A stretch of DNA of 64,000 nucleotides from the human T2T-CHM13v2.0 reference genome, Homo sapiens: NCBI RefSeq assembly GCF_009914755.1, contig NC_060940.1; one strand, given 5' to 3'. Made by a program: the position numbers and the translations under genes. Below the pieces are notes generated by a model. The model ran no database searches and was not told the DNA's origin. It worked only from the letters and a program-made list of their open reading frames with translations. Shown one piece after another: positions 1 to 64,000 of the stretch (within the stretch, counting starts at the first letter, position 1; the number at the start of each line of letters is the position of its first letter).

Positions 1-3000
1 ATAAAAACTAGACTGAAGCATTCTCAGAAACTTGTTCCTCATGAGTGTACTAAATTAATAGAGTTGAACCTTTCTTTTGGTAGAGCAGATTCAAAACACG
101 CTTTTTGTGGAATCTGCAAGTGGATACTTGGATTGCTTTGAGGATTTCGTTGGAAACGGGAATATCTCTATATAAAAAGAAGAAGCATCCTCAGAAACTT
201 CTTTATGATGTTTGCATTCAAGTCACAGAGTTGAACATTCCCTTTCACAGAGCAGGTACGAAACAGTCTTTTTATCGTATCTGGAAGTGGACATTTGGAG
301 CGCTTTGAGGCCTATGGTGAAAAAGGAAATATCTTCCCATAAAATCTAGACAGAAGGATTCTCAGAAACTTGTTTGGGATGTGTGTACTCAACTAACAGT
401 GTTGAAACTTTGTTTTGATAGAGCAGCTTTCAAACACTCTTTTTGTAAAATCTGCAAGTGGATATTTGGATAGCTTTGAGGATTTCATTGGAAACGGGAT
501 TATCTTCATATAAAAAGTAGACGTAAGCTTTCTGAGATACGTCTTTGTGATGTTCCCATTCAAGTCTCAGAGTTGAACATTCCCATTCATAGACCAGGTT
601 TGAAACACTCTTTTTGTAGAATCTGGAAGTGGACATTTGGAGCGCTTTGAGGCCTCTGGTGGAATAGGAAATCTCTTCCCATAAAAACTAGACAGAAGTA
701 TTCTCAGAAACTTGTTTGTCATGTGTCTACTCAACTAACAGAGTTGAACCTTTCTCTTGATAGAGCAGATCGGAAACACTCCGTTTGTAGAATCTGCAAG
801 TGGATATTTGCATAGCTTTGAGGATTTCGTTGGAAACGGGAATATCATCATATAAAATCGAGGCACATGCATTCTCAGAAACTTCGTTATGATGATTGCA
901 TTCAAGACACAGGGTTGAACATTCCCTTTCATAGAGCAGGTATGAAACACTCTTTTTGTAGAATCTGGAAGTGGACATTTGGAGCGCTTGGAGGCCTATG
1001 GTGAAAAAGGAAATCTCTTCCCATAAAAACTAGACAGAAGCATTCTCAGAAACTTGTTTTTGATGTGTGTACTCAAGTAACAGAGTTGAACCTTTCTTTC
1101 GATAGAGCAGTTTTGAAACACTCTTGTTATACAATCCGCAAGTGGATATTTGGATTGCTTTGAGGATTTCGTTGGAAACAGGATTATCTCCATATGAAAA
1201 GAAGAAGCATCTCAGAAACTTCTTTGTGATGTTTAATTTCAAGTCACAGAGTTGAGCATTCCCTTTTACAGAGCAGGTTTGAAACAGTCTTTTTCTAGTA
1301 TCTGGAAGTGGACATTCCGAAGGCTTTGAGGCCTATGGTGAAAAAGGAAATCTCTTCCCATAAAAAGTAGACAGAAGCATTCTCAGAAACTTGTTTGTGA
1401 TGTGGGTACTCAACTAACAGGGTTGACCCTTTCTTTTGAGAGAGCAGATTTGAAACACTCTTTTTGCAGGATCTGCAAGTGGATATTTGGATAGCTTTGA
1501 GGATTTCGGAGGAAACGGGAATATCTTTATATAAAAAGCAGACAGAAGCATTTTCAGAAACTTCATTGTGATGTACGCATTCAAGTCCCAGAGTTGAACA
1601 TTCCCTTCCGTGGAGCAGGTTTCAAACACTCTTTTTGTTGTATCTGGAAATGGACATTTGGAGCGCTTTGAGGCCTACGGTGAAAAAGGAAACATCTTCA
1701 CATAAAAACTAGACAGAAGCATTCTCAGAAACTTGTTTGTCATGTGTGTAATCAACTAACAGTGTTGAAGCTTTCTTTTAATGAAGCAGTTTTCAAACTC
1801 TCTTTTAGAAGAATCTGCAAGTGGATATTTGGATAGCGTTGAGGATTTCGTTGGAAACGGGAATAGCTTCATATAAAATCTCGACAGAAGTATTCTCAGA
1901 ATCTACTTTGTGATGTTTGCATTCAAGTCACAGAGTTTAACAATCCCTTTCATAGAGCAGGTTTGAAACACTCTTTTGGTGGTATCTGGAAGTGGGCATT
2001 TGGAGCGCTTGTGGCGTATGGTGAAAAATAAAACTTCTTCCCATGAAAACTAGACTGAAGCAGTCTCAGAAACTTGTTCCTCATCTGTGTACTCAACTAA
2101 TAGAATTGAGCCTTTCTTTTGATAGAGCAGATTCGAAACACGCTTTTTGTGGAATCTGCAAGTGGATACTTGGATTGCTTTGGGGATTTCGTTGAAAACG
2201 GGAATATCTCTATATAGAAAGAAGAAGCATCCTCAGAAACTTCTTTGTGATGTTTGCGTTCAAGTCACAGAGTTGAACATTCCCTTTCATAGAGCAGGTT
2301 TGAAACAGTCTTTTTATAATATCTGGAAGTGGACATTTGGATTGCTTTGAGGCCTACGGTAAAAAAGAAAATATCTTCCCATAAAATCTAGACAGAATGA
2401 TTCTCAGAAACTTGTTTGGGATGTGTGTACTCAACTAACAGTGTTGGAACTTTATTTTGATAGAGCAGCTTTCAAACACTCTTTTTGTAAAATCTGCAAG
2501 TGGATATTTGGACAGCTTTGAGGATTTCGTTGGAAACGGGATTATCTTCATATAAAAAGTAGACGTAAGCCTTCTGAGAAACGTCTTTGTGATGTTTCCA
2601 TTCAACTCTCAGATTTGAACATTCCCTTTCATAGAGCAGGTTTGAAACACGCTTTTTGTAGTACCTGGAAGTGGACATTTGGAGCGCTTTGAGGCCTATG
2701 GTGGATAGGAAATCTCTTCCCATAAAAACTAGTCAGAAGCATTCTCAGAAACTTGTTTGTCATGTGTCTACTCAACTAACAGAGTTGAACCTTTCTCTTG
2801 ATAGAGCAGATGGGAAACACTCTGTTTGTAGAATCTGCAAGTGGATATTTGCACAGCTTTGAGGATGTCGTTGGAAACGCGAATATCCTCATATAAAATC
2901 GAGGCACATGCATTCTCAGAAACTTCTTTATGATGATTGCATTCAAGTCACAGGGTTGAACATTCCCTTTCATAGAGCTGGTATGAAACACTCTTTTTGT

Positions 3001-5874
3001 GGAATCTGGAAGTGGACATTTGGAGCGCTTTGGGGCCTATGGTGAAAAAGGAAATCTCTTCCCATAAAAACTAGACAGAAGCATTCTCAGAAACTTGTTT
3101 TTGATGTGTGTACTCAACTAACAGAGTTGAACCTTTCTTTTGATAGAGCAGTTTTGAAACACTCTTGTTATAGAATCTGCAAGTGGATATTTGGATTGCT
3201 TTGAGGATTTCGTTGGAAACGGGATTATCTCCATATGAAAAGAAGAAGCATCTCAGAAACTTCTTTGTGATGTTTGCTTTCAAGTCACAGAGTTGAGCAT
3301 TCCCTTTTACAGAGCAGGTTTGAAACAGTCTTTTTCTAGTATCTGGAAGTGGACATTCCGAAGGCTTTGAGGCCTATGGTGAAAAAGGAAATCTCTTCCC
3401 ATAAAAAGTAGACAGAAGCATTCTCAGAAACTTGTTTGTGATGTGTGTACTCAACTAACAGAGTTGACCCTTTCTTTTGAGAGAGCAGTTTGGAAACACT
3501 CTTTTTGTAGGATCTGCAAGTGGATATTTGGATAGCTTTGAGGATTTTGGACGAAACGGGACTATCTTTATATAAAAAGCAGACAGAAGCATTTTCAGAA
3601 ACTTCTTTGTGATGTACGCATTCAAGCCCCAGAGTTGAACATTCCCTTCCATGGAGCAGGTTTGAAACACTCTTTTTGTTGTATCTGGAAATGGACATTT
3701 GGAGCGCTTTGAGGCCTACGGTGAAAAAGGAAACATCTTCACATAAAAACTAGACAGAAGCATTCTCAGAAACTTGTTTGTCATGTGTGTACTCAACTAA
3801 CAGTGTTGAAGATTTCTTTTAATGAAGCAGTTTTCAAACTCTCTTTTAGAAGAATCTGCAAGTGGTTATTTGGATAGCGTTGAGGATTTCGTTGGAAACG
3901 GGAATAGCTTCATATAAAATCTCGACAGAAGTATTCTCAGAAACTGATTTGTGATGTTTGCATTCAAGTCACAGAGTTTAACAATCCCTTTCATAGAGCA
4001 GGTTTGAAACACTCTTTTGGTGGTATCTGGAAGTGGGCATTTGGAGCGCTTGTGCCGTATGGTGAAAAATAAAACTTCTTCCCATAAAAACTAGACTGAA
4101 GCCTTCTCAGAAACTTGATCCTCATGTGTGTACTCAACTAATAGAGTTGAACCTTTCTCTTGATAGAGCAGATTCCAAACACGCTTTTTGTGGAATCTGC
4201 AAGTGGATAGTTGCATTGCTTTGAGGATTTCGTTGGAAACGGGAATATCTCCATATAGAAAGAAGAAGCATCCTCAGAAACTTCTTTATGATGTTTGCAT
4301 TCAAGTCACAGAGTTGAACATTCCGTTTCACACAGCAGGTTTGACACAGTCTTTTTATAGTATCTGGAAGTGGACATTTGGAGCGCTTTGAGGCCTACGG
4401 TGAAAAAGGAAATATCTTCCCATAAAATAGACAGAAGGATTCTCAGAAACTTGTTTGGGATGTGTGTACTCAACTAACACTGTTGAAACTTTGTTTTGAT
4501 ACAGCAGCTTTCAGACACTCTTTTTGTAAAATCTGCAAGTGGATATTTGGACAGCTTTGAGGATTTCGTTGGAAACGGGATTCTCTTCATATAAAAAGTA
4601 GACGTAAGCCTTCTGAGAAACGTCTTTGTGATGTTTCCATTCAAGTCTCAGAGTTGAACATTCCCTTTCATAGAGCAGGTTTGAAACACGCTTTTTGTAG
4701 TATCTGGAAGTGTACATTTGGAGCGCTTTGAGGCCTATTGTGGATAGGAAATCTCTTCCCATAAAAACTAGACAGAAGCATTCTCAGAAACTTGTTTGTC
4801 ATGTGTCTACTCAACTAACAGAGTTGAACTTTTCTCTTGATAGAGCAGATCGGAAACACTCTGTTTGTAGAATCTGCAAGTGGATATTTGCATAGCTTTG
4901 AGGATGTCGTTGGAAACGGGAATATCCTCATATAAAATCGGGACAGATGCATTCTCAGAAACTTCTTTATGATGATTGCATTCAAGTCACAGAGTTGAAC
5001 ATTCCCTTTCATAGAGCAGGTATGAAACACTCTTTTTGTAGAATCTGGAAGTGGACATTTGGAGCGCTTGGAGGCCTATGGTGAAAAAGGAAATCTCTTC
5101 CCATAAAAACTAGACAGAAGCATTCTCTGAAACAAGTTTTTGATGTGTGTACTCAACTAACAGAGTTGAACCTTTCTTTTGATAGAGCAGTTTTGAAACA
5201 CTCTTGTTATAGAATCTGCAAGTGGATATTTGGATTGCTTTGAGGATTTCGTTGGAAATGGGATTATCTCCATATGAAAAGAAGAAGCATCTCAGAAACT
5301 TCTTTGTGATGTTTGCTTTCAACTCACAGAGTTGAGCATTCCCTTTTACAGAGCAGGTTTGAAACAGTCTTTTTCTAGTATCTGGAAGTGGACATTCCGA
5401 AGGCTTTGAGGCCTATGGTGAAAAAGGAAATCTCTTCCCATAAAAAGTAGACAGAAGCATTCTCAGAAACTTGTTTGTGATGTGTGTACTCAACTCACAG
5501 AGTTGACCCTTTCTTTTGAGAGAGCAGTTTGGAAACACTCTTTTTGTAGGATCTGCAAATGGATATTTGGATAGCTTTGAGGATTTCGGAGGAAACGGGA
5601 ATATCTTTATATAAAAAGCATACGGAAGCATTTTCAGAAACTTCTTTGTGATGTACGCATTCAAGTCCCAGAGTTGAACATTCCCTTCCGTGGAGCAGGT
5701 TTGAAACACTCTTTTTGTTGTATCTGGAAATGGACATTTGGAGCGCTTTGAGGCCTACGGTGAAAAAGGAAACATCTTCACATAAAAACTAGACAGAAGC
5801 ATTCTCAGAAACTTGTTTGTCAAGTGTGTAATCAACTAACAGTGTTGAAGCTTTCTTTTAATGAAGCAGTTTTC
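1..5874 (+). repeat. Alpha satellite, SF2-like 12-monomer HOR (~2.04 kb), left segment
   Basis: ~171-bp monomers alternate between a CENP-B-box type (TTTCGTTGGAAACGGGA) and a box-less type (ggacatttggagcgctttgaggcctatggtgaaaaagg). Homologous spurious ORFs recur at 105, 2147 and 4188 (period 2042/2041). SF2 assignment is by recalled monomer consensus. Confidence 0.9.
5862..5874 (+). repeat. Target-site duplication of BCLAF1 retrocopy, left copy (TGAAGCAGTTTTC)
   Basis: Identical 13-mer at 8921-8933. Uninterrupted sister HORs read aatgaagcagttttcaaactc (~1780, ~3821, ~11304). Confidence 0.96.
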
Positions 5875-5901
5875 TTTTTTTTTTACGTAACAATTTTCTA
5901 C

Positions 5902-5907
5902 TTTATT
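5902..5907 (-). terminator. Polyadenylation signal AATAAA of the retrocopy
   Basis: tttatt on the + strand, 17 nt from the poly(A) tail. Confidence 0.85.
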
Positions 5908-6098
5908 TCAGTACAATTTTCAACATACAGTCTACTATTTATCAAGATATTTGAAGACTTACAACAAAATTTCTATAGACTACTTGCAAACAGTAAAATT
6001 TAAGTAAAATGCTTACATTCTTATTTGAAAACAAAAATCAGGTAAAAAAAAAACGGTGGGTGCAAGTTCTGCTCTGTTGTAATCTTACTTCATATTTA

Positions 6099-8708
6099 TT
6101 ATTCCTTTTCTTCCTTGCATCTGTCCTTCTTTTCTTCATTATTTTCCATGGTCTCTTCTTCATCTTCAACAATCCCATCCCCTTGGTATTTGTCATGATT
6201 CCATTTAGGACTGCTACCTGATTTTTTGAAGTTAAAGCGCCCTCTGCCACGTTGAAAAGTACCACGACCTCTTCCTCTTTTGGCCCAATAATCCACACCA
6301 TCATCTCTGTCGTCATGAAAGGTTCCTCGTGGTCGGCTAACTCCTGCAAAGCCTGAGTATTCTTTCATTTCATGGTGAGTTTTAAATTCTTCTTCTCTTT
6401 CCTTCTTACTCTCCTTTTCTTCTCGAGAACTGGGAGAAGAAGGTGATGCTGAAGAGGATGAAGATCGAGAATGATCTTGCTCTCTTTTATGTTTACTGTC
6501 ATCTTTGTAAGATTTGTATTCCTTGTAATCTTTCGGAGTTTTTTCCTGCTTTCTTGATCCCCTGGATTCCCTGGAGCCCTTGGAATCTCCCCGTTCTTTA
6601 CTTCTTTCTTTTCTACGGTGATCAATGTCATGTCGAAGGTCAGCAGAGTCACACCTTAATTTTTTATCTCCCTTTTGATTTTCTTCTTTAAAAACTCTCT
6701 CTTCCCCTGCTAAACGGGTATCCTTCCTCAGGGTACTTGGTGAGATGTCAATTCTCCTGTGTATTTCAGGGCTCTTTTGCCGAGTACTATGTTCTTCAGT
6801 GGCTTTCTGATACGAAGTGAACCGCTCGCTTAGGGTCATTGCAGCTGACTTGAAGTATTGCTCTTTAACATGATGAACCAAGGACACAATGTGTTGAATA
6901 AATGACTCTGAAGTGCTTTTGCTGGCCTGTGGCAACTTAATGTGGTCAAAGATGGATCGGAATTCTTGCTCCTTCTTGACAGAATGGACAAGTGTACTAG
7001 CAAGCAGCCTGTCTTTAGTCAAGGAAGCAGGTCTGTTAGAATCATCAAGAGGAACGGGTGCCATTTTGAGTTTGACTTCAGGACGGTGAGAATCACTCGC
7101 TATCATTTTGATCCTAAGTGGGCTTTCCTCTCTGAAGGTAGACTTTTCTCGTGCATCCAGATTCTTGTGTAGAGGGGGACTGTAATCAAAGAGGTCTTTG
7201 AGCTTTTCAGACTTTACCTGCTCAGGTGACTGAGTTTCTTTCTTTACTGTTATTCTTTCAGAATTTTTGTCTTCTTCTTTGTGCTTATCTTTTGTAGTGC
7301 TAGGCCTTTCCACCACATATCCAGTCTCTTTATGTTTATCATTTTTTTCTTCTCTAAATCCATCACTTTCTCTATTGCCTTTCAGTGAAACTTTGGACTT
7401 GTACTTGAGTCCTTCCTCCTCAGTATTCCGGTGAGATGCAGTAGCAAAACTTTTACCCTGATCTGCGAGGACTGACTTCCTGAACTGTCTATAATCCTCT
7501 GTCTCCTCTGTGTCATCCCCTTCTGAATCATTAAACTTTTGTTTTCCAGACTCTTTATCACTGAAGTAATCTAGAGCTTCCTGATCTTCCCATTCTCCCT
7601 CTGCCCTCCCTTTCTCTGATCCTTTCTCTTTTGAAGCCTCTTTATCCCTGGTATTACCCCTATCAAGCAGGAATACTCTAGACTCTTCATCTGTGAACCT
7701 TTTTAAGAACTTCCCAGTCTTTGCAGTTTCCTGATCTCCACCATCAGGATAAAACGAGGAACGGCCCCTAGACTCATCTCTTGGAGCATTCTGTGGTGCG
7801 ATTGTCTTTGCAGGACTTCTTCGTGAAGGGATGTGATGAATTGGACTATTCTGAGAAGGACTGTATCGACTAGATCCATTTCCAACAGAACCAGACCCAG
7901 ACCTTTCAGGACTATGCTGAATGGAATGTGAATGCTGAGAAGGAGTATTTTTTGCAGAGTGAACTGTACTGAGCATGGGAGCATCAGAGCAAGATGAACT
8001 CTGACTAGGTGGTGTAGCAATAGGTGAAGGACTATGGGGTGATCTAGGACTATTATCATAAGCTGAAAGGCCAGGCCAAATATCACTGCATGTGGCTGAC
8101 GACTTATTAAATTCATCGATAGACTCAGATGGGTCATGTTCAAATGTATCTTTCGGTTCCTCCTGTGATTTACTTTTCAACGGACTCTCTTCTTGGGGTT
8201 CCCCTTCAGCTTTTTTGGTTTGTTTTTCCTGAGACCCTCGTCTTTTAGAAACAGGAGATTTGCTATATGGGGATGAAGAACGAGAAGAGGATGATCTTGG
8301 AGACCTAGAAGATCTATATGACCGGCGAGATCTGCTTCTGGATCTTTGAGAAGAAACGGATCTTCTTTTTGGACTCCTGGAACGTGAACGACCTCGTCTA
8401 GGACTCCTAGAGTGCCTTCTATTCCAGACAGGTCTATAACCACCTCGATGATATCTACCTCCTCCTCCTTGATAATACCCTCTACCCCTTCCTCTGTACC
8501 CATAAGGTCGTCTCATTGCTCTATTATTTCTATAATCACGACGATAATCTCTAGAATACATACGATCTCTACTACGAGACCTTGAATATGTTCTGGAACG
8601 AGACCTGTATCGCTTCTTTCTAGAATGAGATCTTGATCTTGATCGAGAACTAGACTGTGATCTAGACTTTGACCTTGAAGAATGTGATCTAGAATTGGAG
8701 CGACCCAT
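6099..8708 (-). CDS. Intact 869-aa BCLAF1-like ORF (RS-rich N-terminus, THRAP3/BCLAF1 family); expression unknown
   Basis: [18 protein letters not shown]...[19 protein letters not shown]...EEKE with no stops or frameshifts. ATG and TAA are present at the parental positions. Confidence 0.85.
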
Positions 8709-8851
8709 TTCTTTTCTCCTTGGGTTTATGCAGGATCAAGAAGTCAAGTGAAGTCTTTGAGATACTGTAAAAATTCTTCCTGGAGAGAATGCTCTGAGAA
8801 ATTAAACTCTAAATTCGAATTCCTGACACGCCGAATCGCGGTTACGGGAAT

Positions 8852-8881
8852 TTATCTCCGTTGCAACCACACAGCGGCCAT
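8852..8881 (-). promoter_or_regulatory. uORF (MAAVWLQRR*) in the retrocopy 5' UTR
   Basis: ATG GCC GCT GTG TGG TTG CAA CGG AGA TAA in context GAAATGG (purine at -3, G at +4). Confidence 0.55.
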
Positions 8882-8920
8882 TTCCCGATTCAAGAATGCG
8901 AGGAAAACTATAGAGCTACC

Positions 8921-8933
8921 TGAAGCAGTTTTC
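8921..8933 (+). repeat. Target-site duplication of BCLAF1 retrocopy, right copy
   Basis: TGAAGCAGTTTTC, after which the satellite resumes in phase (aaactctcttttagaag). Confidence 0.96.
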
Positions 8934-11900
8934 AAACTCTCTTTTAGAAGAATCTGCAAGTGGATATTTGGATAGCGTTGAGGATTTCGTTGGAAACGGG
9001 AATAGCTTCATATAAAATCTCGACAGAAGTATTCTCAGAAACTACTTTGTGATGTTTGCATTCAAGTCACAGAGTTTAACAATCCCTTTCATAGAGCAGG
9101 TTTGAAACACTCTTTTTGTGGTATCTGGAAGTGGGCATTTGGAGCGCTTGTGGCCTATGGTGATAAATAAAACTTCATCCTATGAAAACCAGACTGAAGC
9201 ATTCTCAGAAACTTGTTCCTCATGTGTGTACTGAACTAATAGAGTTGAACCTTTCTTTTGATAGAGCAGATTCGAAACACGCTTTTTGTGGAATCTGCAA
9301 GTGGATACTTGGATTGCTTTGAGGATTTCGTTGGAAACGGGAATATCTCTATATAGAAAGAAGAAGCATCCTCAGAAACTTCTTTATGACGTTTGCATTC
9401 AAGTCACAGAGTTGAACATTCCCTTTCACAGAGCAGGTTTGAAACAGTCTTTTTATAGTATCTGGAAGTGGACATTTGGAGCGCTTTGAGGCCTATGGTG
9501 AAAAAGGAAATATCTTCCCATAAAATCTAGACAGAAGGATTCTCAGAAACTTATTTGGGATGTCTGTACTCAACTAACAGTGTTGAAAGTTTGTTTTGAT
9601 AGAGCAGCTTTCACACACTCTTTTTGTAAACTCTGCAAGTGGATATTTGGACAGCTTTGAGGATTTCGTTGGAAACGGGATTCTCTTCATATAAAAAGTA
9701 GACGTAAGCCTTCTGAGAAACGTCTTTGTGATGTTTCCATTCAAGTCTCAGAGTTGAACATTCCCTTTCATAGAGCAGATTTGAAACACGCTTTTTGTAG
9801 TATCTGGAAGTGGACATTTGGAGCGCTTTGAGGCCTATTGTGGATAGGAAATCTCCTCCCATAAAAACTAGACAGAAGCATTCTCAAAAACTTGTTTGTC
9901 ATGTGTCTACTCAACTAACAGAGTTGAACCTTTCTCTTGATAGAGCAGACCAGAAACACACTGTTTGTAGAATCTGCAAGTGGATATTTGTATAGCTTTG
10001 AGAATTTCGTTGGAAACGGGAATATCATCATATAAAATCTAGACAGATGCATTCTCAGAAACTTCTTTATCATGATTGCATTCAAGTCACGGAGTTGAAC
10101 TTTCCCTTTCATAGAGCAGGTATGAAACACTCTTTCTGTAGAATCTGGAAGTGGACATTTGGAGCGCTTTGAGGCCTATGGTGAAAAAGGAAATCTCTTC
10201 CCATAAAAACAAGACAGAAGCATTCTCAGAAACTTGCTTGTCATGTGTCTACTCAACTAACAGAGTTGAACCTTTCTCTTGATAGAGCAGATCGGAAACA
10301 CTCTGTTTCTAGAATCTGCAAGTGGATATTTGCATAGCTTAGAGGATTTCGTTGGAAACGGGAATATCCTCATATATAATCTAGACAGATGCATTCTCAG
10401 AAACTTCTTTATGATGATTGCATTCAAGTCACAGAGTTGAACATTCCCTTTCATAGAGCAGGTATGAAACACTCTTTTTGTAGAATCTGGAAAGGGACAT
10501 TTGTAGTGCTTTGTGGCCTATGGTGAAAAAGGAAATCTCTTCCCATAAAAACTAGACAGAAGCATTATCAGAAACCTGTTTTTGATGTGTGTACTCAACT
10601 AACAGAGTTGAACCTTTCTTTTGATAGAGCAGTTTTGAAACACTCTTGTTATAGAATCTGCAAGTGGATATTTGGATTGCTTTGAGGATTTCGTTGGAAA
10701 CGGGATTATCTCGATATGAAAAGAAGAAGCATTCTCAGAAACTTCTTTGTGATGTTTGCTTTCAACTCACAGAGTTGAGCATTCCCTTTTACAGAGCAGG
10801 TTTGAAACAGTCTTTTTCTAGTATCTGGAAGTGGACATTCCGAAGGCTTTGAGGCCTATGGTGAAAAAGGAAATCTCTTCCCATAAAAAGTAGACAGAAG
10901 CATTCTCAGAAACTTGTTTGTGATGTGTGTACTCAACTAACAGAGTTCGCCCTTTCTTTTGAGAGAGCAGTTTTGAAACACTCTTTTTGTAGGATCTGCA
11001 AGTGGATATTTGGATAGCTTTGAGGATTTCGGAGGAAACGGGAATATCTTTATATAAAAAGCAGACAGAAGCATTTTCAGAAACTTCTTTTGTGATGTAC
11101 GCATTCAAGTCCCAGAGTTGAACATTCCCTTCCGTGGAGCAGGTTTGAAACACTCTTTTTGTTGTATCTGGAAATGGACATTTGGAGCGCTTTGAGGCCT
11201 ACGGTGAAAAAGGAAATATCTTCCCATAAAAACTAGAGAGAAACATTCTCAGAAACTTGTTTGTCATGTGTGTAATCAACTAACAGTGTTGAAGCTTTCT
11301 TTTAATGAAGCAGTTTTCAAACTCTCTTTTAGAAGAATCTGCAAGTGGGTATTTGGATAGCGATGAGGGTTTCGTTGGAAACGGGAATAGCTTCATATAA
11401 AATCTCGACAGAAGTATTCTCAGAAACTGATTTGTGATGTTTGCATTCAAGTCACAGGGTTTAACAATCCCTTTCATAGAGCAGGTTTTAAACAATCTTT
11501 TGGTGGTATCTGAAAGTGGGCATTTGGAGGGCTTGTGGCCTATGGTGATAAATAAGACTTCTTCCCATAAAAACTAGACAGAAGCATTCTCAGAAACTTG
11601 TTCCTCATGAGTGTACTCAACTAATAGAGTTGAACCTTTCTTTTGATACAGCAGATTCGAAACACGCTTTTTGTGGAATCTGCAAGTGGATACTTGGATT
11701 GCTTTGAGGATTTCGTTGGAAACGGGAATATCTCTATATAGAAAGAAGAAGCATCCTCAGAAACTTCTTTATGACGTTTGCATTCAAGTCACAGGGTTAA
11801 ACATTCCCTTTCACAGAGCAGGTTTGAAACAGTCTTTTTATAGTATCTGGAAGTGGACATTTGGAGCGCTTTGAGGCCTATGGTGAAAAAGGAAATATCT

Positions 11901-12279
11901 TCCCATAAAATCTAGACAGAAGGATTCTCAGAAACTTGTTTGGGATGTCTGTACTCAACTAACAGTGTTGAAACTTTGTTTTGATAGAGCAGTTTTCAGA
12001 CACTCTTTTTGTAAAATCTGCAAGTGGATATTTGGACAGCTTTGAGGATTTCTTTGGAAACCGAATTCTCTTGATATAAAAAGTAGACGTAAGCCTTCTG
12101 AGAAACGTCTTTGTGATGTTTCCATTCAAGTCTCAGAGTTGAACATTCCCTTTTATAGAGCAGGTTTGAAACACGCTTTTTGTAGTATCTGGAAGTGGAC
12201 ATTTGGAGCGCTTTGAGGCCTATTGTGGATAGGAAATCTCTTCCCATAAAAACTAGACAGAAGCATTCTCAGAAACTTG
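8921..12279 (+). repeat. Alpha satellite, SF2-like 12-mer HOR, right segment, including one 14-mer variant
   Basis: Marker ORF at 9286 and 11671 (spacing 2385, about 2043+342). Dimer duplicated at 9879-10220 and 10221-10562. Confidence 0.9.
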
Positions 12280-15200
12280 GATGCCAAAGGTAGAAAAGGA
12301 AATATCTTCGTATAATAGCAAGACAAAATCATTCCCAGTAACTGCGTAGTGATGTGTGGGTTTAACTCACAGAGATTAACCTTTCTTTTCATACAGCATT
12401 CTGTAAACACTCAGTTTCTAAAGTCTGCAATTGGATATTTGGACCTATTAGATGCCTTCGTTGGAAAGGAGATTTCTTAATATAATGCTAGAGAGAAGAA
12501 TTCTTAGTAAATTCTTTGAGTTGTGTGTATTCAACAGAAAGAGTTGAACCTTCCTTTAGACAGAGCAGATTTGAAACACTCTTTTTGTGCAATTTGCAAG
12601 TGGAGATTTCAAGCGCTTTAAGGCAAATGGCAGAAAAGGAAATGTCTTTGCTTCAAAACTAGACAGAATCATTCCCACAAACTGCGTTGTGATGTGTGCG
12701 TTCAACTCACAGAGTTTAACCTTTCTTTTCATAGAGCCGTTTGTAAGCGCTCTGTTTGTCAAGGCTGCAAGTGGATATTCTGACCTCTTTGTGGACCTCG
12801 TTGGAAACGTGATTTCTTCCTATAATACTAGACAGAAGAATTCTCAGTAACTTCCTTGTGTTGTGTGTATTCAACTCACAGAGTTGAACGATCCTTTACA
12901 CAGAGAAGATTTGAGACACTCTCTTTGTGGAATTCGTAACTGGAGATTTCAGCCACTTTGAGGTCAATGGTAGAAAAGGAAATATCTTCGTATAAAAACT
13001 ACACAGAATGATTCTCAGAAACTTCTCTGTGATGTGTGCGTTCAAATCACAGAGTTTAACTTTTCTTTTCATAGAGCAGTTTGGAAACACTCTGTTTGTA
13101 AAGTCTGCAAGTGGATATATTGACCTCTTTGAGACCTTCGTTGGAAACGGGTTTTTTTCATGTAAGGCTAGACAGAGGAATTCCCAGTAACTTCCTTGTG
13201 TTGTGTGCATTCAACTCACAGAGTTGAATGATTCTTTACACAGAGCAGATTTGAAACACTCTTTTTCTGGAATTTGCAAGTGGAGATTTCAGCCGCTTTG
13301 AGGTCAATGGTAGAAAAGTAAATATCTTCGTATAAAAACTAGACAGAATGATTCTCAGAAACTCCTTTGTGATGTGTGCGTTCAACTCACAGAGTTTAAC
13401 CTTTCTTTTCATAGAGCAGTTAGGAAACACTCTGTTTGTGAAGTCTGCCAGTGGATATTTGGACCTCTTTGAGGCCTTCCTTGGAAACGGGATTTCTTCA
13501 TATTATGCTAGACAGATTTCTCAGTAACTACTTTGTGTTGTGTGTATCCAACTAACGGAGTTCAACCCTCCTTTAGACAGAGTAGATTTGAAACACTCTT
13601 TTTGTGGAATTTGCAAGTGGAGATTTCAAGCGCTTCAATGCCAATGGTAGGAAAGGAAATATCTTCCTATAAAAACAAGACAAAATCATTCCCAGAAACT
13701 GTGTAGTGATGTGTGTGTTTAACTCACAGAGTTTAACCTTTCTTTTCATAAAACATTCTGGAAACACTCTGTTTGTAAAGTCTGCAAGTGCATATTTAGA
13801 CCTCTTAGATGCCTTCGTTGGAAACGGGATTTCTTCATATTATGCTAGACAGAAGAATTCTCAGTAACTTCCTTGTGTTGTGTGTATTCAAGTCACAGAG
13901 TTGAACGATCCTTTACACAGAGCAGATTTGAAACACTCTTTTTCTGGAATTTGCAAGTGGAGATTTCAGCCGCTTTGAGGTCAATGGTAGAAAAGGAAAT
14001 ATCTTCGTATAAAAACTAGACAGAATGATTCTCAGAAACTCCTTTGTGATGTGTGCGTTCAACTCACAGAGTTTAACCTTTCTTTTCATAGAGCAGTTAG
14101 GAAACACTCTGTTTGTGAAGTCTGCCAGTGGATATTCGGACCTCTTTGAGGCCTTCGTTAGAAACGGGATTTCTTCATATTATGCTAGACAGAAGATTTC
14201 TCAGTAACTACTTTGTGTTGTGTGTATGCCACTCACAGAGTTCAACCTTCCTTTAGACAGAGCAGATTTGAAACACTCTTTTTGTGGAATTTGCAAGTGG
14301 AGATTTCAAGCGCTTCGATGCCAATGGTAGAAAAGGAAATATCTTCGTATAAAAACAAGACAAAATCATTCCCAGAAACTGCGTAGTGCTGTGTGTGTTT
14401 AACTCACAGATTTTAACCTTTCTTTTCATACAGCATTCTGGAAACACTCTGTTTGTAATGTCTACAAGTGCATATTTGGACCTCTTAGATGCCTTCGTTG
14501 GAAACGGGATTTCTTCATATAATTCTAGAGGGAAGAATTCTTAGTAACCTCTTTGTGTTATGTGTATTCAACTGATGCAGTTGAACCTTCCTTTAGACAG
14601 AGCAGATTCGAAACACTCTTTTTCTGGAATTTCCAAGTGGAGACTTCAAGCCCTTTCAGGCCAAAGGCAGAAAAGGCATTATCCTCGTATAAAAACCAGA
14701 CATAATCATTCTCAGAAACTGCTCTGTGATGTGTGCGTTCAAGTCACAGAGTTTAACTTTTCTTTTCATTCAGCAGTTTGGAAACGCTCTGTTTCTAAAG
14801 TCTGCAAGTGGATATATTGACCTCTTTGAGGCCTTCCTTGGAAACGGGTTTTTTTCATGTAAGGCTAGACAGAAGAATTCCCAGTAACTTCTTTGTGTTG
14901 TGTGCATTCAACTCACAGAGTTGGACGTTCCTTTAGACAGAGCAGATTTGAAACACTCTTTTTGTGCAATTTGCAAGTGGAGATTTCAAGCGCTTTAAGG
15001 TCAATGGCAGAAAAGAAAATACCTTCGTTTCAAAACTAGACAGTATCATTCCCACAAACTGCGTTATGATGTGTGCATTCAACTCACAGAGTTTAACCTT
15101 TCTTTTCATAGAGCCGTTTGTAAGCACTCTGTTTGTCAAGTCTGCAGGTGGATATTCTGACCACTTTGAGGACTTCGTTGGAAACAGGATTTCGTCCTAT

Positions 15201-18200
15201 AATACTAGACAGAAGAATTCTCAGTAACTTCCTTCTGTTGTGTGTATTCAACTCACAGAGTTGAACCATCTTTTACACAGAGCAGATCTGAAACACTCTT
15301 TTTGTGGAATTTGCAAGTGGAGATTTCAGCCACCTTGAGGTCAATGGTAGAAAAGGAAATATCTTCGTATAAAAACTAGACAGAATGATTCTCAGAAACT
15401 CCTTTGTGATGTGTGCGTTCAACTCACTGAGTTTAACCTTTCTTTTCATACAGCATTCTGGAAACACCCTGTTTCTAAAGTCTGCAAGTGGATATCTGGA
15501 CCTCTTAGATGCCTTCGTTGGAAACGGGATTTCTCCATATACTGCAAGAGGGAAGAATTCTTAGTAACATCTTTGTGTTGTGTGTATTCAACTGACAGAG
15601 TTGAACCTTCCTTTACACAGAGCAGATTTGAAACACTCTTTTTGTGGAATTTGCAAGTGGAGATTTCAGTCGCTTTGAGGCCAAAAGCAGAAAAGGAAAT
15701 ATTTTCCTATAAAAACTAGATAGAATCATTCTCAAAACTGCTCTGTGATGTGTGCGTTCAACTCACAGAGTTTAACTTTTCATTCAGCAGTTTGGAAACA
15801 CTCTGTTTGTAAAGTCTGCAACTGGATATTTTGACCTCTTTGAGGCCTTCGTTGAAAACGGGTTTTTTTCATGTAAGGCTAGAAGAAGAAATCTCAGTAA
15901 CTTCCTTGTGTTGTGGGTATTGAACTGAGAGAGTTGAACCTTCCTTTAGACAGAGCAGATTCGAAACACTCTTTTTGTGCAATTTGCAAGTGGAAACTTC
16001 AAGCGCTTTGAGGCCAAAGGCAGAAAAGGAAATATCTTCGTATAAAAACCCGACAGAATCATTCTCAGAAACTGCTCTGTGATGTGTGCGTTCAACTCAC
16101 AGAGTTTAACTTTTCTTTTCATTCAGCACTTTGCAAACACTCTGTTTGTAAAGTCTACAAGTGGATATATTGACCTCTTTGAGGCCTTCGTTGGAAAAGG
16201 GTTTTTTCATGTAAGGCTAGACAGAGGAATTCCCAGTAACTTCCTTGTGTTGTGTGCATTCAACTCACAGAGTTGAATGATTCTTTACACAGAGCAGATT
16301 TGAGACACTCTTTTGGTGGAATCTGTAAGTGGAGAATTCAGCCGCTTTGAGGTCAATGGTAGAAAAGGAAATATCTTCCTATAAAAACAAGACAAAATCA
16401 TTCCCAGAAACTGCGTAGTGATGTGTGTGTTTAACTCACAGAGTTTAACCTTTCTTTTCATACAGCATTCTGGAAACACTCTGTTTGTAAAGTCTACAAG
16501 TGCATATTTGGACCTCTTTGATGCCTTCGTTGGAAACGGGATTTCTTCATATAATGCTAGAGGGAAGAATTCTTAATAAGTTCTTTGTGTTGTGTGTATT
16601 CAACTGACAGATTTGAACCTTCCTTTAGACAGAGCAGATTTGAAACACCCTTTTTGTGGAATTTCAAGTGGAGACTTCAAGTGCTTTGAGGCCAAAGGCA
16701 GAAAAGGAAATATCTTCGTATAAAAACCAGACAGAATCATTCTCAGAAACTGCTCTGTGATGTGTGCGTTCAACTCACAGAGTTTAACTTTTCTTTTCAT
16801 TCAGCAGTTTGGAAACACTCTTTTTGTAAAGTCTGCACGTGGATATATTGACCTCTTTGAGGCCTTCGTTGCAATCGGGTTTTTTTCATGTAAGGCTAGA
16901 CAGAGGAATTCCCAGTAACTTCCTTCTGTTGTGTCCATTCAACTCACGGAGTTGAACGTTCCTTTAGACAGAGCAGATTTGAAACACTCTTTTTCTGCAA
17001 TTTGCAAGTGGAGACTTCAAGCGCTTTAAGGTCAATGGCAGAAAAAGAAGTATCTTCGTTTCAAAATTAGACAGTATCATTCCCACAAACTGCGTTGTGA
17101 TGTGTGCGTTCAACTCACAGAGTTTAACCTTTCTTTTCATAGAGCCGTTTGTAAACGCTCTGTTTGTCAAGTCTGCAAGTGGATATTCTGACCTCTTTGA
17201 GGACTTCTTTGGAAACGGGATTTCTTCCTATAATACTAGACAGAAGAATTCTCAGTAACTTCCTTGTGTTGTGTGTATTCAACTCACAGACTTGAACGAT
17301 CCTTTACACAGAGCAGATTTGAGACACTCTTTTTGTGGAATATGTAAGTGGAGATTTCAGCCGCTTTGAGGTCAATGGTAGAAAAGGAAATATCTTCGTA
17401 TAAAAACTACACAGAATGATTCTCAGAAACTGCTTTGTGATGTGCCCTTTCAACTCACAGACTTTAACCTTTCTTTTCATAGAACAGTTAGCAAACACTC
17501 TGTTTGTAAAGTCTGCAAGTGGATATACAGACCTCTTTGAGGCCTTCGTTGGAAACGGGATTTCTTCATTTTATGCTAGACAGAAGAATTCTCAGTAACT
17601 ACCTTGTGTTGTGTGTATTTAACTCACAGAGTTGAACCATCTTCTACACAGAGCAGATCTGAAACACTCTTTTTGTGGGATTTGCAAGTGGAGATTTCAG
17701 CCAACTTGAGGTCAATGGTAGAAAAGGAAATATCTTCGTATACAAACTAGACAGAATGATTCTCAGCAACTCCTTTGTGATGTGTGCGTACAACACACAG
17801 ACTTTAACCTTTCTTTTTATACAGCATTCTGGAAACACTCTGTTTGTAAAGTCTGCAAGTGGATATCTGGACCTCTTAGATGCCTTCGTTGGAAACGGGA
17901 TTGCTTCATATAATGCTAGAGGGAAGAATTCTTAATAAGTTCTTTGTGTTGTGTGTATTCAACTGACAGATTTGAACCTTCCTTTAGACAGAGCAGATTT
18001 GTAACACCGTTTTTGTGAAATTTCAAGTGGAGACTTCAAGCGCTTTGAGGCCAAAGGCAGAAAAGGAAATATCTTCGTATAAAAACCAGACAGAATCATT
18101 CTCAGAAACTGCTCTCTGATGTGTGCGTTCAACTCACAGAGTTTAACTTTTCTTTTCATTCACCAGTTTGGAAACACTCTTTTTGTAAAATCTGCAAATG

Positions 18201-18540
18201 GATATATTGACCTCTTTGAGGCCTTCGTTGCAAACGGGTTTTTTTCATGTAAGGCTAGACAGAGGAATTCCCAGTAACTTCCTTGTGTTGTGTGCATTCA
18301 ACTCACAGAGTTGAACATTCCTTTAGACAGAGCAGATTTGAAACACTCTTTTTGTGCAATTTGCAAGTGGAGACTTCAAGAGCTTAAAGGTCAATGGCAG
18401 AAAAAGAAATATCTTCGTTTCAAAACTAGACAGTATCATTCCCACAAACTGCGTTGTGATGTGTGCGTTCAACTCACAGAGTTTAACCTTTCTTTTCATA
18501 GAGCCGTTTGTAAGCGCTCTGTTTGTAAAGTCTGCAAGTG
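12280..18540 (+). repeat. Divergent SF1 (J1/J2 dimeric) alpha satellite transition layer
   Basis: ~340-bp dimers with gaattctcagtaacttccttgtgttgtgtgtattc and CTTCGTTGGAAACGGG. Dimer order is irregular, there are many substitutions, and it contains a cattcccacaaactgcgtt monomer type not seen further right. Right boundary is approximate. Confidence 0.8.
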
Positions 18541-21500
18541 GATATCTTGGCCTCTTAGAGGCCTTCGTTGGAAACGGGTTTTTTTCATATAAGGTTAGAC
18601 AGAGGAATTCCCAGTAACTTCCTTGTGTTGTGTGCATTCAACTCACAGAGTTGAATGATTCTTTACACAGAGCAGATTTGAGACACTCTTTTGGTGGAAT
18701 TTGTAAGTGGAGAATTCCGCCGCTTTGAGTCAATGGTAGGCAAGGAAATATCTTCGTATAAAAACAAGACAGAATGATTCTCAGAAACTGTTTTGTGATG
18801 TGTGCGTTCAACTCACAGAGTTTAACCTTTCTTTTCAAAGAGCAGTTAGGAAACACTCTGTTTGTAAAGTCTGCAAGTGGATATTCAGACCTCTTTGAGG
18901 CCTTCGTTGGAAACGGGATTTCTTCATATTATGCTAGACAGAAGAATTCTCAGTAACTTCCTTGTGTTGTGTGTATTCAACTCACAGAGTTGAACGATCC
19001 TTTACACAGAGCAGATTTGAAACACTCTTTTTCTGGAATTTGCAAGTGGAGATTTCAGCCGCTTTGAGGTCAATGGTAGAAAAGGAAATATCTTCGTATA
19101 AAAACTAGACAGAATGATTCTCAGAAACTCCTTTGTGATGTGTGCGTTCAACTCACAGAGTTTAACCTTTCTTTTCACAGACCAGTTAGGAAACACTCTG
19201 TTTGTGAAGTCTGCCAGTGGATATTAGTACCTCTTTGAGGCCTTCGTTGGAAACGGGATTTCTTCATATTATGCTAGACAGATTTCTCAGTAACTACTTT
19301 GTGTTGTGTGTATGCAACTCACAGAGTTCATCCTTCCTTTAGACAGAGCAGATTTGAAACACTCTTTTTGTGGAATTTGCAAGTGGAGATTTCAAGCGCT
19401 TCGACGCCAATGGTCGAAAAGGAAATATCTTCGTATAAAAACAAGACAAAATCATTCCCAGAAACTGCGTAGTGCTGTGTGTGTTTAACTCACAGAGTTT
19501 AACCTTTCTTTTCATACAGCATTCTGGAAACCCTCTGTTTGTAAAGTCTGCAAGTGGATATTTGGACGTCTTAGATGCCTTCGTTGGAAACGGGATTTCT
19601 TCATATAATGCTAGAGGGAAGAATTCTTAGTAACTTCTTTGTGTTGTGTATATTCAACTGACAGAGTTGAACCTTCCTTTAGACAGAGCAGATTTGAAAG
19701 TCTCTTTTTGTGGAATTTGCAAGTGGAGATTTCAAGCGCTTTGAGGCCAAAAGCAGAAAAGGAAATATTCTCCTATAAAAACTAGACAGAATCATTCTCA
19801 GAAACTGCTCTGTGATGTGTGCGTTCAACTCACAGAGTTTAACTTTTCTTTTCATTCAGCAGTTTGGAAACACTCTGTTTGAAAAGTCTGCCGTGGATAT
19901 TTTGACCTCTTTGAGGCCTTCGTTGGAAACGGGTTTTTTTCATGTAAGGCTAGACAGAGGAAATCTCTGTAACTTCCTTGTGTTGTGTGTATTCAACTGA
20001 CAGAGTTGAACCTTCCTTTAGACAGAGCAGATTCGAAGCACTCTTTTTCTGCAATTTGCAAGTGGAGACTTCAAGCGCTTTGAGGCCAAAGGCAGAAAAG
20101 GAAATATCTTCGTATAAAAACCCGACAGAATCATTCTCAGAAACTGCTCTGTGATGTGTGCGTTCAACTCACAGAGTTTAACTTTTCTTTTCATTCAGCA
20201 GTTTGGAAACACTCTGTTTATAAAGTCTGCAAGTGGATATATTGGCCTCTTAGAGGCCTTCGTTGGAAACGGGTTTTTATCATGTAAGGTTATTCAGAGG
20301 AATTCCCAGTAACTTCCTTGTGTTGTGTGCATTCAACTCAGAGAGTTGAATGATTCTTTACACAGAGCAGATTTGAGACACTCTTTTAGTGGAATTTGTA
20401 TGTGGAGAATTCAGCCGCTTTGAGGTCAATGGTAGAAAAGGAAATATCTTCGTATAAAAACTAGACAGAATGATTCTCAGAAACTGTTTTGTGATGTGTG
20501 CGTTCAACTCACAGAGTTTAACCTTTCTTTTCAAAGAGCAGTTAGGAAACACTCTGTTTGTAAAGTCTGCCAGTGGATATTCAGACCTCTTTGAGGCCTT
20601 CGTTGGAAACGGGATTTCTTCATATTATGCTAGACAGAAGAATTCTCAGTAACTTCCTTGTGTTGTGTGTATTCAACTCACAGAGTTGAACGATCCTTTA
20701 CACAGAGCCGATTTGAAACACTCTTTTTCTGGAATTTGCAAGTGGAGATTTCAGCCGCTTTGAGGTCAATGGTAGAAAAGGAAATATCTTCGTATAAAAA
20801 CTAGACAGAATGATTCTCAGAAACTCCTTTGTGATGTGTGCGTTCAACTCACAGAGTTTAACCTTTCTTTTCACAGACCAGTTAGGAAACACTCTGTTTG
20901 TGAAGTCTGCCAGTGGATATTCGGACCTCTTTGAGGCCTTCGTTGGAAACGGGATTTCTTCATATTATGCTAGACAGATTTCTCAGTAACTACTTTGTGT
21001 TGTGTATATGCAACTCACAGAGTTCAACCTTCCTTTAGAGAGAGCAGATTTGAAACACTCTTTTTGTGGAATTTGGAAGTGGAGATTTCAAGCGCTTCGA
21101 TGCCAATGGTAGAAAAGGAAATATCTTCGTATAAAAACAAGACAAACTCGTTCCCAGAAACTGCGTAGTGATGTGTGTGTTTAACTCACAGAGTTTAACC
21201 TTTCTTTTCATACAGAATTCTGGAAACCCTCTGTTTGTAAAGTCTGCAAGTGGATATTTGGACCTCTTAGATGCCTTCTTTGGAAACGGGATTTCTTCAT
21301 ATAATGGTAGAGGGAAGAATTCTTAGTAACTTCTTTGTGTTGTGTGTATTCAACTGACAGAGTTGAACATTCCTTTAGACAGAGCAGATTTGAAAGTCTC
21401 TTTTTGTGGAATTTGCAAGTGGAGATTTCAAGCACTTTGAGGCCAAAAGCAGAAAAGGAAATATTTTCCTATAAAAACTAGACATAATCATTCTCAGAAA

Positions 21501-24500
21501 CTGCTCTGTGATGTGTGCGTTCAACTCACAGAGTTTAACTTTTCTTTTCATTCAGCAGTTTGGAAACACTCTGTTTGAAAAGTCTGCCGTGGATATTTTG
21601 ACCTCTTTGAGGCCTTGGTTGGAAACGGGTTTTTTTCATGTAAGGCTAGACAGAGGAAATCTCAGTAACTTCCTTGTGTTGTGTGTATTCAACTGACAGG
21701 GTTGAACCTTCCTTTAGACAGAGCAGATTCCAAACACTCTTTTTCTGCAATTTGCAAGTGGAGACTTCAAGCGCTTTGAGGCCAAAGGCAGAAAAGGAAA
21801 TATCTTCGTATAAAAACCCGACATAATCATTCTCAGAAACTGCTCTGTGAAGTGTGCGTTCAACTCACAGAGTTTAACTTTTCTTTTCATTCAGCAGTTT
21901 GGAAACACTCTGTTTGTAAAGTCTGCAAGTGGATATATTGGCTTCTTAGAGGCCTTCGTTGGAAACGGGTTTTTTTCCTGTAAGGTTAGACAGAGGAATT
22001 CCCAGTAACTTCCTTGTGTTGTGTGCATTCAACTCACAGAGTTGAATGATTCTTTACACAGAGCAGATTTGAGACACTCTTTTGGTGGAATTTGTAAGTG
22101 GAGAATTCAGCCGCTTTGAGGTCAATGGTAGAAAAGGAAATATCTTCGTATAAAAACTAGACAGAATGATTCTCAGAAACTGTTTTGTGATGTGTGCGTT
22201 CAACTCACAGAATTTAACCCTTCCTTTCAAAGACCAGTTAGGAAACACTCTGTTTGTAAAGTCTGCAAGTGGATATTCAGACCTCTTTGAGGCCTTCGTT
22301 GGAAACGGGATTTCTTCATATTATGCTAGACAGAACAATTCTCAGTAACTTCCTTGTGTTGTGTGTATTCAACTCACAGAGTTGAACGATCCTTTACACA
22401 GAGCAGATTTGAAACACTCTTTTTCTGGAATTTGCAAGTGGAGATTTCAGCCGCTTTGAGGTCAATGGTAGAAAAGGAAATATCTTCGTATAAAAACTAG
22501 ACAGAATGATTCTCAGAAACTCCTTTGTGATGTGTGCGTTCAACTCACAGAGTTTAAACTTTCTTTTCACAGAGCAGTTAGGAAACACTCTGTTTGTGAA
22601 GTCTGCCAGTGGATATTCGGACCTCTTTGAGGACTTCGTTGGAAACGGGATTTCTTCATATTATGCTAGACAGATTTCTCAGTAACTACTTTGTGTTGTG
22701 TGTATGCAACTCACAGAGTTCAACCTTCCTTTAGACAGAGCAGATTTGAAACACTCTTTTTGTGGAATTTGCAAGTGGAGATTTCAAGCGCTTCGACGCC
22801 AATGGTCGAAAAGGAAATATCTTCGTATAAAAACAAGACAAAATCATTCCCAGAAACTGCGTAGTGCTGTGTGTGTTTAACTCACAGAGTTTTACCTTTC
22901 TATTCATACACCATTCTGGAAACCCTCTGTTTGTAAAGTCTGCAAGTGGATATTTGGACCTCTTAGATGCCTTCGTTGGAAACGGGATTTCTTCCCATAA
23001 TGCTAGAGGGAAGAATTCTTAGTAACTTCTTTGTGTTGTGTGTATGCAACTGACAGAGTTGAACCTTCCGTTAGACACAGCAGATTTGAAAGTCTCTTTT
23101 TGTGGAATTTGCAAGTGGAGATTTCAAGCGCTTTGAGGCCAAAAGCAGAAAAGGAAATATTTTCCTATAAAAACTAGACAGAATCATTCTCAGAAACTGC
23201 TCTGTGATGTGTGCGTTCAACTCACAGAGTTTAACATTTCTTTTCATTCAGCAGTTAGGAAACACTCTGTTTGTAAAGTCTGCAAGTGGATATTCAGACC
23301 TCTTTGAGGCCTTCGTTGGAAACGGGATTTCTTCATATTATGCTAGACAGAAGAATTCTCAGTAACTTCCTTGTGTTGTGTGTATTCAACTCACAGAGTT
23401 GAACGATCCTTTACACAGAGCAGATTTGAAACACTCTTCTTCTGGAATTTGCAAGTGGAGATTTCAGCCGCTTTGAGGTCAATGGTAGAAAAGGAAATAT
23501 CTTCGTATAAAAACTAGACAGAATGATTCTCAGAAACTCCTTTCTGATGTGTGCGTTCAACTCACAGAGTCTAACCTTTCTTTTCACAGAGCAGTTAGGA
23601 AACACTCTGTTTGTGAAGTCTGCCAGTGGATATTCGGACCTCTTTGTGGCCTTCGTTGGAAACGGGATTTCTTCATATTATGCTACACAGATTTCTCAGT
23701 AACCATTTTGGGTTGTGTATATGCAACTCACAGAGTTCAACTTTCCTTTAGAGAGAGCAGATTTGAAACACTCTTTTTGTGGAATTTGCAAGTGGAGATT
23801 TCAAGCGCTTCGATGCCAATGGTAGAAAAGGAAATATCTTCGTATAAAAACAAGACAAACTCGTTCCCAGAAACTGCGTAGTGATGTGTGTGTTTAACTC
23901 ACAGAGTTTAACCTTTCTCTTTATACAGAATTCTGGAAACCCTCTGTTTGTAAAGTCTGCAAGTGGATATTTGGACCTCTTAGATGCCTTCGTTGGAAAC
24001 GGGATTTCTTCATATAATGCTAGAGGGAAGAATTCTTAGTAACTTCTTTGTGTTGTGTGTATTCAACTGACAGAGTTGAACCTTCCTTTAGACAGAGCAG
24101 ATTTGAAAGTCTCTTTTTGTGGAATTTGCAAGTGGAGATTTCAAGCGCTTTGAGGCCAAATGCAGAAAAGGAAATATTTTCCTATAAAAACTAGACAGAA
24201 TCATTCTCAGAAACTGCTCTGTGATGTGTGCGTTCAACTCACAGAGTTTAACTTTTCTTTTCATTCAGCAGTTTGGAAACACTCTGTTTGTAAAGTCTGC
24301 CATGGATAATTTGACCTCTTTGAGGCCTTCGTTGGAAACGGGTTTTTTTCATGTAAGGCTAGACAGAGGAAATCTCTGTAACTTCCTTGTGTTGTGTGTA
24401 TTCAACTGACAGGGTTGAACCTTCCTTTAGACAGAGCAGATTCCAAACACTCTTTTTCTGCAATTTGCAAGTGGAGACTTCAAGCGCTTTGAGGCCAAAG

Positions 24501-27500
24501 GCAGAAAAGGAAATATCTTCGTATAAAAACCCGACAGAATCATTCTCAGAAACTGCTCTGTGATGTGTGCGTTCAACTCACAGAGTTTAACTTTTCTTTT
24601 CATTCAGCAGTTTGGAAACACTCTGTTTGTAAAGTCTGCAAGTGGATATATTGGCCTCTTAGAGGCCTTCGTTGGAAACGGGTTTTTTTCATGTAAGGTT
24701 AGACAAAGGAATTCCCAGTAACTTCCTTGTGTTGTGTGCATTCAACCCACAGAGTTGAATGATTCTTTACACAGAGCAGATTTGAGACACTCTTTTGGTG
24801 GAATTTGTAAGTGGAGAATTCAGCCGCTTTGAGGTCAATGGTAGAAAAGGAAATATCTTCGTATAAAAACTAGACAGAATGATTCTCAGAAACTGTTTTG
24901 TGATGTGTGCGTTCAACTCACAGAGTTTAACGTTTCTTTTCAAAGAGCAGTTAGGAAACACTCTGTTTGTAAAGTCTGCAAGTGGATATTCAGACCTCTT
25001 TGAGGCCTTCGTTGGAAACGGGATTTCTTCATATTATGCTAGACAGAAGAATTCTCAGTAACTTCCTTGTGTTGTGTGTATTCAACTCACAGAGTTGAAC
25101 GATCCTTTACACAGAGCAGATTTGAAACACTCTTTTTCTGGAATTTGCAAGTGGAGATTTCAGCCGCTTTGAGGTCAATGGTAGAAAAGGAAATATCTTC
25201 GTATAAAAACTAGACAGAATGATTCTCAGAAACTCCTTTGTGATGTGTGCGTTCAACTCACAGAGTTTAACCTTTCTTTTCACAGAGCAGTTAGGAAACA
25301 CTCTGTTTGTGAAGTCTGCCAGTGGATATTCGGACCTCTTTGAGGCCTTCGTTGGAAACGGGATTTCTTCATATTATGCTAGACAGATTTCTCAGTAACT
25401 ACTTTGTGTTGTGTGTATGCAACTCACAGAGTTCATCCTGCCTTTAGACAGAGCAGATTTGAAACACTCTTTTTGTGGAATTTGCAAGTGGAGATTTCAA
25501 GCGCTTCGACGCCAATGGTCGAAAAGGGAATATCTTCGTATAAAAACAAGACAAAATCATTCCCAGAAACTGCGTAGTGATGTGTGTGTTTAACTCACAG
25601 ACTTTAACCTTTCTTTTCATACAGAATGCTGGAAACCCTCTGTTTGTAAAGTCTGCAAGTGTATATTTGGATCTCTTAGATGCCTTCGTTGGAAACGGGA
25701 TTTCATCATATAATGGTAGAGGGAAGAATTCTCAGTAACTTCTTTGTGTTGTGTGTATTCAACTGACAGAGTTGAACCTTCCTTTAGACAGAGCAGATTT
25801 GAAAGTCTCTTTTTGTGGAATTTGCAAGTGGAGATTTCAAGCGCTTTGAGGCCAAAAGCAGAAAAGGAAATATTTTCCTATAAAAACTAGACAGAATCAT
25901 TCTCAGAAACTGCTCTGTGATGTGTGCGTTCAACTCACAGAGTTTAACTTTTCTTTTCATTCAGCAGTTTGGAAACACTCTGTTTGTAAAGTCTGTCGTG
26001 GATATTTTGACCTCTTTGAGGCCTTGGTTGGAAACGGGTTTTTTTCATGTAAGGCTAGACAGAGGAAATCTCAGTAACTTCCTTGTGTTGTGTGTATTCA
26101 ACTGACAGGGTTGAACCTTCCTTTAGACAGAGCAGATTCCAAACACTCTTTTTCTGCAATTTGCAAGTGGAGACTTCAAGCGCTTTGAGGCCAAAGGCAG
26201 AAAAGGAAATATCTTCGTATAAAAACCCGACAGAATCATTCTCAGAAACTGCTCTGTGATGTGTGCGTTCAACTCACAGAGTTTAACTTTTCTTTTCATT
26301 CAGCAGTTTGGAAACACTCTGTTTGTAAAGTCTGTCGTGGATATTTTGACCTCTTTGAGGCCTTGGTTGGAAACGGGTTTTTTTCATGTAAGGCTAGACA
26401 GAGGAAATCTCAGTAACTTCCTTGTGTTGTGTGTATTCAACTGACAGGGTTGAACCTTCCTTTAGACAGAGCAGATTCCAAACACTCTTTTTCTGCAATT
26501 TGCAAGTGGAGACTTCAAGCGCTTTGAGGCCAAAGGCAGAAAAGGAAATATCTTCGTATAAAAACCCGACAGAATCATTCTCAGAAACTGCTCTGTGATG
26601 TGTGCGTTCAACTCACAGAGTTTAACTTTTCTTTTCATTCAGCAGTTTGGAAGCACTCTGTTTGTAAAGTCTGCAAGTGGATATATTGGCCTCTTAGAGG
26701 CCTTCGTTGGAAACGGGTTATTTTCATGTAAGGTTAGACAGAGGAATTCCCAGTAACTTCCTTGTGTTGTGTGCATTCAACTCACAGAGTTGAATGATTC
26801 TTTACACAGAGCAGATTTGAGACACTCTTTTGGTGGAATTTGTAAGTGGAGAATTCAGCCGCTTTGAGGTCAATGGTAGAAAAGGAAATATCTTCGTATA
26901 AAAACTAGACAGAATGATTCTCAGAAACTGTTTTGTGATGTGTGCGTTCAACTCACAGAGTTTAACCTTTCTTTTCAAAGAGCAGTTAGGAAACACTCTG
27001 TTTGTAAAGTCTGCCAGTGGATATTCAGACCTCTTTGAGGCCTTCGTTGGAAACGGGATTTCTTCATATTATGCTAGACAGAAGAATTCTCAGTAACTTC
27101 CTTGTGTTGTGTGTATTCAACTCACAGAGTTGAACGATCCTTTACACGGAGCAGATTTGAAACACTCTTTTTCTGGAATTTGCAAGTGGAGATTTCAGCC
27201 GCTTTGAGGTCAATGGTAGAAAAGGTAATATCTTCGTATAAAAACTAGAGAGAATGATTCTCAGAAACTCCTTTGTGATGTGTGCGTTCAACTCACAGAG
27301 TTTAACCTTTCTTTTCACAGACCAGTTAGGAAACACTCTGTTTGTGAAGTCTGCCAGTGGATATTAGTACCTCTTTGAGGCCTTCGTTGGAAACGGGATT
27401 TCTTCATATTATGCTAGACAGATTTCTCAGTAACTACTTTTTGTTGTGTGTATGCAACTCACAGAGTTCAACCTTCCTTTAGACAGAGCAGATTTGAAAC

Positions 27501-30500
27501 ACTATTTTTGTGGAATTTGCAAGTGGAGATTTCAAGCACTTCGACGCCAATGGTCGAAAAGGAAATATCTTCGTATAAAAACAAGACAAAATCATTCCCA
27601 GAAACTGCGTAGTGATGTGTGTGTTTAACTCACAGAGTTTAACCTTTCTTTTCATACAGCATTCTGGAAACCCTCTGTTTGTAAAGTCTGCAAGTGGATA
27701 TTTGGACCTCTTAGATGCCTTCGTTGGGAACGGGATTTCTTCATATAATGCTAGAGGGAAGAATTCTTAGTAACTTCTTTGTGTTGTGTGTATTCAACTG
27801 ACAGAGTTGAACCTTCCTTTAGACAGAGCAGATTTGAAAGTCTCTTTTTGTCGAATTTGCAAGTGGAGATTTCAAGCGCTTTGAGGCCAAAAGCAGAAAA
27901 GGAAATATTTTCCTATAAAAACTAGACAGAATCATTCTCAGAAACTGCTCTGTGATGTGTGCGTTCAACTCACAGAGTTTAACTTTTCTTTTCATTTAGC
28001 AGTTTGGAAACACTCTGTTTGTAAAGTCTGCCGTGGATATTTTGACCTCTTTGAGGCCTTGGTTGGAAACGGGTTTTTTTCATGTAAGGCTAGACAGAGG
28101 AAATCTCAGTAACTTCCTTGTGTTGTGTGTATTCAACTGACAGGGTTGAACCTTCCTTTAGACAGAGCAGATTCCAAACACTCTTTTTCTGCAATTTGCA
28201 AGTGGAGACTTCAAGCGCTTTGAGGCCAAAGGCAGAAAAGGAAATATCTTCGTATAAAAACCCGACAGAATCATTCTCAGAAACTGCTCTGTGATGTGTG
28301 TGTTCAACTCACAGAGTTTAAATTTCTTTTCATTCAGCAGTCTGGAAACACTCTGTTTGTAAAGTCTGCAAGTGGATATATTGGCCTCTTAGAGGCCTTC
28401 GTTGGAAATGGGTTTTTTTCATGTAAGGTTAGACAGAGGAATTCCCAGTAACTTCCTTGTGTTGTGTGCATTCAACTCACAGAGTTGAATGATTCTTTAC
28501 ACAGAGCAGATTTGAGACACTCTTTTGGTGGAATTTGTAAGTGGAGAATTCAGCCGCTTTGAGGTCAATGGTAGAAAAGGAAATATCTTCGTATAAAAAC
28601 TAGACAGAATGATTCTCAGAAACTGTTTTGTGATGTGTGCGTTCAACTCACAGAGTTTAACCTTTCTTTTCAAAGAGCAGTTAGGAAACACTCTGTTTGT
28701 AAAGTCTGCAAGTGGATATTCAGACCTCTTTGAGGCCTTCGTTGGAAACGGGATTTCTTCATATTATGCTAGACAGAAGAATTCTCAGTAACTTCCTTGT
28801 GTTGTGTGTATTCAACTCACAGAGTTGAACGATCCTTTACACAGAGCAGATTTGAAACACTCTTTTTCTGGAATTTGCAAGTGGATATTTCAGCCGCTTT
28901 GAGGTCAATGGTAGAAAAGGAAATATCTTCGTATAAAAACTAGACAGAATGATTCTCAGAAACTCCTTTGTGATGTGTGCGTTCAACTCACAGAGTTTAA
29001 CCTTTCTTTTCTCAGAGCAGTTAGGAAACACTCTGTGAAGTCTGCCAGTGGATATTCGGACCTCTTTGAGGCCTTCGTTGGAAACGGGATTTCTTCATAT
29101 TATGCTAGACAGATTTCTCAGTAACTACTTTGTGTTGTGTGTATGCAACTCACAGAGTTCATCCTGCCTTTAGACAGAGCAGATTTGAAACACTCTTTTT
29201 GTGGAATTTGCAAGTGGAGATTTCAAGCGCTTCGACGCCAATGGTCGAAAAGGAAATATCTTCGTATAAAAACAAGACAAAATCATTCCCAGAAACTGCG
29301 TAGTGATGTGTGTGTTTAACTCACAGAGTTTCACCTTTCTTTTCATACAGAACTCTGGAAACCCTCTGTTTGTAAAGTCTGCAAGTGTATATTTGGACTT
29401 CTTAGATGCCTTCGTTGGAAATAGGATTTCGTCATATAATGGTAGAGGGAAGAATTCTCAGTAACTTCTTTGTGTTGTGTGTATTCAACTGACAGAGTTG
29501 GACCTTCCTTTAGACAGAGCAGATTTGAAAGTCTCTTTTTATGGAATTTGCAAGTGGAGATTTCAAGCGCTTTGAGGCCAAAAGCAGAAAAGGAAATATT
29601 TTCCTATAAAAACTAGACAAAATCATTCTCAGAAACTGCTCTGTGATGTGTGCGTTCAACTCACAGAGTTTAACTTTTCTTTTCATTCAGCAGTTTGGAA
29701 ACACTCTGTTTGTAAAGTCTGCCGTGGATATTTTGACCTCTTTGAGGCCTTGGTTGGAAACGGGTTTTTTTCATGTAAGGCTAGACAGAGGAAATCTCAG
29801 TAACTTCCTTGTGTTGTGTGTATTCAACTGACAGGGTTGAACCTTCCTTTAGACAGAGCAGATTCCAAACACTCTTTTTCTGCAATTTGCAAGTGGAGAC
29901 TTCAAGCGCTTTGAGGCCAAAGGCAGAAAAGGAAATATCTTCGTATAAAAACCCGACAGAATCATTCTCAGAAACTGCTCTGTGATGTGTGCGTTCAACT
30001 CACAGAGTTTAAATTTCTTTTCATTCTGAAGTTTGGAAACACTCTGTTTGTAAAGTCTGCAAGTGGATATATTGGCCTCTTAGAGGCCTTCGTTGGAAAC
30101 GGGTTTTTTTCATGTAAGGTTAGACAGAGGAATTCCCAGTAACTTCCTTCTGTTGTGTGCATTCAACTCACAGAGTTGAATGATTCTTTACACAGAGCAG
30201 ATTTGAGACACTCTTTTGGTGGAATTTGTAAGTGGAGAATTCAGCCGCTTTGAGGTCAATGGTAGAAAAGGAAATATCTTCGTATAAAAACTAGACAGAA
30301 TGATTCTCAGAAACTGTTTTGTGATGTGTGCGTTCAACTGACAGAGTTTAACCTTTCTTTTCAAAGAGCAGTTAGGAAACACTCTGTTTGTAAAGTCTGC
30401 AAGTGGATATTCAGACCTCTTTGAGGCCTTTGTTGGAAACGGGATTTCTTCATATTATGCTAGACAGAAGAATTCTCAGTAACTTCCTTGTGTTGTGTGT

Positions 30501-33500
30501 ATTCAACTCACAGAGTTGAACGATCCTTTACACAGAGCAGATTTGAAACACTCTTTTTCTGGAATTTGCAAGTGGAGATTTCAGCCGCTTTGAGGTCAAT
30601 GGTAGAAAAGGAAATATCTTCGTATAAAAACTAGACAGAATGATTCTCAGAAACTCCTTTGTGATGTGTGCGTTCAACTCACAGAGTTTAACCTTTCTTT
30701 TCTCAGAGCAGTTAGGAAACACTCTGTGAAGTCTGCCAGTGGATATTCGGACCTCTTTGAGGACTTCGTTGGAAACGGGATTTCTTCATATTATGCTAGA
30801 CAGATTTCTCAGTAACTACTTTGTGTTGTGTGTATGCAACTCACAGAGTTCATCCTTCCTTTAGACAGAGCAGATTTGAAACACTCTTTTTGTGGAATTT
30901 GCAAGTGGAGATTTCAAGCGCTTCGACGCCAATGGTCGAAAAGGAAATATCTTCGTATAAAAACAAGACAAAATCATTCCCAGAAACTGCGTAGTGATGT
31001 GTGTGTTTAACTCACAGACTTTAACCTTTCTTTTCATACAGAACTCTGGAAACCCTCTGTTTGTAAAGTCTGCAAGTGTATATTTGGACCTCTTAGATGC
31101 CTTCGTTGGAAATGGGATTTCGTCATATAATGGTAGAGGGAAGAATTCTCAGTAACTTCTTTGTGTTGTGTGTATTCAACTGACAGAGTTGAACCTTCCT
31201 TTAGACAGAGCAGATTTGAAAGTCTCTTTTTGTGGAATTTGCAAGTGGAGATTTCAAGCACTTTGAGGCCAAAAGCAGAAAAGGAAATATTTTCCTATAA
31301 AAACTAGACAGAATCATTCTCAGAAACTGCTCTGTGATGTGTGCGTTCAACTCACAGAGTTTAACTTTTCTTTTCATTCAGCAGTTTGGAAACACTCTGT
31401 TTGTAAAGTCTGCCGTGGATATTTTGACCTCTTTGAGGCCTTGGTTGGAAACGGGATTTTTTCATGTAAGGCTAGACAGAGGAAATCTCAGTAACTTCCT
31501 TGTGTTGTGTGTATTCAACTGACAGGGTTGAACCTTCCTTTAGACAGAGCAGATTCCAAACACTCTTTTTCTGCAATTTGCAAGTGGAGACTTCAAGCGC
31601 TTTGAGGCCAAAGGCAGAAAAGGAAATATCTTCGTATAAAAACCCGACAGAATCATTCTCAGAAACTGCTCTGTGATGTGCGCGTTCAACTCACAGAGTT
31701 TAACTTTTCTTTTCATTCAGCAGTTTGGAAACACTCTGTTTGTAAAGTCTGCAAGTGGATATATTGGCCTCTTAGAGGCCTTCGTTGGAAACGGGTTTTT
31801 TTCATGTAAGGTTAGACAGAGGAATTCCCAGTAACTTCCTTGTGCTGTGTGCATTCAACTCACAGAGTTGAATGATTCTTTACACAGAGCAGATTTGAGA
31901 CACTCTTTTGGTGGAATTTGTAAGTGGAGAATTCAGCCGCTTTGAGGTCAATGGTAGAAAAGGAAATATCTTCGTATAAAAACTAGACAGAATGATTCTC
32001 AGAAACTGTTTTGTGATGTGTGTGTTCAACTCACAGAGTTTAACCTTTCTTTTCAAAGAGCAGTTAGGAAACACTCTGTTTGTAAAGTCTGCAAGTGGAT
32101 ATTCAGACCTCTTTGAGGCCTTCGTTGGAAACGGGATTTCTTCATATTATGCTAGACAGAAGAATTCTCAGTAACTTCCTTGTGTTGTGTGTATTCAACT
32201 CACAGAGTTGAACGATCCTTTACACAGAGCAGATTTGAAACACTCTTTTTCTGGAATTTGCAAGTGGAGATTTCAGCCGCTTTGAGGTCAATGGTAGAAA
32301 AGGAAATATCTTCGTATAAAAACTAGACAGAATGATTCTCAGAAACTCCTTTGTGATGTGTGCGTTCAACTCACAGAGTTTAACCTTTCTTTTCTCAGAG
32401 CAGTTAGGAAACACTCTGTGAAGTCTGCCAGTGGATATTCGGACCTCTTTGAGGCCTTCGTTGGAAACGGGATTTCTTCATATTATGCTAGACAGATTTC
32501 TCAGTAACTACTTTGTGTTGTGTGTATGCAACTCACAGAGTTCATCCTTCCTTTACACAGAGCAGATTTGAAACACTCTTTTTGTGGAATTTGCAAGTGG
32601 AGATTTCAAGCGCTTCGACGCCAATGGTCGAAAAGGAAATATCTTCGTATAAAAACAAGACAAAATCATTCCCAGAAACTGCGTAGTGATGTGTGTGTTT
32701 AACTCACAGACTTTAACCCTTCTTTTCATACAGAACTCTGGAAACCCTCTGTTTGTAAAGTCTGCAAGTGTATATTTGGACCTCTTAGATGTCTTCGTTG
32801 GAAATGGGATTTCGTCATATAATGGTAGAGGGAAGAGTTCTCAGTAACTTCTTTGTGTTGTGTGTATTCAACTGACAGAGTTGAACCTTCCTTTAGACAG
32901 AGCAGATTTGAAAGTCTCTTTTTGTGGAATTTGCAAGTGGAGATTTCAAGCACTTTGAGGCCAAAAGCAGAAAAGGAAATATTTTCCTATAAAAACTAGA
33001 CAGAATCATTCTCAGAAACTGCTCTGTGATGTGTGCGTTCAACTCACAGAGTTTAACTTTTCTTTTCATTCAGCAGTTTGGAAACACTCTGTTTGTAAAG
33101 TCTGCCGTGGATATTTTGACCTCTTTGAGGCCTTGGTTGGAAACGGGTTTTTTTCATGTAAGGCCAGACAGAGGAAATCTCAGTAACTTCCTTGTGTTGT
33201 GTGTATTCAACTGACAGGGTTGAACCTTCCTTTAGACAGAGCAGATTCCAAACACTCTTTTTCTGCAATTTGCAAGTGGAGACTTCAAGCGCTTTGAGGC
33301 CAAAGGCAGAAAAGGAAATATCTTCGTATAAAAACCCGACAGAATCATTCTCAGAAACTGCTCTGTGATGTGTGCGTTCAACTCACAGAGTTTAACTTTT
33401 CTTTTCATTCAGCAGTTTGGAAACACTCTGTTTGTAAAGTCTGCAAGTGGATATATTGGCCTCTTAGAGGCCTTCGTTGGAAACGGGTTTTTTTCATCTA

Positions 33501-36500
33501 AGGTTAGACAGAGGAATTCCCAATAACTTCCTTGTGTTGTGTGCGTTCAACTCACAGAGTTGAATGACTCTTTACACAGAGCAGATTTGAGACACTCTTT
33601 TGGTGCAATTTGTAAGTGGAGAATTCAGCCGCTTTGAGGTCAATGGTAGAAAAGGAAATATCTTCGTATAAAAACTAGACAGAATGATTCTCAGAAACTG
33701 TTTTGTGATGTGTGCGTTCAACTCACAGAGTTTAACCTTTCTTTTCAAAGAGCAGTTAGGAAACACTCTGTTTGTAAAGTCTGCCAGTGGATATTCAGAC
33801 CTCTTTGAGGCCTTCGTTGGAAACGGGATTTCTTCATATTATGCTAGACAGAAGAATTCTCAGTAACTTCCTTGTGTTGTGTGTATTCAACTCACACAGT
33901 TGAACGATCCTTTACACAGAGCAGATTTGAAACACTCTTTTTCTGGAATTTGCAAGTGGAGATTTCAGCCGCTTTGGGGTCAATGGTAGAAAAGGAAATA
34001 TCTTCGTATAAAAACTAGACAGAATAATTCTCAGAAACTCCTTTGTGATGTGTGCGTTCAACTCACAGAGTTTAACCTTTCTTTACACAGACCAGTTAGG
34101 AAACACTCTGTTTGTGAAGTCTGCCAGTGGATATTCGGACCTCTTTGAGGCCTTCGTTGGAAAAGGGATTTCTTCATATTATGCTAGACAGATTTCTCAG
34201 TAACTACTTTGTGTTGTGTGTATGCAACTCACAGAGTTCAACCTTCCTTTAGACAGAGCAGATTTGAAACACTCTTTTTGTGGAATTTGCAAGTGGAGAT
34301 TTCAAGCACTTGGACGCCAATGGTCGAAAAGAAAATATCTTCGTATAAAAACAAGACAAAATCATTCCCAGAAACTGCGTAGTGATGTGTGTGTTTAACT
34401 CACAGAGTTTAACCTTTCTTTTCATACAGCATTCTGGAAACCCTCTGTTTGTAAAGTCTGCAAGTGGATATTTGGACCTCTTAGATGCCTTCGTTGGAAA
34501 CGGGATTTCTTCATATAATGCTAGAGGGAAGAATTCTTAGTAACTTCTTTGTGTTGTGTGTATTCAACTGACAGAGTTGAACCTTCCTTTAGACAGAGCA
34601 GATTTGAAAGTCTCTTTTTATGGAATTTGCAAGTGGAGATTTCAAGCGCTTTGAGGCCAAAAGCAGAAAAGGAAATATTTTCCTATAAAAACTAGACAGA
34701 ATCATTCTCAGAAACTGCTCTGTGATGTGTGCGTTCAACTCACAGAGTTTAACTTTTCTTTTCATTCAGCAGTTTGGAAACACTCTGTTTGTAAAGTCTG
34801 CCGTGGATATTTTGACCTCTTTGAGGCCTTGGTTGGAAACGGGTTTTTTTCATGTAAGGCTAGACAGAGGAAATCTCAGTAACTTCCTTGTGTTGTGTGT
34901 ATTCAACTGACAGGGTTGAACCTTCCTTTAGACAGAGCAGATTCCAAACACTCTTTTTCTGCAATTTGCAAGTGGAGACTTCAAGCGCTTTGAGGCCAAA
35001 GGCAGAAAAGGAAATATCTTCGTATAAAAACCCGACAGAATCATTCTCAGAAACTGCTCTGTGATGTGTGCGTTCAACTCACAGAGTTTAACTTTTCTTT
35101 TCATTCAGCAGTTTGGAAACACTCTGTTTGTAAAGTCTGCAAGTGGATATATTGGCCTCTTAGAGGCCTTCGTTGGAAACAGGTTTTTTTCATGTAAGGT
35201 TAGACAGAGGAATTCCCAGTAACTTCCTTGTGTTGTGTGCATTCAACTCACAGAGTTGAATGATTCTTTACACAGAGCAGATTTGAGACACTCTTTTGGT
35301 GGAATTTGTAGATGGAGAATTCAGCCGCTTTGAGGTCAATGGTAGAAAAGGAAATATCTTCGTATAAAACCTAGACAGAATGATTCTCAGAAACTGTTTT
35401 GTGATGTGTGCGTTCAACTCACAGAGTTTAACCTTTCTTTTCAAAGAGCAGCTAGGAAACACTCTGTTTGTAAAGTCTGCAAGTGGATATTCAGACCTCT
35501 TTGAGGCCTTCGTTGGAAACGGGATTTCTTCATATTATGCTAGACAGATTTCTCAGTAACTACTTTGTGTTGTGTGTATGCAACTCACAGAGTTCATCCT
35601 TCCTTTAGACAGAGCAGATTTGAAACACTCTTTATGTGGAATTTGCAAGTGGAGATTTCAAGCGCTTCGACGCCAATGGTCGAAAAGGAAATATCTTCGT
35701 ATAAAAACAAGACAAAATCATTCCCAGAAACTGCGTAGTGATGTGTGTGTTTAACTCACAGAGTTTAACCTTTCTTTTCATACAGCATTCTGGAAACCCT
35801 CTGTTTGTAAAGTCTGCAAGTGGATATTTGGATCTCTTAGATGCCTTCGTTGGAAACGGGATTTCTTCATATAATGCTAGAGGGAAGAATTCTTAGTAAC
35901 TTCTTTGTGTTGTGTGTATTCAACTGACAGAGTTGAACCTTCCTTTAGACAGAGCAGATTTGAAAGTCTCTTTTTGTGGAATTCGCAAGTGGAGATTTCA
36001 AGCGCTTTGAGGCCAAAAGCAGAAAAGGAAATATTTTCCTATAAAAACTAGACAGAATCATTCTCAGAAACTGCTCTGTGATGTGTGCGTTCAACTCACA
36101 GAGTTTAACTTTTCTTTTCATTCAGCAGTTTGGAAACACTCTGTTTGTGAAGTCTGCCGTGGATATTTTGACCTCTTTGAGGCCTTGGTTGGAAACGGGT
36201 TTTTTTCATGTAAGGCTAGACAGAGGAAATCTCAGTAACTTCCTTGTGTTGTGTGTATTCAACTGACAGGGTTGAACCTTCCTTTAGACAGAGCAGATTC
36301 CAAACACTCTTTTTCTGCAATTTGCAAGTGGAGACTTTAAGCGCTTTGAGGCCAAAGGCAGAAAAGGAAATATCTTCGTATAAAAACCCGACAGAATCAT
36401 TCTCAGAAACTGCTCTGTGATATGTGCGTTCAACTCACAGAGTTTAAATTTCTTTTCATTCAGCAGTTTGGAAACACTCTGTTTGTAAAGTCTGCAAGTG

Positions 36501-39500
36501 GATATATTGGCCTCTTAGAGGCCTTCGTTGGAAACGGGTTTTTTTCATGTAAGGTTAGACAGAGGAATTCCCAGTAACTTCCTTGTGTTGTGTGCATTCA
36601 ACTCACAGAGTTGAATGATTCTTTACACAGAGCAGATTTGAGACACTCTTTTGGTGGAATTTGTAAGTGGAGAATTCAGCCGCTTTGAGGTCAATGGTAG
36701 AAAAGGAAATATCTTCGTATAAAAACTAGACAGAATGATTCTCAGAAACTGTTTTGTGATGTGTGCGTTCAACTCACAGAGTTTAACCTTTCTTTTCAAA
36801 GAGCAGTTAGGAAACACTCTGTTTGTAAAGTCTGCAAGTGGATATTCAGACCTCTTTGAGGCCTTCGTTGGAAACGGGATTTCTTCATATTATGCTAGAC
36901 AGAAGAATTCTCAGTAACTTCCTTGTGTTGTGTGTATTCAACTCACAGAGTTGAACGATCTTTTACACAGAGCAGATTTGAAACACTCTTTTTCTGGAAT
37001 TTGCAAGTGGATATTTCAGCCGCTTTGAGGTCAACGGTAGAGAAGGAAATATCTTCCTATAAAAACTAGACAGAATGATTCTCAGAAACTCCTTTGTGAT
37101 GTGTGCGTTCAACTCACAGAGTTTAACCTTTCTTTTCTCAGAGCAGTTAGGAAACACTCTGTGAAGTCTGCCAGTGGATATTCGGACCTCTTTGAGGCCT
37201 TCGTTGGAAACGGGATTTCTTCATATTGTGCTAGACAGATTTCTCAGTAACTACTTTGTGTTGTGTGTATGGAACTCACAGAGTTCATCCTTCCTTTAGA
37301 CAGAGCAGATTTGAAACACTCTTTTTGTGGAATTTGCAAGTGGAGATTTCAAGCGCTTCGACGCCAATGGTCGAAAAGGAAATATATTCGTATAAAAACA
37401 AGACAAAATCATTCCCAGAAACTGCGTAGTGATGTGTGTGTTTAACTCACAGACTTTAACCTTTCTTTTCATACAGAACTCTGGAAACCCTCTGTTTGTA
37501 AAGTCTGCAAGTGGATATTTGGACCTCTTAGATGCCTTCGTTGGAAATGGGATTTCGTCATATAATGGTAGTGGGAAGAATTCTCAGTAACTTCTTTGTG
37601 TTGTGTGTATTCAACTGACAGAGTTGAACCTTCCTTTAGACAGAGCAGATTTGAAAGTCTCTTTTTGTGGAATTTGCAAGTGGAGATTTCAAGCACTTTG
37701 AGGCCAAAAGCAGAAAAGGAAATATTTTCCTATAAAAACTAGACAGAATCATTCTCAGAAACTGCTCTGTGATGTGTGCGTTCAACTCACAGAGTTTAAC
37801 TTTTCTTTTCATTCAGCAGTTTGGAAACACTCTGTTTGGAAAGTCTGCACGTGGATATTTTGACTTCTTTGACGCCTTCGTTGGAAACTGGTTTTTTTCA
37901 TGTAAGGCTAGACAGAGGAAATCTCAGTAACTTCCTTGTGTTGTGTGTATTCAACTGACAGGGTTGAACCTTCCTTTAGACAGAGCAGATTCCAAACACT
38001 CTTTTTCTGCAATTTGCAAGTGGAGACTTCAAGCGCTTTGAGGCGAAAGGCAGAAAAGGAAATATCTTCGTATAAAAACCCGACAGAATCATTCTCAGAA
38101 ACTGCTCTGTGATGTGTGCGTTCAACTCACAGAGTTTAACTTTTCTTTTCATTTAGCAGTTTGGAAACACTCTGTTTGTAAAGTCTGCAAGTGGATATAT
38201 TGGCCTCTTAGAGGCCTTCGTTGGAAATGGGTTTTTTTCATGTAAGGTTAGACAGAGGAATTCCCAGTAACTTCCTTGTGTTGTGTGCATTCAACTCACA
38301 GAGTTGAATGATTATTTACACAGAGCAGATTTGAGACACTCTTTTGGTGGAATTTGTAAGTGGAGAATTCAGCCGCTTTGAGGTCAATGGTAGAAAAGGA
38401 AATATCTTCGTATAAAAACTAGACAGAATGATTCTCAGAAACTCTTCTGTGATGTGTGCGTTCAACTCACAGAGTTTAACCTTTCTTTGCAAAGAGCAGT
38501 TAGGAAACACTCTGTTTGTAAATTCTGCAAGTGGATATTCATACCTCTTTGAGGCCTTCGTTGGAAACGGGATTTCTTCATATTATGCTAGACAGAAGAA
38601 TTCTCAGTAACTTCCTTGTGTTGTGTGTATTCAACTCACAGAGTTGAACGATCCTTTACACAGAACAGATTTGAAACACTCTTTTTCTGGAATTTGCAAG
38701 TGGAGATTTCAGCCGCTTTGAGGTCAATGGTAGAAAAGGAAACATCTTCATATAAAAACTAGACAGAATGATTCTCAGAAACTCCTTTGTGATGTGTGCG
38801 TTCAACTCACAGAGTTTAACCTTTCTTTTCACAGAGCAGTTAGGAAACACTCTGTTTGTGAAGTCTGCCAGTGGATATTCGGACCTCTTTGAGGCCTTCT
38901 TTGGAAACGGGATTTCTTCATATTACGCTAGACAGATTTCTCAGTAACTACTTTGTGTTGTGTGTATGCAACTCACAGAGTTCATCCTTCCTTTAGACAG
39001 AGCAGATTTGAAGCACTCTTTTTGTGGAATTTGCAAGTGGAGATTTTAAGCGCTTCGACGCCAATGGTCGAAAAGGAAATATCTTCTTATAAAAACAAGA
39101 CAAAATCATTCCCAGAAACTGCGTAGTGATGTGTGTGTTTAACTCACAGAGTTTAACCTTTCTTTTCATACAGCATTCTGGAAACCCTCTGTTTGTAAAG
39201 TCTGCAAGTGGATATTTGGACCTCTTAGATGCCTTCGTTGGAAACGGGATTTCTTCATATAATGCTAGAGGGAAGAATTCTTAGTAACTTCTTTGTGTTG
39301 TGTGTATTCAACTGACAGAGTTGAACCTTCCTTTAGAAAGAGCAGATTTGAAAGTCTCTTTTTGTGGAATTTGCAAGTGGAGATTTCAAGCGCTTTGAGG
39401 CCAAAACAGAAAAGGAAATATTTTCCTATAAAAACTAGACAGAATCATTCTCAGAAACTGCTCTGTGATGTGTGCGTTCAACTCACAGAGTTTAACTTTT

Positions 39501-42500
39501 CTTTTCATTCAACAGTTTGGAAACACTCTGTTTGTAAAGTCTGCCGTGGATATTTTGACCTCTTTGAGGCCTTCGTTGGAAATGGGTTTTTTTCATGTAA
39601 GGCTAGACAGAGGAAATCTCAGTAACTTCCTTGTGTTGTGTGTATTCAACTGACAAGGTTGAACCTTCCTTTAGACAGAGCAGATTCCAAACACTCTTTT
39701 TCTGCAATTTGCAAGTGGAGACTTTAAGCGCTTTGAGGCCAAAGGCAGAAAAGGAAATATCTTCGTATAAAAACCCAACAGAATCATTCTCAGAAACTGC
39801 TCTGTGATGTGTGCGTTCAACACACAGAGTTTAACTTTTCTTTTCATTCAGCAGTTTGGAAACACTCTGTTTGTAAAGTCTGCAAGTGGATATATTGGCC
39901 TCTTAGAGGCCTTCGTTGGAAACGGGTTTTTTTCATGTAAGGTTAGACAGAGGAATTCCCAGTAACTTCCTTGTGTTGTGCACATTCAACTCACAGAGTT
40001 GAATGATTCTTTACACAGAGCAGATTTGAGACACTCTTTTGGTGGAATTTGTAAGTGGAGAATTCAGCCGCTTTGAGGTCAATGGTACAAAAGGAAATAT
40101 CTTCGTATAAAAACTAGACAGAATGATTCTCAGAAACTGTTTTGTGATGTGTGCGTTCAACTCCCAGAGTTTAACCTTTCTTTTCAAAGAGCAGTTAGGA
40201 AACACTCTGTTTGTAAAGTCTGCAAGTGGATATTCAGACCTCTTTGAGGCGTTCGTTGGAAACGGGATTTCTTCATATTATGCTAGACAGAAGAATTCTC
40301 AGTAACTTCCTTGTGTTGTGTGTATTCAACTCACAGAGTTGAACGATCCTTTACACAGAGCAGATTTGAAACACTCTTTTTCTGGAATTTGCAAGTGGAG
40401 ATTTCAGCCGCTTTGAGGTCAAGGGTAGAAAAGGAAATATCTTCATATAAAAACTAGACAGAATGATTCTCAGAAACTCCTTTGTGATGTGTGTGTTCAA
40501 CTCACAGAGTTTAACCTTTCTTTTCACAGAGCCGTTAGGAAACACTCTGTTTGTGAAGTCTGCCAGTGGATATTCGGACCTCTTTCAGGCCTTCGTTGGA
40601 AACGGGTTTTCTTCATATTATGCTAGACAGATTTCTCAGTAACTACTTTGTGTTGTGTGTATGCAACTCACAGAGTTCAACCTTCCTTTAGAGAGAGCAG
40701 ATTTGAAACACTCTTTTTAAGGAATTTGCAAGTGGAGATTTCAAGCGCTTCGATGCCAATGGTTGAAAAGGAAATATCTTCGTATAAAAACAAGACAAAC
40801 TCGTTCCCAGAAACTGCGTAGTGATGTGTGTGTTTAACTCACAGACTTTAACGTTTCTTTTCATACAGAATTCTGGAAACCCTCTGTTTGTAAAGTCTGC
40901 AAGTGGATATTTGGACCTCTTAGATGCCTTCATTGGAAACGGGATTTCGTCATATAATAGTAGAGGGAAGAATTCTTAGTAACTTCTTTGTGTTGTGTGT
41001 ATTCAACTGACAGAGTTGAACCTTCCTTTAGACAGAGCAGATTTGAAAGTCTCTTTTTGTGGAATTTGCAAGTGGAGATTTCAAGCGCTTTGAGGCCAAA
41101 AGCAGAAAAGGAAATATTTTCCTATAAAAACTAGACAGAATCATTCTCAGAAACTGCTCTGTGATGTGTGCGTTCAACTCACAGAGTTTAACTTTTCTTT
41201 TCATTCAGCAGTTTGGAAACACTCTGTTTGTAAAGTCTGCCGTGGATATTTTGACCTCTTTGAGGCCTTCGTTGGAAACGGGTTTTTTTCATGTAAGGCT
41301 AGACAGAGGAAATCTCAGTAATTTCCTTGTGTTGTGTGTATTCAACTGACAAGGTTGAACCTTCCTTTAGACAGAGCAGATTCGAAACACTCTTTTTCTG
41401 CAATTTGCAAGTGGAGACTTCAAGCGCTTTGAGGCCAAAGGCAGAAAAGGAAATATCTTCGTATAAAAACCCGACAGAATCATTCTCAGAAACTGCTCTG
41501 TGATGTGTGCGTTCAACTCATAGAGTTTAACTTTTCTTTTCATTCAGCAGTTTGGAAACACTCTGTTTGTAAAGTCTGCAACTGGATATATTGGCCTCTT
41601 AGAGGCCTTCGTTGGAAACGGGTTTTTTTCATGTAAGGTTAGACAGAGGAATTCCCAGTAACTTCCTTGTGTTGTGTGCATTCAACTCACAGAGTTGAAT
41701 GATTCTTTACACAGAGCAGATTTGAGACACTCTTTTGGTGGAATTTGTAAGTGGAGAATTCAGCCGCTTTGAGGTCAATGGTACAAAAGGAAATATCTTC
41801 GTATAAAAACTAGACAGAATGATTCTCAGAAACTGTTTTGTGATGTGTGCGTTCAACTCACAGAGTTTAACCTTTCTTTTCAAAGAGCAGTTAGGAAACA
41901 CTCTGTTTGTAAAGTCTGCAAGTGGATATTCAGACCTCTTTGAGGCGTTCGTTGGAAACGGCATTTCTTCATATTATGCTACACAGAAGAATTCTCAGTA
42001 ACTTCCTTGTGTTGTGTGTATTCAACTCACAGAGTTGAACGATCCTTTACACAGAGCAGATATGAAACACTCTTTTTCTGGAATTTGCAAGTGGAGATTT
42101 CAGCCGCTTTGAGGTCAATGGTAGAAAAGGAAATATCTTCATATAAAAACTAGACAGAATGATTCTCAGAAACTCCTTTGTGATGTGTGCGTTCAACTCA
42201 CAGAGTTTAACCTTTCTTTTCACAGAGCAGTTAGGAAACACTCTGTTTGTGAAGTCTGCCAGTGGATATTCGGACCTCTTTGAGGCCATCGTTGGAAACG
42301 GGATTTCTTCATATTATGCTAGACAGAAGATTTCTCAGTAACTTCTTTGTGTTGTGTGTATGCAACTCACAGAGTTCAACCTTCCTTTAGAGAGAGCAGA
42401 TTTGAAACACTCTTTTTAAGGAATTTGCAAGTGGAGATTTCAAGCGCTTCGATGCCAATGGTAGAAAAGGAAATATCTTCGTATAAAAACAAGACAAACT

Positions 42501-44218
42501 CGTTCCCAGAAACTGCGTAGTGATGTGTGTGTTTAACTCACAGACTTTAACGTTTCTTTTCATACAGAATTCTGGAAACCCTCTGTTTGTAAAGTCTGCA
42601 AGTGCATATTTGGACCTCTTAGATGCCTTCGTTGGAAACGGGATTTCGTCATATAATAGTAGAGGGAAGATTTCTTAGTAACTTCTTTGTGTTGTGTGTA
42701 TTCCACTGACAGAGTTGAACCTTCCTTTAGACAGAGCAGATTTGAAAGTCTCTTTTTGTGGAATTTGCAAGTGGAGATTTCAAGCGCTTTGAGGCCAAAA
42801 GCAGAAAAGGAAATATTTTCCTATAAAAACTAGACAGAATCATTCTCAGAAACTGCTCTGTGATGTGTGCGTTCAACTCACAGAGTTTAACTTTTCTTTT
42901 CATTCAGCAGTTTGGAAACACTCTGTTTGTAAAGTCTGCCGTGGATATTTTGACCTCTTTGAGGCCTTCGTTGGAAACGGGTTTTTTTCATGTAAGGCTA
43001 GACAGAGGAAATCTCAGTAATTTCCTTGTGTTGTGTGTATTCAACTGACAAGGTTGAACGTTCCTTTAGACAGAGCAGATTCGAAACACTCTTTTTCTGC
43101 AATTTGCAAGTGGAGACTTCAAGCGCTTTGAGGCCAAAGGCAGAAAAGGAAATATCTTCATATAAAAACCCGACAGAATCATTCTCAGAAACTGCTCTGT
43201 GATGTGTGCGTTCAACTCATAGAGTTTAACTTTTCTTTTCATTCAGCAGTTTGGAAACACTCTGTTTGTAAAGTCTGCAAGTGGATATATTGGCCTCTTA
43301 GAGGCCTTCGTTGGAAACGGGTTTTTTTCATGTAAGGTTAGACAGAGGAATTCCCAGTAACTTCCTTGTGTTGTGTGCATTCAACTCACAGAGTTGAATG
43401 ATTCTTTACACAGAGCAGATTTGAGACACTCTTTTGGTGGAATTTGTAAGTGGAGAATTCAGCCGCTTTGAGGTCAACGGTAGAAAAGGAAATATCTTCG
43501 TATAAAAACTAGACAGAATGATTCTCAGAAACTGTTTTGTGATGTGTGCGTTCAACTCACAGAGTTTAACCTTTCTTTTCAAAGAGCAGTTAGGAAACAC
43601 TCTGTTTGTAAAGTCTACGAGTGCATATTCAGACCTCTTTGAGGCCTTCGTTGGAAACGGGATTTCTTCATATTATGCTAGACAGAAGAATTCTCAGTAA
43701 CTTCCTTGTGTTGTGTGTATTCAACTCACAGAGTTGAACGATCCTTTACACAGAGCAGATTTGAAACACTCTTTTTCTGGAATTTGCAAGTGGAGATTTC
43801 AGCCGCTTTGGGGTCAATGGTAGAAAAGGAAATATCTTCGTATAAAAACTAGACAGAATGATTCTCAGAAACTCCTTTGTGATGTGTGCGTTCAACTCAC
43901 AGAGTTTAACCTTTCTTTTCACAGAGCAGTTAGGAAACACTCTGTTTGTGAAGTCTGCCAGTGGATATTCGGACCTCTTTGAGGCCTTCGTTGGAAACGG
44001 GATTTCTTCATATTATGCTAGACAGATTTCTCAGTAACTACTTTGTGTTGTGTGTATGCAACTCACAGAGTTCATCCTTCCCTTAGACAGAGCAGATTTG
44101 AAACACTCTTTTTGTGGAATTTGCAAGTGGAGATTTCAAGCGCTTCGACGCCAATGGTAGAAAAGGAAATATCTTCGTATAAAAACAAGACAAAATCATT
44201 CCCAGAAACTGCGTAGTG
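18541..44218 (+). repeat. SF1 10-monomer HOR (~1.70 kb), D16Z2/S1C16H1L-like, left of L1
   Basis: Marker ORF ends at 18856, 20552, 22248, 24961, 26996, 28691, 30382, 32074, 33766, 35462, 36817, 38510, 40205 and 43600; modal spacing 1691-1699. CENP-B box in every second monomer. A 1.7-kb SF1 10-mer is the known chr16 array. Confidence 0.88.
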
Positions 44219-44443
44219 TGCTTTTTTTTTTTTTTTTTTTTATACTCTAAGTATTAGGGTACATGTGCACATTGTGCAGGTTAGTTACATATGTATACAT
44301 GTGCCATGCTGGTGCGCTGCACCCACTAATGTGTCATCTAGCATTAGGTATATCTCCCAATGCTATCCCTCCCCCCTCCCCCGACCCCACCCCAGTCCCC
44401 AGAGTGTGATATTACCCTTCCTGTGTCCATGTGATCTCATTGT

Positions 44444-48295
<3,852 letters not shown>

Positions 48296-48334
48296 TCATT
48301 AGTTGATGCAGTTTCTTCCTAGTCTCGATGGTCT

Positions 48335-48720
48335 TTACATTTTGGCATGATTTTGCAGCGGCTGGTACCGGTTGTTCCTTTCCATGTTTAGCGCTTCCTT
48401 CAGGAGCTCTTTTAGGGCAGGCCTGGTGGTGACAAAATCTCTCAGCATTTGCTTGTCTATAAAGTATTTTATTTCTCCTTCACTTATGAAGCTTAGTTTG
48501 GCTGGATATGAAATTCTGGGTTGAAAATTCTTTCCTTTAAGAATGTTGAATATTGGCCCCCACTCTCTTCTGGCTTGTAGGGTTTCTGCCGAGAGATCCG
48601 CTGTTAGTCTGATGGGCTTCCCTTTGAGGGTAACCCGACCTTTCTCTCTGGCTGCCCTTAACATTTTTTCCTTCATTTCAACTTTGGTGAATCTGACAAT
48701 TATGTGTCTTGGAGTTGCTC
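48335..48720 (-). pseudogene. C-terminal fragment of L1 ORF1p
   Basis: ...AAREKG...QARREW...YPAKLS...QNHAKM*. N-terminus and 5' UTR are missing. Confidence 0.93.
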
Positions 48721-51700
48721 ACAGAGTTAAACCTTTCTTTTCATACAGCATTCTGGAAACCCTCTGTTTGTAAAGTCTGCAAGTGGATATTTGGACCTCT
48801 TAGATGCCTTCGTTGGAAACGGGATTTCGTCATATAATGGTAGAGGGAAGAATTCTCAGTAACTTCTTTGTCTTGTGTGTATTCAACTGACAGAGTTGAA
48901 CCTTCCTTTAGACAGAGCAGATTTGAAAGTCTCTTTTTGTGGAATTTGCAAGTGGAGATTTCAAGCGCTTTGAGGCCAAAAGCAGAAAAGGAAATATTTT
49001 CCTATAAAAACTAGACAGAATCATTCTCAGAAACTGCTCTGTGATGTGTGCGTTCAACTCACACAGTTTAACTTTTCTTTTCATTCAGCAGTTTGGAAAC
49101 ACTCTGTTTGGAAAGTCTGCACGTGGATATTTTGACCTCTTTGAGGCCTTCGTTGGAAACGGGTTTTTATCATGTAAGGCTAGACAGAGGAAATCTCAGT
49201 AACTTCCTTGTGTTGTGTGTATTCAACTGACAGGGTTGAACCTTCCTTTAGACAGAGCAGATTCGAAACACTCTTTTTCTGCAATTTGCAAGTGGAGACT
49301 TCAAGCGCTTTGAGGCCAAAGGCAGAAAAGGAAATATCTTCGTATAAAAACCCGACAGAATCATTCTCAGAAACTGCTCTGTGATGTGTGCGTTCAACAC
49401 ACAGAGTTTAACTTTTCTTTTCATTCAGCAGTTTGGAAACACTCTGTTTGTAAAGTCTGCAAGTGGATATATTGGCCTCTTAGAGGCCTTCGTTGGAAAC
49501 GGGTTTTTTTCATGTAAGGTTAGACAGAGGAATTCCCAGTAACTTCCTTGTGTTGTGTGCATTCAACTCACAGAGTTGAATGATTCTTTACACAGAGCAG
49601 ATTTGAGACACTCTTTTGGTGGAATTTGTAAGTGGAGAATTCAGCCGCTGTGAGGTCAATGGTAGAAAAGGAAATATCTTCGTATAAAAACTAGACAGAA
49701 TGATTCTCAGAAACTCCTTTTTGATGTGTGCGTTCAACTCACAGAGTTTAACCTTTCTTTTCAAAGAGCAGTTAGGAAACACTCTGTTTGTAAAGTCTGC
49801 AAGTGCATATTCAGACCTCTTTGAGGCCTTCGTTGCAAACGGGATTTCTTCATATTATGCTAGACAGAAGAATTCTCAGTAACTTCCTTGTGTTGTGTGT
49901 ATTCAACTCACAGAGTTGAACGATCCTTTACACAGAGCAGATTTGAAACACTGTTTTTCTGGAATTTGCAAGTGGAGATTTCAGCCGCTTTGAGGTCAAT
50001 GGTAGAAAAGGAAATATCTTCGTATAAAAACTAGACAGAATGATTCTCAGAAACTCCTTTGTGATGTGTGCGTTCAACTCACAGAGTTTAACCTTTCTTT
50101 TCACAGAGCAGTTAGGAAACACTCTGTTTGTGAAGTCTGCCAGTGGATATTCGGACCTCTTTGAGGCCTTCGTTGGAAAAGGGATTTCTTCATATTATGC
50201 TAGACAGATTTCTCAGTAACTACTTTGTGTTGTGTGTATGCAACTCACAGAGTTCATCCTTCCTTTAGACAGAGCAGATTTGAAACACTCTTTTTGTGGA
50301 ATTTGCAAGTGGAGATTTCAAGGGCTTCGACGCCAATGGTCGAAAAGGAAATATCTTCGTATAAAAACAAGACAAAATCATTCCCAGAAACTGCGTAGTG
50401 ATGTGTGTGTTTAACTCACAGACTTTAACGTTTCTTTTCATACAGAATTCTGGAAACCCTCTGTTTGTAAAGTCTGCAAGTGGATATTTGGACCTCTTAG
50501 ATGCCTTCGTTGGAAACGGGATTTCGTCATATAATGGTAGAGGGAAGAATTCTCTGTAACTTCTTTGTGTTGTGTGTATTCAACTGACAGAGTTGAACCT
50601 TCCTTTAGACAGAGCAGATTTGAAAGTCTCTTTTTGTGGAATTTGCAATTGGAGATTTCAAGCGCTTTGAGGCCAAAAGCAGAAAAGGAAATATTTTCCT
50701 ATAAAAACTCGACAGAATCATTCTCAGAAACTGCTCTGTGATGTGTGCGTTCAACTCACAGAGTTTAACTTTTCTTTTCATTCAGCAGTTTGGAAACACT
50801 CTGTTTGTAACGTCTGCCGTGGATATTTTGACCTCTTTGAGGCCTTCGTTGGAAACGGGTTTTTTTCATGTAAGGTTAGACAGAGGAATTCCCAGTAACT
50901 TCCTTGTGTTGTGTGCATTCAACTCACAGAGTTGAATGATTCTTTACACAGAGCAGATTTGAGACAGTCTTTTGGTGGAATTTGTATGTGGAGAATTCAG
51001 CCGCTTTGAGGTCAATGGTAGAAAAGGAAATATCTTCGTATAAAAACTAGACAGAATGATTCTCAGAAACTCCTTTGTGATGTGTGCGTTCAACTCACAG
51101 AGTTTAACCTTTCTTTTCACAGAGCAGTTAGGAAACACTCTGTTTGTGAAGTCTGCCAGTGGATATTCGGACCTCTTTGAGGCCTTCGTTAGAAACGGGA
51201 TTTCTTCATATTATGCAAGACAGATTTCTCAGTAACTACTTTGTGTTGTGTGTATGCAACTCACAGAGTTCAACCTTCCTTTAGAGAGAACAGATTTGAA
51301 ACACTCTTTTTAAGGAATTTGCAAGGGGAGATTTCAAGCGCTTCGATGCCAATGGTAGAAAAGGAAATATCTTCGTATAAAAACAAGACAAAATCATTCC
51401 CAGAAACTGCGTAGTGATGTGTGTGTTTAACTCACAGAGTTTAACCTTTCTTTTCATACAGCATTCTGGAAACCCTCTGTTTGTAAAGTCTGCAAGTGGA
51501 TATTTGGACCTCTTAGATGCCTTCGTTGGAAACGGGATTTCTTCATATAATGCTAGAGGGAAGAATTCTTAGTAACTTCTTTGTGTTGTGTGTATTCAAC
51601 TGACAGAGTTGAACCTTCCTTTAGACAGAGCAGATTTGAAAGTCTCTTTTTTGTGGAATTTGCAAGTGGAGATTTCAAGTGCTTTGAGGCCAAAAGCAGA

Positions 51701-54700
51701 AAAGGAAATATTTTCCTATAAAAACTAGACAGAATCATTCTCAGAAACTGCTCTGTGATGTGTGCGTTCAACTCACAGAGTTTAACTTTTCTTTTCATTC
51801 AGCAGTTTGGAAACACTCTGTTTGTAAAGTCTGCCATGGATATTTTGACCTCTTTGAGGCCTTCGTTGGAAACGGGTTTTTTTCATGTAAGGCTAGATAG
51901 AGGAAATCTCAGTAACTTCCTTGTGTTGTGTGTATTCAACTGACAGAGTTGAACCTTCCTTTAGACAGAGCAGATTCGAAACACTCTTTTTCTGCAATTT
52001 GCAAGTGGAGACTTCAAGCGCTTTGAGGCCAAAGGCAGAAAAGGAAATATCTTCGTATAAAAACCCGACAGAATCATTCTCAGAAACTGCTCTGTGATGT
52101 GTGCGTTCAAATCACAGAGTTTAACTTTTCTTTTCATTCAGCAGTTTGGAAACACTCTGTTGGTAAAGTCTGCAAGTGGATATATTGGCCTCTTAGAGGC
52201 CTTCGTTGGAAACGGATTATTTTCATGTAAGGTTAGACAGAGGAATTCCCAGTAACTTCCTTGTGTTGTGTGCATTCAACTCACAGATTTGAATGATTCT
52301 TTACACAGAGCAGATTTGAGCCACTCTTTTGGTGGAATTTGTAAGTGGAGAATTCAGCCGCTTTGAGGTCAATGGTAGAAAAGGAAATATCTTCGTATAA
52401 AAACTAGACAGAATGATTCTCAGAAACTGTTTTGTGATGTGTGCGTTCAACTCACAGAGTTTAACCTTTCTTTTCAAAGAGCAGTTAGGAAACACTCTGT
52501 TTGTAAAGTCTGCAAGTGCATATTCAGACCTCTTTGAGGCCTTCGTTGCAAACGGGATTTCTTCATATTATGCTAGACAGAAGAATTCTCAGTAACTTCC
52601 TTGTGTTGTGTGTATTCAACTCACAGAGTTGAACGATCCTTTACACAGAGCAGATTTGAAACACTCTTTTTCTGGAATTTGCAAGTGGAGATTTTAGCCG
52701 CTTTGAGGTCAATGGTAGAAAAGGAAATATCTTCGTATAAAAACTAGACAGAATGATTCTCAGAAACTCCTTTGTGATGTGTGCGTTCAACTCACAGAGT
52801 TTAACCTTTCTTTTCACAGAGCAGTTAGGAAACACTCTGTTTGTGACGTCTGCCAGTGGATATTCGGACCTCTTTGAGGCCTTCGTTGGAAACGGGATTT
52901 CTTCATATTATGCTAGACAGATTTCTCAGTAACTACTTTGTGTTGTGTGTATGCAACTCAAAGAGTTCATCCTTCCCTTAGACAGAGCAGATTTGAAACA
53001 CTCTTTTTGTGGAATTTGCAAGTGGAGATTTCAAGCGCTTCGACGCCAATGGTCGAAAAGGAAATATCTTCGTATAAAAACAAGACAAAATCATTCCCAG
53101 AAACTGCGTAGTGATGTGTGTGTTTAACTCACAGACTTTAACCTTTCTTTTCATACAGAATTCTGGAAACCCTCTGTTTGTAAAGTCTGCAAGTGGATAT
53201 TTGGACCTCTTAGATGCCTTCGTTGGAAACGGGATTTCGTCATATAATGGTAGAGGGAAGAATTCTCAGTAACTTCTTTGTCTTGTGTGTATTCAACTGA
53301 CAGAGTTGAACCTTCCTTTAGACAGAGCAGATTTGAAAGTCTCTTTTTGTGGAATTTGCAAGTGGAGATTTCAAGCGCTTTGAGGCCAAAAGCAGAAAAG
53401 GAAATATTTTCCTATAAAAACCAGACAGAATCATTCTCAGAAACTGCTCTGTGATGTGTGCGTTCAACTCACAGAGTTTAACTTTTCTTTTCATTCAGCA
53501 GTTTGGAAACACTCTGTTTGGAAAGTCTGCAAGTGGATATTTGGACCTCTTTGAGGCCTTCGTTGGAAACGCGTTTTTATCATGTAAGGCTAGACAGAGG
53601 AAATCTCAGTAACTTCCTTGTGTTGTGTGTATTCAACTGACAGGGTTGAACCTTCCTTTAGACAGAGCAGATTCGAAACACTCTTTTTCTGCAATTTGCT
53701 AGTGGAGACTTTAAGCGCTTTGAGGCCAAAGGCAGAAAAGGAAATATCTTCGTATAAAAACCCGACAGAATCATTCTCAGAAACTGCTCTGTGATGTGTG
53801 CGTTCAACACACAGAGTTTAACTTTTCTTTTCATTCAGCAGTTTGGAAACACTCTGTTTGTAAACTCTGCAAGTGGATATATTGGTCTCTTAGAGGCCTT
53901 CGTTGGAAACGGGTTTTTTTCATGTAAGGTTAGACAGAGGAATTCCCAGTAACTTCCTTCTGTTGTGTGCATTCAACTCACAGAGTTGAATGATTCTTTA
54001 CACAGAGCAGATTTGAGACACCCTTTTGGTGCAATTTGTAAGTGGAGAATTCAGCCGCTTTGAGGTCAATGGTACAAAAGGAAATATCTTCGTATAAAAA
54101 CTAGACAGAATGATTCTCAGAAACTGTTTTGTGATGTGTGCGTTCAACTCACAGAGTTTAACCTTTCTTTTCAAAGAGCAGTTAGGAAACACTCTGTTTG
54201 TAAAGTCTGCAAGTGGATATTCAGACCTCTTTGAGGCGTTCGTTGGAAACGGCATTTCTTCATATTATGCTAGACAGAAGAATTCTCAGTAACTTCCTTG
54301 TGTTGTGTGTATTCAACTCACAGAGTTGAACGATCCTTTACACGGAGCAGATTTGAAACACTCTTTTTCTGGAATTTGCAAGTGGAGATTTCAGCCGCTT
54401 TGAGGTCAATGGTAGAAAAGGAAATATCTTCATATAAAAACTAGACAGAATGATTCTCAGAAACTCCTTTGTGATATGTGCGTTCAACTCACAGAGTTTA
54501 ACCTTTCTTTTCACAGAGCAGTTAGGAAACACTCTGTTTGTGAAGTCTGCCAGTGGATATTCGGACCTCTTTGAGGCCTTCGTTGGAAAAGGGATTTCTT
54601 CATATTATTCTAGACAGATTTCTCAGTAACTACTTTGTGTTGTGTGTATGCAACTCACAGAGTTCAACCTTCCTTTAGAGAGAGCAGATTTGAAACACTC

Positions 54701-57700
54701 TTTTTAAGGAATTTGCAAGTGGAGATTTCAAGCGCTTCGATGCCAATGGTTGAAAAGGAAATATCTTCGTATAAAAACAAGACAAACTCGTTCCCAGAAA
54801 CTGCTTAGTGATGTGTGTGTTTAACTCACAGACTTTAACGTTTCTTTTCATACAGAATTCTGGAAACCCTCTGTTTGTAAAGTCTGCAAGTGGATATTTG
54901 GACCTCTTAGATGCCTTCGTTGGAAACGGGATTTCGTCATATAATAGTAGAGGGAAGAATTCTTAGTAACTTCTTTGTGTTGTGTGTATTCAACTGACAG
55001 AGTTGAACCTTCCTTTAGACAGAGCAGATTTGAAAGTCTCTTTTTGTGGAATTTGCAAGTGGAGATTTCAAGCGCTTTGAGGCCAAAAGCAGAAAAGGAA
55101 ATATTTTCCTATAAAAACTAGACAGAATCATTCTCAGAAACTGCTCTGTGATGTGTGCGTTCAACTCACAGAGTTTAACTTTTCTTTTCATTCAGCAGTT
55201 TGGAAACACTCTGTTTGTAAAGTCTGCCGTGGATATTTTGACCTCTTTGAGGCCTTCGTTGGAAACGGGTTTTTTTCATGTAAGGCTAGACAGAGGAAAT
55301 CTCAGTAAGTTCCTTGTGTTGTGTGTATTCAACTGACAAGGTTGAAACTTCCTTTAGACAGAGCAGATTCGAAACACTCTTTTTCTGCAATTTGCAAGTG
55401 GAGACTTCAAGCGCTTTGAGGCCAAAGGCAGAAAAGGAAATATCTTCGTATAAAAACCCGACAGAATCATTCTCAGAAACTGCTCTGTGATGTGTGCGTT
55501 CAACTCACAGAGTTTAACTTTTCTTTTCATTCAGCAGTTTGGAAACACTCTGTTTGTAAAGTCTGCAAGTGGATATATTGGCCTCTTAGAGGCCTTCGTT
55601 GGAAACGGGTTTTTTTCATGTAAGGTTAGACCGAGGAATTCCCAGTAACTTCCTTGTGTTGTGTGCATTCAACTCACAGATTTGAATGATTCTTTACACA
55701 GAGCAGATTTGAGCCACTCTTTTGGTGGAATTTGTAAGTGGAGAATTCAGCCGCTTTGAGGTCAATGGTAGAAAAGGAAATATCTTCGTATAAAAACTAG
55801 ACAGAATGATTCTCAGAAACTGTTTTGTGATGTGTGCGTTCAACTCACAGAGTTTAACCTTTCTTTTCAAAGAGCAGTTAGGAAACACTCTGTTTGTAAA
55901 GTCTGCAAGTGCATATTCAGACCTCTTTGAGGCCTTCGTTGGAAACGGGATTTCTTCATATTATGCTAGACAGAAGAATTCTCAGTAACTTCCTTGTGTT
56001 GTGTGTATTCAACTCACAGAGTTGAACGATCCTTTACACAGAGCAGATGTGAAACACTCTTTTTCTGGAATTTGCAAGTGGAGATTTCAGCCGCTTTGAG
56101 GTCAATGGTAGAAAAGGAAATATCTTCGTATAAAAACTAGACAGAATGATTCTCAGAAACTCCTTTGTGATGTGTGCGTTCAACTCACAGAGTTTAACCT
56201 TTCTTTTCCCAGAGCAGTTAGAAAACACTCTGTTTGTGAAGTCTGCCAGTGGACATTCGGACCTCTTTGAGGCCATCGTTGGAAACGGGATTTCTTCATA
56301 TTATGCTAGACAGATTTCTCAGTAACTACTTTGTGTTGTGTGTATGCAACTCAAAGAGTTCATCCTTCCCTTAGACAGAGCAGATTTGAAACACTCTTTT
56401 TGTGGAATTTGCAAGTGGAGATTTCAAGCGCTTCGACGCCAATGGTCGAAAAGGAAATATCTTCGTATAAAAACAAGACAAAATCATTCCCAGAAACTGC
56501 GTAGTGATGTGTGTGTTTAACTCACAGACTTTAACCTTTCTTTTCATACAGCATTCTGGAAACCCTCTGTTTGTAAAGTCTGCAAGTGGATATTTGGACC
56601 TCTTAGATGCCTTCGTTGGAAACGGGATTTCGTCATATAATGGTAGAGGGAAGAATTCTCAGTAACTTCTTTGTCTTGTGTGTATTCACCTGACAGAGTT
56701 GAACCTTCCTTTAGACAGAGCAGATTTGAAAGTCTCTTTTTGTGGAATTTGCAAGTGGAGATTTCAAGCGCTTTGAGGCCAAAAGCAGAAAAGGAAATAT
56801 TTTCCTATAAAAACCAGACAGAATCATTCTCAGAAACTGCTCTGTGATGTGTGCGTTCAACTCACAGAGTTTAACTTTTCTTTTCATTCAGCAGTTTGGA
56901 AACACTCTGTTTGGAAAGTCTGCACGTGGATATTTTGACCTCTTTGAGGCCTTCGTTGGAAACACGTTTTTATCATGTAAGGCTAGACAGAGGAAATCTC
57001 AGTAACTTCCTTGTGTTGTGTGTATTCAACTGACAGGGTTGAACCTTCGTTTAGACAGAGCAGATTCGAAACACTCTTTTTCTGCAATTTGCAAGTGGAG
57101 ACTTTAAGCGCTTTGAGGCCAAAGGCAGAAAAGGAAATATCTTCGTATAAAAACCCGACAGAATCATTCTCAGAAACTGCTCTGTGATGTGTGCGTTCAA
57201 CACACAGAGTTTAACTTTTCTTTTCATTCAGGAGTTTGGAAACACTCTGTTTGTAAAGTCTGCAAGTGGATATATTGGCCTCTTAGAGGCCTTCGTTGGA
57301 AACGGGTTTTTTTCATGTAAGGTTAGACAGAGGAATTCCCAGTAACTTCCTTGTGTTGTGTGCATTCAACTCACAGAGTTGAATGATCCTTTACACAGAG
57401 CAGATTTGAAACACTCTTTTTCTGGAATTTGCAAGTGGAGATTTCAGCCGCTTTGAGGTCAATGGTAGAAAAGGAAATATCTTCATATAAAAACTAGACA
57501 GAATGATTCTCAGAAACTCCTTTGTGATGTGTGCGTTCAACTCACAGAGTTTAACCTTTCTTTTCACAGAGCAGTTAGGAAACACTCTGTTTGTGAAGTC
57601 TGCCAGTGGATATTCGGACCTCTTTGAGGCCTTCGTTGGAAACGGGATTTCTTCATATTATGCTAGACAGAAGATTTCTCAGTAACTTCTTTGTGTTGTG

Positions 57701-60700
57701 TGTATGCAACTCACAGAGTTCAACCTTCCTTTAGAGAGAGCAGATTTGAAACACTCTTTTTGTGGAATTTGCAAGTGGAGATCTCTAGCGCTTCGATGCC
57801 AATGGTAGAAAAGGAAATATCTTCGTATAAAAACAAGACAAACTCGTTCCAAGAAACTGCGTAGTGATGTGTGTGTTTAACTCACAGACTTTAACGTTTC
57901 TTTTCATACAGAATTCTGGAAACCCTCTGTTTGTAAAGTCTGCAAGTGGATATTTGGACCTCTTAGATGCCTTCGTTGGAAACGGGATTTCGTCATATAA
58001 TAGTAGAGGGAAGAATTCTTAGTAACTTCTTTGTGTTGTGTGTATTCAACTGACAGAGTTGAACCTTCCTTTAGACAGAGCAGATTTCAAAGTCTCTTTT
58101 TGTGGAATTTGCAAGTGGAGATTTCAAGCGCTTTGAGGCCAAAAGCAGAAAAGGAAATATTTTCCTATAAAAACTAGACAGAATCATTCTCAGAAACTGC
58201 TCTGTGATGTGTGCGTTCAACTCACAGAGTTTAACTTTTCTTTTCATTCAGCAGTTTGGAAACACTCTGTTTGTAAAGTCTGCCGTGGATATTTTGACCT
58301 CTTTGAGGCCTTCGTTGGAAACGGGTTTTTTTCATGTAAGGCTAGACAGAGGAAATCTCAGTAACTTCCTTGTGTTGTGTGTATTCAACTGACAAGGTTG
58401 AACCTTCCTTTAGACAGAGCAGATTCGAAACACTCTTTTTCTGCAATTTGCAAGTGGAGACTTCAAGCGCTTTGAGGCCAAAGGCAGAAAAGGAAATATC
58501 TTCGTATAAAAACCCGACAGAATCATTCTCAGAAACTGCTCTGTGATGTGTGCGTTCAACACACAGAGTTTAACTTTTCTTTTCATTCAGCAGTTTGGAA
58601 ACACTCTGTTTGTAAAGTCTGCAAGGGGATATATTGGCCTCTTAGAGGCCTTCGTTGGAAACGGGTTTTTTTCATGTAAGGTTAGACAGAGGAATTCCCA
58701 GTAACTTCCTTGTGTTGTGTGCATTCAACTCACAGAGTTGAATGATTCTTTACACAGAGCAGATTGGAGACACTCTTTTGGTGGAATTTGTAAGTGGAGA
58801 ATTCAGCCGCTTTGAGATCAATGGTAGAAAAGGAAATATCTTCGTATAAAAACTAGACACAATGATTCTCAGAAACTGTTTTGTGATGTGTGCGTTCAAC
58901 TCACAGAGTTTAACCTTCCTTTTCAAAGAGCAGTTAGGAAACACTCTGTTTGTAAAGTCTGCAAGTGGATATTCAGACCTCTTTGAGGCCTTCGTTGGAA
59001 ACGTGATTTCTTCATATTATGCTAGACAGATGAATTCTCAGTAACTTCCTTGTGTTGTGTGTATTCAACTCACAGAGTTGAACGATCCTTTACACAGAGC
59101 AGATTTGAAACACTGTTTTTCTGGAATTTGCAAGTGGAGATTTCAGCCGCTTTGAGGTCAATGGTAGAAAAAGAAATATCTTCGTATAAAAACTAGACAG
59201 AATGATTCTCAGAAACTCCTTTGTGATGTGTGCGTTCAACTCACAGAGTTTAACCTTTCTTTTCACAGAGCAGTTAGGAAACACTCTGTTTGTGAAGCCT
59301 GCCAGTGGATATTCGGACCTCTTTGAGGCCTTCGTTGGAAACGGGATTTCTTCATATTATGCTAGACAGAAGATTTCTCAGTAACTTCTTTGTGTTGTGT
59401 GTATGCAACTCACAGAGTTCAACCTTCCTTTAGACAGAGCAGATTTGAAACACTCTTTTTGTGGAATTTGCAAGTGGAGATTTCAAGCGCTTCGATGCCA
59501 ATGGTAGAAAAGGAAATATCTTCGTATAAAAACAACACAAACTCGTTCCCAGACACTGCGTAGTGATGTGTGTGTTTAACTCACAGAGTTTAACCTTTCT
59601 TTTCATACAGCATTCTGGAAACCCTCTGTTTGTAAAGTCTGCAAGTGGATATTTGGACCTCTTCGATGCCTTCGTTGGAAACGGGATTTCTTCATATAAT
59701 GCTAGAGGGAAGAATTCTTAGTAACTTCTTTGTGTTGTGTGTATTCAACTGACAGAGTTGAACCTTCCTTTAGACAGAGCAGATTTGAAAGTCTCTTTTT
59801 GTGGAATTTGCAAGTGGAGATTTCAAGCGCTTTGAGGCCAAAAGCAGAAAAGGAAATATTTTCCTATAAAAACTAGACAGAATCATTCTCAGAAACTGCT
59901 CTGTGATGTGTGTGTTCAACTCACAGAGTTTAACTTTCTTTTCATTCAGCAGTTTGGAAACACTCTGTTTGGAAAGTCTGCACGTGGATATTTTGACCTC
60001 TTTGAGGCCTTCGTTGGAAACGGGTTTTTTCATGTAAGGCTAGACAGAAGAAATCTCAGTAACTTCCTTGTGTTGTGTGTATTCAACTGACAGAGTTGAA
60101 CCTTCCTTTAGACAGAGCAGATTCGAAACACTCTTTTTCTGCAATTTGCAAGTGGAGACTTCAAGCGCTTTGAGGCCAAAGGCAGAAAAGGAAATATCTT
60201 CGTATAAAAACCCGACAGAATCATTCTCAGAAACTGCTCTGTGATGTGTGCGTTCAACTCACAGAGTTTAACTTTTCTTTTCATTCAGCAGTTTGGAAAC
60301 ACTCTGTTTGTAAAGTCTGCAAGTGGATATCTTGGCCTCTTAGAGGCCTTCGTTGGAAACGGGTTTTTTCATGTAAGGTTAGACAGAGGAATTCCCAGTA
60401 ACTTCCTTGTGTTGTGTGCATTCAACTCACAGAGTTGAATGATTCTTTACACAGAGCAGATTTGAGACACTCTTTTGGTGGAATTTGTTAGTGGAGAATT
60501 CAGCCGCTTTGAGGTCAATGGTAGAAAAGGAAATATCTTCGTATAAAAACTAGACAGAATGATTCTCAGAAACTGTTTTGTGATGTGTGCGTTCAACTCA
60601 CAGAGTTTAACCTTTCTTTTCAAAGAGCAGTTAGGAAACACTCTGTTTGTAAAGTCTGCAAGCGGATATTCAGACCTCTTTGAGACCTTCGTTGGAAACG

Positions 60701-63700
60701 GGATTTCTTCATATTATGCTAGACAGATGAATTCTCAGTAACTTCCTTGTGTTGTGTGTATTCAACTCACAGAGTTGAACGATCCTTTACACAGAGCAGA
60801 TTTGAAACACTGTTTTTCTGGAATTTGCAAGTGGAGATTTCAGCCGCTTTGAGGTCAATGGTAGAAAAGGAAATATCTTCGTATAAAAACTAGACAGAAT
60901 GATTCTCAGAAACTCCTTTGTGATGTGTGCGTTCAACTCACAGTGTTTAACCTTTCTTTTCACAGAGCAGTTAGGAAACACTCTGTTTGTGAAGCCTGCC
61001 AGTGGATATTCGGACCTCTTTGAGGCCTTCGTTGGAAACGGGATTTCTTCATATTATGCTAGACAGAAGATTTCTCAGTAACTTCTTTGTGTTGTGTGTA
61101 TGCAACTCACAGAGTTCAACCTTCCTTTAGACAGAGCAGATTTGAAACACTCTTTTTGTGGAATTTGCAAGTGGAGATTTCAAGCGCTTCGATGCCAATG
61201 GTAGAAAAGGAAATATCTTCGTATAAAAACAAGACAAACTCGTTCCCAGACACTGCGTAGTGATGTGTGTGTTTAACTCACAGAGTTTAACCTTTCTTTT
61301 CATACAGCATTCTGGAAACCCTCTGTTTGTAAAGTCTGCAAGTGGATATTTGGACCTCTTAGATGCCTTCGTTGGAAACGGGATTTCTTCATATAATGCT
61401 AGAGGGAAGAATTCTTAGTAACTTCTTTGTGTTGTGTGTATTCAACTGACAGAGTTGAACCTTCCTTTAGACAGAGCAGATTTGAAAGTCTCTTTTTGTG
61501 GAATTTGCAAGTGGAGATTTCAAGCGCTTTGAGGCCAAAAGCAGAAAAGGAAATATTTTCCTATAAAAACTAGACAGAATCATTCTCAGAAACTGCTCTG
61601 TGATGTGTGTGTTCAACTCACAGAGTTTAACTTTCTTTTCATTCAGCAGTTTGGAAACACTCTGTTTGGAAAGTCTGCACGTGGATATTTTGACCTCTTT
61701 GAGGCCTTCGTTGGAAACGGGTTTTTTTCATGTAAGGCTAGACAGAAGAAAAATCAGTAACTTCCTTGTGTTGTGTGTATTCAACTGACAGAGTTGAACC
61801 TTCCTTTAGACAGAGCAGATTCGAAACACTCTTTTTCTGCAATTTGCAAGTGGAGACTTCAAGCGCTTTGAGGCCAAAGGCAGAAAAGGAAATATCTTCG
61901 TATAAAAACCCGACAGAATCATTCTCAGAAACTGCTCTGTGATATGTGCGTTCAACTCACAGAGTTTAACTTTTCTTTTCATTCAGCAGTTTGGAAACAC
62001 TCTGTTTGTAAAGTCTGCAAGTGGATATCTTGGCCTCTTAGAGGCCTTCGTTGGAAACGGGTTTTTTCATGTAAGGTTAGACAGAGGAATTCCCAGTAAC
62101 TTCCTTGTGTTGTGTGCATTCAACTCACAGAGTTGAATGATTCTTTACACAGAGCAGATTTGAGACACTCTTTTGGTGGAATTTGTTAGTGGAGAATTCA
62201 GCCGCTTTGAGGTCAACGGTAGAAAAGGAAATATCTTCGTATAAAAACTAGACAGAATGATTCTCAGAAACTGTTTTGTGATGTGTGCGTTCAACTCACA
62301 GAGTTTAACCTTTCTTTTCAAAGAGCAGTTAGGAAACACTCTGTTTGTAAAGTCTGCAAGTGGATATTCAGACCTCTTTGAGGCCTTCGTTGGAAACGGG
62401 ATTTCTTCATATTATGCTAGACAGATGAATTCTCAGTAACTTCCTTGTGTTGTGTGTATTCAACTCACAGAGTTGAACGATCCTTTACACAGAGCAGATT
62501 TGAAACACTGTTTTTCTGGAATTTGCAAGTGGAGATTTCAGCCGCTTTGAGGTCAATGGTAGAAAAGGAAATATCTTCGTATAAAAACTAGACAGAATGA
62601 TTCTCAGAAACTCCTTTGTGATGTGTGCGTTCAACTCACAGAGTTTAACCTTTCTTTTCACAGAGCAGTTAGGAAACACTCTGTTTGTGAAGCCTGCCAG
62701 TGGATATTCGGACCTCTTTGAGGCCTTCGTTGGAAACGGGATTTCTTCATATTATGCTAGACAGAAGATTTCTCAGTAACTTCTTTGTGTTGTGTGTATG
62801 CAACTCACAGAGTTCAACCTTCCTTTAGACAGAGCAGATTTGAAACACTCTTTTTGTGGAATTTGCAAGTGGAGATTTCAAGCGCTTCGATGCCAATGGT
62901 AGAAAAGGAAATATCTTCGTATAAAAACAGGACAAACTCGTTCCCAGACACTGCGTAGTGATGTGTGTGTTTAACTCACAGAGTTTCACCTTTCTTTTCA
63001 TACAGCATTCTGGAAACCCTCTGTTTGTAAAGTCTGCAAGTGGATATTTGGACCTCTTAGATGCCTTCGTTGCAAACGGGATTTCTTCATATAATGCTAG
63101 AGGGAAGAATTCTTAGTAACTTCTTTGTGTTGTGTGTATTCAACTGACAGAGTTGAACCTTCCTTTAGACAGAGCAGATTTGAAAGTCTCTTTTTGTGGA
63201 ATTTGCAAGTGGAGATTTCAAGCGCTTTGAGGCCAAAAGCAGAAAAGGAAATATTTTCCTATAAAAACTAGACAGAATCTTTCTCAGAAACTGCTCTGGG
63301 ATGTGTGCGTTCAACTCACAGAGTTTAACTTTTCTTTTCATTCAGCAGTTTGGAAACACTCTGTTTGGAAAGTCTGCACGTGGATATTTTGACCTCTTTG
63401 AGGCCTTCGTTGGAAACGGGTTTTTTTCATGTAACGCTAGACAGAAGAAATCTCAGTAACTTCCTTGTGTTGTGTGTATTCAACTGACAGAGTTGAACCT
63501 TCCTTTAGACAGAGCAGATTCGAAACACTCTTTTTCTGCAATTTGCAAGTGGAGACTTCAAGCGCTTTGAGGCCAAAGGCAGAAAAGGAAATATCTTCGT
63601 ATAAAAACCCGACAGAATCATTCTCAGAAACTGCTCTGTGATGTGTGCGTTCAACTCACAGAGTTTAACTTTTCTTTTCATTCAGCAGTTTGGAAACACT

Positions 63701-64000
63701 CTGTTTGTAAAGTCTGCAAGTGGATATCTTGGCCTCTTAGAGGCCTTCGTTGGAAACGGGTTTTTTCATGTAAGGTTAGACAGAGGAATTCCCAGTAACT
63801 TCCTTGTGTTGTGTGCATTCAACTCACAGAGTTGAATGATTCTTTACACAGAGCAGATTTGAGACACTCTTTTGGTGGAATTTGTAAGTGGAGAATTCAG
63901 CCGCTTTGAGGTCAACGGTAGAAAAGGAAATATCTTCGTATAAAAACTAGACAGAATGATTCTCAGAAACTGTTTTGTGATGTGTGCGTTCAACTCACAG
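48718..64000 (+). repeat. SF1 10-monomer HOR (~1.70 kb), right of L1; continues past the window
   Basis: Marker ORF ends at 49782, 52495, 55888, 58944, 60641 and 62339; the last copies are spaced 1697-1698 and look near-identical. Confidence 0.9.

What the first reader, a model, noticed from the sequence alone, without database searches (positions are those of the whole stretch)
5875..8920. BCLAF1 retrocopy with a fully open 869-aa ORF embedded in a centromeric HOR array
Seen: an intronless cDNA with 5' UTR, 2610-bp open frame, AATAAA, poly(A) and perfect TSD, inserted in one alpha-satellite monomer. Known: BCLAF1 is an RS-domain RNA-processing and DNA-damage-response factor, and cellular-mRNA retrocopies inside HOR arrays are rare. 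Inference: it is either simply young or a potentially translatable retrogene. It lies antisense to the satellite strand shown, so read-through satellite transcription could make sense or antisense BCLAF1 RNA.
Basis: partly seen in the sequence, partly recalled or inferred. Interest (0 to 1): 0.8.

Follow-up and report, generated by a model that had tools for sequence, protein, structure and literature searches.

The report
BCLAF1 processed pseudogene beside chr16 centromere
This is the already annotated pseudogene BCLAF1P2, an LINE-1-made DNA copy of a spliced BCLAF1 messenger RNA that landed in a small satellite block at the edge of the chromosome 16 centromere, and its reading frame is still open most likely because it has had few mutations, not because it is in use.

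Summary
Window 5862-8933 (minus strand) is a near full-length, intronless BCLAF1 cDNA. It has a 212-nt 5'UTR, an open 869-codon frame (6099-8708), AATAAA, a 10-nt poly(A) and a perfect 13-bp target-site duplication, and it splits one alpha-satellite monomer. It is the RefSeq-annotated BCLAF1P2.

Against the spliced parent (chr6 of the same genome) it shows 26 substitutions and one 2-bp indel in 3035 nt (0.86%). The coding part has 18 substitutions (7 synonymous, 11 missense) and no indel. It derives from a natural isoform that skips exon 11.

An open frame after 18 substitutions has a chance of about 0.1-0.25. The missense/neutral ratio is about 0.45 (95% CI 0.19-1.1), so neutrality is not firmly rejected. 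Eight of the 11 replacements hit residues invariant in 16 amniote orthologues, against a 70% background. CpG decay is as expected for methylated DNA.

The host is not the main 10-mer array. It is a roughly 7-unit 12-mer HOR relic (about 96% between units) in the transition zone.

Verdict: an ordinary, moderately young processed pseudogene. Expression and translation could not be tested here. Low interest.

The parts
8921..8933 (.). Target-site duplication, copy at the 5' end of the retrocopy (13 bp; + strand reads TGAAGCAGTTTTC)
   Evidence: Identical to 5862-5874. The 13-mer occurs 5 times in the window: these two copies plus once in each of 3 sister monomers (1782, 3823, 11306).
8709..8920 (-). 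5'UTR of the BCLAF1 cDNA (exon 1 part, exon 2 and the start of exon 3); 212 nt
   Evidence: Aligns to parent exons at C6:137477923 and downstream. 5 substitutions in 212 nt; 1 of 11 parental CpGs lost.
6099..8708 (-). Open reading frame of 869 codons plus TAA, the BCLAF1 isoform lacking exon 11 and using the downstream tandem acceptor of exon 4
   Evidence: ORF; Pfam PF15440, E 4.9e-148; 18 substitutions, 7 synonymous and 11 missense, no indel; the 147-nt exon 11 is present in the parent and in the C5 copy but absent here, with the junction at window 6318|6317.
5885..6098 (-). 3'UTR up to a proximal polyadenylation site; contains AATAAA at 5902-5907
   Evidence: 3 substitutions and one 2-bp insertion in a T run (window 6052-6053).
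5875..5884 (-). Poly(A) tail, 10 nt
   Evidence: The parent genomic sequence continues differently here.
5862..5874 (.). Target-site duplication, copy at the 3' end
   Evidence: The nick site inferred on the + strand is TTTTC/AAA, close to the L1 endonuclease preference (the consensus is recalled, not from a call).
5818..9043 (+). The single alpha-satellite monomer interrupted by the insertion (5818-5874 plus 8934-9043)
   Evidence: HMM positions 2-56 and 46-168. (the rebuilt empty site is 97.6-98.8% identical to sister monomers at 1738, 3779 and 11261).
1..12276 (+). Host block: a 12-mer (about 2.04 kb) alpha-satellite HOR with variants, about 96% identity between units; it begins about 2.5 kb before the window
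   Evidence: Its monomers are only 77-84% identical to those of the 10-mer array.

Best explanation
BCLAF1P2 is a processed pseudogene. A mature, polyadenylated BCLAF1 mRNA was reverse-transcribed by the LINE-1 machinery. That mRNA skipped exon 11, used the downstream tandem acceptor of exon 4, and ended at a proximal poly(A) site. Reverse transcription was primed at a nick (TTTTC/AAA) in one monomer of a small 12-mer alpha-satellite HOR on the short-arm edge of the chr16 centromere.

The copy carries no parental promoter. It has since drifted neutrally, or nearly so, and was methylated in the germ line. Its 2.6-kb frame is open because only 18 substitutions and no indel have hit the coding part so far.

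Shown: the structure, the origin, the isoform, the divergence and the pattern of substitutions. Inferred: neutrality, silence, and an age of roughly 5-12 million years (from 0.72% non-CpG divergence and recalled primate rates).
For: Structure: 11 exact exon junctions with GT..AG introns removed, a poly(A), AATAAA, a perfect 13-bp duplication and an intact empty site in 3 sister monomers.

Single copy: the genome search found this locus, the parent on C6, an older copy on C5, and two weak partial matches (74% and 79% identity) on C18 and C3 (the tool states its counts are lower bounds).

Divergence: 26 substitutions in 3035 nt. 5 of 64 parental CpGs are lost against 0.72% non-CpG divergence, about the tenfold excess expected for methylated DNA. 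The 5' end loses CpGs at the same rate as the rest, 1 of 11 versus 4 of 52.

Open frame by chance: P(no stop | 18 substitutions) is 0.30-0.50 under six mutation models. The C5 copy has 7 stops and 3 frameshifts per 81 CDS substitutions. That rate gives 2.2 disabling events expected here, so P(none) is about 0.11.

No sign of protein-level constraint: in all 11 replacements the parent keeps the residue of at least 12 of 16 amniote orthologues (15 or 16 of 16 at nine of them). 8 of 11 fall on columns invariant in the orthologues, against 610 of 869 (70%) in the whole protein. They include Y457D, H663D, R864C and S207C.

Synonymous versus missense alone does not reject neutrality: p 0.14-0.23.
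Against: There is a mild missense deficit.

- Nei-Gojobori dN/dS is 0.43.
- With UTR plus synonymous sites as the neutral reference, omega is 0.41-0.51. The 95% CI is about 0.17-1.24 across models and counts, and the one-sided p is 0.02-0.07.
- The missense:synonymous ratio is 11:7. In the older C5 copy the non-synonymous:synonymous ratio is 64:13. Fisher p is 0.054, or 0.11 when the C5 copy's 7 stop codons are left out.
- The UTRs are more diverged than the CDS: 8 of 425 nt versus 18 of 2610 nt.
- The start codon context, the frame and the stop are all intact.
- One preprint lists BCLAF1P2 among differentially expressed non-coding genes (one passage read). With 99% identity to the parent this may reflect mis-mapped reads.

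No RNA, methylation, population or ape data could be consulted.
Confidence: 0.85

Rival explanations
1. BCLAF1P2 is a working retrogene. It would be transcribed from a recruited or satellite promoter and translated into an 869-aa BCLAF1 paralogue under weak purifying selection.
For: The 869-codon frame is intact with the parental start context. omega is about 0.45 with one-sided p 0.02-0.07. There are no disabling mutations where about 2.2 were expected from the C5 copy's rate, P about 0.11. The source isoform is a natural in-frame one.
Against: 8 of 11 replacements change residues invariant in 16 amniote orthologues, the same share as random. The CI of omega includes 1. Synonymous versus missense alone gives p 0.14-0.23. 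The locus was picked because its frame is open, so that fact cannot count as evidence. No parental promoter was copied, and the upstream flank is alpha satellite. CpGs at the 5' end decay like the rest. No paper found reports a transcript or protein assigned to it.
Confidence: 0.08
2. The copy acts as RNA only. Read-through from satellite transcription would give sense or antisense BCLAF1-like RNA that modulates the parent gene.
For: 99% identity to the parent mRNA over 3 kb. It lies inside transcribable satellite DNA (general knowledge, recalled). One differential-expression mention exists.
Against: There is no evidence of transcription specific to this copy. UTRs and CDS both accumulate changes. 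Nothing in the sequence distinguishes it from thousands of inert retrocopies. The mechanism is speculative.
Confidence: 0.05
3. It is an assembly or contamination artefact, with cDNA wrongly placed in satellite DNA.
For: None specific. Centromeric regions are hard to assemble.
Against: The perfect duplication, the poly(A) and an empty site matching three sister monomers show a real insertion event. Its 26 differences from the parent rule out fresh cDNA contamination. The gene symbol is already used for a chr16 pericentromeric locus in a 2021 paper's table built on an older reference.
Confidence: 0.01

Closest known systems
LINE-1-mediated processed pseudogenes (retrocopies) of human genes
   Same: Intronless, near full-length cDNA with a poly(A) after AATAAA, a 13-bp target-site duplication, a T-rich nick site and no parental promoter.
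   Different: Nothing in the mechanism differs. The unusual points are the open 2.6-kb frame and the host sequence, an alpha-satellite HOR monomer.
The older BCLAF1 retrocopy on contig C5 (111458442-111461618) of the same genome
   Same: Same parent and same type of event. It served here as outgroup and as an empirical neutral control.
   Different: The C5 copy includes exon 11 and the upstream tandem acceptor. It has 81 CDS substitutions (3.1%), 7 in-frame stops and 3 one-base deletions. The chr16 copy has 18 substitutions and none of these.
Parent gene BCLAF1 (C6:137448999-137477923), THRAP3/BCLAF1 family
   Same: 98.7% identical protein (858 of 869) and the same Pfam domain.
   Different: 11 replacements, 8 of them at residues invariant in 16 amniote orthologues. 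No introns and no promoter.
L1 and Alu insertions inside alpha-satellite HOR arrays
   Same: Same enzymatic machinery and the same kind of target. The window itself holds a 4.5-kb L1 in the 10-mer array. A 2025 preprint reports such insertions in 30% of 2,110 centromeres and often on chr16 (passages read).
   Different: Here the template was a cellular mRNA. The host is a small flanking 12-mer HOR, not the large 10-mer array.

Membership tests
L1-mediated processed pseudogene | Exact exon-exon junctions of a multi-exon parent, introns absent | tested here: met
   12 parental exons are joined at 11 junctions. All removed introns are GT..AG, and there is no indel at any junction.
L1-mediated processed pseudogene | Poly(A) tail downstream of a polyadenylation signal and not encoded in the parent genome | tested here: met
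   AATAAA at 5902-5907 and A10 at 5875-5884. The parent genomic sequence diverges at that point.
L1-mediated processed pseudogene | Target-site duplication flanking the insert, present once at an empty site | tested here: met
   A perfect 13-bp duplication. Three sister monomers carry it once, and the rebuilt empty site is 97.6-98.8% identical to them.
L1-mediated processed pseudogene | T-rich / A nick site typical of L1 endonuclease | tested here: met
   The + strand reads TTTTC/AAA at the priming nick. The consensus TTTT/AA is recalled, not from a call.
Functional retrogene | Intact full-length reading frame | tested here: met
   869 codons, ATG to TAA. The chance expectation of 0.1-0.25 makes this weak evidence.
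Functional retrogene | dN/dS on the retrocopy branch significantly below 1 | tested here: inconclusive
   omega is 0.41-0.51, the 95% CI is about 0.17-1.24, and the one-sided p is 0.02-0.07. Synonymous versus missense alone gives p 0.14-0.23.
Functional retrogene | Replacements avoid conserved residues | tested here: not met
   8 of 11 fall on columns invariant in 16 amniote orthologues, against 70% for all columns.
Functional retrogene | Copy-specific transcription and translation; frame kept in other haplotypes and species | not testable with these tools
   No RNA, ribosome, peptide, methylation, pangenome or ape data are on hand. In the literature, 3 papers hold the symbol. The 2 that were listed were read as passages, and neither shows function.
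THRAP3/BCLAF1 protein family (Pfam PF15440) | Match above the curated cut-off | tested here: met
   495.5 bits against a cut-off of 27, covering residues 106-759.
Insertion in the main chr16 10-mer HOR array (D16Z2 type) | Flanks are 10-mer (about 1.7 kb) units at 97-100% identity | tested here: not met
   The flanks are 12-mer units at about 96% identity. Their monomers are 77-84% identical to the 10-mer monomers. The 10-mer periodicity starts near window 19000.

The most novel reading that the evidence does not exclude
BCLAF1P2 is a great-ape-age retrogene kept open by weak purifying selection (omega about 0.45). It would be transcribed from pericentromeric satellite chromatin and translated into an RS-rich BCLAF1 paralogue carrying 11 private residues.
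Probability: 0.07. Interest if true: 0.55.

Novelty: already known. Interest (0 to 1): 0.2.

Why it matters
As it stands it matters little. The locus is an annotated pseudogene and behaves like one. Three things here are useful.

1. The RefSeq two-'exon' model (5964-7179 and 7699-8891) is probably an alignment artefact. The gap starts exactly at the first base of parental exon 5 and is 519 nt (173 codons) long. That is what a shorter-isoform template would give (inference). The copy itself is continuous.
2. There are 26 diagnostic nucleotide positions and 11 diagnostic residues. These are needed to keep BCLAF1 RNA-seq and proteomics reads from being mis-assigned between parent and copy.
3. The copy is a dated marker (0.86% divergence) inside an old satellite layer next to the chr16 centromere. 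It could help to order the layers in ape comparisons.

If the copy were shown to be translated, it would be a rare protein-coding gene embedded in centromeric satellite DNA.

Tried and rejected
- Earlier findings of this scan were not open to the session, so none were used.
- Ungapped offset identity gave blurred periodicities. It was replaced by monomer-by-monomer alignment.
- Literature: 'BCLAF1P2' is held by 3 papers. The 2 that were listed were read as passages: a nearest-gene table entry and a one-line mention in a differential-expression list. 'bclaf1 pseudogene' returned 0 papers.
- 'bclaf1' with 'retrocopy' or 'processed pseudogene' gave 1 and 8 papers. Passages were read in four of them. 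They concern other, polymorphic BCLAF1 retrocopies, or BCLAF1 as an RNA-binding protein.
- A 2020 preprint on ape processed pseudogenes mentions neither BCLAF1 nor centromeres.
- Supplements were not opened. These include Supplemental Fig. S4 of PMC3847774 on BCLAF1 retroduplications and the insertion tables of the centromere preprint, which are closed. They might bear on population frequency.
- I considered that the three CDS sites where the C5 copy agrees with the chr16 copy were changes in the parent. This was rejected for the two missense sites, because 16 of 16 orthologues carry the parental residue, and all three sites are parental CpGs, so parallel decay is likelier.
- An APOBEC-type explanation for the three G-to-A changes in exon 1 was considered and dropped, because their sequence contexts differ.
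- No structure prediction or complex prediction was run. The protein is a known family and the question is evolutionary.

Full report
**What is there**

On the minus strand of window 5862-8933 lies a near full-length copy of a spliced BCLAF1 mRNA.
- The frame from ATG (8708) to TAA (6099) is open for 869 codons. It matches Pfam THRAP3_BCLAF1 at E 4.9e-148.
- Upstream are 212 nt of 5'UTR.
- Downstream is a 3'UTR that ends at AATAAA (5902-5907), followed 17 nt later by ten A (5875-5884).
- The insert is bracketed by a perfect 13-bp duplication at 5862-5874 and 8921-8933.

**Origin**

The window's own genome is held. A DNA search found four kinds of match (the tool says its counts are lower bounds):
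- the locus itself;
- the multi-exon parent on contig C6 (137448999-137477923, mostly 98-100% identity per exon, 96-97% for the two 5' exons);
- one older intronless copy on C5 (95%);
- two weak partial matches (74% and 79% identity) on C18 and C3.

I fetched the parent and located the junctions. Twelve exons are joined at 11 junctions, and every removed intron is GT..AG.

Two features identify the source isoform.
- The 147-nt exon 11 (C6:137455131-137455277, flanked by AG and GT) is missing here but present in the C5 copy.
- At exon 4 the downstream of two acceptors 6 nt apart was used.

Both changes are in frame, which explains 869 aa. From memory, this matches a catalogued 869-aa BCLAF1 isoform; that is recalled and not checked.

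The stop codon ends 6 nt into the last exon.

The RefSeq model's gap (7180-7698, 519 nt) begins exactly at the first base of exon 5. It therefore looks like the footprint of a shorter-isoform alignment template, not a feature of the DNA (inference).

**Insertion mechanism**

A monomer model built from the window finds alpha-satellite monomers along the window. There are only two interruptions (and the first 39 bases).

The retrocopy splits one monomer: model positions 2-56 end at 5872 and positions 46-168 resume at 8921. Joining the flanks with one duplication copy restores a 167-nt monomer. It is 97.6-98.8% identical to the corresponding monomers of three sister HOR units, each of which holds the 13-mer once.

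The priming nick on the + strand reads TTTTC/AAA, close to the recalled L1 endonuclease preference.

This is textbook target-primed reverse transcription. It rules out an assembly artefact.

**Context**

Monomer-by-monomer alignment shows three zones:
- Window 1-12276 is a 12-mer HOR (about 2.04 kb) with 13-15-mer variants. Identity between units is about 96%.
- 12276 to about 19000 is irregular.
- From about 19000 to 64000 a 10-mer (about 1.7 kb) HOR runs at 97-100%.

A preprint calls the chr16 10-mer D16Z2.

I fetched 100 kb upstream. There the regular 12-mer periodicity begins only about 2.5 kb before the window. Further out the alpha satellite is irregular (best neighbour identity mostly 85-93%), changes orientation twice, and is broken by eight non-alpha gaps.

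The 12-mer monomers are only 77-84% identical to the 10-mer monomers.

So the host is a small relic HOR of about seven units in the transition zone, roughly 10 kb outside the homogeneous array. 'Embedded in a centromeric HOR array' is literally true, but it suggests more than is there.

**Divergence**

A three-way alignment of the chr16 copy, the spliced parent and the C5 copy gives these counts:

| Region | Length (nt) | Substitutions | Indels |
|---|---|---|---|
| 5'UTR | 212 | 5 | 0 |
| CDS | 2610 | 18 | 0 |
| 3'UTR | 213 | 3 | one 2-bp insertion in a T run |
| All | 3035 | 26 (0.86%) | 1 |

The C5 copy serves as outgroup.
- At 21 of the 26 sites it agrees with the parent, which places the change on the chr16 copy.
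- One site is three-way different.
- At four sites it agrees with the chr16 copy. Three of these are parental CpGs in the CDS.

For the two missense sites among those three, 16 of 16 orthologues carry the parental residue. These are therefore parallel CpG losses.

Five of 64 parental CpGs are lost, against 0.72% divergence at non-CpG sites. The 5'UTR loses CpGs at the same rate as the rest (1 of 11). That is the pattern of DNA methylated in the germ line, and it gives no hint of a protected promoter island. The numbers are small.

With recalled primate substitution rates the copy would be roughly 5-12 million years old. This is an inference, not a measurement.

**Is the open frame more than chance?**

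Of the 18 CDS changes, 7 are synonymous and 11 are missense.

Under six mutation models, 3.8-6.4% of random substitutions in this sequence create a stop. That gives P(no stop in 18) of 0.30-0.50.

The C5 copy is an empirical control. It has 81 CDS substitutions, 7 in-frame stops and 3 one-base deletions, or 0.12 disabling events per substitution. This predicts 2.2 such events here, so P(none) is about 0.11.

An open frame is thus mildly lucky but not remarkable. It also cannot count as evidence, because the locus was picked for being open.

**Selection tests**

- Nei-Gojobori dN/dS is 0.43. Synonymous versus missense alone does not reject neutrality (p 0.14-0.23).
- Adding the UTR changes to the neutral reference gives omega of 0.41-0.51. 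The 95% CI is about 0.17-1.24 and the one-sided p is 0.02-0.07, depending on the model and on how ambiguous sites are counted.
- The missense:synonymous ratio here is 11:7; in the C5 copy non-synonymous:synonymous is 64:13. Fisher p is 0.054, or 0.11 without that copy's stops.

These results lean towards a mild missense deficit and are reported as such.

Against constraint stands the placement of the replacements. I aligned the copy and the parent with 16 amniote BCLAF1 proteins, chosen by me from the 120 listed hits. They are four mammals (one a monotreme), three birds, and nine non-avian reptiles (turtles, a tuatara, lizards and a snake).
- In all 11 replacements the parent keeps the residue of at least 12 of the 16 orthologues (15 or 16 of 16 at nine of them).
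- 8 of 11 fall on columns invariant in the orthologues.
- The background is 610 of 869 columns (70%).

A protein still doing BCLAF1's job would be expected to shed such changes, which include Y457D, H663D, S207C and R864C.

**Literature**

The symbol BCLAF1P2 is held by three papers. The two that were listed were read as passages.
- One is a nearest-gene table entry near chr16:34.6 Mb of an older reference.
- The other is a one-line mention among differentially expressed non-coding genes.

'bclaf1 pseudogene' gave no paper.

A 2013 study notes that BCLAF1 has highly similar retroduplications in the reference genome and a further polymorphic one (passage).

A 2025 preprint on 2,110 centromeres reports L1 or Alu in the HOR arrays of 30% of centromeres, and unusually often on chr16. 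The words 'retrocop' and 'pseudogene' do not occur in its main text.

I found no report that assigns a transcript or a peptide to this copy (searches).

**Verdict**

This is an ordinary L1-made processed pseudogene of BCLAF1. It is already annotated, moderately young, and most likely silent and drifting.

The retrogene reading keeps a small probability because of the borderline missense deficit. It can only be decided with ape orthologues, human haplotypes and copy-specific RNA or peptide data, none of which were available here.

Noticed in passing
window 44211-48717 (minus strand): A 4.5-kb 5'-truncated LINE-1 sits inside the homogeneous 10-mer HOR array. It has a poly(A) of about 22 nt (a T run on the + strand near 44224-44245). 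Its ORF2 frame is open over 1283 codons with endonuclease and reverse-transcriptase Pfam matches, and only the C-terminal part of ORF1 is present. It has the same orientation as the BCLAF1 retrocopy.
   Followed up: partly
window 12276-19000: This is the junction zone between the 12-mer HOR block and the 10-mer array. A partial monomer lies at 12276-12343, followed by about 7 kb of dimeric alpha satellite with no stable higher-order period and best identities of 82-95% at varying offsets.
   Followed up: partly
G000:C16:35736001-35836000 (loci L016-L025), i.e. window -100000 to 0: There is about 92 kb of irregular alpha satellite upstream. An inverted segment runs from about -76953 to -45610, and eight non-alpha gaps of 0.5-4.5 kb occur, for example -45610 to -41067. 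These are probably transposon insertions but were not examined.
   Followed up: no
G000:C5:111458442-111461618 (loci L002, L005, L015): This is an older BCLAF1 retrocopy. It includes exon 11 (with a 10-nt deletion) and the upstream tandem acceptor. It is 3.1% diverged in the CDS, with 7 in-frame stops (five are CGA or CAA to TGA or TAA) and 3 one-base deletions. Its alignment continues past the chr16 copy's poly(A) site, so it used a more distal site.
   Followed up: partly
window 5964-8891: The RefSeq pseudogene model has two 'exons' with a gap at 7180-7698. The gap is 519 nt (173 codons) and begins at the first base of parental exon 5. The DNA is continuous cDNA there, so the gap looks like an artefact of aligning a shorter isoform (inference).
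   Followed up: partly
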